Part shown: one piece after another, positions 1-64,000 of the stretch
Numbering within the stretch: position 1 is the first letter of the stretch
Layout: the number at the start of each line of letters is the position of its first letter
IMG/VR virus record: IMGVR_UViG_3300044825_001015
Span: 32,001-96,000 of that record
Direction: 5' to 3' (one strand)
Length of the DNA: 64,000 nt
Source of the DNA: a virus
Notes under the pieces: generated by a model
What the model was told of the DNA's origin: nothing
The model's input: only the letters and a program-made list of their open reading frames with translations
Database searches by the model: none
Program-made: the position numbers and the translations under genes

Positions 1-876
1 GCACCAAGTTCAACTCCAACAGTAGTAATTACAGATGCACAAACTGGAGCATCTGTAGTAACTGGTACTGCAACTTTAATAGACTCTGACTATGAGGGGG
101 ACTATGAGTATGAACTTCCATCAACAGCAACTAACTTTGATAGAGTCCTAAAGGCAGTATGGTCTTATTCAAAAAATGGCAAGAACATAACCGAAACAGA
201 GTATATTTATGTTGTTACTCCTTATGCAACAATAGACGAAATAGTTGCTGAATTAGGATACTCTTCAAGGCCAGAGGATAGTAATTACTTCCCATTTGAG
301 AAAGTAACATCTGCCGAAAGAGCAGCGAGAATGATCATAAATAATGAACTAGGCTTTGAAATGACTAGATCATTAAAGACCGTTTCTGCATACGGCTCTG
401 GCGCAGATACACTAGTACTTCCAGAAAGAATAATTTCTATTAATACATTAACTCAAAATGATGAGTTGATGATAGACATACCAAATAATTACAATAACTT
501 TGGTTACGAGGTAGAAATTACAGAGACTAGTTATGGAATTAGAATTATTCCAACAACTATCGGTGACGATGTTTCAGAGAGCGAGCAACTTGAAGCCTTA
601 GGAATTGATACTGGAAGATTTAAAAATGGATATAGATACGACGTTACTGGTATATTTGGATGGAGTTACATTCCAGCAGAAATAAAACAATGTGTGTTCC
701 TTTTAGTTAATGATTTGCTGTGTAATGAATCAATGTGGCGATCAAAATATATCAATAAGATAAATAGTGGCTCAATGTCAGTAGAGTTTTCTAATTTATC
801 ATTTACTGGTACTGGAAACGCTTTAGTTGATGCTATTCTACAAAAATTTAAAATGATACAGGCCGTGATTATTTAA
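1..876 (+). CDS. Head-to-tail adaptor (5' truncated by window edge)
   Basis: Frame of ORF 331..876 is open back to base 1. It has a 'VTPYATIDE' motif and a C-terminal 'VTGIFGW..IP.EIKQ' adaptor-like motif, and is first in the head-tail joining cluster. Confidence 0.7.
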   Translation, partial: APSSTPTVVITDAQTGASVVTGTATLIDSDYEGDYEYELPSTATNFDRVLKAVWSYSKNGKNITETEYIYVVTPYATIDEIVAELGYSSRPEDSNYFPFEKVTSAERAARMIINNELGFEMTRSLKTVSAYGSGADTLVLPERIISINTLTQNDELMIDIPNNYNNFGYEVEITETSYGIRIIPTTIGDDVSESEQLEALGIDTGRFKNGYRYDVTGIFGWSYIPAEIKQCVFLLVNDLLCNESMWRSKYINKINSGSMSVEFSNLSFTGTGNALVDAILQKFKMIQAVII

Positions 877-1301
877 TGTATGGATGCCTTCAGAGTTCTT
901 TATTTTCTATGACGGCAGAAATTCTACAACAAACTAGCCATCAGAATGAAAAAACAAATTCGGTAACTAGAAAATGGCAATTGTTAAAAAACATTAATTG
1001 CTTAGTTGTTCCTATTAGAGAGAGTGGTGGATCTGCCACTTCAGACAACAAAACATTTTCTAAAGAATATATGGAGGATTTGGAAATAAAACTTCATACT
1101 TCTGAAAGATTAAGTAAAAGATGGCGAGTAACAAAGATTTTAAACAGAAAAAATGAAGAACTTTATGTTGAGATAGATAGAATATCCAACCCAAGCACGA
1201 TATTTGAAGTGTATGCATCCCACCCGATATTTGATGTATTTGGAAACATACAGTACTTTGAAAATCATTTAAAGAGGGTAACTGTACAAAATAATGATTA
1301 A
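876..1301 (+). CDS. Head-to-tail stopper / head closure protein
   Basis: Size and position after the adaptor; TAATG stop-start coupling. Confidence 0.55.
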   Translation: MYGCLQSSLFSMTAEILQQTSHQNEKTNSVTRKWQLLKNINCLVVPIRESGGSATSDNKTFSKEYMEDLEIKLHTSERLSKRWRVTKILNRKNEELYVEIDRISNPSTIFEVYASHPIFDVFGNIQYFENHLKRVTVQNND

Positions 1302-2019
1302 GATGAGAGTAGATCAAATATCTGCAAATAAAATGTATCTAGAAATACAGAATAAAATAGATGGCATTAAAGAACTTGATTCTTCTTTAACAAAAAGACA
1401 ACTAATGGATGTTGCATTTTCTGCAGCAGCAATAAAATTTGTTAAAAGAACAAATATGACTGCTAGGTCTAATAAAGCAGCATTTCACCACGTTTATGAA
1501 TGGGGTGGAGTAGGTGCTGAAACATCTAGATTGTTTAGAATTCTAAAAAGAAATGCATCTCCTGGATCTGCAGAAGTTTACTACAAATTTCTTAACTCAA
1601 GAAAAAATGCTCCAATTGCTCCAGCGCTAAAAAGCCCAGGTAGAACTGGCAGAGTAGTAAGTAAAAGTGGTGTTTTTAAAAGAAAAGCAGAAGTCATGGA
1701 AAGTGGCTCAGGAGTTTCATTTGTCACTTCAAGAACCATTGCTATGGCACCAGGAGGCTCAATTGTATTCGTACCCCCAGGTAAGACTATAAATATTAAA
1801 AATCCTGGAGGCCCAGCAACAGCAGGATCATTTGGCAGACACTTTAGACAATGGTGGGAAGTAAACTTTCCTCATATACTTGATGAAAAAGGAATAACGA
1901 CAAAATTAGAGAAGAGTGTTGCTGCTGCACTTCAAAGAAAAGGCGCGGGTAAAGATGCTGCTAGGAGAGCAATATCCAGTACTCTAAATAGATACAAAGT
2001 TATAGGAAGTGTATTATAA
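1294..2019 (+). CDS. Neck/tail completion protein
   Basis: Basic protein with an 'HHVYEW' motif, located between the stopper and the tail terminator. Confidence 0.45.
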   Translation: MIKMRVDQISANKMYLEIQNKIDGIKELDSSLTKRQLMDVAFSAAAIKFVKRTNMTARSNKAAFHHVYEWGGVGAETSRLFRILKRNASPGSAEVYYKFLNSRKNAPIAPALKSPGRTGRVVSKSGVFKRKAEVMESGSGVSFVTSRTIAMAPGGSIVFVPPGKTINIKNPGGPATAGSFGRHFRQWWEVNFPHILDEKGITTKLEKSVAAALQRKGAGKDAARRAISSTLNRYKVIGSVL

Positions 2020-2528
2020 TGGCAGACTACAATGAAAATGCAAGATATGTAATTAATGCTTTCTTATGGGATGAACTAAAGTCATCTGGAATTTTAAATG
2101 AAAGTGATTACAGACCAGACGGGTTTTTACAAACAATTATTCCAATAGTGCCATCACAAGAAATACCAGAGTTTAATAACTTACTACCTAATGCTACATA
2201 TATTATTTATGACTATGAAGTAGAGGGATATTCAGATGACTGGTTTATATGTGAAGAAATAATGTCTTATACGATAGTATCCTCAGAATATGAGAAAATA
2301 TCACAAATATCAGAATTTATGATTGATTTATTTAGAAGAGTAGATGCATCTGGTAAAGATGTTCAAAGATTTAATCCAGAAAGTTCTATCCTTAAGTTTT
2401 ATACAGTTTCATTGAATAGCGTATCTTCTCCGACTCCATACGAGTCTGAAAATGGAAGAATGGCAGGGGCAGTAGAAATAGCATATAAATACTCCAGAAT
2501 ACTAAATTCTTCTGGTAGGTTCGCTTAA
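2019..2528 (+). CDS. Tail terminator protein
   Basis: Acidic 169-aa protein immediately upstream of the major tail protein. Confidence 0.55.
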   Translation: MADYNENARYVINAFLWDELKSSGILNESDYRPDGFLQTIIPIVPSQEIPEFNNLLPNATYIIYDYEVEGYSDDWFICEEIMSYTIVSSEYEKISQISEFMIDLFRRVDASGKDVQRFNPESSILKFYTVSLNSVSSPTPYESENGRMAGAVEIAYKYSRILNSSGRFA

Positions 2529-2550
2529 TCTTTGTCCCATCTATGTATCA

Positions 2551-2600
2551 TGTTATTATATAGATGAGGAATGATCCAACTGGATATTAAATTAATATCC
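2551..2600 (+). promoter_or_regulatory. Extended -10 (TGTTATTAT) plus perfect inverted repeat GGATATTAA-A-TTAATATCC upstream of major tail gene
   Basis: Seen at 2551-2559 and 2582-2600; SD-like AAGGTAGGTG follows. Confidence 0.5.
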
Positions 2601-2619
2601 GAAAGGTAGGTGTAAATTA

Positions 2620-3330
2620 ATGGCCGATAAGGGTGAAGTTAGGAATATTATCGTTGGAGCCGCACAGGTCTTCATCTCAAAGGGAGACTCAACAGCCCCA
2701 ACAAATTACAAGAAGTCAATGCCAGTCTTTGGAACAGCAAAAAGCGCTGCTTCATACCTGGAGAGTGACGATGTAGCAAATTGGAGAAACGTAGGCTTTA
2801 CATCAGAAGGTTTTGAGATTTCTTACGAACCACAATATGGTGAAGTTGAAGTTGACCAGTTGCTTGACTCTGCTCGTATCTTCAAGACCCAGTTGAGAGT
2901 TATGCTTCGTACCTCTATGTCTGAGGGTACTCTTCAAAATGTTCGTACTGCTTTTGGTCAGGCTAATGACACTCAGGTAAATACTGTTTACTCTGACGGT
3001 GGCGCAGCCTCAACAGCAGCATCAGCATACGGAGGTACCCTTGATGCTGGTGGAACAAGCAACGTATTGAGACTTTCTGCAGGATCTCTAGGTGAGGCTC
3101 CTGTTGAAAGATCATTGATTGCTGTCGGTCCTGGACCAACAACAGCAACCAATACAACAAAGACAGAAAGAGTTTATCTCGCTCGTCGTGTTCTTTCCAT
3201 GGAGACTGTATCCCACGCTCTCCGTAGAAACGAGGCTACCGTATACCCAGTTACATTCCGTTGTCTCCCAGATGACGATTATGTAAATGCAGAATATGGT
3301 GAAATTTTAGACCGTGTATACACAGCCTAA
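2620..3330 (+). CDS. Major tail (tube) protein
   Basis: 'NIIVGAA', 'VGFTSEG.EISYEP.YGEVEVDQLLD' and 'PVTFRCLP' tail-tube motifs; followed by a terminator and the chaperone gene. Confidence 0.85.
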   Translation: MADKGEVRNIIVGAAQVFISKGDSTAPTNYKKSMPVFGTAKSAASYLESDDVANWRNVGFTSEGFEISYEPQYGEVEVDQLLDSARIFKTQLRVMLRTSMSEGTLQNVRTAFGQANDTQVNTVYSDGGAASTAASAYGGTLDAGGTSNVLRLSAGSLGEAPVERSLIAVGPGPTTATNTTKTERVYLARRVLSMETVSHALRRNEATVYPVTFRCLPDDDYVNAEYGEILDRVYTA

Positions 3331-3352
3331 ATCCTAATAACTAAATAGTTTT

Positions 3353-3393
3353 AAGGTAGACACCCCGCTCAAAAGGCGGGGTTCTATCTTTAT
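3353..3393 (+). terminator. Rho-independent terminator
   Basis: CCCCGC-tcaaaag-GCGGGG stem, extended by AAGGTAGA/TCTATCTT, with a T-rich tail. Confidence 0.75.
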
Positions 3394-3443
3394 GTCTTTG
3401 CCCCCTATTTTGGTATAATTTAATTAAGTTATTAGGAGGAAAA

Positions 3444-3779
3444 TTGGCTACTGTTATTTATGATACAGCAGAGTTAGAATTAGAAAATGGCGAGGTTATT
3501 GTAGTTAAGCCTCTGCCAATCAAGACCCTAAAGAAGTTTATGTCTGTCATTCAAGAGATGGATTCAGAGAATATTAAGACTGAAGAAGATGCAATGAATG
3601 TTTTCATCAAAGCAGCCATGGTTTGCTTAGAAAAGACAGCACCAGAATTGTCAAAGGACAGAGAGGCTTTTGAGGAAGCAGTCAATGTACCAACAATGAT
3701 GAAAATTCTGGAGGTTTGTGGAGGTCTGAAACTTAACGACCCAAACCTTCTAGGGGCGGCTCTAGTTGGGACGAACTAG
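3444..3779 (+). CDS. Tail assembly chaperone (G)
   Basis: Lies between major tail and tape measure genes; SD AGGAGG; upstream TGGTATAAT at 3411. Confidence 0.85.
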   Translation: MATVIYDTAELELENGEVIVVKPLPIKTLKKFMSVIQEMDSENIKTEEDAMNVFIKAAMVCLEKTAPELSKDREAFEEAVNVPTMMKILEVCGGLKLNDPNLLGAALVGTN

Positions 3780-4060
3780 ATCTAGCAGCCCTAGAGTCTG
3801 AGGTGTTCTTAATTGGTAACTGGAAAAGTTACGATGAACTTGAAGAACAATTGTCCATCGATGAATTGCTTGCCACACTCAATTCAATCAGAAAGCAAAA
3901 AAGAGAGGAGCAAAAGTTTCTTGCAGCGTTACAAGGGGTTGACCTCTCCGATACTGAGCCAGCAGACATTACAGAACTTTCTGGCTACCATGCTGCAGAG
4001 GCAGGCTTTGGTATAGGAATGGGTATTGGACATGCTAAGGTGGAGGTAGTTGATGTATGA
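3444..4060 (+). CDS. Tail assembly chaperone G-T fusion via -1 frameshift
   Basis: Slippery heptamer C CCA AAC at 3740-3746. The -1 frame is open from 3737 (..SWDELDLAALESEVFLIGNWK..) into ORF 3803..4060. Confidence 0.8.
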
Positions 4061-7000
4061 GCCGTATAGATCTTAATATTGTTGCGACTGGGCAGTTTGG
4101 ACAAGTAGAAACTGCTCTATCTAGATTAAGGGCACAAGTTGCTGCTCTTAATACACAGATGGCTGGGATAGGTGGAGTTGACCCAGCAACAATAAGATCT
4201 GTTCAATCATACGTTAATAGTTTTAATGAAGTAATAGATAGAAGCGGAATGTTTGATCGTCATATGGTAAATATGACGACAGAAACAGAAAGATTTGGAC
4301 GCAGCCTACAGCAAAATAGACTTAGATTAAGCGAATACTCTAGAGCAATTAGAGAATTCCGCAGAGGCGAGATGGGCCAAATCAAGCAACTTGCTAGAGA
4401 GCAAGTTAGAATGATGAACGCTACATCAATGATGATGCCTGATGGTAGAGCGCAAGTTATAGTTCCCAGAGGCATTGATGAGGCAATAGATAAGCAAAAA
4501 ATTCTTAATCAAGAATACAGAATTTTTAGACAAACTGTTCAAGGTGCCTCTACTCAATTAATTAACTGGGGTAAGAATACACAATGGGCTGGTCGTCAAT
4601 TAACTGTAGGTCTTACCGTTCCACTCACCATCTTTGGAGCAGCCGCTGGCAAGATGTTCATGGATGTTGATAAGGAACTGACAAGACTAGGCAAGGTTTA
4701 TGGAGGAACTGCTGGTAAAATTGCTAGCCCAACTCAGGTCGCTGCAATTAGAGAACAAACACAGGCACTCGCTAAAGAACTTGCAGCATCTATGGGAATT
4801 GCCGCACAGGAAACAGCAGGACTCGCTGCTGATATCGCTGCTACTGGCGCAGAGGGCGCGGACCTAATTGCAGCAACTAGAGAGTCTGTTAGATTATCAG
4901 TACTTGGTGAAGTCGATAGGCAAGAGGCCATGAGAGCAACCCTTGCTATTCAAAGCGTATTTAAGAAAAGTAATGAAGAGTTAGCAGACTCTATTAACTT
5001 CCTTAACTCAGTAGAAAACCAAACATCAACAACTCTGAATGATTTAGTAACTGGAATTGTTAAGGCTGGTCCAGTAGTTGAAGGTCTTGGCGGAAGTATT
5101 CAAGATCTTGCTATGATGATGGTTGCTATGCGTGAAGGTGGAGTTCCTGCTGCCGAAGCCGCCAACGCTATTAAATCTTCAATGGGTTCTTTAATTAATC
5201 CAACAAAAGTAACCTCAGAGCAGTTTAAAGAAATGGGAATTAACCTAAGAGGTTTAGTAGATAAGAATGCTGGAGATTTAATTGGAACACTTAAAGCATT
5301 ACAAGATGAATTAAGCACACTTGATGAACTAAGTCGTCAGCGTGCTATTGAGCAACTGTTTGGAAAGTATCAGTTCGCTAGAATAAATGCATTGCTTGAT
5401 AATCTTGGAAGAGCAGGAAGCCAGACAGAAGAAGTAACTAAACTAGCGGCACTTAGCGCAGAACAGTTAGCAAAAACTGCAGAAAACGAGTTAAAGGTTC
5501 TTACAGAATCAGCAAGCATGAGATTCCAAAGAGCATTAGAAACAATTAAGGCAAATCTTATTCCTATCGGAGAGACATTTGTCAATATTGGAACCGTTCT
5601 TTTAGAAATAGGAAATAGAGTATTCGAAATATTTAATAGTCTTCCACAGCCAGTACAAAACTTTATCAAGGGTCTTGGCTTGTTTGTTGGACTTGCTGGA
5701 CCAATTATTATGATTACTGGCGTTATGGGCAACTTCCTTGGATACATAGTCAAGGGTGCGGGGGCCATGCTTGCCCTAAAGAGAGCGGGAAGAGGAGCAT
5801 TTGAATACTTTACTCCAGAATCAGTTGCTGCTAGAACAGCAAGCGAACTTTTGACAGGCGCAGTTTATAACCAAACAGAAGCATTTGGAGTTATGAATGC
5901 AGCCCTAGAAACGCTTAACCAAAATCTTAAAGAAATGTCTATGAACTTAAGAAATGCACAAAATGCATCTACTGGAATGGCTGGAGCAGCCATGGCTGCC
6001 GCAGAAGGATCAGCAGTAGTTAGTGGTGGTCGTATAGATCCAGAAAGCATTACTGGAACAATGTATTATGATGAGCATTCAAAGTACAGAGGCTTTGAAA
6101 GAAGTCATAATATTCCAGTACTGACTGGCATGGAGCGCGACTATCAAACATCTGCAATTATTTTGCCAGACTACATGACTGCTGAAAGATCATTCCAAAG
6201 TGCCTCAAAGACTTGGACCCCACAATTCTATGATCCAAGTTCTGGTATGACTAGAAGAGAGTTCCTTGCTCAAAATGCTGATACCGCAGCAGCAAGAAAT
6301 CTTATTTCTAACCCTAAGTCTGCTTTTACAGATGAGGGACTAGCGAGACTTGCTCCAACCAGAGAGGAATATAAGCAAAGTGCTACCGCCTATCTTGCTG
6401 GTCTTAAAACTCTAGTAAATAATACTAACAAAGAGACTATGGATGCCCTAAAGAGTGCTAAGGCCAGGGGTGACTTTGCTGGAATGCGAGCAATAATTGA
6501 AAGAGCGATTTCTGAAAATAAAATAGCCTATCAAGGCTATGTAAACGAAATTTCAACTTCCTTAGACGCATCTGGTCAAACAATGGAGCAGATGACTAAG
6601 GCCGCTATGGGGCTAGAGAGCCAGATCAGTCCAAAGTCTGGAATGTTCGCTACAATCAAAGAAGGTCGCGGATTTAATGCCTACTTATACTCACTTATGG
6701 GAGGAGGCATAGCAGATGTTAATAATCAAATGATGGCTGCTGCCCAGGCTCTTATTAATCCTGTAGGATCACAAGCATCTCAATTTATATCTCAAGCAAG
6801 AGCAGCGGGCATGAAGTTGGCTGGATACACTAGCGCTAAGGGTAAAAAATATATAGTAGACTTCACAAATGGTATAGAGCAGGCAACAGTATATGCAGTT
6901 AATAGTTCTACTGGTCAAATTGAAAAAGTTATAAAGGGTGCAGTAGCAAAGAAGATGGCCTCCTCTCCACAGGCTCAGGCTGCAATTGCTAGACATGACT

Positions 7001-10000
7001 CCGCAGTAGCGAGACTTGATGCTATGACAAAGGCTGATATAGATTCTGCAACTGCCGCACTTAATGCAGCATCTGGACAGAACACTCCAGGAGTGCCAGC
7101 CCCAGGACGACAGCCAGGAAGATTTAGTAGGTTTATGGGTGGCGCTGGAGGAATGGGTCTTATGGGTGGAATGTCTGCCCTCTCCATGCTAGGTGGTGCC
7201 ACTCAGGGTAATGCTGCCATGAGCATTCTAGGAACAACTGGAATGGGTGCCTCATTAGGAATGATGGCTGGACCTAAAGGTGCCGCTGCTGGAGCCGCCA
7301 TAGGCGCACTCGCAGGAACATTTATGTCAGCAAAATCTAATATGGATGAAGTTAGGGCCAATGCAAAGAAGTTAGCAGATAGCATGTCACTTAGCGCTAG
7401 CGCTCTAGATCAAACCGCAGAGTTCTTTGGCAATACAACTATGGTTAGTAGAGCATCTGCAGAAAGTGTTCTTGAAGGTACTGGGATTAGACAAAAGCAA
7501 CTGACTCAGGGACAAGAGTACCTTGCTAGCGAGGCAGGGCAAAAGTTTGTAGAAGGATTCTCACAAGGAATTAATTCTTATGGATTCAATACTGCATTAG
7601 ATGGAATGGCTAGAAACCTAGCAACAATGGTTATGCAAGGCGCACTCTCCTTTGAGGATGCTGAAGGAATTTCTGCTGCTATGGCAGAACAATTGAATAT
7701 GCCTACACTAACTGCAAAAGTTCAAGGTGAATTGACCAGCATACTTGGTCCAGATGGAAGAGATGTGTTGAAGAGGCCAATTACTGTAGCCTTAGAAATA
7801 CAAGAAGAGAATATGAGGCAAGCCGCCCAAATGCAGGCAGCCGTATTAAGCCAAGAAATTGGTGATATCCAGCCAACCATTACACAGTCCATACTTACAG
7901 GGATACTTGGGCCTACTGGAATTGCGCTTCAAGAAATAGGAAATATGGACATACCAGGACTTTCTGGATGGGTTAGAGATTTAAGAGGTTTTGTAAATCA
8001 AGATTATTCTACTGCGGTAGCAGGAGTTACTGCATTAGGAAAGACCATAGGGAACCAATTAAGAACTGCATATGACAACATCAATGTTGCAAAGCAAAGA
8101 TACAATGATCTAGAAAAAGAAGCCCTTGCTATGGAAAAGGGTCCAGAAAGAAAGCGGGCCTTAGCAGAACTAGATAGAGAAAAGAGAAAAATTGGTGAAC
8201 TAGAGCAATCATATGAAGAGATGAGAAAGCAATCAAGCGAGTACTTTGGAGATATACTTGCTCAAGATGCTGGACTTGCGGCTGAATACTTAGGTTCTAT
8301 GTCAGAATCAGTTAAAGAGATGTTTGCTGGAACTGCAGAAGATCCTGCAGCACAGGCTTTAATTGGACTATTGTCTGGAATGGATCAGCAACTTCAAGCA
8401 GATGTTATGCTCAATATATCTTCTGGACAAATGTCTCCTACTGCTGCTATGTCATTTATAAACATGCTCGGAGGCGGAGAGGATGCTGTTAAGGCATTTA
8501 ATATTGTTGTAGAGTCACAAGGAATAACTGGCGCAAATGAGATGCTACTAAAATTAATGCAAATTGAAGATGAAGAGTTAAGAAAGACATTAATTCTACA
8601 ATTAGTAGCAGAATCTGGCGGAGAAGACTATGCTATGGGAATGACTGATGAAGAGAAGGCAACCCTAGAATCAGATTTAGAAGATCTTAAGCAAAAAAGA
8701 GATGACTTGCTTAATAGGAAAGAAAAAGGAACACTATTCTCTGCAGTTAAGCCAGATTTTTACGATGACGACATTGCAGATGTTGAGGCAGATATTGCTA
8801 GCATAGAGCAAAGATTGGCAGATGCGGAAGCACGGGCTAATCAAGTAGCATCAGAAACTGATGGTGGATACACTATGCCAGTAGATTCCGCACGGTACGC
8901 AGCACAGATTCCAGGTGCTGATGTTAAAGATATAATCGCTCCAAGTTTAAAGACAGTAACAGACTATAATCTAGCATTACAGGAACTTGATAAATTAAAT
9001 GTAGCGCCAGATGTAGATCTAAGCCAAGTAGATGGTATGACCCAGGAAACATTGTCTAATGTAACCAGCATCCTTCAAGAAATTTTAGCGCTACCAGATG
9101 ACATTGTAAAAAGTATAGATGTTAACGCCGTATCAGCAATGGGAGATCTTTCCAGATTTGAAGTTAATTGGAAGAAAGTAGATTCATTCCAAGATATAGA
9201 AAAGCAACTAGGAATGGCAGACAACTTCTCTGACACATTTAATAAATTTGGAATAAATTACTCAGAGTTTGCAGCACTTCCAAATATTGTTAAGTACATG
9301 ATTATGTACTATGTTGAACTTTTAATGAAAATTAATGCTCAAATTACAGCATTAGCAGGAACTGCAGCAACTGAGGGTCCAGAGGCTGGAAATAGAGCAA
9401 TTGAAGGATTAAGAACCCAAGCCGCAACTATTATGGATACTGTAAAGGGAATTATTTCTTCTGCTCAAGGATCTGGATATACTCCAAGCACTACTACTAG
9501 TCCTCCAAGCACTACTTCTGGTGGAGATGGCGGGTCTGGAGGAGGAGGAAAAGATAAGAATCCATATGAAGATCTTATCAAGCAACAAAATAAACTTATA
9601 GATGGAATAAGAAGAGAAAGAGAAGAGAGGCAAAGAGTTTTAAGACTTCAAGAAGAATCTCTTAATTTTATGCTGAAGCAGCAAGGTCTGCAAAATCAAA
9701 TTGCCCGTGCTAGGGCGGAGGGCAACCTTGCAGAAGCAGCATTATTACAGGCACAAAAAGATATAGATGCACAGCAGAGAGAGCGCGAACTTGAAGAAGA
9801 GAGAAGGCAGCAAGCAGAAGATCGTGAAATCCGCAAGAGAGAGCAAATTATTGAAATTCTTGAAAAGGGAGGAAAGTTTGCTGAAAAACTTGCTGCTGCA
9901 ATAAAGAGACTTGATGGTGCTATCCCATATAGCCTTTTAGATGGTCGCGGAGGTAAGGGTAAAGGCAAGGGTAAGGGTAAAGCATTTGGAGGAATGATTT

Positions 10001-10365
10001 CTGGTCCAGGAGGCCCAAGAGATGACCTTATACCTGTAATGCTTTCAAACGGAGAATTTGTTGTTCAGGCTTCTGCCGTAGATAAGTATGGCGTTGGATT
10101 TATGCAAATGATTAATAATAAGCAACTTGATGGATTTGCTGGCGGAGGCTACTCATCAAGATACCCAGGAATGGTTGCTAAGATGGCTATTGGTGGTCAA
10201 GTAATGAGAGCGTCTGGAAGTGCATTGTTAGCAAACAATAATACAGAGTATAATATAGAAGTAAATGTTGCTGGAACAAATGCTTCCCCAGATGATATTG
10301 CAACAGAAGTTATTAGAGCCATTGAAAGAAGACAAAGAATGAAGGGGACGATGATCAGAATATGA
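4057..10365 (+). CDS. Tape measure protein
   Basis: 2102 aa, Ala/Gly-rich helical protein with a TP901-type core, hydrophobic segments and a C-terminal 'GPGGPRDDLIPVMLSNGEFVV' motif. Confidence 0.95.
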   Translation: MSRIDLNIVATGQFGQVETALSRLRAQVAALNTQMAGIGGVDPATIRSVQSYVNSFNEVIDRSGMFDRHMVNMTTETERFGRSLQQNRLRLSEYSRAIREFRRGEMGQIKQLAREQVRMMNATSMMMPDGRAQVIVPRGIDEAIDKQKILNQEYRIFRQTVQGASTQLINWGKNTQWAGRQLTVGLTVPLTIFGAAAGKMFMDVDKELTRLGKVYGGTAGKIASPTQVAAIREQTQALAKELAASMGIAAQETAGLAADIAATGAEGADLIAATRESVRLSVLGEVDRQEAMRATLAIQSVFKKSNEELADSINFLNSVENQTSTTLNDLVTGIVKAGPVVEGLGGSIQDLAMMMVAMREGGVPAAEAANAIKSSMGSLINPTKVTSEQFKEMGINLRGLVDKNAGDLIGTLKALQDELSTLDELSRQRAIEQLFGKYQFARINALLDNLGRAGSQTEEVTKLAALSAEQLAKTAENELKVLTESASMRFQRALETIKANLIPIGETFVNIGTVLLEIGNRVFEIFNSLPQPVQNFIKGLGLFVGLAGPIIMITGVMGNFLGYIVKGAGAMLALKRAGRGAFEYFTPESVAARTASELLTGAVYNQTEAFGVMNAALETLNQNLKEMSMNLRNAQNASTGMAGAAMAAAEGSAVVSGGRIDPESITGTMYYDEHSKYRGFERSHNIPVLTGMERDYQTSAIILPDYMTAERSFQSASKTWTPQFYDPSSGMTRREFLAQNADTAAARNLISNPKSAFTDEGLARLAPTREEYKQSATAYLAGLKTLVNNTNKETMDALKSAKARGDFAGMRAIIERAISENKIAYQGYVNEISTSLDASGQTMEQMTKAAMGLESQISPKSGMFATIKEGRGFNAYLYSLMGGGIADVNNQMMAAAQALINPVGSQASQFISQARAAGMKLAGYTSAKGKKYIVDFTNGIEQATVYAVNSSTGQIEKVIKGAVAKKMASSPQAQAAIARHDSAVARLDAMTKADIDSATAALNAASGQNTPGVPAPGRQPGRFSRFMGGAGGMGLMGGMSALSMLGGATQGNAAMSILGTTGMGASLGMMAGPKGAAAGAAIGALAGTFMSAKSNMDEVRANAKKLADSMSLSASALDQTAEFFGNTTMVSRASAESVLEGTGIRQKQLTQGQEYLASEAGQKFVEGFSQGINSYGFNTALDGMARNLATMVMQGALSFEDAEGISAAMAEQLNMPTLTAKVQGELTSILGPDGRDVLKRPITVALEIQEENMRQAAQMQAAVLSQEIGDIQPTITQSILTGILGPTGIALQEIGNMDIPGLSGWVRDLRGFVNQDYSTAVAGVTALGKTIGNQLRTAYDNINVAKQRYNDLEKEALAMEKGPERKRALAELDREKRKIGELEQSYEEMRKQSSEYFGDILAQDAGLAAEYLGSMSESVKEMFAGTAEDPAAQALIGLLSGMDQQLQADVMLNISSGQMSPTAAMSFINMLGGGEDAVKAFNIVVESQGITGANEMLLKLMQIEDEELRKTLILQLVAESGGEDYAMGMTDEEKATLESDLEDLKQKRDDLLNRKEKGTLFSAVKPDFYDDDIADVEADIASIEQRLADAEARANQVASETDGGYTMPVDSARYAAQIPGADVKDIIAPSLKTVTDYNLALQELDKLNVAPDVDLSQVDGMTQETLSNVTSILQEILALPDDIVKSIDVNAVSAMGDLSRFEVNWKKVDSFQDIEKQLGMADNFSDTFNKFGINYSEFAALPNIVKYMIMYYVELLMKINAQITALAGTAATEGPEAGNRAIEGLRTQAATIMDTVKGIISSAQGSGYTPSTTTSPPSTTSGGDGGSGGGGKDKNPYEDLIKQQNKLIDGIRREREERQRVLRLQEESLNFMLKQQGLQNQIARARAEGNLAEAALLQAQKDIDAQQRERELEEERRQQAEDREIRKREQIIEILEKGGKFAEKLAAAIKRLDGAIPYSLLDGRGGKGKGKGKGKAFGGMISGPGGPRDDLIPVMLSNGEFVVQASAVDKYGVGFMQMINNKQLDGFAGGGYSSRYPGMVAKMAIGGQVMRASGSALLANNNTEYNIEVNVAGTNASPDDIATEVIRAIERRQRMKGTMIRI

Positions 10366-10835
10366 CCTTCTCAACACCAAGCGTTATAAAACTTTCTGTA
10401 GTTGGAGGAAATGCTACAGAATTTGATAATTTAAATTCAGGCGGCGCCCTCACATTGTCTGATCATTCTAGATCCCCATTGTCCGTATCCTATGATGTTT
10501 TGAGCAAGTCTGACAGAATGGCAGATGGAACATTGAAGAGATATGTTGTCGCTAGAAAGAAAATAATTCAATGTCAATGGTCTATGCTTCCAACAATCAG
10601 AAGCCAGGTTGCAGATGGAAATGCTGATGCAAGAGACATGAAAGAGTTTTATGAGTCTAATTTATATAGGCCCATGAGTATGACTTTATACTATAATAGA
10701 AATACTGCAGAGCGATCTGGCGGGGCGTATGCAGAAACACTATCAGTCTATTGGAACAATTTCACATTTGATGTAGTAAAAAGATATAAGAACTTTGACT
10801 ACTGGAATGTAACAGCAGAATTTTTGGAGATATAA
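10362..10835 (+). CDS. Distal tail (Dit-like) minor tail protein
   Basis: Directly after the TMP; 'RMADGTLKRYVVARK' motif. Confidence 0.65.
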   Translation: MTFSTPSVIKLSVVGGNATEFDNLNSGGALTLSDHSRSPLSVSYDVLSKSDRMADGTLKRYVVARKKIIQCQWSMLPTIRSQVADGNADARDMKEFYESNLYRPMSMTLYYNRNTAERSGGAYAETLSVYWNNFTFDVVKRYKNFDYWNVTAEFLEI

Positions 10836-13800
10836 TGCTAGGCAATACTACAGTCAGAAACTCAATTAATGGGTCTGATGTTGTTGAAGCGAAGCCAAAA
10901 ATTATTGCTGAATGGAATATGAATTCCATTGCAAGCCCATTTATTCATGGTACTGAAACTCATCCAATATCTTTTACCCCGCTAACTCTTCAAAAGGGGG
11001 CGGCAGCGCCAAACATTACAAGTATTACTGAAACTTCAAACTTTGATAGAACTTTCTATAGTCCAGTTTTTAATGATAATACATCTCAATTAATTATTGC
11101 TTCTTCAAGTTCTACTTCTGCTCTAGTGTCTGGATATGCTATGGCTAATGGAACAGCATCTTTAATTTTAAAAAACAAGATACCAATTTCTAATGGCGAT
11201 AGTATTCAAGTTTCTGGAGTAGGTCAACTTTTCGACGGCTCATATGTAGTTGCATCACAACTAGGTGGAGTCCTTTTATCTTACGTTACAAATAATTCAT
11301 CAAGTAATGTAAGCCTTACATCATCTCCAATACAAGGTAGAGTATCTGCCAATATTTCAGAATATTATGTAGACTTTACAGTATCTACGTTTGCTAGCAG
11401 AGCAGCAAAAATATTTTTTAAATTGAAGTCTGACTATCAATTTCAATCACAAAGTTCTCAATTATTTTTAGAAGAATTTAATGTGACTCTTAGGGCGGTA
11501 GGTCTGAAAGATGGAGTCCCTGTATATACACAATCAATAACAAAGAATTACACAGTCAATTCAACTTCATGGACAGATGCATATATATCATTTGCAAATC
11601 CAGATAGCCAGGTAGATGTTGTTAGAGTTTATATCTCTATGGAAGTTTCAAATGATTATCGTGCCGCGTTGATAGTGGATCAGATATTTGGAGCGAACGT
11701 ATCAGACTTTGAAGTGTATACAGAAGATAGAACCCCACTCTCAGAAGTTTTTGATGTTTATAGGCCAGGAGAAGTACTGCTAGATGCTGGGCCAAAAAAT
11801 GTAGAAATAAACTCTACATTGACATATCCACAACAATGCACACCAACTCAGATGGCGCACAAGTATGCTATTGGTGATTTATATCAAAAGGTGCAGCGCA
11901 GCATAACCCCATTCGCTGGCAATCCATATAGTTACTATGTTTCTGCAACTGGGTGGGGTAGCAAAAGAATCTGGTGCATATACGATAAAGAAATTTCTGT
12001 AAATAAATTAGTAATAAAAGTCAATGCAATTGCAGCAAAGCCAGCGGTGGACTCTTTTGTAATAAAAATATTAGTAAATAAGCAATGGGAAACTATTCAA
12101 ACAACTTCTATGGCATTTACTAATAATGGATTATTAACCCTCTATTATAACGGTACTTCATGGAGTACAACACCATGGTCACTAGTTCCAACAATATCTG
12201 AAGCGACAGGACAAATAGATAAAAGAAGAATCATACAGGGCGTAGCGTTTGAATGCATTAATCAATCATACACTATAGAAAATAGTCCACTAAACAAGCC
12301 CGACGCTTTGCAAACATTAGAGTTGATAGAAATATCACCAAGACTAGAACTTGATTTATCTAAGTTTGTTTCAGGACTTTCAGTAAATAAAGAGTTAGAT
12401 AGTTCTGATATTCCGCTACCTCTAGGATCTATTACATCAAATACTGCTACTATAGATTTTTCAAATATTCCAATAATTATCTCAAGTTCAGACATGAACA
12501 CCGCAGAAGTTAATGATGTTGTTCCTATTAGCAATTATGCATCTACATCTCCATTAAAAAATCTTTTAGTTAAGGGTGTCAAACTAAAAGGATCTTTTGA
12601 CATTAATACTGGTGTAACATCTGGAACACAGAGTATTGTAAATGTACCATCCTTTATCATGTATGTAGAAAGATGGAAAGAGACAACAGACATTGTTTCT
12701 GCTGAATGCTATGATTCTGTTAAAAGATTACAAAATATAAAATCTAGACCTTTATATCTAAAAGATAAATCCATCAATGAAATAATATATAGCATACTTG
12801 ACTCAGTAGGATTTGGAGACTACTACTTTGACGAACTAAGTAAATTAAAGATAGTAAAGTATGAAAATGATCAATCTTCAATATCTGCTTCTACAACTTT
12901 AAATCAAAATATCGAATACTTCTGGGCAGTAGATGAAGATTCTATTACAGATACCCTTAATGATTTATTAAAACCTTATCAAGTTTCCATATATACAGAT
13001 GAGTATGGAGCATTAAGGTTCTTATCTCTGTATGAAATAAATACAAAAGCAAATTCTGTTGCAGAATCAGATGTTTTATATATTCAAGATCTAAATCAAG
13101 TTCCACAGGGTGGAACTGTAAGAAGAAGCAATTTAATGTCCCTAGAGTTTGAAGAGATAGAAAGACCAGAGAAAGTAACTATTAAATATAAAAGACCTAT
13201 GCCAAGCCTTTCTGACTATAGGCAGGCTAAAGACAGGCCGTATGCATCTATGACTGAGAGTGCCACAGATATTGTTTGGGAACCAGAGCAGCAGGCACAA
13301 GTACTCTCATTCTTTGAAATAGCAAGTCCAGGAATATTAACAGAAACACAGAATAGAATACCTTTCGACATTAATAGTGTTTCTAGAATAAATCGTGCGA
13401 TAGAAAATTCTGGGTATTTATTGATTGATCAGGAAATAGTTAAGTATGATGGATTAGAGTATATATTTACATTTACTAATTCTACTGGAACATCTCAGTC
13501 AAGAACTGAAGTTATTAGAAATAGTGCAGATATAAATAGAGTTATTTCAGAAATTTATCAATTAAATGAAGTTTCAAATATAACATGGAGTCCTTCAGGA
13601 TACATGGTAAATGTAGAAAGAGGCTGCTTTGGCACAGAGCCAGCAAAGCATATTGTTTTATCTAATGGAAGTAGAAGCGGGTGGCTTGGTAGAGAATTCA
13701 ATGCAGCATATAAACAAGTATCAAGTATAGATGAGGCAGACGGAACATTTGGTGCTTCTAACGGTAATATTTCTATTAAGTGTGAAAAAGAAAGCGGAGG

Positions 13801-14665
13801 AATTTTAATATACCCATCTATTAATAATTTAGTAGGTAATAAGAGAAGATTCTTTGCAAGGTATGTATTAAATAATGTTCCTTCTGGGAAAACGGGATAT
13901 TTAGGTTCTGTTGTCGGATTAAAAATAATTTCTAACCAGATACTTGATGGACTATTTGTATGGACTGGAGTTACAAATAAAAATAAGCAAACAACAATTA
14001 CAATATCAATTGTTCAGGTTGTTAATGGAAATGTAAAAGTTATTTCAGAACCGAAAGACTTTGAGTTTACTGAAGATCTTTTCTCTGAAAATGAAGCACT
14101 TGAGATTTATATGGAATTTAATGATCCAATGAATAGGCTAAAAGTATTTATAGGATCAACATCACTATTTGAAGTAGTTAGATCAAAGGATAAAGAGAAT
14201 GATCCTGGTAAGAGAAAGGTCGCATTTAAAACTTTAACAATACCGATCTCTTCAATTAATAAGGATGGCTTCTTTGGCTTTGCTGCCTTACAAAAGGGTC
14301 GTGGAACATTAGATGCTTTAGCGTTTACGGCTAGTTCTGATCCAAGAAATCTTAATAATATATCAATAAATTCATTAGATGGTGATTACTACGCTTCATC
14401 AAGTACCACTCCAGCATACTACGCAAATGCAAATACATTATTAAATCAAATGGTTTACAACCAGTTCGTGCCTGGATTTAGCACATTCCAAGATTCGTTT
14501 GTATTTACTGGAGCGCCAGTAGCCAGAGGGATTAAGATATTCGACGTAGAATATCAGGACTATCCAGTAATAGCATCACCAGAAGTTGAATTTTTGGGCT
14601 ACTCATATAATATAGATGCTATCAGAGGATCTACTCCAATAACTGGTACGGAGGCAAATAAATAA
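10835..14665 (+). CDS. Large minor tail / baseplate hub protein (N-terminal part)
   Basis: 1276 aa, beta-rich, positioned after Dit. Confidence 0.7.
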   Translation: MLGNTTVRNSINGSDVVEAKPKIIAEWNMNSIASPFIHGTETHPISFTPLTLQKGAAAPNITSITETSNFDRTFYSPVFNDNTSQLIIASSSSTSALVSGYAMANGTASLILKNKIPISNGDSIQVSGVGQLFDGSYVVASQLGGVLLSYVTNNSSSNVSLTSSPIQGRVSANISEYYVDFTVSTFASRAAKIFFKLKSDYQFQSQSSQLFLEEFNVTLRAVGLKDGVPVYTQSITKNYTVNSTSWTDAYISFANPDSQVDVVRVYISMEVSNDYRAALIVDQIFGANVSDFEVYTEDRTPLSEVFDVYRPGEVLLDAGPKNVEINSTLTYPQQCTPTQMAHKYAIGDLYQKVQRSITPFAGNPYSYYVSATGWGSKRIWCIYDKEISVNKLVIKVNAIAAKPAVDSFVIKILVNKQWETIQTTSMAFTNNGLLTLYYNGTSWSTTPWSLVPTISEATGQIDKRRIIQGVAFECINQSYTIENSPLNKPDALQTLELIEISPRLELDLSKFVSGLSVNKELDSSDIPLPLGSITSNTATIDFSNIPIIISSSDMNTAEVNDVVPISNYASTSPLKNLLVKGVKLKGSFDINTGVTSGTQSIVNVPSFIMYVERWKETTDIVSAECYDSVKRLQNIKSRPLYLKDKSINEIIYSILDSVGFGDYYFDELSKLKIVKYENDQSSISASTTLNQNIEYFWAVDEDSITDTLNDLLKPYQVSIYTDEYGALRFLSLYEINTKANSVAESDVLYIQDLNQVPQGGTVRRSNLMSLEFEEIERPEKVTIKYKRPMPSLSDYRQAKDRPYASMTESATDIVWEPEQQAQVLSFFEIASPGILTETQNRIPFDINSVSRINRAIENSGYLLIDQEIVKYDGLEYIFTFTNSTGTSQSRTEVIRNSADINRVISEIYQLNEVSNITWSPSGYMVNVERGCFGTEPAKHIVLSNGSRSGWLGREFNAAYKQVSSIDEADGTFGASNGNISIKCEKESGGILIYPSINNLVGNKRRFFARYVLNNVPSGKTGYLGSVVGLKIISNQILDGLFVWTGVTNKNKQTTITISIVQVVNGNVKVISEPKDFEFTEDLFSENEALEIYMEFNDPMNRLKVFIGSTSLFEVVRSKDKENDPGKRKVAFKTLTIPISSINKDGFFGFAALQKGRGTLDALAFTASSDPRNLNNISINSLDGDYYASSSTTPAYYANANTLLNQMVYNQFVPGFSTFQDSFVFTGAPVARGIKIFDVEYQDYPVIASPEVEFLGYSYNIDAIRGSTPITGTEANK

Positions 14666-15933
14666 TGGGAAATACTAATCCAAATGCACAGGAAGTAAGA
14701 GATGCACTTAGAGACTATAAAGTAGACTTTCAAACAATAGGTCCATGGGATACTGTAGGAAGTGCCTGGAATAATACAGGTGGAGGTCTATATGGATGTA
14801 TCATGCATCATACTGGGGCTGGAGTTCAGGGATATAAAGGGGCACCCTCTCTTACATGGATGAGAAATCCAGTAATTGATGGACAGCCGCTTGGAAAGCC
14901 TGCATGTAATATTTTGGTAGGGCGCGGTAAAGGAGATACATATTTAATTTCAGCGCTAGCAGTTCTTCATTCTGGCCTAGGCGGACCTTGGCCTGCTATT
15001 GGAATTAATTCTGCAGGATATGGGGCAGAGTCCAGAACCTTTGGGGTAGAAATAGAAGGTTCTACGGCATATGCAAATATTCCAGAAAGTCGTCCGTACT
15101 TTACTGAATATCAAGAAGAGAATTCTGCAAGAATAGCAGCAGCACTTTGGGATCTTTGCGGCTGGCCTGCAGATGGCTCCCGTATTGTCACACATGCTGA
15201 CTGGACAGATTCTGGTAAATATTTAGGAACAAATAATTACGGACCATATCTAGGAAGAAAGCCTGATACTAGAAGGTCTACACACTCTGGTAAATACTGG
15301 AGAAAGATGGCTGCAAAATATTTAGATCCATCTAAGGCAGGATCTGAACCATCTGGAAATACACAAAATGACGGCGGCAAAAAGGGATCAGACAATAAAA
15401 CAGATGATAATGTTGTAGATTTAGCAAGACAGGTAAAGCCAAATGCAGTTGCAAAATCTGTTGTAGCAGGCACTCCTCAAAGAGCCAGGTTTGCATTGAT
15501 GAATATGGCTAATGAATCTATATATCTATCTGAAGGAGAAACATCAGTACTTTCTGGAAGCGGCGAGGGGATACTTTGGGTTAAGGCAAGGACATTAATA
15601 GATGGAGAATCCTACGAAGTATCAAGAAAAATTTCAGACAAGTCTGCAAATGGAGATGTTACGATAGAAACTAATTGGATTCAAAATGATACATCTGCGG
15701 AAGCAGCCCTATCCCTCATAACAGACTCTTTTGATTTTAAATTTAAGTCTGTGACAGTACAGATTTTTGGCAATCCATTGATTCAATTAGGAGATTTGGT
15801 AAAACTTACATACAAGACTGGGAAGATATCATTTGATGACTCAAAATACTATATAGTAACAAAGGTATCCCAGTCTTTTGATATAGGTCTGTCAACAACC
15901 GTGTCACTCAGCCCTGTGAATAAATTCTCTTAA
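14665..15933 (+). CDS. N-acetylmuramoyl-L-alanine amidase domain fused to baseplate-hub-like C-terminal domain
   Basis: Amidase_2 motifs IMHHT, GVEIE, VTHADW and RKPD in about the first 220 aa; hub-like C-terminus 'NWIQ...FGNPLIQLGDLV'. Confidence 0.7.
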   Translation: MGNTNPNAQEVRDALRDYKVDFQTIGPWDTVGSAWNNTGGGLYGCIMHHTGAGVQGYKGAPSLTWMRNPVIDGQPLGKPACNILVGRGKGDTYLISALAVLHSGLGGPWPAIGINSAGYGAESRTFGVEIEGSTAYANIPESRPYFTEYQEENSARIAAALWDLCGWPADGSRIVTHADWTDSGKYLGTNNYGPYLGRKPDTRRSTHSGKYWRKMAAKYLDPSKAGSEPSGNTQNDGGKKGSDNKTDDNVVDLARQVKPNAVAKSVVAGTPQRARFALMNMANESIYLSEGETSVLSGSGEGILWVKARTLIDGESYEVSRKISDKSANGDVTIETNWIQNDTSAEAALSLITDSFDFKFKSVTVQIFGNPLIQLGDLVKLTYKTGKISFDDSKYYIVTKVSQSFDIGLSTTVSLSPVNKFS

Positions 15934-15958
15934 ATGATATAATTTTAATAGGTGACCT

Positions 15959-16417
15959 ATGAATAAAAAAAAGCCAGATCCAAAGCCAGGTGTGTTTAAA
16001 AGACAAATTCTGAGATCTGCTAATGCATATACAGATGATAGAATTGATGAAGTTCTGAGGCGTATTGAGTTATCAGAAGATACTGAGCCAGGTGACGGCG
16101 ATGATGATAAAGATCCTAATAAGCCAAAACCACCAGGAGGTGGCGGAGGCGGTGGTGGACTAGGGGTAATTTTCCCACCAGAAACCCCTACCCCATGGGT
16201 AATACCAAGACCTCCAGTTAGAGAAGTTTCTGAAGTTGGTAAGGTTACTTCAATAAAATTCCAAGAAGGTGCTAGTCAGTTTACATATGACACAACTAAA
16301 ACCTATGGAACTATGTACTTATCATCGGACGGATCTCTTGCAGCAAATGTAACAATAGAAATAGATGGGGAAGGCGAGATTGAAGATTACGAGGTACAGG
16401 TGACTAAAGTTGAGTAG
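15959..16417 (+). CDS. Pro/Gly-rich minor tail protein
   Basis: Within the tail cluster; upstream TGATATAAT at 15935. Confidence 0.45.
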   Translation: MNKKKPDPKPGVFKRQILRSANAYTDDRIDEVLRRIELSEDTEPGDGDDDKDPNKPKPPGGGGGGGGLGVIFPPETPTPWVIPRPPVREVSEVGKVTSIKFQEGASQFTYDTTKTYGTMYLSSDGSLAANVTIEIDGEGEIEDYEVQVTKVE

Positions 16418-17336
16418 CGGAAGGTATATATTAAGCATTGACAATCAGATAATTTCTGAGTCATATAATGCTATTACAGATGAAGGACTTAATTTAATTA
16501 GATCATATCTAGCAAACCCTACATCTAATTGGGCAGGCGCTATCAGCGTGGGTGCTATGAATAGCACACAGTCAGCATCAACTAATACCTCCATGGACTT
16601 TGAATTAGCAAGGGTTCCAGTATTACTTAGATCTGTAGAAAATAATGAAATTGTAATAAAGGGGGTGCTAGACTCAGATTTTTCTGGAAAGATATTTGAA
16701 TTAGGCTTATACCCAGAAGTATTTAATATAGTTTCAAGCGGCTTTGATGATAAATTAATTTTAAATTTTGATGAACTATGGTTAAATACTTCAGATAATT
16801 TACAAATCAATTCTTCTAATTTTAGTTTAGATAGCAGGGCAGGAGAAAATAATCTAAAGATAGGAACCGCAGCGTTAGATATATACACTAACATAGGATT
16901 AAATATATCTGGCTACACGAACTTTGATGTAACATCTTTAATGTATAACGTTACTGCTACTGGAACAAATAGATCATTTAGAGTAACGTTTATAGACAAT
17001 CAGTTACCTACTCCTGGAACTAAATATGCAGACTTCATGCTAAACTGCGCCTCCGTTGGCTATAAAAAGATAAATAAGTTGATCGGTGATTTTGTAGAAA
17101 CTGGAAACTTTAATTCAGAAATCATAAAAATTAACATAACAGCATCTTCATATGCAAATACTGCTAGAGTTGAACTGGATGCATTTAGAATAAATGACGC
17201 AGATGAAACTAATCCAGATTTCGCGTTAGTTAGTAGATCATTAATAGGTACACAAAATGGATCTTCAGCATCAGATTATGTATACAAGCCAGGTGGTGTT
17301 GAAGTAGATATTGAATATAGGGTGCAGTTACTCTAA
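16410..17336 (+). CDS. Minor tail/baseplate protein
   Basis: 'N.IT..G...I..YLA', 'FELARVP' and 'ELGLYP' motifs typical of tail proteins. Confidence 0.6.
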   Translation: MSSGRYILSIDNQIISESYNAITDEGLNLIRSYLANPTSNWAGAISVGAMNSTQSASTNTSMDFELARVPVLLRSVENNEIVIKGVLDSDFSGKIFELGLYPEVFNIVSSGFDDKLILNFDELWLNTSDNLQINSSNFSLDSRAGENNLKIGTAALDIYTNIGLNISGYTNFDVTSLMYNVTATGTNRSFRVTFIDNQLPTPGTKYADFMLNCASVGYKKINKLIGDFVETGNFNSEIIKINITASSYANTARVELDAFRINDADETNPDFALVSRSLIGTQNGSSASDYVYKPGGVEVDIEYRVQLL

Positions 17337-20305
17337 TGAAAAAAGTAATACAAGTACAAGACTTACAGCCAGGTACAAAATATCTTATTCGTGCCCGTGC
17401 AAAAAATCAGTATGATTTTTTTTCTGAGTGGTCACAAACATACGAATTAAATGTTGTCAAAGATAACGTAAAGCCCTCCAAGCCAGCGAAACCAACTATA
17501 CAGATTGCTGGTCCTCAAAAGGTTATTGTGTCTCATGATAACACTAAGCAGGGAGGCGGCAACCTAGAATTTGATGTAACTGCATATAAAGTTTATACAA
17601 ATACTACTGCCTCAAATACTGGCGGCACTCTAATACATACAATGTCTGCAACCAGGCCAGGAAGCGGAATTAACTCTTTTGCCACAATCAATGTAAATGC
17701 TCCATTATCAGGAGGGTCTGCACAAACCCTTTACTTTTATGTCACAGCAGTAGATAGTGGGGGAAATGAGTCTGATCCATCAGATGCTACAACAGGAACC
17801 GCTATAACTTACTTTGACTCTGCTTATATTTCTGAACTTACTGCAGATAAAATTAGAACAGGAACATTGCAGGCTAATCAATCTATTAGCGTGGGCACAC
17901 TTTCACCTATCATAATTAAGTCAAATGAAACCAGTCCTCGCGGTCAAATATACATAGGAACTACAGTAAATCCAACTGGTGCAGTAGGTAGTGGATACAA
18001 AGATCCATCTACTGCATTTTATGTAGATTCTACAGGAAAGTTTTCTCTTAAAGATAAACTATATTGGGACGGAAATACTTTAACGATAGATGGATATTTC
18101 CAAATAGGTGATGAAGAAACAACTATTAGCGGTAATCAGATTCGTACTGGTAATCTAATATCAACTAACTATGTTTCTAATGTATCTGGGCAGCCACAGG
18201 CAAAGTCTACTGAATATACTACAGAGGGAACGTGGATTGATTTAGACGATGGAGAGATATACAGTAAAAACTTTTATCTAACTAGTGCTGGTGACGCAGT
18301 ATTTAGAGGAAACATTTTTGGGTCTAGAGGTATATTTAATGGAGAACTTCCTGTATCTAAAATACCAGGATTACAGAATCCAGAAGGTGCAAGAGTTCCT
18401 ACTGTTATTGTAGAATCAACAAATACCGACGATGGATATTTAGTATTCTTTAAAAATACTGGAACTGATTCTGGAGCAGAATTCTATGTTAAGCAAGGCG
18501 ACGGTACAAATTGGAGAAGAGGCTCATTAGCGCATTTAGATGATGTTGCTGGCGGCTTCCTTAGGCTTGGAGCATATCCATCATCTACTGGAATCACCCC
18601 AGGAAGAATAAGAATCTTTGCTGAAAGTGCTGGAACTAAGCAAGGAGAAATTTACCTAGATGCAAGAAGAACTTTTGCTCAGAAAATATTTCTTACTCAG
18701 CCATCTACAACAGGAGACTGGGCAACCGACCCAGTAACCAATTTTTGGAAAGATCCTGATGGAGTTTCTAATGGTCAGGATTTTTTTAAGGTAGGCTCTA
18801 CTACTGGGTCTGCTATTACTGTAAAGAAAACATCAACAGGAGCAAATAAGGTAGTCATAAAAGACTACGAAATAGAAGGCGTTTCAGAAGTTGTTGATAA
18901 TTCAAAAATTACAGTTAATACTGTAGAAATAGGTAAAGGTGTTGGAGGATCTGGAAAGCATGGCATAAAAATAGATAGTAATAATTATTGGTATGACCCT
19001 GCACCACTATCTTCGTCCGATATTGTTTTTAGAGCGGGAGGTTCTGGTAATGATTCCTTAATAGTTAGAAAAAATGGATCAGTAGAATTTGAAGGAACTA
19101 CCAATCCGACTGGCGGAGAAATTAAAGGTCTGCTAGTAATCAAAAATGTCTCTGATCAAACTACATTTTCTATAGGTAAAAATGTATTAACTGGGGGAAG
19201 GGACGGAATTCTATTAAATAGTAATAATTACTGGACTTTATCACAAACTGGACTAACTGCTAATTTTAGAGTAGGTGGGGCATCAAGATTCCTTGAATGG
19301 ACTGGATCAGCATTAAATATATCTACAGATTCTATTTTTATTAGCGGAGATCCTGCAGCAACACAAGCATTTGCTAGTAGTACTGCTACTTCTGCTGCAA
19401 ATAACGCAGTAGCAACCTTCTCGCTTGTAGATAAGTGGAACGGAAGTATTTCTGGTGTAAATATTCAAGCATCTGGAATAATTCAAAGCATATACCAGGG
19501 AGTTGCTAAAACATATGGAAGTGCAACAAATGGGTGGATATTAGACAATAGCGGCTCTCTTCCTAGATTTGATATAGGAACTTCTAATTTTTATCTTAGA
19601 TGGACTGGTCTTGGACTAAGCATAAAAGGAACTATAGATTCTGGAACATCAATCCCAGGAGGAGCATTCCAAGATGGTGGAGGGGCAGGATCTGGTCTGC
19701 AACTTGGCTCTAATAGAGTAGTTATTACAGATGGCTATGGTGGAGGAATAGTTTCATTTACTGATGGCGCAGTTCCAACACCAGGACAACTAGGTACTAT
19801 TCAAGCAGTATCACCAGACACCAATTCAAAATTCTCTGGTCTAGAAGGCGGAAGAGGAATTCTACTTGGAAATATAGCCTATCCATTTATAGAAATTGGA
19901 AAAAATCCTTCTCAAGAAAATAAAATATTACTTCTTACAGCAGCAAGCGTAGGTCTAGAAATTAGACCAACACATTTTATTTTAAGGGGAGGTTCATCTT
20001 CAAGAATTAGAGGAATACCATCCACTAGTAGCCAGCCATCAGGTAAAAAAGTTTTATATGGAGATGAAAATGAAACTTTAGAGTGGGGTCCTGCTCCAAC
20101 TGGTGGTGGAGGAACTACATATCAGGCTGGTGCAGGCATAGAAATTGATACATCAACAAATCCAGATAGTATAGTAAATACTGGATATAGGATGTTTGGA
20201 AATACCTCTGGTTCTGGAGGTAGAATATCTAATAATAATAGAATATATTTTTCGGTACAACCAACTAACGGAATGCAAGACGGCGACCTTTTGGTAGAAT
20301 TTTAA
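17336..20305 (+). CDS. Tail fibre / host-specificity protein with N-terminal FN3 domains
   Basis: FN3 signatures (LQPGTKY.IRARA, YVTAVDSGGNES), 'ITADKIRTG'-like fibre motif, Gly-rich repeats. Confidence 0.75.
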   Translation: MKKVIQVQDLQPGTKYLIRARAKNQYDFFSEWSQTYELNVVKDNVKPSKPAKPTIQIAGPQKVIVSHDNTKQGGGNLEFDVTAYKVYTNTTASNTGGTLIHTMSATRPGSGINSFATINVNAPLSGGSAQTLYFYVTAVDSGGNESDPSDATTGTAITYFDSAYISELTADKIRTGTLQANQSISVGTLSPIIIKSNETSPRGQIYIGTTVNPTGAVGSGYKDPSTAFYVDSTGKFSLKDKLYWDGNTLTIDGYFQIGDEETTISGNQIRTGNLISTNYVSNVSGQPQAKSTEYTTEGTWIDLDDGEIYSKNFYLTSAGDAVFRGNIFGSRGIFNGELPVSKIPGLQNPEGARVPTVIVESTNTDDGYLVFFKNTGTDSGAEFYVKQGDGTNWRRGSLAHLDDVAGGFLRLGAYPSSTGITPGRIRIFAESAGTKQGEIYLDARRTFAQKIFLTQPSTTGDWATDPVTNFWKDPDGVSNGQDFFKVGSTTGSAITVKKTSTGANKVVIKDYEIEGVSEVVDNSKITVNTVEIGKGVGGSGKHGIKIDSNNYWYDPAPLSSSDIVFRAGGSGNDSLIVRKNGSVEFEGTTNPTGGEIKGLLVIKNVSDQTTFSIGKNVLTGGRDGILLNSNNYWTLSQTGLTANFRVGGASRFLEWTGSALNISTDSIFISGDPAATQAFASSTATSAANNAVATFSLVDKWNGSISGVNIQASGIIQSIYQGVAKTYGSATNGWILDNSGSLPRFDIGTSNFYLRWTGLGLSIKGTIDSGTSIPGGAFQDGGGAGSGLQLGSNRVVITDGYGGGIVSFTDGAVPTPGQLGTIQAVSPDTNSKFSGLEGGRGILLGNIAYPFIEIGKNPSQENKILLLTAASVGLEIRPTHFILRGGSSSRIRGIPSTSSQPSGKKVLYGDENETLEWGPAPTGGGGTTYQAGAGIEIDTSTNPDSIVNTGYRMFGNTSGSGGRISNNNRIYFSVQPTNGMQDGDLLVEF

Positions 20306-20306
20306 T

Positions 20307-22841
20307 ATGACAGTAAAAGCATTTAGATCAGCCTGGACATTAGTTAAAAATATAAAATCATTTAGATCTGGCATTGGATGGACAGATATTAAAAACATAC
20401 GCGCATGGCGCGACCCCAATGGGGATAATATTGGATTCTGGGATCTAGTTTATCCAGATTTACCAATATCTTCTGTAACTCCATTCGTATCTGGTACTGG
20501 GGAACCAGGAACTACATTTTCTCTATCCAATAATCAGCCATGGGTTAATGATGGGTATGTTAGAGTTCAAAATACTACTTACCAATGGGCTAGGTCAACA
20601 ACATCTGGAGGCCCATATACCAATGTTTCTGGTGCTACTTCATCAACATACAATATTCAATCATCAGACTTAAATAATTATTTTATATGTAGAATTACAG
20701 GAACTAATGCAAAAGGCTCTACAACAGTTAATTCTTCACAAAGTTTACTAGTTAGTGATCCAAATTACACCTTTAACTTTTTACAGGAATTTGGAGTCAA
20801 TGCTAACGCAATGATTATATTTGACAAAACAAATAATGTCTTCCCAGACACCGATATATTAATTATATCAGGAAGAGTACTCGCTTATTTCTTTGGGGAC
20901 TACAAGCATTTTGATTTATGGTATAGATCAGATGCGACTACATTTAGACTTTATCATAGGATGTATAGAAATGATAGAACAACTAGGCCATCAACACCAG
21001 ATATAGAATATGAAATAGTATTTACTAATGGTAGTAGAGTAGTAGATATATTTGTAATTAATCCAATAGCAACACAATACATATTAGATGATGTAGCATA
21101 CCTAAAAGATTTTTTCCAGCAATTTAAAAGTTATAATATAGCGAATTACGCAGCGGGAAGAAGATTTAGGGTTACTATGGATAGCACTACTGGAATATTT
21201 CAGGATTTCGCCTCGCCGTCAACAACAAGTCCTTCATTTACTGATGGATGGATATATATTTCTTCTGGTAATGATAGTACTACTGGTACTATTACTTTTA
21301 GTTCATTACAAAATTTTCCATCCCCGTTGTCACCAGCACAGACGTTTGTTGGTCCCTACTTTTCATTTAATAAGTCAAATATGTTTTTCCCAAGATCGGT
21401 TACTATTAATAATGTATCCTATTCTAGTACGACTCAAGCAAGCGTATCTTGGTCGTATGGCACTTCAAGTCCATTAAACGGAACTTCATATACTATAGAA
21501 GTTTTGAATTCATCACAAACATCTGTTTTATCTACTCAGAATACTACTTTAACTTCAGCAACAGTATCTGGACTTACAGTTGGAACATCATATGTAATTA
21601 GAGTTACCCCTAATTCAAGATCAGATTTTTTTGGTCAATATGGATTTCCTACTGTGTCAAATTATTTACATGCTACTGTTCCTGGTGCCCCAACTGGAGT
21701 AACGGGTACTTCTGGAAATACTCAGGTAGCATTAAGTTGGACAGCGCCAACCTCTAATGGTGGATCTAACATTACTGGATATAAAATAAGATATTCTACA
21801 AATGGTGGTGTTAGTTGGCTTCCAGCAACACCAATTTCTACTGGAAGCACAACAACTTCATTTACTGTAACTGGACTAACTAATGGGACTTCATATATAT
21901 TTCAGGTACTTGCTACCAATGCAATTGGAGATGGGGCATGGTCTTCATCCAGTTCATCAGTCACTCCGCAAGCAGTTGCTAGTAGAATTGGAGTAACGGT
22001 TTCCCCTGCTAGTGTACAAACTTTAAGTCAGACTGCTACATTTACTGCACAATTACAGGATAATGCAACTCCGCCTAATAATGTTTCTATAAGTGGTAGA
22101 AGTATAACTTTTACATTAAATCCAGCCGCTGGAGGAAGTATTAATACAACATCTGGGACAACAGATGCTAATGGCAGGGCGCAAGTTACATTTACTTCTG
22201 GATCACTAGGAGGAACTGCAACTGTTACTGCCACATCTACTGGATTAACTCAAGGTTCAGCAGATTTAACAGTAACCCTTAGAGATGCATTAAATCCAAC
22301 AATAACTGGAACTAGCACTACTAAAGGGGTCTCATTTTCAAATACGAATCGTGACGCTGCATGGACATATTCTAATTGGATTGGACCTACAGTTGGAACG
22401 CTAGAATCTGGGGACTCGTATAATAATGCACAGTTCGATATATTAGTTCCAAGAGTAAAAAATCAAAATCCAAGTCTGACTGTAAATAGAACTGTCGGAA
22501 GTGGAGGAAACGCAGAAACAACAGATACTACATTTAATGCTAATAGAAGCGTATCTATACAACTAATTTCATCAAGATCTGGGTATGCTTCTGGATTTAG
22601 TAATAGCGCTACCGCTACTGCTGGAGTTAGCATAGATGCTACTAGATCATATCAATGGCAACAATTTACTAATGGAACATGGAACACAAGTTTTGGAACA
22701 GCATTTTCAGGAATGCAAACCTTCAGATTGTCGTGGAGTAATAGAACCTTTACTTCTAGACAAATTAGATGTAGGGTAACTACTACATTTAGTGATGGCA
22801 CTTCTGATATATCATTCAGCAATGAGCCAACTATTCCATAA
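20307..22841 (+). CDS. Ser/Thr-rich adhesin-like virion protein with Ig, FN3 and Big_1 domains
   Basis: 'VPGAPTGV..VALSWTAPTSNGGSNITGY' (FN3), 'TTDANGRAQVTFTS' (Big_1) and 'TYQW' Ig motifs. Confidence 0.75.
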   Translation: MTVKAFRSAWTLVKNIKSFRSGIGWTDIKNIRAWRDPNGDNIGFWDLVYPDLPISSVTPFVSGTGEPGTTFSLSNNQPWVNDGYVRVQNTTYQWARSTTSGGPYTNVSGATSSTYNIQSSDLNNYFICRITGTNAKGSTTVNSSQSLLVSDPNYTFNFLQEFGVNANAMIIFDKTNNVFPDTDILIISGRVLAYFFGDYKHFDLWYRSDATTFRLYHRMYRNDRTTRPSTPDIEYEIVFTNGSRVVDIFVINPIATQYILDDVAYLKDFFQQFKSYNIANYAAGRRFRVTMDSTTGIFQDFASPSTTSPSFTDGWIYISSGNDSTTGTITFSSLQNFPSPLSPAQTFVGPYFSFNKSNMFFPRSVTINNVSYSSTTQASVSWSYGTSSPLNGTSYTIEVLNSSQTSVLSTQNTTLTSATVSGLTVGTSYVIRVTPNSRSDFFGQYGFPTVSNYLHATVPGAPTGVTGTSGNTQVALSWTAPTSNGGSNITGYKIRYSTNGGVSWLPATPISTGSTTTSFTVTGLTNGTSYIFQVLATNAIGDGAWSSSSSSVTPQAVASRIGVTVSPASVQTLSQTATFTAQLQDNATPPNNVSISGRSITFTLNPAAGGSINTTSGTTDANGRAQVTFTSGSLGGTATVTATSTGLTQGSADLTVTLRDALNPTITGTSTTKGVSFSNTNRDAAWTYSNWIGPTVGTLESGDSYNNAQFDILVPRVKNQNPSLTVNRTVGSGGNAETTDTTFNANRSVSIQLISSRSGYASGFSNSATATAGVSIDATRSYQWQQFTNGTWNTSFGTAFSGMQTFRLSWSNRTFTSRQIRCRVTTTFSDGTSDISFSNEPTIP

Positions 22842-22866
22842 TGATATAATATAAAAGGAGGTAAAA

Positions 22867-23088
22867 ATGGAAGCATATCAAGTATTGACAAATGAAGAAA
22901 AAGCAACTTCTATTAGATCTAAGATAAAAAGTCTTCAGTACCAAAAGTACAGTTTTGAATTAGATTTAATTGCAGAAAACGCTATTAGCGAGCCAAATCA
23001 AACATCTATTTCTGAAATTCAAAAACAAATAGATAATTTAAATGATCGTCAGGCTGCTCTTCAATCTGAATTAGATAGCATATCTTAA
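22867..23088 (+). CDS. Small coiled-coil protein (possible fibre chaperone)
   Basis: Strong SD AAGGAGGT; TGATATAAT at 22842. Confidence 0.45.
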   Translation: MEAYQVLTNEEKATSIRSKIKSLQYQKYSFELDLIAENAISEPNQTSISEIQKQIDNLNDRQAALQSELDSIS

Positions 23089-23089
23089 T

Positions 23090-23545
23090 ATGGAAAGCAT
23101 AGTAGTTGATACAGATATAGAATTAGGAGAGTGGCCTCAAGAATTTTCTGGCGCTTGGATGTATATCTACTACGATTTTCCTACTACAGATACAGTAATG
23201 TGCCTGTTTTTTGATTCAGATTTTGAAGAAGGAACTGTCATAGAAGGATATAGACCAACTATACAAATTCCATCAGCATATGTATCCTGGAAAGAAGATG
23301 GGGTATGCAGAGATATATTTGTACATCCAGATTTTAGAAGGCTTGGCGTAGGGTCAAAACTCTGCGCCTATGCTCGTTCTTATTTATTAAAAGAAGATAA
23401 AGTATTCAATGCTCCAGAAACAATGTCTGCTGCTGCTGACGGAATGTATGAAAAAATTTCAGAGGTATATGGAGAGCCTTATCACACTCCAAATGTAGTT
23501 TCACATCCAATACCGTATGGCTATTGGGGAGGATATTTAGTATAA
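23090..23545 (+). CDS. GNAT-family acetyltransferase
   Basis: Acetyl-CoA binding motif 'IFVHPDFRRLGVGSKL'. Confidence 0.7.
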   Translation: MESIVVDTDIELGEWPQEFSGAWMYIYYDFPTTDTVMCLFFDSDFEEGTVIEGYRPTIQIPSAYVSWKEDGVCRDIFVHPDFRRLGVGSKLCAYARSYLLKEDKVFNAPETMSAAADGMYEKISEVYGEPYHTPNVVSHPIPYGYWGGYLV

Positions 23546-23570
23546 TGTACTTACTATTGAAAGGATTTTT

Positions 23571-23744
23571 ATGTCAAACACATTAGAGTTAGTAGTGCAA
23601 GAACTTCAAAATAGAATTGGTCAGATTACATCAAACTATGAACTTCAGATGGCTATGCTAAAGGCTCAAGCCACAGATGAGATTCAAAAGCGTGACGCAC
23701 AGATTCAAGAACTTCAAGAGGGCAAGCCAAAGGAAACTAAGTGA
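23571..23744 (+). CDS. Small coiled-coil hypothetical protein (57 aa, not in ORF track)
   Basis: MSNTLELVVQELQNRIGQITSNYE...; SD GAAAGGA. Confidence 0.7.
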   Translation: MSNTLELVVQELQNRIGQITSNYELQMAMLKAQATDEIQKRDAQIQELQEGKPKETK

Positions 23745-24136
23745 GTGCAATCAATGAAGCATATGCAAGAATAGATTTTGCATATCTTAGATCATTGGAA
23801 GAAAAAATAGCAGCGCTAGATAGTAAAGTTGCTGATCTAGATAAGCAAGTTGATAATCTAGATGGAGAAGATAATAGTTTTTCAAATAAAAGATTTGTTA
23901 CTAAAAGAATATCTTTAAATGCAAAAACTAATTCTGGTAAAGTTACTTTTAGCCCAGCGTTTGCTTCCGTTCCAGTAGTTGTATTCTCTGCCCAAGATGA
24001 TTCTGGTGTTTCTAGATCAATAACTATTACTGAAATTACTAAGGATTATGTTAAGTTTTCTGTAAAAGTTGTATCTGGAACATCTAAGACTGGTAAATAT
24101 TCAATTCATATGATGGCGTTGGGTAGAAGTAAGTAG
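23741..24136 (+). CDS. Virion-associated protein, coiled coil plus beta-sandwich (H-type-lectin-like)
   Basis: 'VTFSPAFASVPVVV' and 'IHMMALG' motifs. Confidence 0.5.
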   Translation: MSAINEAYARIDFAYLRSLEEKIAALDSKVADLDKQVDNLDGEDNSFSNKRFVTKRISLNAKTNSGKVTFSPAFASVPVVVFSAQDDSGVSRSITITEITKDYVKFSVKVVSGTSKTGKYSIHMMALGRSK

Positions 24137-24396
24137 TGCCATACAAGCCAATAAATAATTGGTCTGGAAGAAAAACAAAAATACAAGATGGATATGTTTT
24201 AGTCTGGATTCCAGAGCATCCAAAATGTTTTGGTGGCGGGTGGTATTATGAACATCGACTAGTCATGGAAAAAAAGTATTCTAGAATACTAAAAGATTGG
24301 GAAACAGTACATCATATAAATGGTGACAAAGAATATAACGAGGAGTATAATCTTTTCGTATGTACTCGCGCCCAACATATGAAGGCGCATAAATAG
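24136..24396 (+). CDS. HNH endonuclease (HNH_3 type)
   Basis: 'YEHRLVME...VHHINGDK.N..NL'. Confidence 0.8.
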   Translation: MPYKPINNWSGRKTKIQDGYVLVWIPEHPKCFGGGWYYEHRLVMEKKYSRILKDWETVHHINGDKEYNEEYNLFVCTRAQHMKAHK

Positions 24397-24407
24397 ATAG
24401 GAATTTT

Positions 24408-25163
24408 ATGAATAACGATTTAAAGTGGATGATGGTTTCAGACGTTCACTTTCCTAGGCACGACCCGCGTAAGGTAGAACTATTTCTTAAAGTAATGAAA
24501 TGGTTTAAGCCAGATGCAGTAGACTTGCTTGGAGATATTGACGATGCAGATTCCACAAGTCGTTGGGCGGCTGATAAGCCGTTAGAAATGTCAATTTCAT
24601 TAGAAGATGGAGGGGTTCGTGAAACAAGACAGTTCCTCAAGGACATTAGAAAGATCGTACCCAATGCTGATTGTCATTTTCACGATGGGAATCATGGCTG
24701 GACTCGCCACGGCGAATACCTTGCTAAAAAAGCGCCACAATTCCTTGAATTAGTAACCGCAGATACATTATATGATTATTCAAATGCTGGGTTTGAGTGG
24801 CACAATTGGAATGAACCTCCAGTAAAAAGATTTGGAGACATGTATGGTCATCATGGAGAATCTATCTCTAAGCACGCTGGAGAATCAGTTCGTAATGACG
24901 TAAACAATTGGGGCGTTTCTCTAGTGCGAGGACATTCTCACAGAATGGGTGCATACTTCCAGACATATAATCTTTCTGGTCAAGAGTTGCGTGGCTATGA
25001 AATTGGGCATCTTTGTGATGAAGATCAGATGGACTACTCTATCCAAAAGAACTGGCAGGCAGGATTTGCTGTAGCCCATGTCGTAAATGATTATCCTCAC
25101 ATGCAACTAATTCAGATTCATGATTATACCTGTGTTGTAGATGGAAAGGTATTTACAGCATGA
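24408..25163 (+). CDS. Calcineurin-like metallophosphoesterase
   Basis: SDVH, LGDIDD, GNH, HG and GHSH motifs. Confidence 0.85.
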   Translation: MNNDLKWMMVSDVHFPRHDPRKVELFLKVMKWFKPDAVDLLGDIDDADSTSRWAADKPLEMSISLEDGGVRETRQFLKDIRKIVPNADCHFHDGNHGWTRHGEYLAKKAPQFLELVTADTLYDYSNAGFEWHNWNEPPVKRFGDMYGHHGESISKHAGESVRNDVNNWGVSLVRGHSHRMGAYFQTYNLSGQELRGYEIGHLCDEDQMDYSIQKNWQAGFAVAHVVNDYPHMQLIQIHDYTCVVDGKVFTA

Positions 25164-25330
25164 ATCACAAAAAATGTGGCGGAAGTGTATTTATTGATAG
25201 AGTTTTTAGTCATGAATTAAGACTAGATTTATTCTGCCTCAGATGTGGTAATAGATGGTTTATTAAACGAAACAAAGGTGCTTTTGGAAGATGGTTAAGC
25301 GAAATAGAATTAAAAAAGGCTCTTCCCTAA
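25160..25330 (+). CDS. Small zinc-ribbon protein (56 aa, not in ORF track)
   Basis: MNHKKCGG...FCLRCG; overlaps the upstream stop codon (ATGA). Confidence 0.65.
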   Translation: MNHKKCGGSVFIDRVFSHELRLDLFCLRCGNRWFIKRNKGAFGRWLSEIELKKALP

Positions 25331-25806
25331 GATACTTTTTTTTAAATGGTCAACATCATAAATGTTTAAGAATTAGTAGATCTGAAGATATCCTAGTTGC
25401 TTGGAATTACCCAGATGGTAAAAGAGTTACATATATTTGGTCTGTTGCTAAAAAAGATATAGGTCGTGCATTTACTGTTAAAATGGTATCAAATATATTC
25501 CAAAGAGACAGATTAATAATTCACGACTATATAAAAAATGGTAAGATAAAAAGACCAGCACAGACCTATTCTCTAGATGGAGAGAAAAGGCCAGGTAAGT
25601 TTTTATTTAGTGAAGATGATTTAAGAGATTTACATTCTTATTTATTGACTGTCCATAGGGGAAGGCCCAGAAAAGATGGACAAATAACTCAGTCTAAGGT
25701 AATGTCTAGGGCAGAACTAGAAGCACTAATGAGAGAAGATACTGTTTTATATACAAAAGACTCTGCTGGAGAATTTGTTCCAGTATGGAAGCAACCAGAT
25801 TGGTGA
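25291..25806 (+). CDS. HTH DNA-binding protein with AT-hook (RGRPRK)
   Basis: MerR/excisionase-like HTH segment and GRPRK motif. Confidence 0.55.
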   Translation: MVKRNRIKKGSSLRYFFLNGQHHKCLRISRSEDILVAWNYPDGKRVTYIWSVAKKDIGRAFTVKMVSNIFQRDRLIIHDYIKNGKIKRPAQTYSLDGEKRPGKFLFSEDDLRDLHSYLLTVHRGRPRKDGQITQSKVMSRAELEALMREDTVLYTKDSAGEFVPVWKQPDW

Positions 25807-25808
25807 TT

Positions 25809-26042
25809 ATGGGTAAAAAGAAAAAGCAAGAAGATAAAATATTAGATCAAGATGGAATCCTTAGTGAGTGTGCAACATCGTTAGATACAGCATTTACTTA
25901 TGCTGTTGAGCATAGGGATGTTGAGGCTATGCTGGCAGTATCAGATAGATGGCTAAGACTTTATGCTATGCTATCCCAATTAGAAGAAGATCAAAAAGAA
26001 CAATTAAAGTTAGGATTTATTGATGACAACTCACAATCATGA
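25809..26042 (+). CDS. Hypothetical protein
   Basis: Start MGKKKK just after the upstream stop. Confidence 0.55.
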   Translation: MGKKKKQEDKILDQDGILSECATSLDTAFTYAVEHRDVEAMLAVSDRWLRLYAMLSQLEEDQKEQLKLGFIDDNSQS

Positions 26043-26241
26043 ATCGACTAATGTCAGAGTAGAGTTACAGTTTGTAAGAAATCTTGGTAACTATGAAAGT
26101 TTAAGAGTGTCTATTGGAGTAGAAGACTATGTTCGTCAAGGAGAAACTGTTGACGCAGCAACCGATAGGGTGTATGATTTCGTAGAAGGAAAAATTGTAG
26201 AAAAGGTTTCAGATATTGAGAAGGAGTTAAAGAATGGCTAA
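26020..26241 (+). CDS. Conserved phage hypothetical protein
   Basis: 'NLGNYESLRV.IG' motif. Confidence 0.6.
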   Translation: MMTTHNHESTNVRVELQFVRNLGNYESLRVSIGVEDYVRQGETVDAATDRVYDFVEGKIVEKVSDIEKELKNG

Positions 26242-26557
26242 GGCTGATACCAAACAGCCATACGCACTTCTAAGCCTTTATGAAAAATTGTATACTGAAA
26301 AGTACAACAAAAGTGCCCGACTTAATAAGTTCAAAGAAAAGTGGGCTATGCAAGACGTTATTGAATCAGTCGGCTATGACAGGGCGAGAGAACTGCTTGA
26401 GTATTATTTTCGCGTTACTAAGCAGGGGCATCCGATTCAATGGTTCTTCTATAATTTCGACAGACTAGACGAAATGCTTCTTCAATCAGAAGAAGATGCA
26501 ATAAGGCGCAGGAAAATGCGCGAGGCTACTAAGAAGATGGTGGAGGAAAGACTATGA
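26234..26557 (+). CDS. Hypothetical protein (possible helicase loader)
   Basis: Directly upstream of DnaB; SD AAGGAG. Confidence 0.5.
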   Translation: MAKADTKQPYALLSLYEKLYTEKYNKSARLNKFKEKWAMQDVIESVGYDRARELLEYYFRVTKQGHPIQWFFYNFDRLDEMLLQSEEDAIRRRKMREATKKMVEERL

Positions 26558-27780
26558 ACACAGAAGCAGCAGTTATTACTTCAGTATGCAAGAATAAAGA
26601 TATCTCCACCATTCTTGCTGATAATGTAGATGAGATCTTCCAATCACATAGAGATGTGTGGGAAGGTCTAAAGTCGTATTACTATAAGTTCAAGTCTGTT
26701 CCAGAAGTTAATGTACTTCAAGAAAAGTTTAGGGATTTTGAGCCAGTAAACGTTACTGCTGAAACTGGATACTATGTTGATCAGTTAAAGAATGAATATC
26801 TTTCTTCTAGAATGAGAAATCTTCTCATGAAGAGTGGTGCATCTCTTAAGGATAATGCAGCATCAAGAGTTCTTTCAGATATGCAATCAGAAATTGCATC
26901 ACTATCTAGGCTTACAAATAATGTTCGTGACGTAGACCTTACGGATTATGAACTTGCAGAAAAGCATCTTATTGCTGTTAAAGAGCGCTCAGATGTTATG
27001 GGTGGAAGCCCAGGAATTAAAAGCGGATTTACCGCACTAGACTTAGCCTATCCTACAGGTATGGCACCAGGACACCTAATCGTCGCTATTGGCTGGCCTG
27101 GAAGGGGAAAGACATGGATGACCTCCTACCTTGCTTGCAAGGCTTGGGAGCAGGGCTTCAAGCCAATGATTGTATCTCTAGAGATGAGTCCTGAGAACAT
27201 GCGTGACCGTATTTACACAATGCTTGGTAGCGGTATGTTTAGGGCTTCTGATTTTTCACGCGGCAATATTAATATTGATGACTTCCATCATTGGGCTAAG
27301 AAGCGCTTTGATGATAAAAATGGATTTATTCTAGTATCAAACGAGGGAACAAATGAAGTTACTCCACAGACAGTACAAGGTAAGATCGATCAGCATCGCC
27401 CCGACCTTGTTATCCTTGATTATCACCAGTTGTTTAATGACACTAAGCGATCTAATTCTGAAGTTGAGCGGAACCGAAACATATCGCGGGAATTCAAACT
27501 ACTAGCAGTTCGTAATAACATTCCAGTAATTGATATTACTGCAGCCACAATGGATGACGTATCAGATCAAGATGCTCCACCATTACTATCACAGGTAGCA
27601 TGGTCAAAGGCTATTGAATATGATGCTGATATGGCTATGGCTGTACATCGTCATCCAGATACCAATATTATTGAGGTTGTCTCACGAAAGAATAGGCATG
27701 GTACAGATTTTGCCTTCTACCTTGATTGGGACATTGACCGAGGTATTGTTAAAGAGATTTACGATGATATACCAGTCTGA
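26554..27780 (+). CDS. dnaB: Replicative DNA helicase (DnaB-like)
   Basis: Walker A GWPGRGKT, SLEM, ILDY, 'IEYDAD' and KNRHG motifs. Confidence 0.92.
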   Translation: MNTEAAVITSVCKNKDISTILADNVDEIFQSHRDVWEGLKSYYYKFKSVPEVNVLQEKFRDFEPVNVTAETGYYVDQLKNEYLSSRMRNLLMKSGASLKDNAASRVLSDMQSEIASLSRLTNNVRDVDLTDYELAEKHLIAVKERSDVMGGSPGIKSGFTALDLAYPTGMAPGHLIVAIGWPGRGKTWMTSYLACKAWEQGFKPMIVSLEMSPENMRDRIYTMLGSGMFRASDFSRGNINIDDFHHWAKKRFDDKNGFILVSNEGTNEVTPQTVQGKIDQHRPDLVILDYHQLFNDTKRSNSEVERNRNISREFKLLAVRNNIPVIDITAATMDDVSDQDAPPLLSQVAWSKAIEYDADMAMAVHRHPDTNIIEVVSRKNRHGTDFAFYLDWDIDRGIVKEIYDDIPV

Positions 27781-27797
27781 TGTATAATTGACTTATA

Positions 27798-28076
27798 ATG
27801 AATAAAAAACTGAAGAGTTTCGGAATGCAGGGACAGATTAATGATGATGCTGCTATTCCAAGGTTAAGATCTCAATATGAAGCATTAATAGAATCAGACA
27901 TGAGAGAGCAAGGATACGTCCCGATACTTGACCTAGAAACTCAGTTTTCTTTATCATATGTTGAAGAAAAAGACTTGTATGAATTTGATCTAATAGTGTA
28001 TGGTATATATGTGGGAAAGAAAAAGTCTCACATGTATGAAGGTTTCTCAGGACAAACATTAGTCCCTAAAAAATAA
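27798..28076 (+). CDS. Hypothetical protein
   Basis: ORF between helicase and primase. Confidence 0.6.
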   Translation: MNKKLKSFGMQGQINDDAAIPRLRSQYEALIESDMREQGYVPILDLETQFSLSYVEEKDLYEFDLIVYGIYVGKKKSHMYEGFSGQTLVPKK

Positions 28077-28084
28077 GGAAATAA

Positions 28085-29044
28085 ATGCTATTGGAAACTT
28101 ACAGTCCCTCGCATATGCGAGCCATAGTAAGGCAACTTGGCCTACATGTTGTAAGTGAAACCTCTAATGACTTTTTATGTCTATGCCCATTTCATGGAAA
28201 TAGGCATACACCATCATTCTCAGTAAGTCATCAAAAGGGTTTATACCTCTGCTTTAATCCATCATGCGGTGCTAGTGGAACTATTGTAGAGTTGGTAAAG
28301 AATATGACTAAGAGAAATGAATATGAGGCTCTTAGATTTATTCTTTCTGCCCAAGTAGAAGCCGCAGCGCACTTTGAGGATGAGTTAGCAGAGATACTTG
28401 ATGATAAGCCTGAATACACCGACTTTGACCAGAATGTCTTAGATCGCCTATATTCTCAAATGAATGATAGGGCAAGAGAATACCTTAATGGACGAGGTAT
28501 TGATGATGAGTCCATTGATCATTTTAAACTAGGATACTCTGCTAGCCAGGACATGGTTATTGTTCCAGTACATTCACCAGATGGAATTCCTGTGGGTCTT
28601 GTAGGAAGATCAATAGAAGGCAAATCCTTTAAGAACAGTACTGGATTGCCAAGAAATAAAACTATGTTTAATATCCATCGTGCTAAGAGAATGGGTGGAT
28701 CAGTAATAATTGTGGAGTCTTCTTTCGATGCAATTAGAGTTCATCAGTCTGGGTATCCAAATGTTGTGGCTACACTAGGAGGATTCATGTCAAAAATCAA
28801 TATGCAGAATCTGAATAGGAACTTTACTAAAATAATAATTATGACTGACGCTGATCAGGCTGGAAGAGAACTTGGTAAAAATATAGCAGAGACTTTAAAG
28901 AATAAAGAAATCTTGTGGGCACACTATTCAAATGATATTCTATATCCACATGACGCAAAAGATGTAGGGGACATGACAGAAGAAGAGATTAGAATTTGCA
29001 TAGAAAATTCCCTTGCCGATTACGAATACAGAATGGTACAATAG
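28085..29044 (+). CDS. dnaG: DNA primase (CHC2 zinc finger + TOPRIM)
   Basis: CPFH..TPSF..C..C zinc finger; VES.FD; DAD.AG. Confidence 0.92.
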   Translation: MLLETYSPSHMRAIVRQLGLHVVSETSNDFLCLCPFHGNRHTPSFSVSHQKGLYLCFNPSCGASGTIVELVKNMTKRNEYEALRFILSAQVEAAAHFEDELAEILDDKPEYTDFDQNVLDRLYSQMNDRAREYLNGRGIDDESIDHFKLGYSASQDMVIVPVHSPDGIPVGLVGRSIEGKSFKNSTGLPRNKTMFNIHRAKRMGGSVIIVESSFDAIRVHQSGYPNVVATLGGFMSKINMQNLNRNFTKIIIMTDADQAGRELGKNIAETLKNKEILWAHYSNDILYPHDAKDVGDMTEEEIRICIENSLADYEYRMVQ

Positions 29045-29088
29045 ATATACAGGGCATCCTATAGCCCAATACACTTAGGAGATATATT

Positions 29089-29754
29089 ATGGGATTAGTA
29101 AAAGGTCTTAAGGCCATGAACCAAACAATTGATCGCCCCGCTGCTTCTTCAGACGGCCCTCGCGGTCGCTGGCTAAAGTTGAACGATGGTCAGAGTGTTA
29201 AGATTAAATTTCTTCAGGAACTAGATCCTGATTCACCAAATTACAATGATAAGGCTGGACTAGCATTTATTGCTGTTGAGCATACCAACCCATCCGATTA
29301 CCGTCGCAAGGCTCTTTGTAGCATTGAAGATCAGGGTCGTTGCTTTGGATGCGAAATGCATCGTCGTGACCCCAAGGCTGGATGGAAGGGCCGTAGCCGA
29401 CTCTACTGCAACATTCTTGTAAATGATGGTAATGAAGATCCATACGTTGCAATTTTCTCTCAGGGTACTGGACCAAAGTCAGCAACGCCTGAGATTATTC
29501 AATATGCTGGAGAGACTGGAAGCATTACTTCCAACACCTGGCGATTGAAGCGCACAGGTGAGCGCACAGATACAAACTACAGCATTATTCCTCTACCTAC
29601 TGATTCAGATCCAGTAGATATTGATGAACTAGAACTGTTCGATCTTGAGAAGTTGGCAGTTCGTGATGTTCCTTACGATGAGCAAGAATCCTTCTACACA
29701 GGTGTTTCTGGTGGAGAAGAGAGCGGTTCATCATCATCAAATGTTGAATGGTAA
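29089..29754 (+). CDS. Single-stranded DNA-binding protein (gp32-like)
   Basis: Zn-binding His/Cys residues, acidic tail ending in W, position between primase and polymerase. Confidence 0.7.
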   Translation: MGLVKGLKAMNQTIDRPAASSDGPRGRWLKLNDGQSVKIKFLQELDPDSPNYNDKAGLAFIAVEHTNPSDYRRKALCSIEDQGRCFGCEMHRRDPKAGWKGRSRLYCNILVNDGNEDPYVAIFSQGTGPKSATPEIIQYAGETGSITSNTWRLKRTGERTDTNYSIIPLPTDSDPVDIDELELFDLEKLAVRDVPYDEQESFYTGVSGGEESGSSSSNVEW

Positions 29755-29770
29755 ATAGAAGATATGCTAC

Positions 29771-29798
29771 GCTAGGGCGGTAGAAATACCGCCCTAGC
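29771..29798 (+). terminator. GC-rich hairpin GCTAGGGCGGTA-GAAA-TACCGCCCTAGC
   Basis: Perfect 12-bp stem with a GNRA loop and no U tract, as seen in actinobacterial terminators/attenuators. Confidence 0.65.
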
Positions 29799-29815
29799 AG
29801 CATTATAGGAGACAA

Positions 29816-32800
29816 GTGACTGATTTAGTACATCTACATGTTCATAGCCATTACAGTCTAATGGATGGCCTTTCCTCACCAGCAGAATTACTCGCTGCAG
29901 CAAAGGATCTTGGACAGACGGCTCTCGCTGTGACAGATCATGGCACACTATCTTCCCACCGCGATATGCAGAAATCAGCACGCGAGGCGGGACTAAAGCC
30001 AATCCTAGGTGTAGAGGCTTATATCTCAGAGACAGACAGATTCGACAAGCGAGATATTAAGAGTCGTGACGATAATACTCAGGTATTCAATCATATTATC
30101 CTTCTGGCTAAGGACCAGGCTGGTCTTCAGAATCTTCAGAAGTTATCTGAGTTAGCGTGGAATGAAGGATTCTACCGCAAGCCGCGCATCGACTTTGAAG
30201 TCTTGAGTGATTATGGTGATGGCCTTATTGTCCTGTCGGGATGCCTTAATGGGCTTATTTCTAAGGCTATCCAGCGAGGCGATGAGGCCAAGGCCCGTGA
30301 TATGCTTAGATTCTTTAAGAATCGATTCAATGATGACTTCTACATGGAAGTTCAGCCACATAATCCTCCAGAGATTAATCATGCTCTTCTTAATCTGGCT
30401 GACGAGTTTAAGATCAAACCAGTAACTACTTCAGACTGCCATTTTGCGCGGGAAGATCAAAGAGCCGTAGAAGAAGCCCTACTTATCCTTTCTACTAAGC
30501 CTAATATGAATAAGGATGCATCTTACGCATCTGGCAAGCAGATCAAGGATGTATTCGAACGTCTTAACCACCTGTATCCAGAGCGCCCGATTTCCTTTGA
30601 GGGGTGGGACTTGTTCATCCAGAGTCGCCTAGATATCGACACATGGTATAAGAAGTCTGGGATTGATCGTACCGATATCTACGAAAGCACGCTGGAGATT
30701 GCAGATAAGATCGGGGAATACGAATATTACGAAAACCTATCCCTGCTCCCACAGCCTAAGAAAGATCCTAATGTTCAGTTAGCAGAGATGTGTGGGTATG
30801 AACTTAGAGCAAAGGGGCTGGAGGCTGAAGAATACATTAATAGACTTAATGAAGAATTAGAGGTAATTAAGGACAAGGACTTTGCCTCCTACTTCTTAGT
30901 TGTTGCAGATATGATTCAGTATGCTAAGAAGAACAATATTTTAGTGGGTCCAGGACGAGGATCAGCAGCAGGATCACTAGTATGCTACTTGCTTGGAATC
31001 ACAGAAGTAGATCCTATTGAGTATGATTTACTGTTCTTCCGATTTATTAACCCAGAACGAAACGATTTCCCAGATATTGATACAGACTTTATGGATCGCC
31101 GTCGTAACGAGGTTAAGGAATACCTACGCAAAAAATTTAAAAACGTTGCTAGTATTTCTACCTTCCAATATTTTAAGGACAAGGGTGTCGTTCGTGATGC
31201 TTCTCGCGTATTTGCAGTACCACTAGGAGATGTAAACAAGGCTCTAAAGGGTATTGAGACTTGGGAAGATTTTGAATCAAATCCAAATACTAGATGGTTC
31301 CGCGATAAGTATCCAGAAGTTACAGATTTGGCTAGCAAACTTCGTGGAAGAATTCGCGCAGTTGGAGTTCATGCTGCAGGAGTGGTTGTTGCAAAGGAGC
31401 CTATTTCTAAGTACGCTCCTATGGAAACTAGAAGTGACACTAACGACAAGGTAAGTGGTCGCGTTCCAGTAGTTGCATATGACATGGAGCAAGCAGCGGA
31501 TATTGGATTGATTAAACTAGACGCCCTTGGCCTTAAAACTCTTTCAGTAGTTAAAGACACTCTAGACATTATCAAGGATAGGACTGGTAAAGATATTGAC
31601 TTGCATTCAATATCTTTAGATGATGAATTAGTTTATCAAGACCTATCTAATGGTTTTACCAAGGGTGTGTTCCAGGCAGAGGCAACTCCGTATACTAATT
31701 TGCTAATTAAGATGGGTGTAGAAAGATTTGAGGATTTAGTAGCCTCTAATGCACTTGTTCGCCCTGGCGCTATGAATACTGTAGGCGCTGCATATATCGC
31801 TCGTAAGCAGGGTAGAGAGCAAATTAAATATGTTCATGAGATAATGCGTCCTTTCACAGAACGAACATATGGTGTTATCATATATCAGGAGCAAGTTATG
31901 CAGGCTTGTGTTTACCTAGGTGGTATGACATGGGCAGAAGCAGATAAGGTCCGAAAAATTATTGGTAAGAAAAAGGATGCAAAAGAGTTTGAACAGTTCA
32001 GAGAAAAATTTGTTTCTGGCGCTACAAAGCACATTAGCCAAGAGGCGGCAGAACATCTTTGGCACGATTTTGAGGCCCATGCTGGATATTCCTTTAACCG
32101 CTCTCACGCCGTTGCGTACTCCATGCTCTCTTATTGGACGGCTTGGCTCAAACATTATTACCCACTTGAATTCATTTTCGCAATACTCAAAAATGAGGGA
32201 GACAAGGATGCGAGAACAGAATACTTACTGGAGGCTAAAAGGCTAGGTCTTAAAGTGCTTCTCCCACATGTTAATGAATCTGACATAGATTTTAGTTTAC
32301 AGGGAGATAGCATTAGATTTGGCTTGGCAGATATTAAATTTATTTCAGAGTCTATTAGTAATAAGTTAATTGCAGCAAGGCCATTTAAGAATTACGAACA
32401 ACTATTAGAGTTCTCTAAGGCAAAGGGTAGCGGAGTAAATAGTCGTGCTATCTCAGCATTAAATGCAATCGGAGCAGCAGCATTTGACGATAACCCAAGA
32501 AGTGGTAATGAATCTGAAAATTACTATGAGTATTTAAACATACCAAAGTTTGACGTAAAGGGTCTTACTCCTTTTATCAAGAGTCAGGTGTCCCCGCTTG
32601 AAGATTTTACAGAAGATGGGTGCTATATCCTGATGGCTATGGTTAAGTCAATTAAGAAGGGAAATGGATGGTCCAGAGTAGAGTTAGTAGACGATACAGG
32701 AGCAATTGGTATTTTCCACACAGAAAATACTCAAATAGAAACAGGGAACATGTATTTCTTCCTAGTTGGAGACAATCGAATTCATCGATATGTTACCATA

Positions 32801-33091
32801 GAAGATGTAGTTGAAAGAAAGGCAGACCCATTCGTAGAGTTTTTATACATGGAAGATACACTCGCTGGTGATGGCGAGAAGTATATTGTTGATTTTACAA
32901 ACTACAAGACTAAGGCTGGGAAAATGATGGCCCACGTTATAGTTGCCAATGGTCAAAAAGAAATGCAGAGGCTTATTGTTTTCCCCAAATTATATCCAGT
33001 TGCGTTAGGTAAAATGAAGGCTGGAACAATTGTAGACCTTAATATTGGAAAAATGGAAGATGGAACACTAACAGTAAGGAGTGTAGGATGA
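29816..33091 (+). CDS. dnaE: DNA polymerase III alpha subunit
   Basis: PHP domain HLHVHSHYSLMDG, GRGSAAGSLV, FPDIDTD, HAAGVV, YSFNRSH; no intein visible. Confidence 0.97.
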   Translation: MTDLVHLHVHSHYSLMDGLSSPAELLAAAKDLGQTALAVTDHGTLSSHRDMQKSAREAGLKPILGVEAYISETDRFDKRDIKSRDDNTQVFNHIILLAKDQAGLQNLQKLSELAWNEGFYRKPRIDFEVLSDYGDGLIVLSGCLNGLISKAIQRGDEAKARDMLRFFKNRFNDDFYMEVQPHNPPEINHALLNLADEFKIKPVTTSDCHFAREDQRAVEEALLILSTKPNMNKDASYASGKQIKDVFERLNHLYPERPISFEGWDLFIQSRLDIDTWYKKSGIDRTDIYESTLEIADKIGEYEYYENLSLLPQPKKDPNVQLAEMCGYELRAKGLEAEEYINRLNEELEVIKDKDFASYFLVVADMIQYAKKNNILVGPGRGSAAGSLVCYLLGITEVDPIEYDLLFFRFINPERNDFPDIDTDFMDRRRNEVKEYLRKKFKNVASISTFQYFKDKGVVRDASRVFAVPLGDVNKALKGIETWEDFESNPNTRWFRDKYPEVTDLASKLRGRIRAVGVHAAGVVVAKEPISKYAPMETRSDTNDKVSGRVPVVAYDMEQAADIGLIKLDALGLKTLSVVKDTLDIIKDRTGKDIDLHSISLDDELVYQDLSNGFTKGVFQAEATPYTNLLIKMGVERFEDLVASNALVRPGAMNTVGAAYIARKQGREQIKYVHEIMRPFTERTYGVIIYQEQVMQACVYLGGMTWAEADKVRKIIGKKKDAKEFEQFREKFVSGATKHISQEAAEHLWHDFEAHAGYSFNRSHAVAYSMLSYWTAWLKHYYPLEFIFAILKNEGDKDARTEYLLEAKRLGLKVLLPHVNESDIDFSLQGDSIRFGLADIKFISESISNKLIAARPFKNYEQLLEFSKAKGSGVNSRAISALNAIGAAAFDDNPRSGNESENYYEYLNIPKFDVKGLTPFIKSQVSPLEDFTEDGCYILMAMVKSIKKGNGWSRVELVDDTGAIGIFHTENTQIETGNMYFFLVGDNRIHRYVTIEDVVERKADPFVEFLYMEDTLAGDGEKYIVDFTNYKTKAGKMMAHVIVANGQKEMQRLIVFPKLYPVALGKMKAGTIVDLNIGKMEDGTLTVRSVG

Positions 33092-33300
33092 CACCAGATC
33101 AAATTGTAGAAATGAACTTAGGAAAAATTCTTACTGCTATTATGAAGCAGTACGATAGATTAATAATTGATCCTAAGTTTATGATTGAAGAAGATGAAGT
33201 ACTTTATAAATTAGTTATAGACTTTAATGATGAGACACAAATGTTTGAGTTGAGTATTACAGAAGATATTTTAGAGGACGATGAAGATGCATCTGGATGA
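33088..33300 (+). CDS. Hypothetical acidic protein
   Basis: Translationally coupled ORF. Confidence 0.55.
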   Translation: MTPDQIVEMNLGKILTAIMKQYDRLIIDPKFMIEEDEVLYKLVIDFNDETQMFELSITEDILEDDEDASG

Positions 33301-33628
33301 CTTAGCAAATAGCCTTAATGAAACAGCAGTAGAAAAAGGATTTTGGACCCCATTAAGTCGTATGGAGTCAGAGGACGATTTTATCTTTTATGCAAAGCAA
33401 CTTGCTATGATTCATTCTGAAGTTACTGAAGCATTAGAGGCATTGCGAAAAGATCAAGGTGATCAGAAATTTGTTGAAGAACTTGCAGACATTATTATTC
33501 GCGTTTTAGATCTATGGGCAGGAATGAATAAAATGAGAGTCAAGGAACTACCATCAATTCATAATACCCTTAGAGACAAGGCTTTATTAAATAAAGGAAG
33601 AGAAAAACTGCACGGCGTCCGTGGATGA
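33281..33628 (+). CDS. MazG-like nucleotide pyrophosphohydrolase
   Basis: 'IHSEVTEALEALRK' and 'EELADIIIR.LD' motifs. Confidence 0.85.
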   Translation: MKMHLDDLANSLNETAVEKGFWTPLSRMESEDDFIFYAKQLAMIHSEVTEALEALRKDQGDQKFVEELADIIIRVLDLWAGMNKMRVKELPSIHNTLRDKALLNKGREKLHGVRG

Positions 33629-33643
33629 TATAATAGATATATA

Positions 33644-33925
33644 ATGGAAGGCTATGTCCTGACAGGTGTAGAAGAAGAATACCTTCTTGTAATAAAGTCG
33701 GAAGACTATGAAACTATACTCTATCTTATTGACAGAATAGCCGCTAGCAGACGAAAAGAATTTAAAGAGTTTGCCCTAGAATTAGAAAAGAGTTTAAATG
33801 ATGATGGTCGCAGAAGAAATTCTAGCGAAATTAGATCCAAAGACAAGACAAAGAATTCAAATAGCAACAGAGGTAGACGTACAAAAACAGCCTACCCCAA
33901 GCATCGGTCTAAACCAGGCTCTTAA
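33644..33925 (+). CDS. Hypothetical protein (3' part overlaps recA)
   Basis: TGATATAAT at 33626 upstream. Confidence 0.5.
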   Translation: MEGYVLTGVEEEYLLVIKSEDYETILYLIDRIAASRRKEFKEFALELEKSLNDDGRRRNSSEIRSKDKTKNSNSNRGRRTKTAYPKHRSKPGS

Positions 33926-34796
33926 GGGTGGCCTTGGGTATGGTCGCCAAGTTCTAGTTTGGGGAAATAAAAGTGCTGGCAAGTCCTCCTTTTGCCTACA
34001 AATGATAGGTATGGCTCAAAAAGAGGGAAAAACATGCGCCTGGATTGATTCAGAATCTTCTTATTCAGCAGAGTGGGCCTCCAGTCTTGGAGTAGATTCA
34101 TCTAACGTTATTTATTCACCAGCAAAGACTATTAATGATATGGTGGATGTTGGAACAGGGTTGATGGAGGCTGGAGTAGACATTATTGTTGTAGACTCTA
34201 TCTCAGCCCTACTCCCAGCCATCTACTTTGATAAAGACGGTGACGAACTAAAACAACTGCAAGATACAAAGCAAATTGGTGCAGAGGCTAAGGATATGAC
34301 ACATGCTGTTAAGATGTTGAACTATGCTAACAAAAATACTTTGCTAGTGCTTATTAGTCAGCAGAGGAATCAATTTGGAAGTATGCACGCATCTCATATC
34401 CCAACAGGAGGCATGGCTGTTAAGTTCTTTTCTAGTACAGTAATTAAACTATGGTCTTCAGAAGCAGAAGCAAATCAGATTAAGGATGATGTTCAAGTTG
34501 GGGACAAGTTAATTCAGCAAAAGGTTGGTCGCCCAGTAAATTGGATTATTGATTATAATAAACTTGGACCGCCAAATCTTTCTGGTCAATATGACTTTTA
34601 CTATCAAGGATCTCATGTTGGTGTAGATAGAGTGGCAGAAGTTTTAGACGTAGCAGAAATGATGGGCAAGGTGGAGCGAGGAGGAGCCTGGTATACAGTA
34701 CTTGGGGAGAGGCTTCAAGGTAGAGCAAAGGCTGTCCAGTATCTTAGAGAAAATCCTGAAGTGGTAGATACCTTGGAGTCAATGATTTATGGCTGA
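33798..34796 (+). CDS. recA: RecA-like recombinase
   Basis: GNKSAGKS P-loop, IVVDSI, 'TGG.A.KF' and 'GAWY...QG' motifs. Confidence 0.92.
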   Translation: MMMVAEEILAKLDPKTRQRIQIATEVDVQKQPTPSIGLNQALKGGLGYGRQVLVWGNKSAGKSSFCLQMIGMAQKEGKTCAWIDSESSYSAEWASSLGVDSSNVIYSPAKTINDMVDVGTGLMEAGVDIIVVDSISALLPAIYFDKDGDELKQLQDTKQIGAEAKDMTHAVKMLNYANKNTLLVLISQQRNQFGSMHASHIPTGGMAVKFFSSTVIKLWSSEAEANQIKDDVQVGDKLIQQKVGRPVNWIIDYNKLGPPNLSGQYDFYYQGSHVGVDRVAEVLDVAEMMGKVERGGAWYTVLGERLQGRAKAVQYLRENPEVVDTLESMIYG

Positions 34797-34968
34797 GTCC
34801 CTAGAAGATTTCCTTGGCATTAATAAAAAATCTAAGTCTATACATGCAAGCGGTTCTTTATCATGTCAGGAATGTGATGAAATCGTATCAGAAGGATACA
34901 TAGATGAAGAAACTATGATACTTACTTATCAATGTTCACGCGGTCATGATTCTAGGGTCAAGTTGTAA
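34789..34968 (+). CDS. Small Zn-ribbon protein (59 aa, not in ORF track)
   Basis: MAESLEDFL...CQECD...CSRGH; coupled to both neighbouring genes. Confidence 0.65.
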   Translation: MAESLEDFLGINKKSKSIHASGSLSCQECDEIVSEGYIDEETMILTYQCSRGHDSRVKL

Positions 34969-35279
34969 TGTCTGAAGCAAATGAAGTAAAAAGAGATAAC
35001 GCAAGGGCTCAAAAAAATTCTGGTCGTGGTCAGTATCAGAAGGGTGATGCAAAGTGGTATAACTTTGTAGTAGATTACAAAGAAACTGCAAAGTCTGTCT
35101 CTGTAAATAAAGATATGTGGGCAAAAATATGTACTGATACATTTCGTGTAGATAGAAATATGCATCCACTTCTTAAATTAATAATTGGTGAGGGGTCTTC
35201 AAAGGTACGCCTTGCAATAGTAGAGTGGGAAGTTTTAGAAGAATTGGTAGAGGCTTATGAACGTGATAGAAACAGTTAG
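34968..35279 (+). CDS. Holliday junction resolvase (PD-(D/E)xK)
   Basis: 'NSGRG..KGD....VDYKE'. Confidence 0.7.
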   Translation: MSEANEVKRDNARAQKNSGRGQYQKGDAKWYNFVVDYKETAKSVSVNKDMWAKICTDTFRVDRNMHPLLKLIIGEGSSKVRLAIVEWEVLEELVEAYERDRNS

Positions 35280-35574
35280 TGAGATTACAGAGTTTAATGA
35301 ACTCTCAGAGTATATGCAGGACCCAGACTTAGATCAGGCCATGGAGTTAATCATCAAGTTGATTGCCAAGCCAGATGTTCCAGCAGCAAAGGCTCCAGAG
35401 ATTATTACCCGCCTTCAGGCTATCGCTGCCAAGTTAGCAATCATGTCTAGGTACTACACGACCTTTGAGAAGGGGCCAGAAGCCTCTAAGAAAAAGAACG
35501 TATACTACACAACAGCAGAAGCAATTAATAAGTTAGTAGATGCGCTCAAATACAATGCGAGGTTTGGCCTGTGA
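35257..35574 (+). CDS. Hypothetical protein
   Basis: Translationally coupled ORF. Confidence 0.6.
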   Translation: MNVIETVSEITEFNELSEYMQDPDLDQAMELIIKLIAKPDVPAAKAPEIITRLQAIAAKLAIMSRYYTTFEKGPEASKKKNVYYTTAEAINKLVDALKYNARFGL

Positions 35575-36356
35575 GTAAGAACGTAGTTAAAAGTTTAAAG
35601 TTTAAAAAGGTAGATGGATTCGACTATGCTGAATTCTCTAAACTTATTGATGATGCATATAACAAGCGTCGTCGCGGTAAGCGTGACATGCAGAAAAAAA
35701 CTTTTAGTCCTAGTACAGTAGGATATGGTCATGGTAATTGTCCTCGCTACTGGTTTATCGCTTTTAACGGAGAGGAATTTGACGAGAAATTTGATGCTAC
35801 TGCCATAGCAAATATGTTAAATGGCACATATGCACATGAACGCTTACAAAAAATTATAGAAGAAACTGGAGTTCTTAAGGAAACTGAGCGTGAGATTGTA
35901 TCAGAAGATCCACCGATTAGAGGCTTTGCTGATGTTGTGCTGGACTGGAATGATACAGAAATCATTGGCGAAATAAAGACTACTAAGGAAGAGCAATTTA
36001 TCCATAGACAGTCATCTATGAAGCCCTCGTCAAACCATCTTCTACAGATACTAACTTATATGAAGGTGGAGGGTGCGTCAGAAGGATTCTTGTTGTATGA
36101 GAATAAGAATACTCAAGAGATCTGTATCATCCCTGTTAGCATGAATAAGAGAAATGAAAAAATAATAGACGAAGTATTTGAATGGATGCGTGAAGTCTAT
36201 TCTATGTATATCGCTAATATTGTTCCATCAAGAGGGTTCGCCAAAACATCCTATGCTTGTGCTAATTGTCCAGTAAAAAAGCATTGCTGGGCAGCAAAAA
36301 ATAACAAGTATGGTGATGGCGTAGACGCAATAAAGGTGTTGGTTCCTCCAAAATGA
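35571..36356 (+). CDS. Cas4-like PD-(D/E)xK exonuclease
   Basis: CPR, G..D..., EIKT, Q..Y and C-terminal CANC....C Fe-S motif. Confidence 0.85.
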   Translation: MSKNVVKSLKFKKVDGFDYAEFSKLIDDAYNKRRRGKRDMQKKTFSPSTVGYGHGNCPRYWFIAFNGEEFDEKFDATAIANMLNGTYAHERLQKIIEETGVLKETEREIVSEDPPIRGFADVVLDWNDTEIIGEIKTTKEEQFIHRQSSMKPSSNHLLQILTYMKVEGASEGFLLYENKNTQEICIIPVSMNKRNEKIIDEVFEWMREVYSMYIANIVPSRGFAKTSYACANCPVKKHCWAAKNNKYGDGVDAIKVLVPPK

Positions 36357-36637
36357 TTTGTGCAAATGACGGATGCGTTAACGAATTTATAAAAACTACA
36401 CACAATCAAAAATACTGCTCTGATGAATGTTGCAGAATTGCTACAAATAAAAAAATCAGGGAAAAGTATTATGAAGAAAAAAATAGACTTGCTGGTAAAA
36501 AAAGACAATGCTCAAATCGTGGCTGTAAAAACCAATTAAGCAGATACAATGAAAACAAGATATGCAACGAGTGTGTTGCTAAAGAAGAAGCAAAAAATAA
36601 AAATGAACTATTAAGGATATTCAATGTCGATTGCTAA
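36353..36637 (+). CDS. Cys-rich zinc-finger protein
   Basis: Multiple CxxxxC/CxxC motifs, 'QKYCS..C'. Confidence 0.6.
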   Translation: MICANDGCVNEFIKTTHNQKYCSDECCRIATNKKIREKYYEEKNRLAGKKRQCSNRGCKNQLSRYNENKICNECVAKEEAKNKNELLRIFNVDC

Positions 36638-37184
36638 ATTGGCTAAGTCTAACGATACGCGGGTACTTGGGATAGATGCAAGCACAAGATCAGTAGCGTT
36701 CTGCCTTTTCGATAATAAAGTTCCTATAAAGTGGGGAGAGGTATTTTTTGAAGGCGGTGATGTTTATGAGCGTATACTTGATGCAAAGAAAAAGGTTAGA
36801 TCAATATCTAAAGCATTCCCGTCTGACTTTGTGGCAATTGAAGCAGCAGTAATGGTTCGTAGTGCTAATACTGGTTTAAAGATGGCATATATTTTTGGTG
36901 CTATAATGGGTGAGTTAGTAGACGATGGCAGAAAGGTTGTTGAAGTACACCCAATAACTTGGCAGTCATTTATAGGAAATAAAAATTTTACTAAGGATCA
37001 AAAGGCTGCTGTAAAAAAGTCTTTCCCAGGTAAAACTGAAAACTGGTATAAAAATAAAATTAGAGAAATTAGAAAGCAAAAAACTATAGACTTCTGTAAA
37101 GAACTTGGCGTGTTTGTAGAAAGCGATAATGTGGCAGACGCCTGCGGAATCGGCTGGTACGCTGCTAATAACATGGTGAGATAA
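36624..37184 (+). CDS. ruvC: RuvC-like resolvase
   Basis: VLGIDAS, AIE and DNVADA..I motifs. Confidence 0.8.
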   Translation: MSIAKLAKSNDTRVLGIDASTRSVAFCLFDNKVPIKWGEVFFEGGDVYERILDAKKKVRSISKAFPSDFVAIEAAVMVRSANTGLKMAYIFGAIMGELVDDGRKVVEVHPITWQSFIGNKNFTKDQKAAVKKSFPGKTENWYKNKIREIRKQKTIDFCKELGVFVESDNVADACGIGWYAANNMVR

Positions 37185-37346
37185 ATGAAATTATATGAAG
37201 ATATAAATTGGTTAAAAAAAAGATATGTGGTAGAGAAAAAGACAACTCTGCAAATGGCTAAAGAGGCAGGATGCTCTCATATGACTATTCAAAGGGCACT
37301 AGAAAAATATGGACTTATTAAAAATCAAAGAAAGTGGACTAAGTGA
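37185..37346 (+). CDS. Small HTH DNA-binding protein (53 aa, not in ORF track)
   Basis: 'WLKKRY...QMAKEAGCSHMTIQRAL.KYG'. Confidence 0.7.
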   Translation: MKLYEDINWLKKRYVVEKKTTLQMAKEAGCSHMTIQRALEKYGLIKNQRKWTK

Positions 37347-38122
37347 TTCCTAAAAAAATTTGGCAGACTTATAGAACAGAATATTCTGAACTGCCTGATT
37401 ACGCAAAAGAGGCAGCCGAGACTTGGATAAATAAAAATCCAGAATGGGAATATAACTATTTATCAGACTCAGATGTTCTAGATTTTGTTAAAGATAACTT
37501 TGGAAATAAATGGTTAAGTATTTTTAATTCATGTCCAGTTGGAGTTATGAAAGCAGATATATGGAGAATAATGACTCTATATGTGAACGGTGGAATATAC
37601 ACGGACCTTGATACAATATGCCATGTTCCCATCGATACTTGGATTAAAAATATTCCTAATAAAAGAGTTATTTTAAATGCGGAGCATGAAATTCATATTC
37701 AACAATGGACATTCCTGTCAGAAGATAGCCATCCTCTTTTTTCTTATATGTTAGAAAATATAGAAGAGGCTTTTCATGATCCAGATTATTCAAACCCACA
37801 TTTTGTCCATGCAATGACTGGTCCAGGAATATTTACTAGATCTGTTCTAGAGTTCCTTGATATGTGGGAACCTTCAGATCATGTAAATGGAGATATTTAT
37901 ATGGGAGATGAATATGCAAAGTTTAATATACATAAGGTAAATTTTATTGAAGATGTTGATAAAATTAATAATTTACCATCATCTATAGAAAATGAAATTT
38001 TTATTGTTCCATCTCATAGATTTTTTCACAATGAAGTATCTTCACATTTATATGGAAGTCAGTCATGGAGTGACGGTCAGTACGCACAATGGATACTTGA
38101 AAGAGAGAAATATGCAAACTAA
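37343..38122 (+). CDS. Glycosyltransferase, DXD sugar-binding (GT32/OCH1-like)
   Basis: MIPKKIWQT, 'KAD.WR...LY..GG.Y.DLD' and TGP motifs. Confidence 0.88.
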   Translation: MIPKKIWQTYRTEYSELPDYAKEAAETWINKNPEWEYNYLSDSDVLDFVKDNFGNKWLSIFNSCPVGVMKADIWRIMTLYVNGGIYTDLDTICHVPIDTWIKNIPNKRVILNAEHEIHIQQWTFLSEDSHPLFSYMLENIEEAFHDPDYSNPHFVHAMTGPGIFTRSVLEFLDMWEPSDHVNGDIYMGDEYAKFNIHKVNFIEDVDKINNLPSSIENEIFIVPSHRFFHNEVSSHLYGSQSWSDGQYAQWILEREKYAN

Positions 38123-38861
38123 AACTATTTATGATAATAGACTTGGTAATTTAATTTTCCCAGATTATGATCACACAATATCTGGATTAATTACACAGTA
38201 TGGAACATGGGAGCCAACTGAGCAAGCATGGATAGAAAATAATGTTTTTAACAATAGCATAGTTTATAATTTAGGTGCTAATATTGGGTATCATTCTTTC
38301 GTAGCATCAAAAGTACAAGGTGGTACTGGTAGGGTTATAGCAGTAGAGCCATCAAAAGATCTATGCGATTTGATAAAACTAAATTGTAAAAATTTAAATA
38401 TAAATAATATCGAAACATTTAATTGTGCAGTAACGGATAAAGATGGTCAGGATTTAATATATTACTCAGAAAATAATTGTGGAGATAACAGAGTATCCAA
38501 TAAAAATGCTGGGAATAAGAGTGAGATAATTAACTGTCTTACTATTAATAAACTTATCGAAAAGGTCGGTGATTATCCAGATATTATTATTATGGATATA
38601 CAGGGCTGGGAAACTAATGTTATAAATCAATTAGGAGAGCCAGAGAGAAGTATTAAGATTCTATTCGAATTTACCCCAAGTTTTATAATTCAAATGGGTT
38701 GGGACATAGAAGATGAAATTTATAAAATAGAAAACTCTGGCTGGGAAATTAAAGATATTCTAGGAAATCCTATAACACTATCTGATGTGTATAGAAATTA
38801 TTTAATAGATAGAACTCCTGAAAACTTTTTTGTTAACTTATCTGCTGAATGGAATAAATAA
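38112..38861 (+). CDS. FkbM-family SAM methyltransferase
   Basis: LGANIGY, AVEP and MDIQGWE motifs; likely start ATG 38112. Confidence 0.85.
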   Translation: MQTKTIYDNRLGNLIFPDYDHTISGLITQYGTWEPTEQAWIENNVFNNSIVYNLGANIGYHSFVASKVQGGTGRVIAVEPSKDLCDLIKLNCKNLNINNIETFNCAVTDKDGQDLIYYSENNCGDNRVSNKNAGNKSEIINCLTINKLIEKVGDYPDIIIMDIQGWETNVINQLGEPERSIKILFEFTPSFIIQMGWDIEDEIYKIENSGWEIKDILGNPITLSDVYRNYLIDRTPENFFVNLSAEWNK

Positions 38862-39902
38862 ATGAAATTATATAAAAACTCAACTCTATGCTTCGATGAT
38901 ATTTTACTAGTACCACAATATTCTGATGTAGCAAGTAGGAAAGAAGTAGATATTTCTGCACATATAGGAGGCGGCGGAAAGGGAATCTCAATGAGCATAC
39001 CAGTCATAGCCGCACCAATGGATACTGTATGTGACGGTAAAATGGCCTACGCAATCAGAAAACTAGGCGGCTTTGGCATTATGCATAGGTACATGTCAAT
39101 AGATGAGATGAGAGAAGAACTCACCTTTATTAGATCTACTGACCCAGTTTCTTTAGGTGTTGCAGTAGGCGCTAAAGGAGATTACCTAGAGAGGGCTTTT
39201 GCTGCTGTCTCAAATGGTGCCCACCTTATTCTTGTCGATACTGCTAATGGTCATAGCGAGTATGCAATAAATGCTGTTAAGGAAGTTCGTCGTAATATTG
39301 GAAATAAAGTTCATATAATGGCTGGTAATGTTTCAACATATGATGGATTTATGAGACTTAATGATGCTGGCGCAGATTCAATTAGAGTAGGAATTGGTGG
39401 AGGATCTGTATGCACAACTAGAATAGTTAGTGGTCATGGAATGCCAACACTAGCATCTATCTTAGACATAAGATCAAGGTTAACTTATGGCGATGGCGCT
39501 TCTATAGTTGCAGATGGCGGTATCAGAAATAGCGGAGATGCAGTAAAGGCTCTGGCAGCAGGAGCAGATGTAGTCATGCTTGGAAGTTACCTTGCTGGAA
39601 CAGATGAATCTCCTGGAGAGGTATATAGATCTGAAGGTAAGAAGTTTAAAATCTTTAGAGGCATGGCTAGTGCTGAAGCACAAATTAGTGCAAAAGGAAC
39701 TGTATCTGTAGCAGAAGGAGTAGAAACTACAGTACCTTACAAGGGTTCCTTAGAAAAAATACTTGAAGAATTTAAAGGTGGCATAGGTAGCGGATTATCA
39801 TATACTGGTGCCCACAATCTCAAGGAATTGCATGAAGATTCTATGTTTATTAAAGTAAGTCAGGCAAGCCTTAGTGAAAGTAGGCCACATGCAGCACATT
39901 GA
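38862..39902 (+). CDS. IMP dehydrogenase / GMP reductase (no CBS domains)
   Basis: FDDILLVP, APMDTV, GIGGGSVCTTR, ADGGI and FRGMAS motifs. Confidence 0.9.
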   Translation: MKLYKNSTLCFDDILLVPQYSDVASRKEVDISAHIGGGGKGISMSIPVIAAPMDTVCDGKMAYAIRKLGGFGIMHRYMSIDEMREELTFIRSTDPVSLGVAVGAKGDYLERAFAAVSNGAHLILVDTANGHSEYAINAVKEVRRNIGNKVHIMAGNVSTYDGFMRLNDAGADSIRVGIGGGSVCTTRIVSGHGMPTLASILDIRSRLTYGDGASIVADGGIRNSGDAVKALAAGADVVMLGSYLAGTDESPGEVYRSEGKKFKIFRGMASAEAQISAKGTVSVAEGVETTVPYKGSLEKILEEFKGGIGSGLSYTGAHNLKELHEDSMFIKVSQASLSESRPHAAH

Positions 39903-40218
39903 TCCATCAGATACGCTAAGGACTACAAATCCCGACGCCAAGTTTCACCCAATAAATAAAACAGAAATGGCTATACTGGATGTTTGTAATGAAGTTGCAG
40001 ATTTGTTAATTAGAAAAAATAGAGCCTACGGTAATTCAGCATTAGATCCAGTTAGAATATTTTCAAATGCAGATGAAAAAGAGCAATTAAGGGTAAGAAT
40101 TGATGATAAACTTAGCAGATTTGCTCGCGGCGGTGATTATCCTGGAGATAATGACATTGACGACTTAATAGGTTATCTGGTATTATTAAAGGTAGCGAAT
40201 AGCGGTAATTGGAGATAG
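39874..40218 (+). CDS. Nucleotide-modification-associated domain protein (DUF1599-like)
   Basis: 'L..KN..YG','R.DDKL.R' and 'DLIGY' motifs. Confidence 0.65.
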   Translation: MKVGHMQHIDPSDTLRTTNPDAKFHPINKTEMAILDVCNEVADLLIRKNRAYGNSALDPVRIFSNADEKEQLRVRIDDKLSRFARGGDYPGDNDIDDLIGYLVLLKVANSGNWR

Positions 40219-40219
40219 G

Positions 40220-40393
40220 ATGCCTTTATACACTTACTACTGTAATGTTTGCGACATTGATGTAGAAATAATTTCTAAAATAGAAAGTAGAGATGAGCAG
40301 CGTTGTCAAGATTGTGGATATAAACTTATTAGGAATCTAGATAGACCAGGAATGGTTTGGAGTCCTACTCGCAATGGTGGATACTCTCTCTAG
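40220..40393 (+). CDS. FmdB-like zinc ribbon protein (57 aa, not in ORF track)
   Basis: MPLYTYYCNVC...CQDCG. Confidence 0.75.
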   Translation: MPLYTYYCNVCDIDVEIISKIESRDEQRCQDCGYKLIRNLDRPGMVWSPTRNGGYSL

Positions 40394-40401
40394 GAGGAAT
40401 A

Positions 40402-40701
40402 ATGCCTCGTAAGAAAAAAGAATATGAATATGTTCCATATAGCATGAATCCAGATATTCATGTTTACTATGAACTACAATTCCTTAAAGATGTAATTAAG
40501 CCAGGTGACAGAATAACCTTTAAGGGAGTTCGCGGTGAGTTTACATTCGTACATATGGCACATAACTCTCAACTAGATGTAACGTGGATTGACTGTAGGA
40601 ATCCAGTAACTGGTGAATATAGGTCATTCTATGTAGATAGGCTAAAGGGATTAGTAAGAGCAAAGAAGAGCAGAAGGAAGAAGCAACTTGTCAGAGATTG
40701 A
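40402..40701 (+). CDS. Hypothetical protein
   Basis: SD AGGAGG precedes ATG 40402. Confidence 0.6.
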   Translation: MPRKKKEYEYVPYSMNPDIHVYYELQFLKDVIKPGDRITFKGVRGEFTFVHMAHNSQLDVTWIDCRNPVTGEYRSFYVDRLKGLVRAKKSRRKKQLVRD

Positions 40702-41203
40702 GTTAACTAGTTCGTTTGATCAAATGAACTTAGTTGTAGAAGAATTACTAAAAGGTAAAAATCCAACAGACATTGCTAAGTTCCTTGGAATTAAAAGATC
40801 TCAGGTTCTAGAACATATTGATACCTGGCGTGAATTAGTATCTGGAGATAGCAGAATCAGAGAAAGGGCCAAGGAAGCCTTGGCTGGTGCAGACCAGCAT
40901 TATTCAATGATTATTCAGCGTGCATGGGAAACAGTAGATCAAGCAGATGCAAATCAGCAGTATAATACTAAAGCCTCCGCATTGAAGATGATTGCAGATG
41001 TTGAGCAAAAGAGAATTGACATGCTTCAAAAGGCTGGCCTTTTAGAAAATAATGAAATGTCTGCCCAACTTTTAGAAACTGAGCGTAAGCAAGAAATTCT
41101 TATGAATATTTTAAAGGAAGTAACATCTGACTGTAATCATTGTAAAGTAGAAGTTGCTAGAAGATTATCAGAAGTTACTGGCAAGGTAGAGCCAATTGAT
41201 TGA
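40688..41203 (+). CDS. HTH protein, probable terminase small subunit
   Basis: N-terminal HTH and coiled coil, directly upstream of TerL. Confidence 0.6.
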   Translation: MSEIELTSSFDQMNLVVEELLKGKNPTDIAKFLGIKRSQVLEHIDTWRELVSGDSRIRERAKEALAGADQHYSMIIQRAWETVDQADANQQYNTKASALKMIADVEQKRIDMLQKAGLLENNEMSAQLLETERKQEILMNILKEVTSDCNHCKVEVARRLSEVTGKVEPID

Positions 41204-42986
41204 TTTTAGTGACTTTATAGATGCACTTGACGGTGACCAATTTGAAGAGGTCCCAGCAGATATAGAGGAATTTGTCACTAATAATGACTACTTAGATTTA
41301 CCCCCTCTTTCTGAATATCAATATCAATCTATTAGGGCAATGACCCAAATTTATAAAAAGGATACTCTAGTAAAATGGCTAGGCGAGGAAGAGGGAATTA
41401 AGAGATGGAATCAGACATGCAAGGAAGTTATTCTTCAGATAGGGAAGGGCGGGGGGAAGGACTTTATCTCTACTATCGGGTGTGCCTATGTTGTCCACCT
41501 ATTGTTGTGCCTAAAGGACCCTGCTAAGTATTATGGAAAGCCGCCAGGAGATTCAATTGACATTATTAACATTGCTATCAACGCTGTTCAAGCAAATAGG
41601 GTATTCTTTAAAGGATTCAAGCGCATCATTGAAAAGTCGGCTTGGTTCCAGGGAAGGTACATCCCAAAGGCTAACAGTATTGAATTTGATAAAGAAATAA
41701 CAGTACACTCAGGACATTCAGAGGCAGAGTCCTGGGAGGGGTACAATGTTATGTTGGCTATCCTTGACGAAATCTCAGGCTTTGAATTAGAAAATACTAC
41801 AGGTCGTCAGAGTCCAAAAACTTCTGCTGCAATATATAAAATGTATAGAGCGTCTGTTAACTCTCGCTTCCCAGATTTTGGTAAGGTCATTATGCTCTCC
41901 TTCCCCAGATTTAAGAATGACTTTATCCAGCAAAAATATAATGATGCTGTGGCAGAAAAAGAGACTATAATAAAATCACACAGTTTTAAAATAGATCCAG
42001 ACCTTCCTGATGGTCACGATGGAAATGAATTCACCATTGAGTGGGAGGAGGATCATATAGTATCCTACGCCCTACCCTACATCTTTGCGCTTAAAAGGCC
42101 CACATGGGAATTTAATCCGACTAGGAAAATACAAGACTTTACAATTGCATTCTATGACGATCCATTAGACTCTCTAATGAGATTTGCCTGTATGCCTCCA
42201 GAGGCCACAGACGCATTCTTTAAGTCACGCGAAAAAATTGAAAAAGCATTTAGTAATCCTAAATTTGCTGTAGATTTTAGCGGAAGATTTGCAGAATGGT
42301 TTAAGCCAGAAGAAGGCCGTCAGTATTTCTTACACGTTGACTTAGCCCAAAAGCATGACAATTGTGCTGTTGCAATGGCACACATTGAGGGATGGGTACA
42401 GATGAAGATCGCTGGCACGATGACAGAGGCGGCTCCTAGAGTTGTAGTAGACGCCGTAAGATATTGGCAACCAACATCTACCACTAGCGTAGATTTATCA
42501 GAAGTAAAAGATTACATTATTGAATTGCGTGAGCGCGGGTTTAATTTGGGAGTGGTCACGTTTGACCGCTGGAATTCTCATGATATGATGCAACAATTGA
42601 AGCATTATGGAATTAATACAGAGTTATTGTCTGTCGCAAAAAAGCACTATGAGGACATGGCCCTTTTAGTAACTGAAGAAAGAGTATACGGGCCAGAGAT
42701 AAAACTTCTTATTGATGAATTATTACAGTTGAGAATTATCCGTGATAAGGTAGACCACCCAAGAAAGGGAAGTAAGGACTTAGCAGACGCAGTTTGTGGC
42801 TCCATATATAATGCTATATCAAGATCCAGAAGAGACAATATGCAGGAAATAGAAATTTATTCCTACGATATGATTGCACAAGATAGCGAGGAAGAGATAA
42901 AATTAAGGATGGGACGACAAAGAAATAAAGATTTAATCATCCCTCCTGCTCTACAAAATGCTATTGACAGCATGGAAATAATTTAA
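41196..42986 (+). CDS. Terminase large subunit
   Basis: GKGGGKD Walker A, ILDE Walker B, HVDLA nuclease motif and 'DHP..GSKDLADAV'. Confidence 0.92.
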   Translation: MIDFSDFIDALDGDQFEEVPADIEEFVTNNDYLDLPPLSEYQYQSIRAMTQIYKKDTLVKWLGEEEGIKRWNQTCKEVILQIGKGGGKDFISTIGCAYVVHLLLCLKDPAKYYGKPPGDSIDIINIAINAVQANRVFFKGFKRIIEKSAWFQGRYIPKANSIEFDKEITVHSGHSEAESWEGYNVMLAILDEISGFELENTTGRQSPKTSAAIYKMYRASVNSRFPDFGKVIMLSFPRFKNDFIQQKYNDAVAEKETIIKSHSFKIDPDLPDGHDGNEFTIEWEEDHIVSYALPYIFALKRPTWEFNPTRKIQDFTIAFYDDPLDSLMRFACMPPEATDAFFKSREKIEKAFSNPKFAVDFSGRFAEWFKPEEGRQYFLHVDLAQKHDNCAVAMAHIEGWVQMKIAGTMTEAAPRVVVDAVRYWQPTSTTSVDLSEVKDYIIELRERGFNLGVVTFDRWNSHDMMQQLKHYGINTELLSVAKKHYEDMALLVTEERVYGPEIKLLIDELLQLRIIRDKVDHPRKGSKDLADAVCGSIYNAISRSRRDNMQEIEIYSYDMIAQDSEEEIKLRMGRQRNKDLIIPPALQNAIDSMEII

Positions 42987-43002
42987 TATAGTAATACTAT
43001 AC

Positions 43003-43076
43003 GGGGCGGTGGCGCAGTCGGTGAGCGCAGTACTCTTATAAGGTAAAGGTCGTGGGTTCAAGTCCCACCCGCCCTA
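43003..43076 (+). tRNA. tRNA-Ile (anticodon UAU)
   Basis: Cloverleaf with acceptor GGGGCGG/CCGCCCT, anticodon loop CTTATAA and T-loop TTCAAGT. Confidence 0.85.
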
Positions 43077-43077
43077 C

Positions 43078-43208
43078 GGTTACAGATGGCAATATCTTAG
43101 GATGGTGTAGTTACATACAAATATCCCGTTATAGCGAGTCTGCCGTTGAGTGCGTTGAATTCGTTTCTAGCGTCTTTCGTGCAAAAGGATTCGTAGCCAT
43201 CTGTAATC
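43078..43208 (+). ncRNA. Candidate structured ncRNA filling the tRNA-Ile/tRNA-Pro spacer
   Basis: 13-bp terminal helix GGTTACAGATGGC/GCCATCTGTAATC plus internal hairpins; no credible ORF. Confidence 0.6.
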
Positions 43209-43211
43209 CTA

Positions 43212-43285
43212 CGGGATGTGGCGCAGTTTGGTAGCGCACCTGTTTTGGGAACAGGGGGCCGAAGGTTCAAATCCTTTCATCCCGA
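43212..43285 (+). tRNA. tRNA-Pro (UGG)
   Basis: Acceptor CGGGATG/CATCCCG, loop TTTGGGA. Confidence 0.92.
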
Positions 43286-43286
43286 C

Positions 43287-43574
43287 ATGGAAATTTTATT
43301 TGTAATTACAGCAGGCACCTTGCTTGCAGAAGGATTTGCTTTTGTGCTTTTAATGAAGCATATAAAGCAAATTCGTTCTGAGTTTAATATGTATCAGAAG
43401 AACCAAAACGATGCAGATATAATTTCCGAAACTATAGATATGTACCAGGAAAAAATTATAGAACTTGAAGAAAAAAATAATAAGTTATCAATAGAAAATA
43501 AACTTCTTCAAGAAAAACTATCTAAAATAAATAAGCAAATGAAGCAGATCAGCGATCATTTTAAAACAAACTGA
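43287..43574 (+). CDS. Membrane-anchored coiled-coil protein
   Basis: N-terminal TM helix MEILFVITAG..; starts 1 nt after tRNA-Pro. Confidence 0.6.
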   Translation: MEILFVITAGTLLAEGFAFVLLMKHIKQIRSEFNMYQKNQNDADIISETIDMYQEKIIELEEKNNKLSIENKLLQEKLSKINKQMKQISDHFKTN

Positions 43575-43586
43575 TATAATTAATGT

Positions 43587-43823
43587 ATGGGAGACTCAAT
43601 GGAAACTGAAGTTCAGGGAAAGGAAAGAGTTCTTACCAGAAGCGACAGGTGCGATGCTCCAAAGTGTCCAGCCCAAGCGTGGGTTATTGCTAAGTTTGTA
43701 ACTGGAGAATTGTATTTCTGTGGGCACCACTTTGACAAGTATGAAGTCAGTATCATTCGTGATGCATATGACATTGTAGATGAAAGAGAATTTATCAATG
43801 CTAAATCAGAATCTTCTGCTTAG
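43587..43823 (+). CDS. Conserved actinobacterial-type Zn-binding small protein
   Basis: 'DRCD..C.AQA...L.FCGHH' motif; leaderless geometry from TGATATAAT at 43572. Confidence 0.65.
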   Translation: MGDSMETEVQGKERVLTRSDRCDAPKCPAQAWVIAKFVTGELYFCGHHFDKYEVSIIRDAYDIVDEREFINAKSESSA

Positions 43824-44307
43824 TAAGAAAGATAAAATAAAACTTGTTAGAGAGCGTGACGGATTTACATGCGCTATCTGCCTAAAAGATTTTAAAGCAA
43901 ATTCTGATGTAACGTTAGATCATTGGATTCCCAAATCAGCGGGTGGATCTGAGGATATATCTAATCTAAGACTTGCACATAAAAAATGTAATGCATGGAA
44001 AAGCGATAGGATACCTAATGAAGATGGAACAATTCCTCCACGCCCTCCAAGATCTAATTTTCAGGATAGAAAGCGGAGAAAGCAGGAGATACTAGAAAAC
44101 CTTTGCACAGATTGTTATGACGGAAGGCTTTTGCTGCAGGGGGAGACATGCCCATATTGTGGATCTCCAGCGGGTCCAGAAGACTGGCCCCATTGGGCAA
44201 GGCGTCCAGCAAACAAGTGTGATCATACTCCGCCAGAATGGTGTTGGGCATGTTCTATAGGAATAGTTGACCGAAAGCCAGTATTTTTGGTACTATTAGA
44301 GGGATAG
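43798..44307 (+). CDS. HNH endonuclease with C-terminal Cys-rich domain
   Basis: RDGFTCAIC, DHWIPKS.GG and NL...H..CN motifs. Confidence 0.85.
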   Translation: MLNQNLLLSKKDKIKLVRERDGFTCAICLKDFKANSDVTLDHWIPKSAGGSEDISNLRLAHKKCNAWKSDRIPNEDGTIPPRPPRSNFQDRKRRKQEILENLCTDCYDGRLLLQGETCPYCGSPAGPEDWPHWARRPANKCDHTPPEWCWACSIGIVDRKPVFLVLLEG

Positions 44308-44311
44308 GTAA

Positions 44312-44382
44312 TCCCCATTGGTGTAATGGCAGCACAAATGACTTTGGATCATTTAGTCGTAGTTCGAATCTATGATGGGGAG
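44312..44382 (+). tRNA. tRNA-Gln (UUG)
   Basis: Acceptor TCCCCAT/ATGGGGA, loop CTTTGGA. Confidence 0.92.
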
Positions 44383-44394
44383 CGGGAGGTAAAA

Positions 44395-44643
44395 ATGCCT
44401 TGGAAGATAGTAAGAAACTTTGGTGATTGCAATGGATATGCAGTAGTCAAAGAGGGGACTAGTGAGATTGAAGGTTGTCATTCTACTAGGTCCGCAGCAG
44501 AAGCACAGCAACGTGCGCTATATGCATCTGAAAATAAGTCAATTCATAATGATGATGAAGAGGATGATGAGCGCAGAGGTAAGCGCAGAAATGAATCCCA
44601 CAAATTCTGGGATGGCGCATTTATTGAAAAGGGTTATAATTGA
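44395..44643 (+). CDS. Small phage protein with C-terminal KFWDGAF tag
   Basis: SD GGAGGT; 'MPW...C.GYAVVK...GCH...A..Q.ALYA.E'. Confidence 0.7.
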   Translation: MPWKIVRNFGDCNGYAVVKEGTSEIEGCHSTRSAAEAQQRALYASENKSIHNDDEEDDERRGKRRNESHKFWDGAFIEKGYN

Positions 44644-44780
44644 CACGCGATAAAGTAATTGAGAAACTTAAGAATAAGAGAATGGAGAATAACGCTATCT
44701 CTAGCGAAATCTCCTCATACATTGCAGGATGGAATGGTGCAATCGACTATGCCATTCAGCAACTAAAGAAGAAAGATTAA
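44640..44780 (+). CDS. Hypothetical protein (46 aa, not in ORF track)
   Basis: TTG start overlapping the upstream stop; MTRDKVIEKL... Confidence 0.5.
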   Translation: MTRDKVIEKLKNKRMENNAISSEISSYIAGWNGAIDYAIQQLKKKD

Positions 44781-44782
44781 TT

Positions 44783-45196
44783 ATGAAGAAGATTATTATT
44801 GCTACTGCAATTTCTGCTGTAGCGCTAGTTGGATGTACTTCACAGTCAGCACAACCAGCACCTACTGTAACTATTACAAAGGCTGCACCAGCACCATCAC
44901 TAGATGATCCAGAGGTAATCCCACAACCAGCCATGGGTAATGAGGAACTGTACCTTATTGGTCTTAAGTCGATGGATAATCCGCTTATCAATATTGCTAC
45001 AGACGAGCAACTTCTTGATATGGGCTACTCCGTATGCGAGGCTCTTGAATCTGGGTTCACAGTAGAGGATATTATTCAGTATATGGCTACAGAGATGGCA
45101 AGAGAGGGTCTTACTTCTGATTACCAGTCAGAGGCAGTAGGATATATTATTGGGGCTGCAGATACCGCTCTGTGCCCAGGATCTAGTACATTCTAG
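44783..45196 (+). CDS. Lipoprotein (DUF732-like)
   Basis: Signal MKKIIIATAISAVALVG-C lipobox; 'GYSVCEAL' and C-terminal 'ALCP'. Confidence 0.75.
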   Translation: MKKIIIATAISAVALVGCTSQSAQPAPTVTITKAAPAPSLDDPEVIPQPAMGNEELYLIGLKSMDNPLINIATDEQLLDMGYSVCEALESGFTVEDIIQYMATEMAREGLTSDYQSEAVGYIIGAADTALCPGSSTF

Positions 45197-45204
45197 ATCC
45201 AAAC

Positions 45205-45275
45205 GCGGCTGTGGTGTAGAGGTAACACATCTGCCTTCCAAGCAGTTATCGCCAGTTCGATTCTGGTCAGCCGCT
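45205..45275 (+). tRNA. tRNA-Gly (UCC)
   Basis: Acceptor GCGGCTG/CAGCCGC, loop CTTCCAA. Confidence 0.92.
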
Positions 45276-45277
45276 CT

Positions 45278-45949
45278 ATGAGTGATTTAAAGTATTCTGT
45301 TGTTGAATATGATACATACTTAACATATGCTATATGGACGCCAGAAAGAGAAGATTCTGATTTTATAATAGGATATGGAACAGAAGTATCAGTAATTTAT
45401 CCAATAGTAGAATATATTTATCCTAACGATTATCCAAATAATTCTGGGTGGAATAGATTATTAAAATCCAAAATTTTTAAAAACCAAAGAGGAGAGTATT
45501 CTGGTCAAGGATGTGATGAATCAGGAACAATGCCATTATTTAATTTACATTATTCTTTACCAGTAATATTTAGAGCGTTTTCACACAAAGACTACAAGGC
45601 GCTATTTACAATTCTCATGGCACTAGCATTAGTAGATAGTAAAAATAGATTTGGGACAGAGGGAGTGTCGTCTTTTGAACTATCACCAGAGATGCTTAAT
45701 TTCTTAGAAAGAACTGATAAATTCTGGGGTAGCAGAAGCGCAGAAATACACATGAAGGCCGAACTTCTTGAAGAATATGATTCTGACAATTGGGAAGTAA
45801 AACTTCCTAAAAACAAAATATTAGACATTGAAAAAAATGTAGTATTGCAATCTAAGGCAGAATTCAAGCGCAGAATATTTTACAAAAAATATAGCAATAG
45901 AGTAAACTTAAGTAATTGTGAGCAGTTAGAAATAGACTGGCCCCAGTAA
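45278..45949 (+). CDS. Hypothetical protein bracketed by tRNA-Gly and tRNA-Arg
   Basis: Starts 2 nt after tRNA-Gly; stop codon lies inside tRNA-Arg. Confidence 0.65.
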   Translation: MSDLKYSVVEYDTYLTYAIWTPEREDSDFIIGYGTEVSVIYPIVEYIYPNDYPNNSGWNRLLKSKIFKNQRGEYSGQGCDESGTMPLFNLHYSLPVIFRAFSHKDYKALFTILMALALVDSKNRFGTEGVSSFELSPEMLNFLERTDKFWGSRSAEIHMKAELLEEYDSDNWEVKLPKNKILDIEKNVVLQSKAEFKRRIFYKKYSNRVNLSNCEQLEIDWPQ

Positions 45950-46012
45950 CTCAGAGGATAGAGTGTCGGACTTCTAATCCGTTGGTCGCAGGTTCGAATC
46001 CTGCCTGGGGCG
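45940..46012 (+). tRNA. tRNA-Arg (UCU)
   Basis: Acceptor GCCCCAG/CTGGGGC, loop CTTCTAA. Confidence 0.92.
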
Positions 46013-46013
46013 C

Positions 46014-46526
46014 GTGGAAAAAATATATCATAAATTTCATATATCTGACTATCTTAATATAAAAAGTGATTTGATAGAAAAGATACACCTCTCTGAGTCA
46101 AAAAAGGACTTTGAGAATATATCAAGGACAGACTGGGATATTAAAAACGATGACCTTGATAGAGACTGGGCTAAGTGCTTTTTAGATAATTTTTATAAAA
46201 AAATAAAGTACACATATAACCAAATTGGATTTAAAAAAATAGAAATACAAAATATCTGGTTCCAAGAGTACGATTACCAGTCGAGTTTTGAGTGGCATAA
46301 CCATCCAGGAGCAGACTTTGCAAGCGTATTCTTTTTGAATTTTTCAAAAAATAATCCTGGAACAGAATTCATGGTAAATGATAAAATATTAAGAGCAGAA
46401 GTAGAGGAAGGAGATATAATTATATTTCCAGCAACTATAATGCATAGATCTCCACCAAATTTATCTGATGATAAAAGAATTATTATAGCCTTTAATGTAA
46501 AAGTAAATGAAAAAAATATGTCATAA
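46014..46526 (+). CDS. 2OG-Fe(II) oxygenase-like protein (TIGR02466-like)
   Basis: 'WHNHP', 'EEGD..IFP...H' and 'R..IAFN' motifs. Confidence 0.75.
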   Translation: MEKIYHKFHISDYLNIKSDLIEKIHLSESKKDFENISRTDWDIKNDDLDRDWAKCFLDNFYKKIKYTYNQIGFKKIEIQNIWFQEYDYQSSFEWHNHPGADFASVFFLNFSKNNPGTEFMVNDKILRAEVEEGDIIIFPATIMHRSPPNLSDDKRIIIAFNVKVNEKNMS

Positions 46527-46623
46527 TTGTAAAAATGAAAAGGATCTAATAGAATTCCTTTTAAAGTCAGGGCAACGAGTTGGCGCTAGAGGAATTTGTT
46601 TAGATTGCTTCAATGCCAGATAG
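46507..46623 (+). CDS. Small CxxC-CxxC protein (38 aa, not in ORF track)
   Basis: MKKICHNC...ICLDCFNAR; stop codon lies inside tRNA-Tyr. Confidence 0.5.
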   Translation: MKKICHNCKNEKDLIEFLLKSGQRVGARGICLDCFNAR

Positions 46624-46694
46624 TCCCCAAGGTGGGGAAGCGGTCTGTAAAACCGTCGCCATCGGCATGGTTGGTTCGATTCCAACATCTGGCA
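46615..46694 (+). tRNA. tRNA-Tyr (GUA), atypical D-arm
   Basis: Acceptor GCCAGAT/ATCTGGC, loop CTGTAAA, long variable arm. Confidence 0.8.
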
Positions 46695-46698
46695 CTTG

Positions 46699-46770
46699 TG
46701 GCGTGTGGCGCAATGGCAGCGCAATCGGCTGTTAACCGATGGGTTGTAGGTTCGAATCCTACCACGCCAG
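46699..46770 (+). tRNA. tRNA-Asn (GUU)
   Basis: Acceptor TGGCGTG/CACGCCA, loop CTGTTAA. Confidence 0.92.
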
Positions 46771-46771
46771 C

Positions 46772-47758
46772 GTGAAGAGTATATTTGTTTCTGTAGTTTC
46801 TTTTAATGAACCTTTTTTAAAAGAGACTATTTTAAGTGCAATAAAAAAATCTAGTAAGCCAGAAAGAATATACTTTGGTGTTGTAGAACAACGTACTGAC
46901 TCAAACTTTGCAGACCTAAAAGAAATAAAAAATGTAAAGCATATTTCTATGCAAGTAGGAGGCCCACTTGGAGTAGGCATTCCAAGAAAACTAAGCATGG
47001 AACTTCTAGATAATCAAGATTACTGTCTAATCATAGATTCTCATATGATTTTTAATGACAACTGGGACGAAAATATAATCAGAAGAATAAAGCACATAAG
47101 TAAAATTTATTCTGAAAAAGTTATTATATCTCAGCATTTACCAGTATTAGATGTAGATGATAATAATTTAGTTTTATATCCAGAAAAGAAAAAAGACACA
47201 CCATGTTATTTAAAATTTGATGGAATATTTATTGATGACATTCCAATACCAAATGGTCATGAATTTTATCAGCAGTACGCACTCACATGCCACTATTTGT
47301 TTTCACTTTCAAAATCCTTCAAGGAAGTAGTGTTTGATCCACGAATATTTTATTTCGCAGAAGAGTCATCCTTAGCGATGAGATTTATAACTAGAGGATA
47401 TAAAATATTTTCTACGAGATATTTCCCTATGTTTCATCTACAAAAAACAAATGGTAAAAAAATTAAAAGTTGGCAGACATTAAATGGAACATCAAGGCTT
47501 CAAGACGATATTGAAATAGTTTATAGTATATTTTCGGGCAAGGAAATAGGTGTATGGGGGGCACCGTCAAAATGTAGGTTAGATGATTTTTTGGCGGAAT
47601 CTAGGCTAGACATATCATATTATATGTCTGGGGTAGACCATGATTTAGATATAAATAAGCAAATAAGAAGTAAGATAGTAGACATGTTTGATAATGGTAA
47701 TGATTTTTATGAAAACCTATATCAAAATTTTATTCCAGCAATAAGGAGTCCTAAATGA
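46772..47758 (+). CDS. GlcNAc-transferase-like glycosyltransferase (GT60-like)
   Basis: 'IFVSV.S..EP.L..T', 'IYFGV.EQ', IDSHM.F..NWD, 'F.AEE' motifs; GTG start 1 nt after tRNA-Asn. Confidence 0.75.
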   Translation: MKSIFVSVVSFNEPFLKETILSAIKKSSKPERIYFGVVEQRTDSNFADLKEIKNVKHISMQVGGPLGVGIPRKLSMELLDNQDYCLIIDSHMIFNDNWDENIIRRIKHISKIYSEKVIISQHLPVLDVDDNNLVLYPEKKKDTPCYLKFDGIFIDDIPIPNGHEFYQQYALTCHYLFSLSKSFKEVVFDPRIFYFAEESSLAMRFITRGYKIFSTRYFPMFHLQKTNGKKIKSWQTLNGTSRLQDDIEIVYSIFSGKEIGVWGAPSKCRLDDFLAESRLDISYYMSGVDHDLDINKQIRSKIVDMFDNGNDFYENLYQNFIPAIRSPK

Positions 47759-49434
47759 AGGTTTTAGGGTTGTCTCCGTTTCATGATGCTGGCGCAGTCC
47801 TAGTAGAAGACGGGTTTGTAAAAAAATATTTTAAAGAAGAAAGACTTAATAGAATAAAAAGAAGTTCCTGTCCAGAATTATCTATAGAGAAATGTTTAGA
47901 GGGCGTAGAAGAAGTTGAATTATTTTCATACTCTGCAGCGACACACAGATTATCATTCGCAAAAAGAGATGAAGATTTATCTTATAAGTTTCTACATTGG
48001 CAAGATGCCGTTAAAAAGCATTCAAAATTAATAGATTCAATAGATTTATCTAGAATGCATCATCTCCAGCACGCATCCACTTCATTTTATAATAGCGGGT
48101 TTAGTGATGCTGCTGTCATAGTTGTCGATGGTAGAGGCTCTAACTTTGGAACTATAGTAGAAACAGAAACAATATTTTATGCAGAGTATCCAGATATTTT
48201 TACTCCTGTATATAAAGCATATGAAAAAACATTTAGATTTAATAAAGAAGATGTAGATCGGGAAAGAAAAAGGCTTCCAGATTGTGAAATAAAAGTATCT
48301 TCTAATTTAGGAATAACTCACCTATACTGCACGGCAACACATTTGATTAATGAATCATTCTTAGAAAATGGAAAGACTATGGGCCTTTCCGCGTATGGAG
48401 ATGCTAGCATTAATTACGAGCCGCTACTCTTGGAGGGAGAAGCCCTAGTAGATCCAGGCAAATTTATTATTTTTGAAACTCCAGAATTAGCAGAATCACC
48501 GCTTGAAGTTATTTATCATAAAGACTATGTAGGTAAACAAAATATTGTAACTAAAGAAAACTATCATATTTATGCTAATTATGCTTTACATGTTCAAAAA
48601 GAAACAGAACGTGCATTAGAAATATTAGTAAATAAGGCAATAGAAAAAACTGGTAGTAAAAACATATGTTTGGCAGGAGGCTATGGACTTAATATAGTTA
48701 ATAATTTAAAGTTGCTTCAAAAGTTTCCTGGGGTAAAGTTTTATTTCGATCCAATGTCTGATGACGGAGGTACTTCAATCGGTGGAGCAATGATTGCTTA
48801 TAGATCTGTAACTAAGGATCGTGAACCGAAACCTATTAAAAATAATTTTATACATGGGATAGATCATGATATAAGTAATATAAAGGGTACCAGCGTTTCA
48901 GAAAAAGATATTGCTAAAATAATTTATTCTGGAAATATAGTAGCAATGTATTACGGTCTAGCGGAGGCTGGACCAAGGGCACTAGGAAATAGATCCATCT
49001 TGTTTGATCCTAGAATAAAAAATGGAAAAGATATAATTAATGTAGTAAAAAAAAGAGAGTGGTATAGGCCATTTGCTGCCTCTATGCTAGAGGAAGATGC
49101 CACTAGGTACTTTGACTACATTGATAATATTGGTTATGAATACATGCTAGTTAATGCAATAGCAAAGCCAGATACTAAAGACATAATCCCCTCCGTTATT
49201 CATGAAGATGGATCATGTAGAATACATATAGTAAAAGATACTAGCCACCCACTATTTAAATTACTTACAAGTTTTAAAGAAATAACTGGCATCGGAGTTC
49301 TTCTTAATACAAGTTTCAACCTTGCTGGAGAGCCACTTATTGAAACTCCACAGGAAGCAATCGGCACCTGGAAGATTTCAGATATAGATTGTTTATGGTT
49401 TCCAAAGATACAAACTGCTCTAATAAAAACATGA
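47755..49434 (+). CDS. Carbamoyltransferase (NodU/CmcH family)
   Basis: HD, EER..R.K, HH..HA, DG.G, GK.MGL..YG, GPRALGNRS, RPFA and LNTSFN motifs. Confidence 0.92.
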   Translation: MKVLGLSPFHDAGAVLVEDGFVKKYFKEERLNRIKRSSCPELSIEKCLEGVEEVELFSYSAATHRLSFAKRDEDLSYKFLHWQDAVKKHSKLIDSIDLSRMHHLQHASTSFYNSGFSDAAVIVVDGRGSNFGTIVETETIFYAEYPDIFTPVYKAYEKTFRFNKEDVDRERKRLPDCEIKVSSNLGITHLYCTATHLINESFLENGKTMGLSAYGDASINYEPLLLEGEALVDPGKFIIFETPELAESPLEVIYHKDYVGKQNIVTKENYHIYANYALHVQKETERALEILVNKAIEKTGSKNICLAGGYGLNIVNNLKLLQKFPGVKFYFDPMSDDGGTSIGGAMIAYRSVTKDREPKPIKNNFIHGIDHDISNIKGTSVSEKDIAKIIYSGNIVAMYYGLAEAGPRALGNRSILFDPRIKNGKDIINVVKKREWYRPFAASMLEEDATRYFDYIDNIGYEYMLVNAIAKPDTKDIIPSVIHEDGSCRIHIVKDTSHPLFKLLTSFKEITGIGVLLNTSFNLAGEPLIETPQEAIGTWKISDIDCLWFPKIQTALIKT

Positions 49435-49453
49435 TTGCTGGTATAATTGTAAT

Positions 49454-49819
49454 ATGGAACTCTATGATGAATTAACAGAAGAAGAAAAAGCATATCATGA
49501 TGCAATGGTTTCTATTGCAGAAAGATTTGGCCCGTTTGACCAGGGAACATCAAGTATTTGGGTTGGATATGAAGGCCCAGAAGACAATGAAGATGCTCAA
49601 ATTGGTGTTAAGTGTGCTAATTGCTCCCTGCATATTGAGAGAGAAGACGGTCAATTAGGATGTGCTATCCTTTCTTATCTAGTTCATCCAGAAGCAAAGT
49701 GCCGCTTGGCAGCAATTCCAGATGGCTATGTAAATGCATCAATGGATGATGAAGATGATGATCCAAATGACGACGATGATATGATGGGCAAATTCTGGGG
49801 CGGATCTTTTCTTAAATGA
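49454..49819 (+). CDS. Acidic 4-Cys (HiPIP-like) protein with C-terminal KFWGGSF tag
   Basis: CANC...C...C; leaderless geometry from TGGTATAAT at 49439. Confidence 0.6.
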   Translation: MELYDELTEEEKAYHDAMVSIAERFGPFDQGTSSIWVGYEGPEDNEDAQIGVKCANCSLHIEREDGQLGCAILSYLVHPEAKCRLAAIPDGYVNASMDDEDDDPNDDDDMMGKFWGGSFLK

Positions 49820-49941
49820 ATAATGTAATTACCACGGAGACAATCCGTGGCGGAGGTGGCGGAATAAAGAATCCAGACCACTCAGATGGTAAAATAAAAA
49901 TAGGTAAATCTCCGCTTAAAGTTCGTCGCGGGAAGAAGTAG
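49816..49941 (+). CDS. Small basic protein (41 aa, not in ORF track)
   Basis: ATGA overlap; MNNVITTETIRGGGGG...RRGKK. Confidence 0.45.
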   Translation: MNNVITTETIRGGGGGIKNPDHSDGKIKIGKSPLKVRRGKK

Positions 49942-50045
49942 TGTTCACTTTTTATTGCTTAGTTAAACACAATGGTAACTACTACCTCAGACCTTACATT
50001 ACTTTGTATAATAATATGATTGAAATTGTAAATTATCCAAAATCG

Positions 50046-50074
50046 TTGACCATATCGTAATATTCCGGTATAAT
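50046..50074 (+). promoter_or_regulatory. Near-consensus sigma70/SigA promoter
   Basis: TTGACC-N17-TATAAT. Confidence 0.8.
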
Positions 50075-50106
50075 AGAATTCATGTTGCCGCCACAAGGAG
50101 GTCAAT

Positions 50107-50721
50107 ATGACGACAATAAACCGATTTGGTGCTGCATTAGTATCAACAGTAACAGTATTATCAATGCTACTAATCTCTCCAAACCTGGCGTATGCTAAGT
50201 CTACGCCTTTGGCGGAAGGTACGGGTAACTTTGCCACCGCTGATACATTAGAAAGAAGGGCAATAACAGATAGAAACTGGACTTTGCCATCTAACTGTAA
50301 TGATAAGCAGGCAAAGATACTATTTAAGGCGGGTTTTAATAGACCTGGAATGCTAAGAGGAGCCTGGGCAATTACCTGGCGTGAATCTAAGCACCAGAAT
50401 CTTTCCGAAAGCAGTCCTTGGTATTCAGGTGCGTTGGGTACTTGGCAAATTCAAACAAGTGCCTGGTCAGGAAAATCCTGGTGGTCTAGGGATAATATGC
50501 TAGACAAAGATAAGCAATCAGAAATTGTAAGAAAGCATTTCCTTAATGATGGTATGCATAATTGGGGATATGACTATTCATTTAAAAATGACTCATGGCA
50601 TGAAGATGCAGGAATGTATTATTCACTATGGGGTTCTGGACTAACGTATTCATGGGTAATCGCACCATTCAATACTGGATGGTCGTTGTTCCCAAAGAAA
50701 TGTACACCTGAAAAGATTTAA
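50107..50721 (+). CDS. Secreted lytic transglycosylase / lysozyme-like protein
   Basis: Signal peptide (AYA/K); catalytic 'AITWRES' and 'GALGTWQI'; SD AAGGAGGT. Confidence 0.75.
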   Translation: MTTINRFGAALVSTVTVLSMLLISPNLAYAKSTPLAEGTGNFATADTLERRAITDRNWTLPSNCNDKQAKILFKAGFNRPGMLRGAWAITWRESKHQNLSESSPWYSGALGTWQIQTSAWSGKSWWSRDNMLDKDKQSEIVRKHFLNDGMHNWGYDYSFKNDSWHEDAGMYYSLWGSGLTYSWVIAPFNTGWSLFPKKCTPEKI

Positions 50722-50774
50722 ATGATAGAATTATATTCTAGGCGCAAATAAAATTGCGGCAACAGCCTAGGATC

Positions 50775-50847
50775 GCCACAGTAACTCAGTTGGTAGAGTA
50801 CCCGCCTTGTAAGCGGAAAGTCATCGGTTCGAATCCGATCTGTGGCT
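50775..50847 (+). tRNA. tRNA-Thr (UGU)
   Basis: Acceptor GCCACAG/CTGTGGC, loop CTTGTAA. Confidence 0.92.
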
Positions 50848-50848
50848 C

Positions 50849-51166
50849 ATGGACTATAGTAATGAAGAAATAGAACACTTCATGAACTATTTAGAAGATG
50901 AAGGCGTTCTTGAATGGGTAGGTATGAGTGACGATGGAGAAAGAACGTTCGTCTTTAATTTTGAAAAGATGTACTTTGTTTTCCCAGAACTATATCATGC
51001 GATGATGGAAGAATTAAATAAAGAGTTGTTAAATCTTTACGACCTAGGGTTAGTTACTATAGAATACGATACAAATCTGCAGGCAAAATTTAGAATAACA
51101 GATGCTGGTAAAAAATATTTAGAAGAAAATGGTGTTCCAATACCAGAAGATTGGGAAGACGAGTGA
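50849..51166 (+). CDS. Hypothetical acidic protein (winged-helix-like C-terminus)
   Basis: 'L.DLGLV......ITDAGK.YL'; ATG 1 nt after tRNA-Thr. Confidence 0.6.
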   Translation: MDYSNEEIEHFMNYLEDEGVLEWVGMSDDGERTFVFNFEKMYFVFPELYHAMMEELNKELLNLYDLGLVTIEYDTNLQAKFRITDAGKKYLEENGVPIPEDWEDE

Positions 51167-51867
51167 GAAAAGTACTAACAAAGGAATACATCGAAAACCT
51201 TGGCTATGAGGTAGAAGAAATAAGTTATAGAATCTTTTTAGTAAAAAATTTTCTTACTGATGCAGAATCAAATAAATTAGTTAAAATAGGTAGACAGTCT
51301 AGTGATGAAGAATGGTCCTTTCATTACATGAATGGTGTCAGAGAGATGGCGCTATCAAAGTTCGGTAGAACAGATTTAGATAACTTAGTTGCAGAAGGAC
51401 TATACGAAATAACTCATAATTGGATAGATAAGACCCTTCCAATTAAAGATGATAATTTAAGAATAAGCCTAGACAAGAGATGCCAAAGATTGTTTGACTT
51501 TGTAGATGATCTGCAATTCAAAGGATGCGGAACTATTCAGAGACAATATGATGGTGTTCCACTAAAAGATCATGTTGACAATCATACAGATCCATCACTA
51601 GAATATGCAGTAGTTTTTTATCTGAATGACGACTATACTAATGGTGAAGTGTTTTTTGTAAATCAAGAAATACAGATGCGTCCTCCAAAAAATTCTCTTT
51701 TAATATTTCCAACATCAGAAGAATGGAGACATGGGGTAAATGCCCCAGGGCCAGGGCCACATAGATATGTGATCCCAGGATTTGTTGAGGTAAGAGATTT
51801 CTGGAAAAAGCATGAAGAGAATGGGTATAATTTAGAGGTAACGTTGAGCGAACTTAAAGGAGATTAA
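51163..51867 (+). CDS. Prolyl-4-hydroxylase-like 2OG-Fe(II) oxygenase
   Basis: HVD, YLNDDY..GE..F and HGV..R motifs. Confidence 0.85.
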   Translation: MRKVLTKEYIENLGYEVEEISYRIFLVKNFLTDAESNKLVKIGRQSSDEEWSFHYMNGVREMALSKFGRTDLDNLVAEGLYEITHNWIDKTLPIKDDNLRISLDKRCQRLFDFVDDLQFKGCGTIQRQYDGVPLKDHVDNHTDPSLEYAVVFYLNDDYTNGEVFFVNQEIQMRPPKNSLLIFPTSEEWRHGVNAPGPGPHRYVIPGFVEVRDFWKKHEENGYNLEVTLSELKGD

Positions 51868-51869
51868 TT

Positions 51870-52394
51870 ATGTCTAAGAATGTAATTGATTACTACAAGG
51901 AGTGGGAGACAGATCAGATTAAGGCTGATCTAGACACCCGTCGCCTTCCATTTATTGTAGGGTTTGAGAATCTTTCTGGAGATTTTAATAAGGCTACTGG
52001 AGTTCGTAATGCAAATGCATTCATGGCTAAGGAATGCTGGATTATTGGAAATAAGAAGTGGGATAAGCGTGGTGCCGTTGGAACACAGCACTATAATCAT
52101 TTGAAGTATGCACCTAATCTAGATAATATTTATCTACATGAGCATCAGGTTCGTGGTGCTAGATGGGTGGCTATCGATAATGTTCCAGGCGCTATTCCAA
52201 TTACTTCATATGAGTGGAAACCAGATACATTTATGATATTTGGTGAGGAGCAAAGAGGACTCAGCCCCATGGCACTTGGTATGGCAGATGACATTGTTTA
52301 TATTCCACAACTAGGAAGTGTTAGAAGTCTAAACGTGGGTACTGCTAGCGGCATAGTTATGTATGACTATGTGAGCAAACTAGGCATGATATAA
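51870..52394 (+). CDS. SpoU/TrmH-family RNA methyltransferase
   Basis: 'FGEE.RGLS' and 'YIPQLGSVRSLNVGTASGI' motifs. Confidence 0.9.
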   Translation: MSKNVIDYYKEWETDQIKADLDTRRLPFIVGFENLSGDFNKATGVRNANAFMAKECWIIGNKKWDKRGAVGTQHYNHLKYAPNLDNIYLHEHQVRGARWVAIDNVPGAIPITSYEWKPDTFMIFGEEQRGLSPMALGMADDIVYIPQLGSVRSLNVGTASGIVMYDYVSKLGMI

Positions 52395-52426
52395 TTATAT
52401 TTAAGAGAACAAAGAAAAGGATAAAA

Positions 52427-52762
52427 ATGGATAACAATATTAATAAGTCTGTATGGTCTGGTGTATTTTTCCCAGCAGACGAACCTGAGCAAGTTAGTTT
52501 ACCAGCAGAAGAGCCTCAAAACGCCCCTCTTGATACAGCAGATGTTGTAGAAACCAATTTTGAAGTAGAGCGTCAAGACATTTCTGAGGATACTTCAGTA
52601 ACTAATGAAGTTGAAGACACCCCTGCTATTGAAACTGTAGATGAAGTTGAAGAGCAGATAGTAGAATTGTCAGATGTTGAATCAGAACCTGTTCAGCAAA
52701 CAGCGGCTACTGAAGATGTTGCAGTTGAAAATGTAGAAGTTTCAGAAACAGTTTCTGAGTAA
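52427..52762 (+). CDS. Highly acidic disordered protein with N-terminal KSVWSGVF tag
   Basis: E/V/T-rich; TGATATAAT at 52387. Confidence 0.6.
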   Translation: MDNNINKSVWSGVFFPADEPEQVSLPAEEPQNAPLDTADVVETNFEVERQDISEDTSVTNEVEDTPAIETVDEVEEQIVELSDVESEPVQQTAATEDVAVENVEVSETVSE

Positions 52763-52777
52763 TTTTACGGAGAAATA

Positions 52778-53170
52778 ATGAGAGTTTTAGTAAGTGGCAG
52801 CCGTAATTGGGTTGACTACAATGAAATCATGCGTAAGATGACAGTCACACTTGATGAGTGGGTTTCAACAAATCCATCAGATAGGAAGATTACATTTGTG
52901 CATACAGCATCTTCTCCTGCTGAAAATATGATTACTGAATATATTGGCAAGGTAGAAAAATTAATTAAGCAAAAGGGTTACACTATATCAGAGCAATTGT
53001 TTAAGCCAAAGCGCGGTGAGCAATGGCAGGGAAGACTATCTATTGATGATATTTCAAAGATGGAAGTAGACAAGGCAATAATGTTCATCAGAGACTCTTG
53101 CAAAAAGACACAGAATATTGCTAATATTACTAGTGCAATGGGTATTCCTACGGATATTGTGAAAGGGTGA
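52778..53170 (+). CDS. SLOG/YspA (DUF2493)-like protein
   Basis: 'MRVLVSGSRNW.D' N-terminus. Confidence 0.6.
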   Translation: MRVLVSGSRNWVDYNEIMRKMTVTLDEWVSTNPSDRKITFVHTASSPAENMITEYIGKVEKLIKQKGYTISEQLFKPKRGEQWQGRLSIDDISKMEVDKAIMFIRDSCKKTQNIANITSAMGIPTDIVKG

Positions 53171-53224
53171 TGATGATGCCAAAAGGAGATCTTTTCTCGT
53201 CTATCGCGTCGTGACCAGAACTAC

Positions 53225-53545
53225 TTGGACTTGGCGCTAAACGTAGCGCAGTCGTCGGAATGTAGAATGAAGCACGGTGCAGTAATTGTAAAGGGTGGAA
53301 GAGTGATTAGCGTAGGTATTAATAAGAATAGAAACCATCCTACCGTTGTTTCATCAGAACATATCAAGACGCATTGCTCTGTACATGCAGAAATCGATGC
53401 ATTGCGTAAGGTAAAGAATCCTAAGGGGGCTACGATTTATGTAGCCCGTGTAAATAAGCGAGGACAGGATAGACTTTCCCGCCCCTGTGATCGCTGCCAC
53501 AAGGCAATTAACGAGGCGGGAATCAGGAAAGTAGTTTATACATGA
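53225..53545 (+). CDS. CMP/dCMP deaminase-family protein
   Basis: HAE and PCDRC zinc motifs, 'KHGAVIV'. Confidence 0.85.
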   Translation: MDLALNVAQSSECRMKHGAVIVKGGRVISVGINKNRNHPTVVSSEHIKTHCSVHAEIDALRKVKNPKGATIYVARVNKRGQDRLSRPCDRCHKAINEAGIRKVVYT

Positions 53546-53691
53546 GCGATATTAGAAATATAGAAGCACTTCTAGATGGTATTAAAGAAGAACTGTCAAG
53601 AATACGGATTGTTCTTGAACAGGATGCGTACAAGAAATCAATGATTCTACAGAAGGCAAAAGATGAAAACAATAACACTAAACTATTCTGA
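53542..53691 (+). CDS. Hypothetical protein (49 aa)
   Basis: ATGA overlap; coiled-coil-like. Confidence 0.5.
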   Translation: MSDIRNIEALLDGIKEELSRIRIVLEQDAYKKSMILQKAKDENNNTKLF

Positions 53692-53896
53692 GGCACACGA
53701 TTTTGTCGCCAAGAATTCACATCGTGGATATTTCTGGAACGGATGGGATATTCATCGGTGGGTTCCCAATGCATCTGGATATATGTCTAAGGACGGGGAA
53801 TTCAGAAATGATAGGTGGGGCATGAAGTTTACCTTCCCCGTGTCTCACGATGGAACTTGGAAGGTTAAGGTTCCTGATAATGTCCAATATAATTGA
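53663..53896 (+). CDS. Hypothetical protein
   Basis: Trp-rich ORF within the operon. Confidence 0.55.
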   Translation: MKTITLNYSEAHDFVAKNSHRGYFWNGWDIHRWVPNASGYMSKDGEFRNDRWGMKFTFPVSHDGTWKVKVPDNVQYN

Positions 53897-54215
53897 GCAA
53901 TTAGGTTTAGATCCAGAAAATGTAAAATGGTATCAACTTTCCGCATGTGTTGGAATGGACATAAACTTATTTTACGATGATTATGAAACAGATAAGCACA
54001 TTGCATCACAAGTAGATGAGGTATGCCTTCATTGTCCAGTTGTAAAACAATGCTATAATGAAGGTACCTCTAACAAAGAGCGTGGCGTATGGGGTGGCGT
54101 CTACTTAGATTTAGGAAGAGTAGATAAAGAGCATAACTCCCATAAAACTCAGGAAGTGTGGAAGAACTTAAAGAGAATACATGGATCAGGTATTTTACAC
54201 AAAAGAGATGGCTAA
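53880..54215 (+). CDS. whiB: WhiB-family transcription factor
   Basis: W...AC...LF...VCLHCPV..C...GVWGG. Confidence 0.88.
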   Translation: MSNIIEQLGLDPENVKWYQLSACVGMDINLFYDDYETDKHIASQVDEVCLHCPVVKQCYNEGTSNKERGVWGGVYLDLGRVDKEHNSHKTQEVWKNLKRIHGSGILHKRDG

Positions 54216-54429
54216 TGCCATAAGGCAAATCAAGCCACCGTTCAAAGGCATAATTATAGACATTAGAAAAAGACCAAATTATATTGCTTTAGTTATTCAT
54301 GAAAACAATATTATGGAATTTTCGGAGTCTAAGCGTATGCAAATAATGGATTATCTACTTCAGATGCGTGCCATGGTACAGAACTTTGGCGTAAGATGCG
54401 AAATAGAAGGCATAAAGTATGACAAGTAG
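54181..54429 (+). CDS. Hypothetical protein
   Basis: ORF within the operon. Confidence 0.55.
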   Translation: MDQVFYTKEMANAIRQIKPPFKGIIIDIRKRPNYIALVIHENNIMEFSESKRMQIMDYLLQMRAMVQNFGVRCEIEGIKYDK

Positions 54430-54616
54430 GTCAATACATCACTTTATAGTTTATATTCCACATGAAGAATGTTATGGAATGACAAAATCTATGGGAGCAT
54501 TTGCAAGTTTAGTTAAATACAATAAGGGCGGGATGGACTATGAAGTATTCATCCTTAATGAAGAACTTATATTTTTAGAAGATATTTCAATAGGATTAGA
54601 GGAAGAAGAGTTTTAA
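54419..54616 (+). CDS. Hypothetical protein
   Basis: ORF within the operon. Confidence 0.55.
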   Translation: MTSRSIHHFIVYIPHEECYGMTKSMGAFASLVKYNKGGMDYEVFILNEELIFLEDISIGLEEEEF

Positions 54617-54846
54617 TGGTTTGTTATTCATGTAGCCATCCAAAGAACGAGTTGACCCCTAAGAAGTCAACTCTACTACCAGGCGTGAATTTGCTACTTT
54701 GTAAAAAGTGTATAGAATTAAGGTACGAGCCTAGATGGATTATTATTCTCGCGGGAAGAAAGTTCGGGGCTACTTCTGTAAGGGATTATGTTGTAAAACA
54801 TAGGTATGTTGGAAAAGAAATCTCTGCTAGCGAACTTATCGTGTAA
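54616..54846 (+). CDS. Zn-finger hypothetical protein
   Basis: CYSC...CKKC. Confidence 0.6.
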   Translation: MVCYSCSHPKNELTPKKSTLLPGVNLLLCKKCIELRYEPRWIIILAGRKFGATSVRDYVVKHRYVGKEISASELIV

Positions 54847-55084
54847 TAATCTATGCTCAGAAATTACTTCTGAAATAAACCATATAGTTCAAAAAATCCG
54901 AAGCGGTTCAGCAAATAATAATGATATAGGTCTGTGTAATAAACTTGTTACATATTTATCTAATCTATTAGATAACTCCAAGAGTATAGATAGTACAGAT
55001 AGATGGATTGCCAGAGAAACAATAGACATGTGTGAGTTTATTAAGACAAAGTATGATAGTAACTATATGAATGATAAAATATAG
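54806..55084 (+). CDS. Hypothetical protein
   Basis: ORF within the operon; start uncertain. Confidence 0.4.
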   Translation: MLEKKSLLANLSCNNLCSEITSEINHIVQKIRSGSANNNDIGLCNKLVTYLSNLLDNSKSIDSTDRWIARETIDMCEFIKTKYDSNYMNDKI

Positions 55085-55093
55085 ATATCATAC

Positions 55094-55420
55094 TTGTCTG
55101 GGGTGAAATCATTGGTAATTACTGACGCCATAATAATTGCTATTATTGGTTTAATTGGTGCTGTTTTTACTGGTGGTGCCGCCAAACTATTTGATTATAG
55201 ACTGAATAAAATCAAGCATGAGTTTGAGAAAAATGCACATATCAAGTCTATGGAGATTGAAGAATTAAAGATTCTTAAATTGGAACTAGAAAATAGAAAA
55301 GAAGAGATCAGAAAACTTGAAGAAGATCTAGATATGTGGAAGAATAAGTACTATGAAATGCTTGAGCATCTAATAGAATTAAGGGCTAAGTTAAAGATAG
55401 GCGATACTGAGGAAAACTAA
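55094..55420 (+). CDS. Single-TM coiled-coil membrane protein (holin-like candidate)
   Basis: TM helix IIIAIIGLIGAVFTG followed by a coiled coil. Confidence 0.45.
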   Translation: MSGVKSLVITDAIIIAIIGLIGAVFTGGAAKLFDYRLNKIKHEFEKNAHIKSMEIEELKILKLELENRKEEIRKLEEDLDMWKNKYYEMLEHLIELRAKLKIGDTEEN

Positions 55421-55953
55421 TGACCTGTATAGTTGCATTAACTGATGGTAAAAAAGTATACATGGGCGGCGATTCAGCAGCCGTAGAAGTAGACTCAAAT
55501 TTTGTGTCATCTAGAATAGAGCCAAAGGTGTTTGTCACAGGAGACTACATCATCGGATATTCTGGATCATTTAGATTTGGCAAAGTAGTAGAATACTCAT
55601 GTGAATTGCCAAGACCAGAGTATAGAGATATCCATAAGTTTATGAATACTAAGTTTGTTAATGCCATTAGAGAAGCAGTTGAAGAAAACAAACTTGATAA
55701 CTCAGAAGATAAAGATGCGGCGGAACTATTAATTGGATTACACGGTCACATTTTTGAATTAAATAGTGATTGGCATGTCGGGGAAGATAGTAATAGTTAT
55801 AATGCAATAGGCTCAGGCTCATCGTTTGCCCTTGGATCTTTATTTTCTACTAGACGAATAAAAGATCCATATGCTAGAATAAAGATGGCATTGAATGCTT
55901 CTGAAGCATACTCGCCATACGTTCGTTCCCCATTTACTATACTGGAGAATTAA
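55420..55953 (+). CDS. HslV/proteasome beta-subunit-like Ntn protease
   Basis: M-T-C-I-V N-terminal Thr, GGDS, K and 'AIGSGS.FALG' motifs. Confidence 0.8.
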   Translation: MTCIVALTDGKKVYMGGDSAAVEVDSNFVSSRIEPKVFVTGDYIIGYSGSFRFGKVVEYSCELPRPEYRDIHKFMNTKFVNAIREAVEENKLDNSEDKDAAELLIGLHGHIFELNSDWHVGEDSNSYNAIGSGSSFALGSLFSTRRIKDPYARIKMALNASEAYSPYVRSPFTILEN

Positions 55954-56144
55954 TGCTAGATGCTAGAGGTCTTCCGACCCCAGAGTGCCCTAGTTGTGGA
56001 AGTTGGTTGCTTAAAGTAACCCTTAATTTTGATGAAGAATATAATATAGTTTCATATTTACTTGACGGAGAGTGTGCCATGTGCGGCACACTTCTTACTG
56101 TACCTACTCCATTAGACCATCCAGACCATGAGGAGATGCTGTGA
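55953..56144 (+). CDS. Zn-finger protein
   Basis: CPSCG...CAMCG. Confidence 0.6.
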   Translation: MLDARGLPTPECPSCGSWLLKVTLNFDEEYNIVSYLLDGECAMCGTLLTVPTPLDHPDHEEML

Positions 56145-56596
56145 AAACCGCAGTAATATTCGATATGGACGGCACGCTTGCAGATGTATCGTCTATTCGT
56201 CATCATCTAACTAAATATGATGAGGGTAAGCGTAGGGTTATTAAGCATTTTAATAAATTTCATGCTGAATCAGTTAATGTTCCTCCACATAATCATGTAG
56301 TAAATGCTACCCAAGTCGCACATATGCTAGGACATGCGGTATTAGTTGTTACTGCAAGAAAGCATATGTGGAGAAATCAAACGGCATGGTGGCTAGCAAT
56401 GCATAATGTTCCTAGTGATATGCTAATGATGCGCGGGGATGAAGACAATCGTAAGGACTATGAGGTCAAGAAAGATATGCTTGACACTCTCCGTAAGGCA
56501 TACGATATAATTCATGCATGGGATGATAATCCAAGTATTATCAAACTATGGCAGGAAAATAATATTCCAACTACAGTAGTTCCAGGATGGGAGTGA
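56141..56596 (+). CDS. HAD phosphatase (Pnkp 3'-phosphatase-like)
   Basis: FDMDGTL, VTAR, D..VK and WDD motifs. Confidence 0.85.
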   Translation: MKTAVIFDMDGTLADVSSIRHHLTKYDEGKRRVIKHFNKFHAESVNVPPHNHVVNATQVAHMLGHAVLVVTARKHMWRNQTAWWLAMHNVPSDMLMMRGDEDNRKDYEVKKDMLDTLRKAYDIIHAWDDNPSIIKLWQENNIPTTVVPGWE

Positions 56597-56766
56597 CCAT
56601 GGACGGTATTGACGACTACTTTGAGATGAAGTTTCAGGATAAGTACAATGACTACTAGTTCTGAATATGAAAAGAAGGCCATGCATTTTGCTGAAATTGG
56701 CATGTATGCAGCAGCACAGGTATTTGCTACACTAGCATTGGCAGCGGCGACTAGAGAAAGTAATTC

Positions 56767-57012
56767 ATGACACACGACCCTCTATGCAACTATATGCCTG
56801 ATGTTGCCGTTGATTATGGAGTTTGGGATAAAGGATATTCATGCCGATGTGAAATTATTTCTATGGTTAGAGAAGATATAGCATATAAAATAATTCAGTA
56901 TGCAAATGATACACATATTCCACATAGTCCTCAAACTGCATGTCAGAGATGCGATATAGTTGCTGCCTATAACTTCGCCGCTAAAATAGCATATGGAGAA
57001 TATAATGCATAA
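56767..57012 (+). CDS. Hypothetical protein
   Basis: 'MTHDPLC..C.C' motif. Confidence 0.55.
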   Translation: MTHDPLCNYMPDVAVDYGVWDKGYSCRCEIISMVREDIAYKIIQYANDTHIPHSPQTACQRCDIVAAYNFAAKIAYGEYNA

Positions 57013-57595
57013 TGGTCCCTTAAATAAGGGGCAAGAGGTTGCCCCTGGAATAGTTATACATGATAATATAATTCAAAATTCTAAAGAACTTATAGATTTA
57101 GCAAACATTGATCAAAATATTTGGCAAGATGCTTTAGTTTATACTGATAGGTCATCAAAAGACAAAAGTTATAGGAGTGCTCAAACCGTAAATATACCAT
57201 TTCACTATAGCATGAGAAATGAATGGTTTAATGTATATAAAATAATTTGGGAGTATTCTCAAATGTACGCTGCCAAGCAGGGTTCTGAGTTTTATGTAAT
57301 GGAAGATATAGAAGTTATTCATTATAAAAAGAATTCTGACTTTTTTAAAGAACATGTTGATAAAGGTAAAGAAAACACTAGAGAAGTATCTGCATTATTA
57401 TATCTAAATGATGTAGAATTAGGTGGTGAGACTTACTTCAAAAAGTTTGATGTATCCATTAAACCAAAAGCAGGCAGGCTAGTGTTTTTCCCATCTAACT
57501 ATGTATACATACATGAAGCCAAGCCTCCTATTAGTAATGATAAGTTTCTTATTGTAACTTGGCTAAAACTAAAAAAAGATTACATTGATAATTAA
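56993..57595 (+). CDS. Prolyl-4-hydroxylase-like 2OG-Fe(II) oxygenase
   Basis: HVD, YLNDV..GGET.F and H....K motifs. Confidence 0.88.
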   Translation: MENIMHNGPLNKGQEVAPGIVIHDNIIQNSKELIDLANIDQNIWQDALVYTDRSSKDKSYRSAQTVNIPFHYSMRNEWFNVYKIIWEYSQMYAAKQGSEFYVMEDIEVIHYKKNSDFFKEHVDKGKENTREVSALLYLNDVELGGETYFKKFDVSIKPKAGRLVFFPSNYVYIHEAKPPISNDKFLIVTWLKLKKDYIDN

Positions 57596-57615
57596 TCTTT
57601 AGAATAGAGAGTAAT

Positions 57616-58095
57616 ATGCAAGTATTTTTACCAGAACCAGATTTTGATTACACAGCGCAGCAATTAGATACTAAGCGTTTAGTCAAGCAACTTCTAGAGG
57701 GTCGTCAGATTATGACAATTCTAGTAGGAGAATCTAAATCAAATGCCTGGAAGAATCATCCAGCCGTAAGAATGTTTGACGGCTATCCCGTAGCCCTGTA
57801 TACTTATCTTGCAGCCATTAGAAAAGAAATGGAGCGCAGGAATTATAAATGGGAAAAGAATTGGTATGAGATTCAGCGTATGGTCAGCGAACGCATCACA
57901 GAGACTGGAATACCGTACTGGATGCTGGACGACAATGCATTTTATCGTGTCATTGTTACCCACCGTGGTCGGCTATATGAAAAAGCCCCAGAACTTTACG
58001 GACAATATAGAACAGAATACGAAATGTACCAAGATTATGTATGCTGCCCAGGAAAATGCACATACTATTGGCCCACACATTTAGGAGAGAAATGA
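57616..58095 (+). CDS. Pyrimidine-dimer DNA glycosylase-like (DenV/MSMEG_6728 family)
   Basis: 'MQ.FLP..F..A..LD.KRL.KQ..E..Q', W.NHPAV.M and Y.WP motifs. Confidence 0.8.
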   Translation: MQVFLPEPDFDYTAQQLDTKRLVKQLLEGRQIMTILVGESKSNAWKNHPAVRMFDGYPVALYTYLAAIRKEMERRNYKWEKNWYEIQRMVSERITETGIPYWMLDDNAFYRVIVTHRGRLYEKAPELYGQYRTEYEMYQDYVCCPGKCTYYWPTHLGEK

Positions 58096-58415
58096 CATAT
58101 CTAACAGGAAATGTTAAGATCACAGAGGCTACAAAGTCTGAGCCTGTTTATTCTAGCAATAATATTAATATCACAGCATCCAATGCAAAGTCTGATGATA
58201 GACCATGGATGGCTTATTATGTAACTGCCGATGAATTCTTTGAGGTTCTGCGTATTGCATACGATGACACTTATGGCGGTGGATCAGATACCCCATGGCA
58301 CCCAGAGGACATGTACGTTAATGTCTCTTGTGTCCTAGAGGTAGTTACAAATACTTTATCAAACATGGCAAAACTTAGGTCAGGTCGCCAGGTAAAAGGA
58401 ATTAAGGAAGCATGA
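58092..58415 (+). CDS. Hypothetical protein
   Basis: SD AGGAGA before ATG 58092. Confidence 0.55.
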   Translation: MTYLTGNVKITEATKSEPVYSSNNINITASNAKSDDRPWMAYYVTADEFFEVLRIAYDDTYGGGSDTPWHPEDMYVNVSCVLEVVTNTLSNMAKLRSGRQVKGIKEA

Positions 58416-58597
58416 CAGAAGTTCAGCATGTAGCCAATGCTCTTATGAAGTCATGGTTTCCTAAGAGCCATAGCGATCAGTCCTGGCTAACTAGTGAAGA
58501 TGGTCAAAACTGGTATGACATAGCCATGCTAGATGCGGCGGTAGCAATAGATGCCTATTTAGATTGGCAGTTAAAGTACGGGGACGATCTTAAATAA
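58412..58597 (+). CDS. Hypothetical protein
   Basis: Translationally coupled ORF. Confidence 0.55.
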   Translation: MTEVQHVANALMKSWFPKSHSDQSWLTSEDGQNWYDIAMLDAAVAIDAYLDWQLKYGDDLK

Positions 58598-58794
58598 TGT
58601 ACGTTAAATGCTGGCAATGCTCAGAAAGTATTGATACAATTTCAGTAGAGAAGCAAATCTACAGTAATGTAATCAATGATCTGCGCGGGATGCTTTGCAA
58701 GAGTTCTATAGGTGACTCCTGCGATCTTGATTGGCGGCATGAAGATTGTAGAGTAATATCAGCACTTATTAAACACTATAAGGAAAAACTATGA
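58597..58794 (+). CDS. Hypothetical protein
   Basis: Translationally coupled ORF. Confidence 0.5.
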   Translation: MYVKCWQCSESIDTISVEKQIYSNVINDLRGMLCKSSIGDSCDLDWRHEDCRVISALIKHYKEKL

Positions 58795-58991
58795 AGGTAA
58801 CTGATTTAGAAGATATTGTTAGTCGTGTAGCACTAGACTTCTTTCATTTTAAGAATCCTGGGTTCTCAGCAATTGATAACCCAAAGAGCGTTCAGACCGC
58901 TATTGACGACACCGCTTTTGTTATTAATAAGTTTATTGGATATTTTAATCAGATGGCAGAAGGAGAAGTAAATGGCAAGTCAGGAAAATGA
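58791..58991 (+). CDS. Hypothetical protein
   Basis: Translationally coupled ORF. Confidence 0.5.
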   Translation: MKVTDLEDIVSRVALDFFHFKNPGFSAIDNPKSVQTAIDDTAFVINKFIGYFNQMAEGEVNGKSGK

Positions 58992-59148
58992 GGATCTTCT
59001 TAGGGATCTTAACATTGCAAGCCAGGATGTAAAGAAGGCAACCGCTGGAAAGTCTGGCGAGGGTGCTGAGAAGAAGTACGGTCAAGCCTACGCTGCTTGC
59101 GTTAAGGCAGGCATCAAGCCTCCCCTAAAGCGCAAGTACCGTCCATGA
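58972..59148 (+). CDS. Hypothetical protein (58 aa, not in ORF track)
   Basis: SD AAGGAG; MASQENEDLL... Confidence 0.55.
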   Translation: MASQENEDLLRDLNIASQDVKKATAGKSGEGAEKKYGQAYAACVKAGIKPPLKRKYRP

Positions 59149-59372
59149 AAAGTCCTTGCACTAGCAATAAGCATTCTGAATATACATGCCTCATAAAATG
59201 GGGAGTAAGCAGTAAGAAGTTTAAGGTAGAAAAGTGGTGTAAAGAATGCATACAGCATCATTCCCATACACATATCGTACAGGAATATCTCGCCACGAAT
59301 GAGCGCGAAAAAGAGAAACACACACCCAATAATGAGCCTAAGCCGCGACGCGGCAGAAAGAAGAAGACATGA
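59145..59372 (+). CDS. Hypothetical basic Cys/His protein
   Basis: Translationally coupled ORF. Confidence 0.5.
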   Translation: MKSPCTSNKHSEYTCLIKWGVSSKKFKVEKWCKECIQHHSHTHIVQEYLATNEREKEKHTPNNEPKPRRGRKKKT

Positions 59373-59611
59373 GAAACTTTGGAATTGTGGTCGGAAGATG
59401 GACGGGTATTTGGGCATGGGTATGGTATGCAGACATTATGCATGAATCAGATGATGTGCCGTATATGTCGTTCAATGCCCTCTCAAAGAGAGGGGCATTG
59501 CGTAAGGCCAAAAGATATATCCGCCGCCTGACTTCCCCCATCGAAGAGAAGAATGCATATATTTACTACTACGATGAGAACCAATTTAAAACTGGTAAAA
59601 TGGAAATATGA
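59369..59611 (+). CDS. Hypothetical protein
   Basis: Translationally coupled ORF. Confidence 0.5.
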   Translation: MRNFGIVVGRWTGIWAWVWYADIMHESDDVPYMSFNALSKRGALRKAKRYIRRLTSPIEEKNAYIYYYDENQFKTGKMEI

Positions 59612-60183
59612 GCGTATTATATAAAGATAACTTCTTATCTCAGGAAGAGATTGATATCTTCCTAGAATTTTACGACTTCATTGATAAGAATGATATGTGG
59701 GAGTCTTCCACCATGGATTTTTGGGATGGAAGAACGTTTGAATTCTCATATTATATGAAGACATTCGGGGATAGAGATAAATTTAAGTTCTTTATGTCAA
59801 TTCTCAAAAGAATGCAGCAGACAATAATGCATGAATTCGGCCTTATAGATATTATTTATGCCGATACAATGCAAATTGTCAAATGGAAAGATGGTACTGA
59901 GCAGCCCCCCCACGCAGACAATGTAGAGCAAGATGGGACTCCCAACGTAAGTCCATGGCGTCTATACTCAGGTATTATTTATCTCAATGATGACTATGAG
60001 GGTGGTCAGACTTATTTTCCGAACCTCAAGCAAGAGATAGAGCCTAAGGCTGGGAGACTTGGCATGTTCTATGCTGATTTAGAACACACCCACGGGGTGA
60101 AGAAAGTAGTTGGGGGAGAAAGAAAAACAATAATTACTTTCTGGAATCATGAGTTATTAAACAAGACACTAAGGTTAGGATAA
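59608..60183 (+). CDS. Prolyl-hydroxylase-like 2OG-Fe(II) oxygenase
   Basis: HAD, YLNDDYEGG and HGV..V..G.R motifs. Confidence 0.88.
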   Translation: MSVLYKDNFLSQEEIDIFLEFYDFIDKNDMWESSTMDFWDGRTFEFSYYMKTFGDRDKFKFFMSILKRMQQTIMHEFGLIDIIYADTMQIVKWKDGTEQPPHADNVEQDGTPNVSPWRLYSGIIYLNDDYEGGQTYFPNLKQEIEPKAGRLGMFYADLEHTHGVKKVVGGERKTIITFWNHELLNKTLRLG

Positions 60184-60300
60184 TTATGTTTAGTTTTGTA
60201 GGAGAGGCCGTCAATGGTGTTGTGGATAAGTTTGTCGATTGGCTAGTGCCACTTGATAACTTTGGTCCACTCACAGATGACGATGAAGTCTCTTGGTAAG

Positions 60301-60801
60301 ATGAGAAAATACTATGCCAGGGTAAAAGCACCAAGCGAGCATATCTGTCAATTCTACAGCCTTCCTAGGCTGTCTAAATTAGACTGGGTGCCGTTTGAGG
60401 GCTTTACTGGTTTTCTCATCCCAGAGGAAATTTGGGGGAAAGAAAAGTTCCTGGCAGCAGTAAAAGAAAGATATCCACAATCACTAGCCATCATAATGAG
60501 GCTGGAACCAGGAACCGCCTATACATGGCATAAGGATGTAGATAGATCGTTCACGATCAATATGCTGATGCATCGAAATGGGCATAGCCATACTGTATTC
60601 GGAGAAAAGGAATCTGATTACACTAATTCAATTCATGAATTAGATTATGAGCCAGGATATTTCTATCTATTCAATACCCAAGAATTGCATGAGGTATATA
60701 ATTTAGATGAGTATAGATATTTATTTACCATGAAAATCGTAACTGAGGATTCTTATGAAGATGTACTCAGTTGGGCGGAGGCGAAAGGGTGGCTGTATTA
60801 A
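60301..60801 (+). CDS. Cupin/2OG-oxygenase-like protein
   Basis: WHKD and 'FNTQELHEVYN..R' motifs. Confidence 0.6.
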   Translation: MRKYYARVKAPSEHICQFYSLPRLSKLDWVPFEGFTGFLIPEEIWGKEKFLAAVKERYPQSLAIIMRLEPGTAYTWHKDVDRSFTINMLMHRNGHSHTVFGEKESDYTNSIHELDYEPGYFYLFNTQELHEVYNLDEYRYLFTMKIVTEDSYEDVLSWAEAKGWLY

Positions 60802-61268
60802 AGTGGGCATCTTTCCTTGTAGGACTATGGATTATATCCTATACTATAACTACGATCATCTTGAGGATGAACAAGAAGCAATATAATATAACACACTACT
60901 ATCCACAGAATGCGATAAATATATGAGCGACTTAGATAAGATGCTTCAGGAAATGGAAAGGCTTCTCAAGAGGTACAGAAGGCTTCTGAATATCTCTACG
61001 CCTATCCTTGTGGGTATCTTTGTGTCGCTATTTTTTGCAGCATACATGGTCTATATCATAGGGATAAATTAATGAATCAGAATCCACATGGGGCAGTTGG
61101 AAGTGACTGTCTTACTACACTATTGGCGGGGGGATGCTTTATGATTCTCCTCTTTACTACTATAGTAATTATACTAGGATGGCTCTTTACATGAGTACAA
61201 AAGAAACACTAATGATAGCAATCTATTCTTTGGCTATTGTCTATTTGACAGCACGAATTGGCTATTTT

Positions 61269-61643
61269 TTGTCCACATAGGGCTATATACATGTGGATAA
61301 GTTGTGTATAACTTCATACAAATTGTGAATAAAGATATACAACTATTAAATTAATTGTGTAGGTGTAATGGGCCAAGATACACCCCCCATCGTAATGTCA
61401 AGAAAAATGGGGCATTTTTATAATATATTTACCAAATATGACCCCATATTATTTAATTATGCCAAATTCTGTAAAATTCCATGAAAAAATTAGCCCCTTC
61501 GTAATATGCCCAAAGATATCCACAATCTGTGGATAAAATGTGGGCGGGATATGTAATGTGTATCCTATATTTATCATATATAGTATATGTAAAGGATTAG
61601 ATCCAATTACCCCCCTGTGGATAACTTGTGGAAAATATCCACA
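61269..61643. other. DnaA-box cluster (putative replication origin)
   Basis: TGTGGATAA at 61292, 61528 and 61616; TGTGTATAA 61303; TGTGAATAA 61324; TGTGGAAAA 61627; TTGTCCACA 61269; ATATCCACA at 61516 and 61635. Confidence 0.7.
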
Positions 61644-61756
61644 AATTTCCATGATTTTTTTATGTCCGTCGTAATGTCTAATTAATTTTTTATATCGGCG
61701 CTATCTCCGAAATTTCTAAAAATTTCCATGATTTTTTATAAGCCGTCGTAATATGC
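61473..61756 (+). repeat. Three imperfect ~37-nt direct repeats AAAWTTCCATGA...CCKTCGTAAT
   Basis: Copies at 61473, 61643 and 61720; partial copy (CCATCGTAATGTC) near 61387. Confidence 0.75.
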
Positions 61757-61780
61757 TTGACAAATTTTATTGTCGGTGCC

Positions 61781-61798
61781 GCCACCGAAATCGGTGGC
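61781..61798 (-). terminator. Hairpin GCCACCGA-AA-TCGGTGGC downstream of minus-strand genes
   Basis: Perfect inverted repeat just past the stop of the 61806 gene. Confidence 0.5.
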
Positions 61799-61805
61799 TG
61801 TCAAG

Positions 61806-62054
61806 TCACAACATGAATGCAATCCAATTGTCAATCCAATCCTGCTGGGTCCAATTGTCAATATTGGCATATCGCTCTGGGGTGAACTGCTTGCGAATCT
61901 CCTCCGCCTCAGGGTACTTGGAAGGAATAGAGAATCCCCAAGGTGTGAAGTACCCATCCTCTGCGATAGCCTGCTTCACCTGGGCGGTGAAGTTGGGCTT
62001 ATCAAACTCAAGGATACCCATGTCAATCGCTGCAACTGCTTCATCAAATGTCAT
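61806..62054 (-). CDS. Hypothetical protein (MTFDEAVAAI...)
   Basis: Likely leaderless start 6 nt after TATAGT. Confidence 0.55.
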   Translation of the reverse strand: MTFDEAVAAIDMGILEFDKPNFTAQVKQAIAEDGYFTPWGFSIPSKYPEAEEIRKQFTPERYANIDNWTQQDWIDNWIAFML

Positions 62055-62060
62055 ATCCAT

Positions 62061-62090
62061 ACTATACACCCGCCCTCTGACATTAGTCAA
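62061..62090 (-). promoter_or_regulatory. Minus-strand promoter TTGACT-N18-TATAGT
   Basis: Seen on the reverse strand; the spacer contains AATGTCAG. Confidence 0.6.
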
Positions 62091-62240
62091 GAAAAGTGGT
62101 CTGGCTGCTAGGAATTTCAAGGCTCCTGCTTTAGTTAACGACTAGGGCGTCCCCTGATAGCCGCACCAGACCTTCTACCTTACCTACTCCAATATTGTAT
62201 CACTTCAACTTTTTGTACGTCAAGCCCTGGCTTGATGGGT

Positions 62241-62597
62241 CTACTCAGCCCCTCGCTGAACGAACGACGGAGCATATCGGCTTGTATAGTCTTCGATAGT
62301 TCCTCGGGCAGTTGTACCACCAGCCGCAAATCCACGACCAGGGTTGTAGTCGGGTACTTCTTCATAGTCATTCACCACCTCATGCATGATACGAGAGGCC
62401 ATCTCACCAATCACGGGATCGCCAATGCCATAGCGCCAGTCAATCTCGTTGAGCATGAACCATCCAATCGCAACCTTGTGCAACATAGCCGCAGGATATC
62501 CACCAGCAGTCTTTACTAGATTAGCAAACTGATATGGATTATAGAGCCTGTTATTTGCTGCCTCCACAAATGCTTTCGCTGCCTTTTCCTCTATCAT
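62241..62597 (-). CDS. Hypothetical protein
   Basis: SD GAAAGGA. Confidence 0.6.
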   Translation of the reverse strand: MIEEKAAKAFVEAANNRLYNPYQFANLVKTAGGYPAAMLHKVAIGWFMLNEIDWRYGIGDPVIGEMASRIMHEVVNDYEEVPDYNPGRGFAAGGTTARGTIEDYTSRYAPSFVQRGAE

Positions 62598-62623
62598 GAT
62601 ATCCTTTCGATGGGGAGTCTACA

Positions 62624-62986
62624 TTATACACGAACGAGCGGGTCTTTGCTAGTGGCAATGGAAGAAGGAGCCTTTACTCCCCCCTCGCATGTGCAGTACA
62701 TCATGTGGTAATGACAATCAAAACATGTAACAAACTCTATAACGTATCCCTCTTTACTACGACCCTTGAGTTTCTTAGGCTTGCGAACAGCAGTCATAGG
62801 TGGAACATGTGGACGGATAACAGCAGGCTCTACCTCAGGTAGACCATCGTCACGCTTTCCTGTACGTCCTTCTAGTTTCCCGCCCTCTTCTTGATAATCC
62901 TTCAGAGCAGTCATCATCTCAGCAGTAAAGCGACCACGCTCTCCTACTGTGAATCCCAGACTACGCAGATACTCACGCTTGTCCAT
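62624..62986 (-). CDS. Lsr2-like DNA-binding domain protein
   Basis: 'REYLRSLGFTVGERGRF' resembles the Lsr2 RGR AT-hook domain; C-terminal CxxC..C.C. Confidence 0.6.
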   Translation of the reverse strand: MDKREYLRSLGFTVGERGRFTAEMMTALKDYQEEGGKLEGRTGKRDDGLPEVEPAVIRPHVPPMTAVRKPKKLKGRSKEGYVIEFVTCFDCHYHMMYCTCEGGVKAPSSIATSKDPLVRV

Positions 62987-63203
62987 TCCATACTCCGTTC
63001 TCTGTCATGATCTCTACTTGTACCTCTAGGTTGTATTCAGCCTGAGTATAGAATCTGAAAGCAACATCAACCATTCTAAGCAGGGCAGCATCATTCAACA
63101 TAGCCGCCTCGTTCTCGTATGTCCTAAGATGGTCATGATCTTCTGAGTGTAGTTCCCACACATACCCGCCAGGACCACAGTCAATCTCTATAAACTTTAG
63201 CAT
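62973..63203 (-). CDS. Hypothetical protein
   Basis: Translationally coupled minus-strand ORF. Confidence 0.55.
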   Translation of the reverse strand: MLKFIEIDCGPGGYVWELHSEDHDHLRTYENEAAMLNDAALLRMVDVAFRFYTQAEYNLEVQVEIMTENGVWNGQA

Positions 63204-63562
63204 TAGATATCCATCCTTAGTTGTCCATCGACCTGATTAGCCCACTCCGCTTCCTCGCGCTCGTAGTCTGCCCACAACTCATCTGGCTCTGAGCAATCCC
63301 AGAAGAGCGCATCCCACAGACGCAACTCATCGCACATTGAGCGACCTGTCACCACCGCACCGTTAGGCAACTCATACTTACGATCAAACACAGTCTCATC
63401 AGAAAACTCGTAGTCCCAGTTATCTTGCATGTCTGCCCAACCTAGGATGTATGGATCGGAGTCACGCTGTAACTCATCGAATATCTCCTGCACGCGCAAC
63501 TGAATGTCATGCGGAATCGGCGGGTAGAAGTTAGCAGTAAGGTGCATGGTGATATCTGTCAT
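63203..63562 (-). CDS. Hypothetical acidic protein
   Basis: 'HL..NFYPPIP' motif; SD GGAGG. Confidence 0.6.
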   Translation of the reverse strand: MTDITMHLTANFYPPIPHDIQLRVQEIFDELQRDSDPYILGWADMQDNWDYEFSDETVFDRKYELPNGAVVTGRSMCDELRLWDALFWDCSEPDELWADYEREEAEWANQVDGQLRMDI

Positions 63563-63741
63563 TAGTCCTCCACAGGATCGACACTAACGGAATCTTGGAT
63601 ATAGCCGCCCTCAACAAGAATGGCGTCGGAATGATTATACTTGCCATTCCAGAAGTTCGCAAGAACATCGTCAAGCGTGTCTGCCTCTACGAACAAGTCC
63701 CACCAGTCCTCGGTTTGATAACTAATCTTATACTTAGGCAT
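63562..63741 (-). CDS. Hypothetical protein (MPKYKISY...)
   Basis: SD GGAGGT before ATG 63741. Confidence 0.55.
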   Translation of the reverse strand: MPKYKISYQTEDWWDLFVEADTLDDVLANFWNGKYNHSDAILVEGGYIQDSVSVDPVED

Positions 63742-64000
63742 AAGGAACCTCCAATGGAAGAACGAACCAGTCACCATCACCATGATTAGATCCATAGTCA
63801 ATGGCTTCATCCCTAGAAACGAACGGTCCATGAAGAGTATGACCATCGAAAGCATTACCAAATGCAACTATGTATTTCACAGTTCCTCCCCATTCTCATC
63901 CTGATAGATAATTCCATAGGAATCACCAAAGTCCTCATACACCCAATCTTCGATATACGCCAGCACTTCCTCTAGGGTAGGCTCATATGGCTCGGCATTA

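Follow-up and report, generated by a model that had tools for sequence, protein, structure and literature searches.

The tRNA punctuation of animal mitochondrial transcripts was reportedly described by Ojala, Montoya and Attardi in 1981, and Hoelzle et al. (2012) are said to have found tRNA-like elements in Haloferax whose processing defines mRNA ends. Animal mitochondrial punctuation is reviewed in PMC4394434; in plant mitochondria, t-elements, which are tRNA-shaped structures, set mRNA ends by their processing (PMC1920247). Leaderless mRNAs of Actinobacteria begin with AUG or GUG at most 5 nt from the 5' end and lack an SD (M. smegmatis, PMC6448022; P. acnes, PMC3848588); in mycobacteria, an mRNA with as many as 5 nt before its start codon is still classed as leaderless (PMC6448022).

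Precursor cleavage was mapped in two actinobacteria for host tRNAs only. In Table S4 of the S. coelicolor study (PMC4681348), 5'-P ends lie after C74 in CCA-encoding genes (C/CA, the slash marking the cut) and in most of the listed CCA-less genes (CGAc/tc, GCAC/gc, GAGc/tc), with a second cut before C74 at a few sites (CTA/c/t, CGA/c/a/g). The tRNAs of P. acnes are cut 'always between the Cs', and this organism has no obvious RNase Z (PMC3848588); a homologue of that enzyme is present in S. coelicolor (PMC4681348). The enzyme is not named in these studies and the downstream fragment is not linked to translation.

The locus described here lies in a window of 64,000 nt from a phage genome. As in animal mitochondria, tRNAs are set between ORFs in what would be a polycistronic transcript, ORFs begin at or within a few bases of a tRNA 3' end, and the messages would have neither leader nor SD. 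Unlike the mitochondrial system, the array belongs to a bacterial virus that would rely on host enzymes, the cut would fall after C74 and not N73, only some genes are punctuated, with promoters and SD-led genes mixed in, stop codons are complete and not made by polyadenylation, and some ORFs extend 9-10 nt into the next tRNA. The mitochondrial analogy, drawn in an earlier note on this DNA, fails on the 3' side, where stops are complete and two of them lie inside the next tRNA. Processing of tRNA-shaped structures that sets mRNA ends would be common to the phage and the t-elements, but the latter and the Haloferax elements are degenerate tRNA-like signals, whereas the phage uses full tRNA genes. 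The phage also contains the classical leaderless form, in which the ATG follows a -10 box at a distance of 6 nt; such an mRNA is a primary transcript with a 5' triphosphate, whereas the punctuated message would be made by cleavage and carry a 5' monophosphate. The host tRNA genes processed 'between the Cs' are mostly CCA-less and C74-bearing, as in the phage, and the mapped 5'-P end is N75, the base on which phage start codons begin (PMC3848588; PMC4681348).

Genome and relatives

The window is part of a complete 104.8-kb genome with terminal repeats, assigned to an uncultured freshwater actinobacterial phage. Two WhiB genes, the DUF732 and DUF7455 genes and a TerL 56-62% identical to that of cluster BE Streptomyces phages point to an actinobacterial host lineage. 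In common with the cluster BE phages (Stanwilliamsviridae; Paradiddles NC_042010, Gilson NC_048742; PMC5764925), the genome has terminal repeats, WhiB, C74-only tRNAs, CDSs abutting tRNAs and, downstream of TerL, a long array made up of tRNAs and small genes. The curated GenBank records place CDSs on the base after tRNA-Glu, -Leu and -Gln in Paradiddles and after tRNA-Phe, -Arg and -Glu in Gilson; the abutment is not mentioned in the genome announcement (PMC5764925), and no description of phage genes abutting tRNA C74 was found in the literature. The present phage differs from these cultured phages in its freshwater source, its smaller genome (105 kb versus about 130 kb), its lower GC content (about 38%), its 11 tRNAs (versus 30-48) and its lack of tmRNA and of a Ro gene.

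Organisation of the array

From its sequence, the promoter-like site before tRNA-Ile is likely the promoter of the array (Table 1); no terminator-like site was found on the + strand between 42800 and 51400. ARAGORN located eight tRNA genes in the window, all on the + strand and at the same coordinates as in the earlier note, which had described them as lacking CCA while encoding C74. The Rfam tRNA model (42-71 bits, with 60 or more for seven of the eight) ended each gene one base earlier, at discriminator N73, and the extra base is C74 in 8/8; together with the sequence read, which gave CCA in 0/8, this confirms the description. The anticodons suit an AT-rich phage.

Table 1. Features of the array, in window coordinates; tRNAs from ARAGORN, Rfam and the sequence read
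Feature	Position	Strand	Remarks
Promoter-like site TTGACA-17-TATAGT	42964..42992	+	11/12 consensus matches; ends 10 nt before tRNA-Ile
tRNA-Ile(UAU)	43003..43077	+	discriminator A43076; C74 43077; positions 74-76 CGG
Structured RNA, 134 nt	43078..43211	+	from base after tRNA-Ile C74 to tRNA-Pro 5' end
tRNA-Pro(UGG)	43212..43286	+	C74 43286; positions 74-76 CAT, no CCA
F01, membrane and coiled-coil protein, 95 aa	43287..43574	+	ATG on base after tRNA-Pro C74
Extended -10 TGaTATAAT, then 6 nt, ATG 43587	43572..43586	+	promoter-type leaderless start
DUF7455 protein gene	43587..43823	+	alternative SD-led start at 43599
HNH endonuclease gene	43780..44307	+	3' end 4 nt before tRNA-Gln
tRNA-Gln(UUG)	44312..44383	+	C74 44383; positions 74-76 CGG
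82-aa gene	44395..44643	+	SD GGGAGG-N5-ATG; in-array SD-led control
DUF732 (actinobacterial) protein gene	44783..45196	+	3' end 8 nt before tRNA-Gly
tRNA-Gly(UCC)	45205..45276	+	discriminator T45275; C74 45276; positions 74-76 CTA
F05, 223 aa, no function assigned	45278..45949	+	ATG 1 nt past tRNA-Gly C74
tRNA-Arg(UCU)	45940..46013	+	C74 46013; positions 74-76 CGT
F06, 2OG-Fe(II) oxygenase, 170 aa	46014..46526	+	GTG on base after tRNA-Arg C74; Pfam match
38-aa CxxC...CxxC mini-ORF	46507..46623	+	overlaps 3' end of oxygenase gene
tRNA-Tyr(GUA)	46615..46695	+	C74 46695; positions 74-76 CTT
tRNA-Asn(GUU)	46699..46771	+	C74 46771; positions 74-76 CGT
F08, glycosyltransferase (Pfam GlcNAc), 328 aa	46772..47758	+	GTG on base after tRNA-Asn C74
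Carbamoyltransferase, 559 aa	47755..49434	+	SD-led; ATGA overlap with glycosyltransferase stop
Extended -10 TGgTATAAT, then 6 nt, ATG 49454	49439..49453	+	promoter-type leaderless start
F10, 121 aa	49454..49819	+	leaderless by promoter geometry
F11, 204 aa	50107..50721	+	SD-led
tRNA-Thr(UGU)	50775..50848	+	C74 50848; positions 74-76 CAT
F12, 105 aa	50849..51166	+	ATG on base after tRNA-Thr C74

Behind tRNA-Ile, a candidate ncRNA had been proposed in the register of the protein starts, and the 134-nt RNA does begin right after C74. It has a 13-bp closing helix, kept in relatives via compensatory changes, and a folding energy of -46.6 kcal/mol (z = -5.2); no match was found in Rfam. Between tRNA-Tyr and the tRNA-Asn behind it lie 3 nt.

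Start codons at tRNA 3' ends

Start codons lie on the base after C74 at four tRNAs (Pro, Arg, Asn, Thr) and one T past it at tRNA-Gly. Taking 0.75% of + strand positions as start codons that open an ORF of 95 aa or more, the probability of such a start within a 2-nt window at at least five of the seven junctions was calculated as about 1.5e-8. None of the five starts has an SD-like sequence before it: the region scored falls in the acceptor and T arms of the tRNA and gave duplex energies of -0.9 to -4.3 kcal/mol, whereas a recognisable SD precedes most of the remaining phage genes. Both the five SD-less starts and the SD-led gene behind tRNA-Gln had been pointed out in the earlier note, and the coordinates bear this out. 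About one third of the phage genes, if not more, have a weak SD or none, so some SD-independent internal initiation exists in this system, which speaks against release of messages by tRNA excision. Reading of the sequence gave no TANNNT -10 element at a distance of 6-8 nt before any of these five starts, so their 5' ends cannot be transcription starts. Elsewhere in the phage, 12 promoter-type leaderless starts with (TGN)TANNNT form a sharp peak at 6-nt spacing; four of them are first-in-ORF ATGs in the window (20307, 43587, 49454, 59608), and in relatives 11 promoter-type leaderless junctions lie behind tRNAs.

Gene turnover behind the tRNAs

In this genome and 80 related contigs, the first ORF-opening start falls on the base after C74 at 19 unique junctions and on the next three positions at 4, 2 and 2, with almost none up to +10; SD-led starts behind tRNAs appear from about +11 to +13. 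The spacing, whose comparison among relatives had been suggested earlier, is thus concentrated right after C74. F01 homologues always keep the same register despite only 33-57% protein identity, and F12 homologue loci in IMG/VR read tRNA-Thr, C, ATG in 11/11. The register has exceptions: depending on the relative, the gene family behind tRNA-Gly begins 0, 1, 2 or 3 nt past C74.

Three unrelated families occupy the tRNA-Arg slot in one register, namely the 170-aa oxygenase, which the slot comparison with relatives shows here in the window's genome only, a family of 243-254 aa, present in contigs L008 and L014, and one of 173 aa from a distant clade. The slot is empty in L004 and holds the 38-aa mini-ORF in L005 and L010; in relatives this mini-ORF exactly fills the tRNA-Arg/tRNA-Tyr spacer, starting 1 nt past C74. 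An extra oxygenase paralogue is inserted in L004 and L005 exactly between tRNA-Gln C74 and the next gene's SD. In L008 and L014, genes of family F16 abut tRNA-Arg, and in L004 the family is preceded by TGaTATACT-N6-ATG; with N-termini aligning at residue 1 across the abutting and promoter-type versions, it is, by alignment, one gene using two leaderless routes. The turnover at tRNA-Arg and the insertion in L004 and L005 support the proposal of the earlier note that tRNA 3' ends are slots for different genes.

It is unlikely that this arrangement is a by-product of recombination, in which conserved tRNAs act as crossover points and cassette borders reflect DNA exchange and not expression. Cassettes between nearly identical tRNAs do differ among phages with TerL 91-97% identical, and tRNA-Tyr and tRNA-Asn have changed places in some relatives. 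Exchange accounts for variable content but not for the absence of spacer and SD, and it leaves unexplained both the exact register through saturated synonymous divergence and an insertion that sits behind C74 but in front of an SD that was kept. Recombination is compatible with release of messages by tRNA excision, and probably adds to it.

Position of the 3' cut

C74 is present in 252/252 tRNA genes of this genome and the 80 related contigs, and CCA in only 37. The corresponding C74 counts are 41/42 in Paradiddles, 30/31 in Gilson, 31/32 in NiceHouse, 26/26 in Bxz1 and 30/31 in Myrna; Bxz1 and Myrna have C74 yet no convincing genes abutting tRNAs, which indicates a lineage-specific trait. The invariance of C74 would be explained if this base stays on the tRNA, the cut lying 3' of it. 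With the cut position taken from the Streptomyces and Cutibacterium maps, which may not be that of the phage host, four of the five mRNAs would have no leader at all and would carry a 5' monophosphate.

B. subtilis RNase Z cuts CCA-less precursors after N73, and the earlier note had adopted this cut, with release of near-leaderless messages. Release as such is supported by the comparison and the published maps; the N73 position and the 1-2 nt leader are contradicted by the nucleotide-resolution maps of two actinobacteria, which put the downstream 5' monophosphate after C74. That RNase Z cuts after N73, the messages keeping C74 in a leader of 1-2 nt and C74 being conserved for some other reason, has accordingly a rather small probability. 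The RNase Z homologue and the few sites with a second cut before C74 in S. coelicolor (PMC4681348) speak for it, as does the mycobacterial tolerance for leaders of up to 5 nt (PMC6448022). However, most listed S. coelicolor sites lie after C74, P. acnes makes the same cut with no obvious RNase Z, a discarded C74 would leave its universal presence without a reason, and starts cluster on the single base that follows C74, not across neighbouring positions.

Proposed route of expression

It is probable, judging from the arrangement and its conservation, that tRNA excision frees leaderless or near-leaderless messages and that different genes use tRNA 3' ends as slots. In this lytic-type actinobacterial phage, tRNAs and genes would be transcribed together as one array, probably from the promoter just upstream of tRNA-Ile, assisted by a few internal promoters. 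The tRNAs would be excised from the shared transcript by a 3' cut at C74/N75, after which C75 and A76 would come from the CCA-adding enzyme. At four of the tRNAs (Pro, Arg, Asn, Thr) N75 is the first base of the AUG or GUG, and at tRNA-Gly it is the base before the AUG, so that each cut would free a 5'-monophosphorylated mRNA, either leaderless or with a 1-nt leader, on which actinobacterial ribosomes could start without an SD. The tRNA 3' end would thereby be a ready-made expression site, with promoter and SD both dispensable, which would explain why unrelated genes (oxygenases, the glycosyltransferase/carbamoyltransferase pair, small proteins) share the register in relatives. Expression of the abutting genes may then be coupled to tRNA maturation, as the earlier note had proposed. 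RNase J and RNase E would be expected to act on RNAs with 5'-monophosphate ends, and no demonstration that actinobacteria translate 5'-monophosphate leaderless RNAs was found in the literature consulted. Two window ORFs, F05 (TAA, 45947-45949) and the mini-ORF (TAG, 46621-46623), and about eight ORFs in relatives have their stop codon at positions 8-10 of the next tRNA, here tRNA-Arg and tRNA-Tyr; RNase P cleavage would remove this stop, so translation conflicts with full processing there.

Compaction by itself is improbable as an explanation. Spacers would have been squeezed out, and translation would begin by SD-independent initiation or upstream coupling on uncut or partly cut precursors, tRNA cutting being irrelevant or harmful to expression. 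The array is indeed tight on both sides, ORF stops lying mostly 4-10 nt before tRNA 5' ends, the stops borrowed from inside the next tRNA need an uncut 3' side, and a strong SD is absent from many phage genes. From ribosome geometry, however, a folded tRNA 1-2 nt before the start would be expected to occupy the upstream mRNA path on the 30S subunit, and we know of no coupling across a 75-nt structured tRNA. Compaction also predicts a spread of short spacers, whereas a one-base spike followed by a near-empty zone to about +10 was observed. Since tRNAs need excision to work, the downstream leaderless fragment would arise anyway.

Although the starts were called from sequence, it is barely credible that the true starts are downstream SD-led codons, which the earlier note had named as fatal to its reading, or that the ORFs are not genes: dN/dS of the abutting genes lies between 0.02 and 0.2, dS being saturated, conserved residues or domain matches begin within 5 residues of the proposed start, the first ATG/GTG is invariant and never shifts in homologues while codons 2-5 vary, and further in-frame ATGs are neither conserved nor preceded by an SD. 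On sequence evidence, the abutting ORFs are real genes and the called starts are the true ones. For F12, dN/dS is 0.02-0.18. The transmembrane helix of F01 begins at residues 2-4, and its in-frame starts further on are not conserved; the N-terminus of F08 aligns with that of its L008 homologue, and the PHROG_81 match of the F06 oxygenase spans residues 5-168, which excludes a later start.

Genome, lineage and host

The window covers bases 32001-96000 of its source record, a complete virus of 104,844 bp with direct terminal repeats (IMG/VR). Its GC content is about 38%, and nearly all large ORFs lie on the + strand up to about position 61,000 of the window. The large terminase (TerL) was 56–62% identical, over 94–100% of its length, to terminases of cluster BE, i.e. 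Streptomyces phages of the Stanwilliamsviridae (Paradiddles, Gilson, Wakanda and others); with the terminase of Rhodococcus phage NiceHouse it shared 36% identity. In this genome and in the cluster BE phages alike, TerL is followed by a tRNA array. By TerL lineage and tRNA array the phage is Stanwilliamsviridae-like.

Two WhiB genes were found in the genome, a family present among 14 control genomes in Corynebacterium only, and the tRNA array carries DUF732 and DUF7455 genes. Because of these genes, and because the nearest cultured phages are those of Streptomyces, the host is, as judged from gene content, an actinobacterium, probably of the low-GC freshwater type; the phage's own promoter-led leaderless starts (-10 box, 6 nt, ATG) also point to an actinobacterial host translating leaderless mRNA. 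One relative contig originated from Lake Mendota. A 7 kb contig (JBIKTI010000524.1, L088) assigned to a 'Phycisphaerales' MAG from Lake Mendota encodes a WhiB protein 71% identical to that of the phage; the contig is probably mis-binned phage DNA.

tRNA genes and the base after the discriminator

Eight tRNA genes were located in the window by ARAGORN, where the earlier note had read them. In every gene the Rfam tRNA model ended at the discriminator (N73), one base short of the ARAGORN end; since ARAGORN extends only through a matching CCA prefix, the extra base is C74. It was read in the sequence at 43077, 43286, 44383, 45276, 46013, 46695, 46771 and 50848, and is followed by CA in none. C74 without encoded CCA was thus present in 8/8 tRNA genes of the window. 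C74 was present in 11/11 of the whole genome and in 252/252 of the window genome plus 80 related loci (taken from an IMG/VR terminase query, of at least 592), with CCA in only 37 of the latter set. Cultured phages gave 41/42 tRNAs with C74 for Paradiddles (CCA in none), 30/31 for Gilson and 31/32 for NiceHouse, and the mycobacteriophages Bxz1 and Myrna carry C74 almost without exception. CCA was encoded in phages with distant TerL, namely Rhizobium phage Y65 (19/20), Thermus phage YS40 (3/3), a Vibrio phage (2/2) and an E. coli phage (2/2); no tRNAs were found in the distant-TerL phages Listeria LIS04, Bacillus HSE3 and Maribacter Molly. 'C74 without CCA' is therefore not universal, as seen from non-actinobacterial phages with distant TerL, which supply no CCA-less set lacking C74.

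Protein starts at tRNA 3' ends

Start codons on the base after C74 are termed flush, and the position directly 3' of C74 is termed the slot of the tRNA. The anatomy claimed in the earlier note, with eight CCA-less tRNAs bearing C74, five starts 0–1 nt after C74 without a Shine–Dalgarno (SD) sequence and an SD-led gene behind tRNA-Gln, was confirmed by ARAGORN, Rfam and the sequence itself. Five of the seven tRNAs not directly preceding another tRNA are followed, directly or within a few nt of the 3' end, by a start without leader signals. A start codon with an ORF of 95 aa or more behind it stands at 0.75% of + strand positions, which gives P = 1.5e-8 for five of seven junctions within a 2-nt window. 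A recognisable SD is present 6–12 nt upstream of most other genes of the phage; in front of the five flush genes the acceptor and T arms of a tRNA take up that space, and there is no SD.

Features of the terminase–tRNA region (window positions) and occupancy of the tRNA slots among related genomes; L004 and L005 are related loci
Feature	Position	Strand	Setting	Slot in relatives and the window genome
Large terminase (TerL), ORF	41196-42986	+		
Structured RNA, 134 nt	43078-43211	+	Behind tRNA-Ile; framed by C74 of tRNA-Ile and 5' end of tRNA-Pro	
ATG, 95-aa ORF	43287	+	Base after C74 of tRNA-Pro	One family always, proteins 33–57% identical
SD-led gene			tRNA-Gln, then GGGAGG-N5-ATG	Oxygenase paralogue in L004 and L005
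ATG, 223-aa ORF	45278	+	One base beyond flush position, behind tRNA-Gly	One family, 0–3 extra bases after C74
Stop of 223-aa ORF	45947-45949	+	Inside tRNA-Arg	
GTG, 170-aa ORF (oxygenase)	46014	+	Base after C74 of tRNA-Arg	Three unrelated families, all flush
Stop of mini-ORF	46621-46623	+	Inside tRNA-Tyr	
tRNA-Tyr			Followed by tRNA-Asn, 3 nt between	
GTG, 328-aa ORF (glycosyltransferase)	46772	+	Base after C74 of tRNA-Asn	Glycosyltransferase, window genome only
ATG, 105-aa ORF	50849	+	Base after C74 of tRNA-Thr	One family always; 11/11 profile-found loci read tRNA-Thr, C, ATG; codons 2–5 vary

The array is confined to the + strand. On its upstream side there is a near-consensus promoter (TTGACA-17-TATAGT), with 10 nt between it and tRNA-Ile; terminator-like hairpins of the + strand were not found within the array, which also holds two internal promoter-type starts. 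Co-transcription of tRNAs and ORFs is plausible from this arrangement. An HNH endonuclease gene (43780-44307) shares 44 nt with the 3' end of the DUF7455 gene, and only 4 nt separate its own end from tRNA-Gln; HNH genes also occur within the tRNA arrays of cultured relatives.

Reality of the genes and of their starts

For the oxygenase, the PHROG profile match covers residues 5–168 and no later in-frame start keeps the domain; close relatives of it were not found in IMG/VR, so that its start was checked against the PHROG profile only. In the glycosyltransferase a first beta-strand of typical form begins three residues past the GTG, and the protein can be aligned to its homologue in the related locus L008. 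In the protein behind tRNA-Pro a membrane helix begins at residues 2–4, and in the tRNA-Thr and tRNA-Gly families conserved residues begin at positions 1–7, later in-frame ATGs being not conserved. The families behind tRNA-Thr, tRNA-Gly and tRNA-Arg gave dN/dS of 0.02–0.2 with dS saturated. The alternative that the true starts are downstream SD-led codons was not borne out, as domains or conserved residues lie near the flush start and later ATGs are unconserved. By these measures of conservation, the five flush ORFs are real genes and the flush codons their true starts.

Register and turnover of the slots

For unique junctions, the distance was measured between the discriminator and the first start codon that has an ORF of 40 aa or more behind it. 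The base after C74 was the start in 19 unique junctions and the next three positions in 4, 2 and 2, these junctions being phylogenetically non-independent, yet with many gene families among them. Up to +10, starts were nearly absent; a broad spread followed, the first of it, at +11 to +13, being SD-led genes. The tRNA-Gly family, with its 0–3 extra bases, departs from a strict register.

What the tRNA-Arg slot contains differs among related loci: nothing in L004, a 38-aa CxxC mini-ORF in L005, L010 and L011, and a gene of 243–254 aa in L008 and L014; in the window genome the oxygenase occupies it and the mini-ORF is displaced downstream. Behind tRNA-Gln, L004 and L005 carry an additional gene, bordered precisely by C74 on one side and, on the other, by the SD belonging to the gene next to tRNA-Gln elsewhere. 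The earlier note had proposed such a tabulation to test whether different genes occupy one slot at preserved spacing, and they do: different genes share the tRNA-Arg slot in the same register, and spacing peaks at the base after C74 instead of being random.

Two genomes have the 243–254 aa family flush behind tRNA-Arg. In L004 it lies behind tRNA-Tyr, where TGaTATACT and 6 nt precede the ATG in the classical arrangement of actinobacterial leaderless promoters, and its N-termini align at residue 1 across both settings. The same gene is thus reached by two leaderless routes, flush in two genomes and through leaderless promoter geometry in L004.

The conserved mini-ORF (38 aa, CxxC...CxxC, zinc-ribbon-like) was found at 46507-46623 of the window, L005:6180-6296 and L010:9167-9283; in relatives it takes up exactly the 109 nt that separate tRNA-Arg from tRNA-Tyr, the ATG lying 1 nt after C74 and the stop inside tRNA-Tyr. 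The tRNA order is Asn-Tyr in L004 and L014, which are among the close relatives (TerL 92–93% identical), versus Tyr-Asn at window 46615-46771, which suggests that the array is being actively rearranged.

Flush starts in cultured phages

Six flush starts were found in Paradiddles (NC_042010, handle L083). Three are annotated CDSs behind tRNA-Glu, tRNA-Leu and tRNA-Gln; behind tRNA-Phe (L083:5797) a flush in-frame ATG precedes the annotated CDS start by 9 nt, and flush ORFs of 74 aa behind tRNA-Leu(caa) (L083:16486-16710) and of 50 aa behind tRNA-Lys(ttt) (L083:2777-2929) are unannotated. Gilson has three annotated flush CDSs and NiceHouse one flush start. No convincing flush genes were found in Bxz1 and Myrna, in whose GC-rich DNA short ORFs are unreliable. 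In curated records of actinophages, it may be necessary to re-examine start and gene calls beside tRNAs.

Probable cut site and leaderless translation

In P. acnes, processed 5' ends within CCA were reported 'always between the Cs', and no obvious RNase Z was found by the authors (PMC3848588). CCA is missing from 53 of the 65 tRNA genes of S. coelicolor; the downstream 5' ends in Table S4 of that study mostly lie after C74, in CCA-encoding genes (C↓CA, the arrow marking the cut) as well as in most of the CCA-less genes listed, e.g. CGAc↓tc, GCAC↓gc, GAGc↓tc and C↓CGgg (PMC4681348). The earlier note had assumed an RNase Z cut after N73; the maps of both species move it to after C74, while the core of the claim, that tRNA cutting leads to leaderless mRNAs, is supported. 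A cut after C74 would leave this base on the tRNA with only C75 and A76 to be added, which would account for its invariance in the phages. A cut between C74 and N75, the base after it, would make the first base (A or G) of the start codon the new 5' end in four of the five window cases; if the cut position of S. coelicolor and P. acnes applies, the released messages would carry a 5' monophosphate and no leader at all. Leaders of at most 5 nt are found on about a quarter of mycobacterial transcripts (PMC6448022), and leaderless mRNAs with AUG and GUG are common in P. acnes (PMC3848588).

Promoters inside the tRNA genes could instead give primary leaderless transcripts, and the phage does use such a geometry elsewhere: (TGN)TANNNT boxes lie exactly 6 nt before starts in 12 of 25 matches, versus 1–5 at neighbouring spacings. 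Four of these starts are the first of their ORF (20307, 43587, 49454 and 59608), further ones lie outside the window at genome positions 2580 and 24393, and the same geometry was present at 11 tRNA-to-gene junctions of relatives. Upstream of the five flush or near-flush starts, reading of the sequence found no TANNNT -10 box at the right distance; internal promoters were therefore rejected, and the five flush 5' ends cannot be transcription starts. Taken together, it is quite probable that tRNA processing makes leaderless messages in this phage.

Stop codons within tRNAs

Most ORFs 5' of tRNAs stop 4–10 nt ahead of the tRNA. In a second class the stop (TAA or TAG) is formed by tRNA positions 8–10, the near-universal U8-A9-R10, so that the ORF runs 9–10 nt into the tRNA. 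Besides the two cases in the window, about eight more were seen in relatives (L008, L014, L069, L081 and others), some of these ORFs being short and possibly spurious. All ORFs have complete stop codons. An RNase P cut would strip the stop from ORFs of the second class, and therefore either translation would precede the cut or stop-less products would be tolerated. Rescue of stop-less messages by a phage tmRNA was rejected, as no tmRNA gene was found in the genome.

Comparison with known systems

The phage genes resemble mitochondrial tRNA punctuation on their 5' side and differ on their 3' side: in mitochondria incomplete stops are completed after cleavage, whereas the phage ORFs have complete stops, two of them inside the next tRNA. 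Of the mitochondrial model, starts at tRNA 3' ends without leader signals are present in the phage, and incomplete stops are not. The flush genes begin with ATG or GTG and lack an SD; with 5' ends placed by the cut sites of other species, they would resemble actinobacterial leaderless mRNA (leader of at most 5 nt). The classical form of that mRNA is a primary transcript with a 5' triphosphate, transcription beginning at the start codon itself; the phage 5' end would be a processed monophosphate. Two traits documented in actinobacteria come together in the layout: tRNA cutting after C74 and efficient translation of leaderless mRNAs. No description of tRNA-made leaderless mRNAs in phages was found by full-text searches on tRNA punctuation, on such mRNAs and on cluster BE phages, and the cluster BE genome announcement (PMC5764925) does not mention flush genes.

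A wider proposal, for and against which we see equal chances, is that the C74–N75 site is a general, evolvable expression site, free of promoter and SD, in a broad lineage of actinobacterial phages. An ORF with AUG or GUG on N75 would be expressed, as tRNA maturation proceeds, from a 5'-monophosphate mRNA without any leader, the register would be selected through saturated divergence, accessory genes would be captured, and U8-A9-R10 stops would set translation in competition with RNase P. If true, this would be tRNA punctuation in a bacterial virus, a mode otherwise described only for organelles, and tRNA genes of large actinobacterial phages would do double duty, supplying tRNAs and setting where translatable messages begin. 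The proposal would account for the small genes interleaved with tRNAs, for the invariant C74 and for the expression of newly acquired accessory genes without signals of their own. It would also provide an annotation rule for tRNA-adjacent start codons (curated records of Streptomyces phages leave several of these ORFs unannotated or give them a start later than the flush codon) and a simple SD-free design for multigene expression in actinobacteria. The proposal is directly testable in cultured Streptomyces phages.

Structured RNA behind tRNA-Ile

The 134-nt structured RNA had no Rfam match, and an assignment as Y RNA with Ro was rejected, no TROVE gene being found in the genome. In many relatives, homologues of 114–138 nt are flanked by a tRNA on either side, the preceding one being that for Ile, Gln, Leu, Met or Asp; they have a closing helix of 12–13 bp with many compensatory changes and a conserved CTTAGGATGG-like motif.

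What the first reader, a model, noticed from the sequence alone, without database searches (positions are those of the whole stretch)
43078..43208. Unassigned 131-nt closed-stem RNA sandwiched between tRNA-Ile and tRNA-Pro
Seen: the spacer ends pair over 13 bp (GGTTACAGATGGC 43078-90 with GCCATCTGTAATC 43196-208). The interior can fold into GGAT..TGTA/TACA..ATCC and a long arm GCGTTGAA-TTCG-TTTCTAGCGT closed by AGTCT/GGATT. It begins 1 nt after tRNA-Ile and ends 3 nt before tRNA-Pro, so RNase Z and RNase P would excise it precisely. It lacks tRNA, SRP, hammerhead and HDV/theta signatures that I can recognise. Inference: a stable phage ncRNA, for example a protein decoy or 6S/Y-RNA-like. Its location just downstream of terL also raises a possible packaging role.
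Basis: partly seen in the sequence, partly recalled or inferred. Interest (0 to 1): 0.75.

Follow-up and report, generated by a model that had tools for sequence, protein, structure and literature searches.

The report
New small RNA in phage tRNA array
The 131-base gap between two tRNA genes of this uncultured freshwater actinobacterial phage encodes a real, conserved folded RNA of a family found in no catalogue; it is made and probably cut out together with the tRNAs, and its job is still unknown.

Summary
Window 43078-43208 (+) closes with a 13-bp stem, folds far better than shuffles (z -4.7) and exactly fills the gap between tRNA-Ile(UAU) and tRNA-Pro(UGG).

It belongs to an RNA family with about 50 distinct members (77-147 nt) in related roughly 100-kb phages from lake metagenomes.
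- There is one copy per complete genome.
- All 12 pairs of the closing stem covary (99.9% of cells paired, 26 different stem sequences, G-U pairs on the + strand only).
- The stem is always 11-14 bp long.
- A 5' module, CUUAG-N-AUG...AUAGUUAC, is nearly invariant.
- The 3' part varies.

Members sit between different tRNA pairs. Where a member heads the array, a near-consensus promoter places the transcription start at the first G of the stem.

Nothing matches in Rfam. ARAGORN finds no tRNA or tmRNA. The genome has no Ro60 gene. Adjacency to terL is not conserved (0.1-9.5 kb).

Best reading: a small RNA co-transcribed and co-processed with the tRNAs, analogous but not homologous to T4 RNAC/RNAD. 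It probably acts in trans through the invariant hairpin. Expression could not be tested.

The scan noted a homologue in another genome (e1-6004010) and similar stem-closed RNAs in other phage tRNA arrays.

The parts
42964..42992 (+). Sigma-70-type promoter-like site, TTGACA-17-TATAGT. It overlaps the end of terL, and its -10 hexamer ends 10 nt before tRNA-Ile. It is the likely start of the tRNA-Ile / RNA / tRNA-Pro transcript.
   Evidence: The scan scores it 11 of 12, the best site in 40500-47000. Array-heading members in relatives have the equivalent promoter directly before the RNA.
43003..43077 (+). tRNA-Ile(UAU). The discriminator is A43076 and C74 is at 43077. No CCA is encoded.
   Evidence: ARAGORN; Rfam tRNA 67.4 bits; ends read.
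43078..43208 (+). The 131-nt structured RNA, a member of the new family.
   Evidence: Fold z = -4.68. CM R1 scores it 95.1 bits, and it is the only hit in the window. Family alignment A2.
43078..43090 (+). P1, 5' strand of the 13-bp closing stem. It starts with G, as in 49 of 50 members.
   Evidence: All 12 modelled pairs covary across 60 distinct sequences. Six pairs covary within the window's own clade. Length statistics.
43096..43104 (+). Nearly invariant CUUAG-G-AUG. CUUA lies in the unpaired junction after P1; GGAUG is the 5' strand of the outer part of P2.
   Evidence: These columns are invariant or nearly so in A1, A2 and A3. The sequence is kept whether or not its partner strand is conserved.
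43100..43126 (+). P2 hairpin: GGAUG/UAUCC, an internal loop, UGUA/UACA, and the hexaloop GUUACA (43110-43115). UAGUUAC (43108-43114) is invariant across the family.
   Evidence: MFE structure. The inner stem pair G-C here corresponds to A-U or U-A elsewhere. The loop is invariant apart from A/G at its last position.
43134..43194 (+). Variable 3' arm. In this clade it is a long irregular hairpin closed by CGAGUCU/AGGAUUCG. It carries the family-wide short blocks GAGU and GUGCA.
   Evidence: MFE structure. Within the clade its pairs are mostly invariant or change on one side, and three proposed pairs fail. Other subgroups have different arms or none.
43196..43208 (+). P1, 3' strand. It is followed by C43209 and U43210; 42 of 50 members have C at the first position after P1.
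43212..43286 (+). tRNA-Pro(UGG), 3 nt after the RNA. It is followed at once by the start codon of a 94-aa membrane and coiled-coil protein.
   Evidence: ARAGORN and Rfam.

Best explanation
Window 43078-43208 is the gene of a small structured non-coding RNA. It belongs to an undescribed family that is confined, as far as these searches went, to one lineage of roughly 100-kb phages of freshwater Actinobacteria.

Shown:
- The family exists, with about 50 distinct members.
- There is one copy per complete genome.
- It always lies on the tRNA strand inside or at the head of the tRNA array.
- A terminal helix of 11-14 bp covaries at every modelled pair.
- A 5' module, CUUAG-N-AUG...AUAGUUAC, presented on hairpin P2, is nearly invariant.
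- The 3' arm is variable and in some members absent.
- Where the RNA heads the array, a near-consensus promoter puts the start of transcription at the first G of P1.

Inferred:
- The RNA is transcribed with the tRNAs and released by the host's tRNA-processing enzymes (RNase P on the 5' side; RNase Z or exonucleases on the 3' side).
- This is plausible because its terminal helix has the length of the acceptor/T-arm stack, about 12 bp, starts with G and is followed by C-C/U. That is the same punctuation as the phage tRNAs, which end N73-C74 without CCA.
- The helix would also make the released RNA stable.

Most speculative step: the released RNA acts in trans, and the invariant hairpin with its flanking CUUAG is the working part that binds a partner. 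I think a protein is the more likely partner and an RNA, such as a tRNA anticodon loop, less likely.
For: 1. Structure: z = -4.68 on the + strand against -2.2 on the - strand.

2. Covariation: 12 of 12 P1 pairs show changes on both sides, 99.9% of cells are paired, and 0 of 500 shuffles and no slid register come near. There are 26 distinct P1 sequences. 22 of 624 P1 cells are G-U pairs, which would be mismatches on the other strand.

3. P1 length is 11 bp (2 members), 12 (25), 13 (20) or 14 (3). P1 starts with G in 49 of 50. The next base after P1 is C in 42 of 50. All eight window tRNAs end N73-C74 without CCA.

4. Context: 40 of 50 distinct members have a tRNA ending 0-2 nt upstream, and 46 of 50 have a tRNA starting 1-11 nt downstream. 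The flanking tRNAs differ: Ile/Pro, Leu/Gly, Gln/Gly, Met/Gly, Thr/Gly, Asp/Ser, Gln/Thr, Met/Lys and none/Asn.

5. Members without an upstream tRNA carry TTGACA-17/18-TATAAT-type promoters, with the first G of P1 at the 7th or 8th base after the -10 hexamer. They score 12 of 12 in L145 and 11 of 12 in L017. In the window, an 11-of-12 promoter precedes tRNA-Ile.

6. Copy number: one copy in the window and in each of four further near-complete genomes, plus a divergent short member in a fifth.

7. The 5' module is invariant across subgroups whose 3' parts cannot be aligned.

8. [quoted passage not shown]
Against: - No expression data.
- Processing by RNase P or RNase Z is inferred from geometry only. 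The base before P1 is A or C, not the U that RNase P prefers (my own knowledge).
- Four members (L016, L017, L042, L144) are followed by a Shine-Dalgarno sequence and a start codon rather than by a tRNA. There the RNA could stay attached as an mRNA leader.
- No partner is known.
- The many invariant unpaired bases in the long forms (GAGU, GAGAUAGGGCA, CAUU, GGAAU) look more like a compact tertiary fold, as in a ribozyme or ligand sensor, than a simple protein-binding hairpin.
- The interior helices beyond P2 are not settled.
Confidence: 0.6

Rival explanations
1. It is a purely cis-acting element of the operon: a punctuation or processing module, or a 5'-terminal protective structure. On this view it helps the long tRNA/mRNA transcript to be cut correctly, or protects the 5' end of the transcript, and has no function once released.
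For: It always sits at unit boundaries with 0-3 nt spacers. In about a quarter of distinct members it is the very first element of the transcript, with P1 starting at the predicted start site. In four members it directly precedes a ribosome-binding site. Earlier notes of this scan report stem-closed units in many other phage tRNA arrays (unchecked notes).
Against: There is only one copy per genome, although each genome has many tRNA/ORF junctions. A generic punctuation mark would be repeated. About 24 nt of loop and junction sequence are invariant across lineages whose P1 sequence is free to change. A simple stem would not need that.
Confidence: 0.15
2. It is a self-cleaving ribozyme of a new class that frees the 3' end of the upstream tRNA (or its own ends). 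That is the job proposed for HDV-like theta ribozymes next to tRNAs in gut phages.
For: The long forms have many invariant unpaired nucleotides in junctions and loops, which is typical of catalytic cores. The spacing to the upstream tRNA 3' end is fixed at 0-2 nt in 40 of 50 members. Theta ribozymes are frequently associated with phage tRNA genes and are postulated to process tRNA 3' trailers (PMC10879173).
Against: No match to any ribozyme family in Rfam, even at E up to 10. The covarying helix that joins the extreme 5' and 3' ends does not fit the HDV-like topology, in which the 5' end pairs internally (my own knowledge). 10 of 50 members have no upstream tRNA and start at a promoter. The short forms of 77-80 nt lack most of the invariant junction bases. 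Only one tRNA per array would be served.
Confidence: 0.07
3. It is a decoy or shield aimed at a host RNA-cutting defence or at a tRNA. The loop UUACA(U) would present a MazF/PemK-type cleavage motif, or would pair with the anticodon loop of tRNA-Tyr(GUA) (5'-UGUAA-3').
For: The invariant loop contains UUAC followed by A or G. UAC, UACA, UACAU and UUACU are sites I recall for MazF/Kid-family toxins (my own knowledge, not checked in papers here). UUACR is complementary to U33-G34-U35-A36-A37 of tRNA-Tyr, and both A and G can pair with U33. The phage carries its own tRNA-Tyr. Phage tRNA arrays are thought to counter tRNA-targeting defences (my own knowledge).
Against: The matches are only 4-5 nt long. 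By my estimate about a quarter of random hexaloops fit the pattern U-NNN-R. No toxin or partner has been identified. No extended similarity to any of 130 phage tRNAs. No enrichment of complementary sites in the window.
Confidence: 0.08
4. It is a packaging RNA working with the terminase, like phi29 pRNA.
For: In the window and its close relatives, and in L016, L017 and L042, the RNA lies 15-100 nt downstream of terL on the same strand. Like pRNA, it has paired 5' and 3' ends.
Against: In complete relatives G003, G004 and G005 the RNA lies 5, 7.7 and 9.5 kb from terL. No match to the Rfam pRNA family. No pair of mutually complementary loops that could build a ring. The phage has a classical large terminase (60-62% identical to that of Streptomyces phages).
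Confidence: 0.03
5. It is a DNA-level feature, such as a small mobile inverted-repeat element or a protein-binding site, and not an RNA.
For: It has terminal inverted repeats of 12-13 bp and lies between different tRNA pairs in different genomes.
Against: G-U pairs occur on the + strand only: 22 cells in P1 and GU:8, GU:6 and UG:4 among the pair types. The arms change by compensatory substitutions to 26 different sequences, so no fixed repeat sequence is kept. There is one copy per genome. It is always on the tRNA strand. Promoters are placed to start exactly at P1.
Confidence: 0.02

Closest known systems
Phage T4 RNAC and RNAD (species 1 and species 2 RNAs) of the T4 tRNA gene cluster
   Same: They are small RNAs (139 and 119 nt) encoded inside a phage tRNA cluster on the tRNA strand. 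RNAD starts 1 nt after tRNA-Arg and RNAC 6 nt after RNAD. They are transcribed from the tRNA region and their role is unknown (PMC3014915, PMC9697503).
   Different: No homology: model R1 finds nothing at rnaC or rnaD. RNAC carries a canonical T-arm near its 3' end; the RNA here has none. RNAD does not fold better than shuffles (z -0.8). The hosts are Proteobacteria, not Actinobacteria.
GOLLD and ROOL large non-coding RNAs
   Same: [quoted passage not shown]
   Different: From memory they are about 5-8 times longer, and they form multimeric cages (PMC12990946). Rfam gives no match here.
tRNA acceptor/T-arm minihelix substrates and tRNA-like small RNAs cut out by RNase P and RNase Z
   Same: The terminal helix is 12-13 bp long and begins with G. 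It is followed by an unpaired C and then C or U, and is placed head to tail with tRNAs. This is the geometry that the tRNA end-processing enzymes measure (my own knowledge; review PMC4919913 was consulted, but the 12-bp figure was not found in it).
   Different: There is no T-loop, no cloverleaf and no encoded CCA. Both strands of the helix are continuous, and the 'loop' is a folded domain of 50-110 nt. Cleavage was not tested.
HDV-like theta ribozymes next to phage tRNAs
   Same: They are structured RNAs frequently associated with tRNA genes in phage genomes, and are postulated to process the tRNA 3' trailer (PMC10879173).
   Different: The topology differs: here the extreme ends pair with each other. 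There is no Rfam HDV-type match. Ten of 50 members have no upstream tRNA.
Bacterial Y RNAs (YrlA) with Ro60/Rsr
   Same: They are small RNAs with paired 5' and 3' ends that mimic parts of tRNA and also occur in some phages (PMC4201824, listed).
   Different: No TROVE/Ro60 gene in this genome, no Rfam Y RNA match, and no T-arm or D-arm mimic.
Stem-closed RNA between the two tRNA-Pro genes of cultured Streptomyces phages (Gilson, Kenrey, Moab, Comrade; Stanwilliamsviridae)
   Same: The position is syntenic: terminase (60-62% identical), a tRNA, a gap of 126-189 nt, tRNA-Pro(UGG), then an HNH endonuclease. The gap holds a conserved RNA-like element with a 9-bp closing stem that shows compensatory changes.
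   Different: Model R1 does not recognise it. It lacks CUUAG...AUAGUUAC. It is unannotated, and I found no description of it.

Membership tests
tRNA (Rfam RF00005) | Cloverleaf with D, anticodon and T arms, detectable by covariance model or ARAGORN | tested here: not met
   Rfam finds only the two flanking tRNAs, even at E up to 10. ARAGORN finds no tRNA in 59 family members, with introns allowed or with mitochondrial-type models; the one exception is a relaxed-threshold hit in a single sequence.
tmRNA | tRNA-like domain plus a tag reading frame | tested here: not met
   ARAGORN finds no tmRNA in the window or in 59 family members.
Y RNA / YrlA with Ro60 | Match to the Y RNA or YrlA models, and a Ro60 (TROVE) gene in the genome | tested here: not met
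   No Rfam match. PF05731 is absent from the complete 104.8-kb genome, while the control genomes gave hits.
6S RNA | Long hairpin of about 180 nt with a central bubble; match to the Rfam 6S models | tested here: not met
   No Rfam match. The RNA is 77-147 nt long with a multi-branch fold.
Known self-cleaving ribozymes (hammerhead, HDV-like, twister, pistol, hatchet and others in Rfam) | Match to the family covariance model | tested here: not met
   No match at E up to 10 in the window, or at E up to 1 in seven diverse members. Theta ribozymes may not be in Rfam. Their HDV-like topology does not fit the covarying end-to-end helix (the topology is from my own knowledge).
Known self-cleaving ribozymes | Site-specific self-cleavage in vitro | not testable with these tools
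   This needs a bench assay.
phi29-type packaging RNA | Match to the pRNA model; conserved link to the packaging ATPase; complementary loops for ring formation | tested here: not met
   No Rfam match. The distance to terL is 0.1-9.5 kb. The invariant loop GUUACA has no conserved complementary partner loop.
T4 RNAC/RNAD kind (small RNAs of phage tRNA clusters) | Encoded within a phage tRNA cluster, on the same strand, abutting tRNA genes | tested here: met
T4 RNAC/RNAD kind (small RNAs of phage tRNA clusters) | Sequence or structure homology to RNAC or RNAD | tested here: not met
   Model R1 with filters off gives no hit at rnaC or rnaD.
T4 RNAC/RNAD kind (small RNAs of phage tRNA clusters) | Accumulates as a discrete RNA during infection | not testable with these tools
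The phage is uncultured.
GOLLD / ROOL | Match to the Rfam models; size of several hundred nucleotides | tested here: not met
   No match at gathering or E-value thresholds.

The most novel reading that the evidence does not exclude
The RNA is a new class of tRNA-operon 'passenger'. It borrows only the acceptor/T-stack geometry of tRNA so that the host's tRNA enzymes cut it out and stabilise it. It then uses its invariant CUUAG...AUAGUUAC hairpin either to neutralise a host anti-phage RNA nuclease, as a pseudo-substrate in the way that antitoxin-mimicking phage RNAs work, or to bind and protect a tRNA anticodon loop. That would make it an RNA-based counter-defence encoded inside the tRNA array. 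A compact new ribozyme or ligand sensor is an alternative of similar novelty.
Probability: 0.15. Interest if true: 0.8.

Novelty: new variant of a known kind. Interest (0 to 1): 0.55.

Why it matters
Small RNAs in phage tRNA clusters have been known in T4 for decades, and their roles are still unknown (PMC3014915). This family has features that make it a workable entry to that problem:
- It is single-copy.
- It has a very clear covariation signal.
- It has a sharply defined invariant module of about 24 nt that can be mutated or used as bait.
- It has natural short forms of 77-80 nt that mark the minimal core.

The family also suggests a simple design rule. A helix of about 12 bp, starting with G and followed by C-C/U, would let any folded RNA be carried in a tRNA transcript. 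The same rule would help annotate the unexplained gaps in phage tRNA arrays.

The hosts are probably freshwater Actinobacteria; the phage carries two WhiB genes.

Cultured Streptomyces phages carry a different stem-closed RNA at the same genomic position. The general question can therefore be tested at the bench, even though this phage is uncultured.

Tried and rejected
- Rfam at gathering and at permissive E-values, on the window and on seven diverse members: only tRNAs.
- GenBank phages, by megablast and by sensitive blastn with the RNA: nothing.
- ARAGORN with introns, mitochondrial models and tmRNA mode on 59 members: nothing consistent.
- Ro60/TROVE, CCA-adding enzyme and RtcB genes in the phage genome: absent. 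No encoded protein partner of these kinds is present.
- Packaging role: rejected, because adjacency to terL is not conserved.
- Antisense targets of the invariant loop in the window: 18 near-matches against 13.7 expected, so no enrichment.
- The both-strand pattern scan of 185,579 species genomes gave one true hit, a phage-like contig binned in a Bacteroidia MAG. No host-encoded copy or long complementary target was found.
- Mimicry of a phage tRNA: blastn-short of the P2 module against 130 distinct tRNAs gave only chance-level hits; the best was 10 nt at E 0.2.
- Resemblance to E. coli RNase P RNA (AUAGGGCAG, GUAAGAG): by my estimate 9-mer and 7-mer matches of this kind are expected by chance. 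Rejected.
- CsrA-type GGA site (RGGAUGU): rejected, because many members have GAAUG, GUAUG or GCAUG.
- Gene-specific leader or riboswitch for the downstream gene: rejected, because the downstream genes differ (membrane/coiled-coil protein, peroxiredoxin-like, HNH and others).
- Conserved mini-ORF (AUG UUA UAG): not kept in members with GGAUGGAU or GAUGAUU.
- Gaps of about 290-330 nt between other tRNAs in relatives: these hold small ORFs, not further copies.
- Interior helices P3 and P4 of the long forms: several registers and possible loop-loop pairings (GAGU with AUUC or ACUC; CUUA with UAAG) could not be settled, because the partners are invariant or the alignment shifts.
Relatives cannot be drawn for a virus record.

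Full report
**The observation**

- ARAGORN finds tRNA-Ile(UAU) at 43003-43077 and tRNA-Pro(UGG) at 43212-43286. Rfam confirms both and ends tRNA-Ile at its discriminator, 43076.
- The 131 nt between them (43078-43208) begin with GGTTACAGATGGC and end with GCCATCTGTAATC. These pair over 13 bp, with one G-U pair.
- As RNA, the + strand folds to -45.8 kcal/mol, z = -4.68 against 200 dinucleotide shuffles. The - strand reaches only z = -2.2.

**Not a known family**

- Rfam 15 reports nothing in 42950-43350 except the two tRNAs, even at E up to 10. It reports nothing but tRNAs in seven diverse relatives.
- ARAGORN finds no tRNA or tmRNA in 59 family members, with introns allowed, with mitochondrial-type models or in tmRNA mode.
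- GenBank phages give no nucleotide match.

**The genome**

- The window is part of a complete 104,844-bp IMG/VR virus record with direct terminal repeats.
- It carries two WhiB genes. Its large terminase is 60-62% identical to that of cultured Streptomyces phages of the Stanwilliamsviridae.
- Related contigs come from freshwater lake metagenomes.
- The host is therefore very probably an actinobacterium.

**A family with strong covariation**

- The terminase brought in 80 related loci. Many of them have a homologous element between tRNAs.
- A pattern built on the conserved core found 98 viral stretches. It also found 51 metagenome stretches, of which 33 are true members by the covariance model.
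- In all there are about 50 distinct sequences of 77-147 nt.
- On the model-based alignment (90 hits, 60 distinct rows), all 12 modelled pairs of the closing stem P1 show changes on both sides and 99.9% of cells are paired. No shuffle out of 500 and no slid register comes near.
- There are 26 different P1 sequences. 22 of 624 P1 cells are G-U pairs, which would be A-C mismatches on the other strand. The constraint therefore acts on a + strand RNA, not on DNA.
- P1 is 11 bp (2 members), 12 (25), 13 (20) or 14 (3). It starts with G in 49 of 50. The next base after it is C in 42 of 50.

**Anatomy**

- After P1 comes a short junction, usually CAC plus 2-4 nt. Then comes the nearly invariant CUUAG-N-AUG.
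- This leads into hairpin P2, whose 4-bp inner stem covaries (A-U, G-C, U-A). Its loop is GUUAC followed by A or G. AUAGUUAC is invariant.
- The 5' strand of P2 keeps its sequence even where its partner strand differs or carries insertions. This points to sequence-specific recognition and not to pairing alone.
- The 3' part is modular:
  - Short forms of 77-80 nt have only one small hairpin.
  - The commonest long forms have a hairpin with a GUAAGA-type loop and the conserved blocks GAGAUAGGGCA, CAUU and GGAAU.
  - The window's clade has a long irregular arm.
- Within that clade the arm's pairs are mostly invariant or change on one side, and three proposed pairs fail. I regard the arm as plausible but unproven.
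- I could not settle the interior helices or possible loop-loop contacts of the long forms.

**Context**

- Of 50 distinct members, 40 have a tRNA ending 0-2 nt before P1 and 46 have a tRNA starting 1-11 nt after it.
- The neighbours differ: Ile/Pro, Leu/Gly, Gln/Gly, Met/Gly, Thr/Gly, Asp/Ser, Gln/Thr and Met/Lys.
- The ten members without an upstream tRNA head the array. They are preceded by near-consensus promoters (TTGACA, 17-18 nt, TATAAT or GATAAT), and the first G of P1 is the 7th or 8th base after the -10 hexamer. The promoters score 12 of 12 in L145 and 11 of 12 in L017.
- The same nucleotide is thus the predicted 5' end in both kinds of context.
- In the window, an 11-of-12 promoter (42964-42992) lies 10 nt before tRNA-Ile.
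- All eight window tRNAs end N73-C74 without CCA, and the next unit starts at once. The RNA ends in the same way: P1, then C, then C or U.
- Four members (L016, L017, L042, L144) are followed by a ribosome-binding site and a start codon rather than by a tRNA. The downstream genes differ between members. The RNA is therefore not a leader of one particular gene.

**Copy number and linkage**

- The model finds one copy in the window and one in each of four further near-complete genomes. A fifth has a divergent short member.
- In three complete relatives the RNA lies 5, 7.7 and 9.5 kb from terL. The adjacency to terL seen here is not a conserved feature, so the packaging idea loses its only support.
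- The genome has no Ro60, CCA-adding enzyme or RtcB gene.

**What it most likely is and does**

- Shown: a single-copy structured RNA gene of a new family, embedded in the tRNA transcription unit.
- Inferred: it is released with the tRNAs. Its terminal helix has the length and end features of the acceptor/T-arm stack that RNase P, RNase Z and the CCA-adding enzyme measure (my own knowledge). Its boundaries have the same punctuation as the tRNAs.
- Speculative: it then acts in trans through the invariant hairpin module.
- Rivals:
  - a purely cis role in processing or 5'-end protection, argued against by the single copy and the invariant loops;
  - a new self-cleaving ribozyme, suggested by the many invariant junction bases but with no match to known classes and no upstream tRNA in a fifth of members;
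  - a decoy for a MazF-type nuclease or a binder of the tRNA-Tyr anticodon loop, where the loop matches are short and near chance level;
  - a packaging RNA;
  - a DNA-level repeat.
  The last two are disfavoured by the data above.

**Comparison with what is known**

- The nearest described things are T4 RNAC and RNAD. These are small RNAs of 139 and 119 nt that directly follow tRNA-Arg in the T4 tRNA cluster, and their roles remain unknown (PMC3014915, PMC9697503).
- They are analogues, not relatives. The model does not hit them, and RNAC carries a true T-arm.
- GOLLD and ROOL are much larger RNAs that also lie in tRNA arrays (PMC12990946).
- Theta ribozymes are frequently associated with phage tRNA genes (PMC10879173) but have another topology.
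- Cultured Streptomyces phages (Gilson, Kenrey, Moab, Comrade) have another conserved element at the syntenic place: terminase, tRNA-Pro, gap, tRNA-Pro, HNH. It is closed by a 9-bp stem with compensatory changes. The model does not recognise it.
- Earlier notes of this scan list a 134-nt homologue in another genome (e1-6004010). They also list stem-closed RNAs in the tRNA arrays of unrelated phages. I treat these as leads only.

**Verdict**

- It is a real, well-supported new RNA family of a known general kind: small RNAs carried in phage tRNA clusters.
- The function is unknown, and no expression data were obtainable.
- Interest is moderate to fairly high for RNA and phage biologists, mainly because the family is clean enough to be used to attack the old question of what such RNAs do.

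Noticed in passing
window 43003-50848 (tRNA ends at 43076, 43285, 44382, 45275, 46012, 46694, 46770, 50847): All eight tRNA genes lack CCA, but each has C directly after the discriminator. In several, an ATG or GTG start codon follows that C at once (for example Pro A|C|ATG at 43287, Arg G|C|GTG, Thr T|C|ATG). tRNA processing may therefore create leaderless mRNAs.
   Followed up: partly
window 46615-46695: ARAGORN reports tRNA-Tyr(GUA) here, but it is not among the Rfam tRNA matches at the gathering threshold (7 hits against 8 genes).
   Followed up: no
window 43587-43823; L028 about 6265-6500: A small Cys-rich protein with a ...RCD..C....(V/L)..GEL.FCGHH... motif is encoded among the tRNAs, both here and, between tRNA-Asn and tRNA-Ile, in relatives. 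It is a conserved passenger of the array and its function is unknown.
   Followed up: no
window 43780-44307: An HNH endonuclease gene (Pfam HNH, E 1.7e-12) lies inside the tRNA region. HNH genes also follow the RNA in L067 and L119 and follow tRNA-Pro in Streptomyces phage Gilson. This recalls the homing endonuclease SegB in the T4 tRNA cluster.
   Followed up: partly
window 43290-43574; L017 5922-6215; L016 from 5934: The first protein gene after the RNA/tRNA-Pro encodes a protein of about 95 aa with an N-terminal membrane helix and a coiled coil. The same type of protein follows the RNA in L016 and L017.
   Followed up: no
window 38862-39902: An IMP dehydrogenase / GMP reductase family gene (Pfam PF00478, E 4e-103) lies upstream of the terminase. 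It is an auxiliary nucleotide-metabolism gene.
   Followed up: no
L179 (JBBALJ010000049.1, a 23.8-kb contig of a 'Bacteroidia' MAG), 4296-5065: This contig carries the same phage tRNA array with a family member at 4789-4917. It is probably a phage contig binned into the wrong genome and should not be taken as host evidence.
   Followed up: partly
L244 (Streptomyces phage Gilson NC_048742) 11599-11765, and L245-L247: An unannotated conserved element lies between two tRNA-Pro(UGG) genes of cultured Streptomyces phages. It has a 9-bp closing stem with compensatory changes (UGUAGAAGC, UGUGGAAUC, UGUAGAAGA), invariant blocks CUCCAGGAGUAUC and GAGGAUACGAAAACG, and a variable inner hairpin.
   Followed up: partly
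L244 15375-16991 (Gilson gene 106): A 539-aa gene annotated 'RNA-binding protein' lies within the tRNA region of Streptomyces phage Gilson. I did not check whether it is Ro60-like or whether the window's phage has a counterpart.
   Followed up: no
L059 5568-5642 and 5643-5724: A 10-nt identity (GAUGUUAUAG) links the P2 5' strand of the short-form RNA to the variable-arm region of the tRNA-Leu(UAG) gene directly upstream. At E 0.2 it is probably chance.
   Followed up: no

Follow-up and report, generated by a model that had tools for sequence, protein, structure and literature searches.

Three small proteins encoded within the window analysed here, a stretch of 64,000 nt from the 104,844-bp genome of an uncultured lake phage, carry the same short peptide, K-x(1-2)-W-x-G-x-F. 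The question raised by this locus is whether the peptide directs its bearers into the capsid. The earlier note had proposed that it mimics a coat-binding peptide of the scaffold and loads cargo into the procapsid, and a genome-wide motif search had been set beforehand as a test, absence of the motif from the scaffold and its homologues counting against the idea.

Three unrelated proteins with a common peptide

ORF1 (82 aa; 44395..44643, plus strand) consists of a beta-beta-beta-alpha domain (residues 1-51), a disordered mixed-charge linker, and the tag K-F-W-D-G-A-F (44602..44622, plus strand), located 6 residues before the stop. In its AF2 model (mean pLDDT 70.5), residues 1-40 scored approximately 85 and residues 52-82 approximately 50. 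The start at 44395, which the earlier note had adopted, was supported because a longer version starting at 44326 overlaps tRNA-Gln (44312-44383) and because M1-P2 is invariant in 54 aligned homologues. W-x-G-x-F was found in the last 20 residues of 33 of the 62 homologues, while 2 had I in place of F, 1 carried an internal tag, and 26 were devoid of the tag.

ORF2 (121 aa; 49454..49819, plus strand) comprises a domain with four invariant cysteines (C54, C57, C70, and C83), an acidic linker, and the tag K-F-W-G-G-S-F (49790..49810, plus strand), 2 residues before the stop; pLDDT fell below 50 over residues 86-121 of its AF2 model. In 51 aligned sequences, W115 and G117 were invariant and F119 was retained in at least 90%, and the invariance of W and G held down to approximately 54% identity while the linker changed in length (0 to approximately 22 residues in the family). 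The last 20 residues contained W-x-G-x-F in 56 of 65 homologues, the remainder being made up of 3 with I/L/M/V for F, 2 with internal tags, and 4 with a one-residue variant. In the ORF1 and ORF2 families, the tag appears to behave like a selected linear motif, being kept while the linkers vary.

ORF3 (111 aa; 52427..52762, plus strand) displays its tag, K-S-V-W-S-G-V-F (52445..52468, plus strand; residues 7-14), at the N-terminus, and behind it runs a long tail that is acidic and of low complexity (32 D+E, 2 K+R). Its orthologues in three relatives (G006, G003, and G007) have an additional N-terminal domain (phrog_2859) ahead of the tag, which is absent from ORF3, and the closest of these relatives, G006, reads N-K-S-I-W-S-G-V-F-F-P at the position matching the ORF3 tag.

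The positions and sequences given for the three tags were borne out on re-check, and the proteins proved to be otherwise unrelated, as had been claimed: ORF1 and ORF2 aligned only over the acidic linker and tag (26 residues, E = 4.5e-4), and the comparison of ORF1 with ORF3 gave no match. The calculated pI values of ORF1, ORF2, and ORF3 were 5.57, 4.05, and 4.05. The DNA reported to be common to the first two tags is the 11-nt string CAAATTCTGGG, found only at 44601 and 49789, and corresponds simply to the K-F-W-G codons.

A distance of 45-55 kb separates the tagged genes from the head genes, and their neighbours are tRNA and enzyme genes. ORF1 is preceded by the ribosome-binding site GGGAGCGGGAGG, and an extended -10 element, TGATATAAT (43572..43580, plus strand), stands at the head of the DUF7455 - HNH - tRNA-Gln - ORF1 run. 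The extended -10 elements of ORF2 (TGGTATAAT; 49439..49447, plus strand) and ORF3 (TGATATAAT; 52387..52395, plus strand) end 6 nt and 31 nt, respectively, before the start codons. The type seen at ORF2 also occurs directly upstream of the head protease gene (9 nt from element to ATG) and upstream of the gene that follows the capsid gene (4 nt). Since genes other than ORF2, ORF3, and the protease gene carry this type as well, it is not head-gene specific and argues only weakly for a role of the tag in the head.

A weaker tag had also been suspected at the end of the GNAT acetyltransferase (23090-23545), where W-G-G-Y-L-V occupies 23525..23542 on the plus strand. The ending YWGGYLV was confirmed, and 9 of 10 homologues terminate in the identical Y-G-Y-W-G-G-Y-L-V (the other in W-G-G-I-F-V-N), but this tail has neither a variable linker nor K, and L replaces F; we regard it as a possible weak tag.

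The tail of the protease-scaffold

A six-frame scan of the whole genome returned exactly four matches to the full motif, all on the plus strand and in real ORFs: those in ORF1, ORF2, and ORF3, and a sole additional one at the C-terminus of a 514-aa head maturation protease-scaffold. Only this fourth match constitutes an independent test, because the motif was defined from the other three. When residues were shuffled within each ORF of a crude set of 171 ORFs (2000 shuffles), the mean was 0.143 matches against the 4 observed; for matches within 12 residues of a protein end, it was 0.021 against 4.

The protease-scaffold gene (genome positions 28862-30406, plus strand, just outside the window) is located between the portal and capsid genes. 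Its product matched phrog_9427 'head maturation protease' (E = 2.8e-127) and Pfam Peptidase_S78 (E = 2.2e-7, 31.6 bits, cut-off 21), and scored 22.7 bits against Peptidase_S78_2, just below the cut-off of 24. The upstream portal matched PF04860 (E = 1.1e-30), and the downstream 330-aa protein matched phrog_1623 (E = 1.8e-93) and phrog_10 'major head protein' (E = 7e-8); the order portal - protease - capsid is annotated likewise in Streptomyces phage Bordeaux. No sequence relative of the capsid protein or the protease from which a binding pocket could be mapped was found in the PDB. We assigned the 514-aa protein, by sequence, as a caudovirus prohead serine protease (Peptidase_S78 / XkdF type) fused to a scaffold, with the layout S78 protease, TUDOR insert, acidic stretch, coiled coil, and tail.

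This protein ends in K-G-I-W-S-G-S-F-L followed by 5 residues, the motif lying 6 residues before the end. Among 80 homologous loci, 70 were complete, and W-x-G-x-F-L was present in all 70 (49 distinct tails) at 6-9 residues from the end, with W, G, F, and L never changing. The motif is accordingly present on the scaffold and throughout its complete homologues. The tails conform to the consensus [K/S]-hydrophobic-W-x-G-x-F, in which K is kept 1-3 residues before W, often as K-S, and a further element, T-A-x-[K/R/Q]-K-S, is invariant in 70/70 tails at 17-23 residues upstream of W. The tail is also present in gp49 of Bordeaux (approximately 52% identical), and all four genomes fetched via the ORF2 gene, not the protease, encode a protease with the tail. 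Three of ten relatives examined (G002, G004, and Bordeaux) have the protease tail with no other tagged gene, which indicates that the tail does not need cargo.

The tag had been described as terminal. It lies near the protein end in all four copies of this genome, but strict terminal position did not hold, the tag being internal in relatives, flanked by a folded domain on one side and by another domain or an acidic tail on the other. Terminal position is not required of the tag.

Tagged domains in relatives and their fusion to head proteins

Counted over nine genomes, the tag occurs in no fewer than five domain contexts that are unrelated to one another. One relative (G008) encodes a free-standing tagged protein of 141 aa whose TUDOR domain matches the TUDOR insert in the lake phage's own protease at 53% identity (E = 1e-26), and the G008 protease is without this insert. 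Actinomycetia phage DSL-LC01 encodes an untagged 852-aa 'capsid maturation protease', and ORF2 residues 7-94 matched the C-terminal domain of this protein (37.5% identity, E = 4e-12). Among 72 proteins of at least 250 aa containing the ORF1-type domain, 23 were fusions to head-protein domains (18 with Peptidase_S78 or S78_2, 4 with Phage_Mu_F, and 1 with Phage_capsid), and 35 matched no Pfam family; a 388-aa multi-domain protein combines the ORF1-type domain with two internal tags. The covalent fusion of tagged domains to prohead proteases, MuF, or capsid proteins fits a destination in the head interior.

A putative procapsid-docking peptide

Four observations, namely that the motif is shared, that it is conserved, that the tethers are disordered, and that the passenger domains are fused to head proteins elsewhere, lead us to propose that the tag is probably a transferable copy of the scaffold tail that docks in the procapsid and serves putative cargo loading into the capsid. 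The protease-scaffold tail, the conservation in the families, and the fusions to head proteins lend support to the scaffold-peptide mimicry suggested beforehand. Weighing against the proposal are the three relatives that have the protease tail and no other tagged gene, the 26 of 62 ORF1-family proteins devoid of the tag, the distance of the tagged genes from the head genes, the lack of head-gene specificity in the promoter type, and the 35 of 72 long ORF1-domain proteins that match no Pfam family. The original copy of [K/S]-hydrophobic-W-x-G-x-F would be the C-terminal tail of the protease-scaffold fusion, which would dock on the inner face of the assembling shell and thereby bring in protease and scaffold. 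The receptor would most likely be the major capsid protein, although the portal or the scaffold itself could serve instead. In ORF1, ORF2, and ORF3, this peptide would be held out on a flexible linker, acidic for the most part; these proteins would dock at the site of the tail and end up enclosed in the procapsid, either as cargo or as accessory internal proteins. A subsequent cleavage or ejection of the tagged proteins is a step that we infer, and the NKS cut sites suggested in the earlier note are putative. Such docking would work like the capsid-targeting signals of T4 and P1, the encapsulin targeting peptides, and the tail common to SaPI1 CpmB and the 80alpha scaffold, while being a member of none of these systems.

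A C-terminal address on a head protease has parallels. Duda, Oh and Hendrix reportedly ascribed, in 2013, a targeting role to the C-terminal region of the HK97 gp4 protease, and in lambda (C/Nu3) and the herpesviruses, nested protease and scaffold genes share a common C-terminal end that puts the protease inside the shell. Unlike these arrangements of one gene or nested genes, separate and distant genes each carry their own copy here. In T4, gp21 cleaves off the targeting signal, whose action is believed to run through the scaffold core. For the T4 internal proteins (IPI-III, Alt) and P1 DarB, a short peptide suffices to send unrelated proteins into the prohead (PMC9024508). The tag is similar to these signals, as far as that account describes them, in residing on unrelated proteins whose genes are distant from the head genes, with prohead entry being predicted here; it differs from the N-terminal signals in being mostly C-terminal or internal, in its sequence, in copying the tail of an S78 protease-scaffold, and in belonging to an HK97-type siphophage relative. 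A T4-type capsid targeting sequence, which would be N-terminal and cut off at a defined site by the prohead protease, was rejected as an assignment, two of the three tags being C-terminal.

Encapsulin Family 1 targeting peptides, for which the consensus SDGSLGIGSLKRS is quoted, are short terminal peptides behind a flexible linker, usually C-terminal and sometimes N-terminal, that dock inside an HK97-fold shell (PMC8346489). ORF1 and ORF2 likewise carry a short peptide near the protein end behind a variable, low-pLDDT linker. In the terms of that source, the differences are the sequence ([K/S]-hydrophobic-W-x-G-x-F against the G-S-L-x-I-G-S-L-K type), a shell that is a phage capsid protein with cargo genes 45-55 kb from the shell gene instead of beside it, and a tag peptide that is also the scaffold's own tail. 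The 80alpha scaffold and SaPI1 CpmB possess a common C-terminal helix-and-hook (RIIK motif) that binds the N-arm of the capsid protein in procapsids (PMC5644958). The same terminal peptide is found here, by sequence, on a scaffold and an otherwise different protein; as that pair is described, however, RIIK follows an amphipathic helix, unlike the glycine-containing W-x-G-x-F, and CpmB is a satellite's size-redirecting scaffold, whereas the copies here reside on the phage's own small non-scaffold domains. Polyvalent and MuF-linked proteins, built of small shuffled domains predicted to ride in the capsid, are thought to enter as structural-domain fusions (Iyer et al. 2017, PMC5512222). The ORF1-type domain resembles them in its MuF fusions (4/72) and in the 388-aa protein with its internal tags, in contrast to the free-standing small proteins with a peptide tag. 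No paper describing a W-x-G-x-F tag was found in the literature.

Binding to the shell need not mean packaging, and the tagged proteins could instead be assembly factors, that is, auxiliary or competing scaffolds tuning scaffold occupancy, capsid size, or internal charge, and leaving before or during DNA packaging. CpmB, described as copying the 80alpha scaffold tail and competing with the scaffold for capsid protein (PMC5644958), provides a precedent; all tagged proteins are small with a disordered acidic segment, and ORF3 is little more than the tag and an acidic low-complexity tail, whose composition is similar to that of the acidic stretch in the protease-scaffold. We nevertheless regard this role as unlikely, because the ORF1-type, ORF2-type, and TUDOR domains form compact folds and move between proteins (MuF-type ones among them) in the manner of effectors or passengers, no scaffold-type coiled coil or dimerisation domain was predicted in any tagged protein, and the three relatives with only the protease tail assemble without such a protein. 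It is likewise rather improbable that, instead of being a shell address, the motif marks a site for recognition or cleavage by the prohead protease, or offers a docking site to a different partner (such as portal, protease domain, or host factor). HK97-type proteases cut after K, and the K preceding W and the internal tags between domains in relatives would suit cleavage; processing signals are indeed plausible near the tail, since the T-A-x-[K/R/Q]-K-S element is invariant. A cut 6-9 residues from the protease end, however, would remove almost nothing, yet the following F-L is invariant, the residue after K varies (S, G, or F in this genome), and a host-factor motif is not expected on an internal scaffold protein.

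Chance resemblance, or a non-functional recombination relic of the 3' end of the protease gene, was already disfavoured and is hardly credible. The motif is short, chance alone would yield 1.1-1.7 copies of the bare W-x-G-x-F in each genome, and the first two tags share the 11-nt string; against this, none of the 2000 shuffles reached four full matches, W and G persist across the ORF2 homologues despite the changing linkers, the domain contexts are diverse, and the string merely encodes K-F-W-G. The WXG100 family of Actinobacteria forms a helical hairpin of approximately 100 aa with W-x-G in the turn. A type VII secretion substrate of this kind was ruled out, the tags lying in low-confidence non-helical tails and the motif also occurring on the internal head protease. 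A W-x-G look-alike in the phage WhiB was attributed to that family's own motif in a different context.

The proposed docking of the tag in the procapsid is directly testable, because cultured Streptomyces phages (127 records) carry the same tail. Head-carried phage proteins include anti-defence and take-over factors, and as a rule only virion proteomics of cultured phages reveals them. If the proposal is true, a tag common with the scaffold tail would allow head-carried proteins to be predicted from metagenomes; HK97-type phages would naturally use an encapsulin-like loading rule, and a small natural peptide would be available for loading foreign proteins into actinobacterial phage capsids. 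On a wider and rather unlikely reading, a large clade of actinobacterial phages, from lake to Streptomyces phages, may load its capsids via a scaffold-tail label legible in sequence, with protease fusion and free tag as interchangeable routes into the head; the internal, and possibly injected, proteome of uncultured phages could then be predicted from their sequence alone, and the same principle may be a viral forerunner of encapsulin cargo loading.

The tag in three small proteins and at the end of the head protease

The small proteins carrying the K-x(1-2)-W-x-G-x-F tag are encoded by ORF1 (44395-44643 of the window), ORF2 (49454-49819), and ORF3 (52427-52762), and the tag was found in each at the position claimed by the earlier note. 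An alternative, longer ORF1 start at 44326 reads across tRNA-Gln, and M1-P2 is invariant among ORF1 homologues. That the proteins are otherwise unrelated was also borne out: only the tag is common to all three, plus an acidic linker in ORF1 and ORF2. None gave a Pfam match above the curated cut-off or a PHROGs family. In the AF2 models, the tag-bearing stretch was disordered (pLDDT below 50 for ORF2 residues 86-121 and about 50 for ORF1 residues 52-82), and ORF1 residues 1-51 formed a three-stranded sheet and a helix. A Foldseek search with the ORF1 fold yielded no PDB match at E ≤ 0.001; in BFVD, the top match was an uncharacterised phage protein (E 7e-4), and the five entries whose names were prohead protease or phage head maturation protease came up only at E 0.18-0.37, a lead then tested by sequence with the ORF1-family profile. 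The ORF2 model (mean pLDDT 54.7) was too low for a fold search, and the ESM Atlas returned only unnamed viral clusters and one weak HIPIP lead at 0.86. The ORF2-type domain contains four invariant cysteines. Within its folded part (residues 34-47, window 49553-49594), an invariant W36-V37-G38-Y39 lies in a segment S-I-W-V-G-Y-E that resembles the tag and aligns weakly to the tag region of ORF3 (E 0.19); it may be a coincidence or an internal look-alike.

The tag pattern gave four matches in the six-frame translation of the whole genome, as against a mean of 0.143 in residue shuffles of the 171-ORF set, none of 2000 shuffles reaching four. Because three of the matches had defined the pattern, the fourth constitutes the real test. 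It is located at genome position 30362, which is 1.6 kb short of the window start. There it stands 6 residues before the C-terminus of a 514-aa head maturation protease-scaffold (genome 28862-30406; phrog_9427, E 2.8e-127; Peptidase_S78). The scaffold/protease C-terminus had been named beforehand as the place where the proposal could fail, and the motif is present there. The protease contains an inserted TUDOR domain (PF11160, residues 249-295) as well as an acidic segment and a tail region that is helical, and its gene is flanked by the portal gene (PF04860) and the major capsid gene (phrog_1623, phrog_10).

Eighty related loci were collected from viral contigs, 70 with a complete protease ORF and 10 cut by the contig end. 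W-x-G-x-F-L followed by 6-9 residues ends all 70 complete proteases, and W, G, F, and L are unvarying across the 49 distinct tails. Position -1 is mostly hydrophobic (I/M/L/V/F in 34/49, K in 10/49), and the commonest residues at -2 and -3 are S (33/49) and K (26/49), respectively. Possession of this tail is constant across the protease family. Also invariant in 70/70 is T-A-x-[K/R/Q]-K-S, 17-23 residues upstream of the tail W (genome 30260-30406; loci L004-L083), a candidate site for maturation cleavage by which the scaffold could be released from a docked tail. The tail also occurs in gp49 of Streptomyces phage Bordeaux. Among cultured phages, the scaffold-tail region was found only in 127 Streptomyces phage records, and 26 Vibrio, Rhodococcus, and other records matched by the protease were absent from the scaffold-tail search. 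PDB sequence searches with the capsid profile and the protease gave no hits.

The source genome, that of a tailed phage, is a single contig of 104,844 bp (window, bases 32001-96000); its G+C content is 38.8%, and it carries a terminal direct repeat of 127 bp. In head protease, capsid protein, and gene order it agrees with the Stanwilliamsviridae (Streptomyces phages, 125-135 kb), the protease being approximately 50-53% identical to its counterparts in the 127 Streptomyces phage records, and it encodes the actinobacterial families DUF732, DUF7455, and WhiB. Eight tRNA genes (Ile, Pro, Gln, Gly, Arg, Tyr, Asn, Thr) are interspersed with the tagged genes at window 43003-50848, several of them overrun by automatic ORF calls, including the long form of ORF1. 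Between the tagged genes (window 46014-49434 and 51151-52394) lie genes for two 2OG-Fe(II) oxygenases, a GlcNAc-type glycosyltransferase, a carbamoyltransferase, and a SpoU methylase.

Distribution and position of the tag among related viruses

Nine related virus records (95-116 kb, G001-G009) and Streptomyces phage Bordeaux were scanned over their full length for proteins other than the protease that bear a tag of the same type. Three such proteins were counted in the source genome (G000), G003, G006, and G007, two in G008 and in G001 (the latter with three tags), one in G005 and G009, and none in G002, G004, and Bordeaux. The protease with its tail was present in 4/4 genomes reached via the ORF2 gene. 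The tagged proteins are assembled from a small repertoire of modules, combined as ORF1-type, TUDOR, tag (G008); ORF1-type, ORF2-type, TUDOR, tag (G009); or ORF1-type, tag, DUF5872 (G003, G007); G001 encodes a multi-domain protein of 388 aa in which two tags lie internally.

Bare W-x-G-x-F without the K/S-hydrophobic prefix, or within globular or large proteins, was set aside as background, of which 0-3 instances per genome were observed, in line with the 1.1-1.7 expected from shuffles. Treated in this way were R-I-H-W-D-G-D-F-F, conserved in a 240-aa enzyme of G001, G002, G003, G004, and G007; single occurrences in large proteins (tail proteins or others) of G003, G005, G008, and Bordeaux; and short ORFs in G000 (genome 97512-97742), G002, G003, and G004. 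The acetyltransferase (GNAT) at window 23090-23545, considered as possible further cargo, ends in W-G-G-Y-L-V, invariant in 9/10 database homologues, with neither linker nor K/S-hydrophobic prefix, and no homologue of it was found across the ten other genomes.

Within the ORF2 family, W-x-G-x-F fell in the last 20 residues of 56 of the 65 cluster representatives; the remainder comprised three with I/L/M/V for F, two with an internal tag before an extra domain, and four one-residue variants, none being tagless. In the alignment of 51 sequences, W115 and G117 do not vary, F119 is retained in at least 90%, and the linker ranges from none to about 22 residues and is mostly acidic. The 62 ORF1-family representatives included 33 whose tag fell within the final 20 residues, two I variants, one internal tag, and 26 without the tag, the last including the more distant homologues. 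In the ORF3 orthologues of G003, G006, and G007, a folded N-terminal domain (phrog_2859) is followed by the tag and an acidic tail; since this domain is absent in the source genome (window 52400-52762 versus L199:14281-14919), the tag of ORF3 is now N-terminal. The SpoU methylase gene now stands directly upstream of ORF3. Thus, the tag called terminal in the earlier note is C-terminal or N-terminal here but internal in some relatives, and the family data, variable linkers, and internal positions make it a linear motif that is independent of position and set in disordered sequence, rather than a strictly terminal one.

In several tag-bearing proteins, about 45 further residues follow the tag, and the chain closes with another conserved motif, G-Y-G-N-[R/S/H]-S (L113:4390-4812 of G005, L086:9400-10566 of G001, and the relatives P0138, P0142, P0158, P0177, P0259, and P0276).

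Tagged modules within head proteins

Three independent lines of sequence evidence indicate that the tagged modules are head proteins elsewhere. The TUDOR domain of a free 141-aa tagged G008 protein matched the TUDOR insert of the G000 protease (53% identity, E 1e-26, 85 residues), and their tails align; TUDOR lies inside 4 of 13 scanned proteases (G000, G005, L011, L028) and is absent from the other nine. ORF2 residues 7-94 matched the C-terminal domain of an 852-aa 'capsid maturation protease' of phage DSL-LC01 (37.5% identity, E 4e-12), which has no W-x-G-x-F. The ORF1-family profile matched 2193 cluster representatives, 386 at E ≤ 1e-10; the best 150 of the 2193 comprised 146 new proteins, 72 of them at least 250 aa, in which the ORF1-type domain was mostly N-terminal. 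Pfam identified Peptidase_S78 or S78_2 in 18 of these 72, Phage_Mu_F in four, Phage_capsid in one, TUDOR in eight, DUF5872 in four, other families in two, and nothing in 35. HMMs of ORF1 and ORF2 gave no matches to the 80 related protease ORFs; within this clade, neither domain lies inside the protease. By these fusions, each module is physically tied elsewhere to a protein built into the prohead, and a free-standing copy with the scaffold tail would be the simplest equivalent route there.

The DSL-LC01 sequence is a metagenome-assembled Actinomycetia phage genome (described in PMC10611076). Its locus L222 (OQ999401.1 63882-72133) has three consecutive genes annotated 'capsid maturation protease', and the neighbouring capsid protein (647 aa) has its own long acidic N-terminal extension, a different scaffold solution. 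An R-R-H-I-I-x-R-A-R-x-L-G module following the tag in P0042 and P0059 also occurs within the 852-aa protease. P0258 (754 aa) combines an ORF1-type domain with an XkdF-type prohead protease domain and a Zeta-toxin kinase domain, and might represent an effector that enters the head attached to the protease.

Proposed docking on the procapsid and other readings

The data directly show that the peptide is shared and conserved, that its tethers are flexible, and what the modules are fused to. Readings of the tag as a WXG100 secretion signal, an SSB-type acidic tail, or the WhiB G-V-W-G-G motif were rejected. The phage WhiB-like protein (window 53850-54215) contains G-V-W-G-G-V-Y, a W-x-G look-alike that we take to be a conserved turn proper to the WhiB family, not the tag. 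Two alternatives concern the partner and the role of the tagged proteins: the portal or the scaffold, instead of the capsid protein, could act as receptor; and the tagged proteins could serve as accessory scaffolds and not as cargo. A complex prediction of the capsid protein with ORF2 residues 84-121 scored 0.00 (mark 0.32) in a run without controls and bears on neither side.

An extended -10 element, TGnTA[T/G]AAT, is common to ORF2, ORF3, and the protease gene. It occurs 20 times on the + strand and twice on the - strand of the whole genome (e.g., window 49439, 52387, 43572, and 20292) and is not confined to head genes, so that it argues only weakly for co-expression of the three. Several of these elements end only 4-9 nt before the start codon, suggesting leaderless or near-leaderless mRNAs.

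Capsid address peptides and mimicry of a scaffold tail are already known in principle. In the published literature searched, we found no description of the tag peptide, of its origin in an S78 protease-scaffold tail, or of its dissemination among separate small genes across a large clade of uncultured actinophages. The HK97 protease tail offers one basis for analogy. Others are provided by the 80alpha scaffold and SaPI1 CpmB (PMC5644958), the T4 and P1 targeting signals (PMC9024508), and encapsulin targeting peptides (PMC8346489).

We accordingly read the tag as a probable procapsid-docking address copied from the protease-scaffold tail. While the shell assembles, the protease tail would dock on the capsid protein at its inner surface, a site that the cargo tags would share. 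More speculatively, cleavage at the conserved K-S elements might separate cargo or scaffold from the peptide once this is docked, and the cargo might then exit with the DNA at the next infection.
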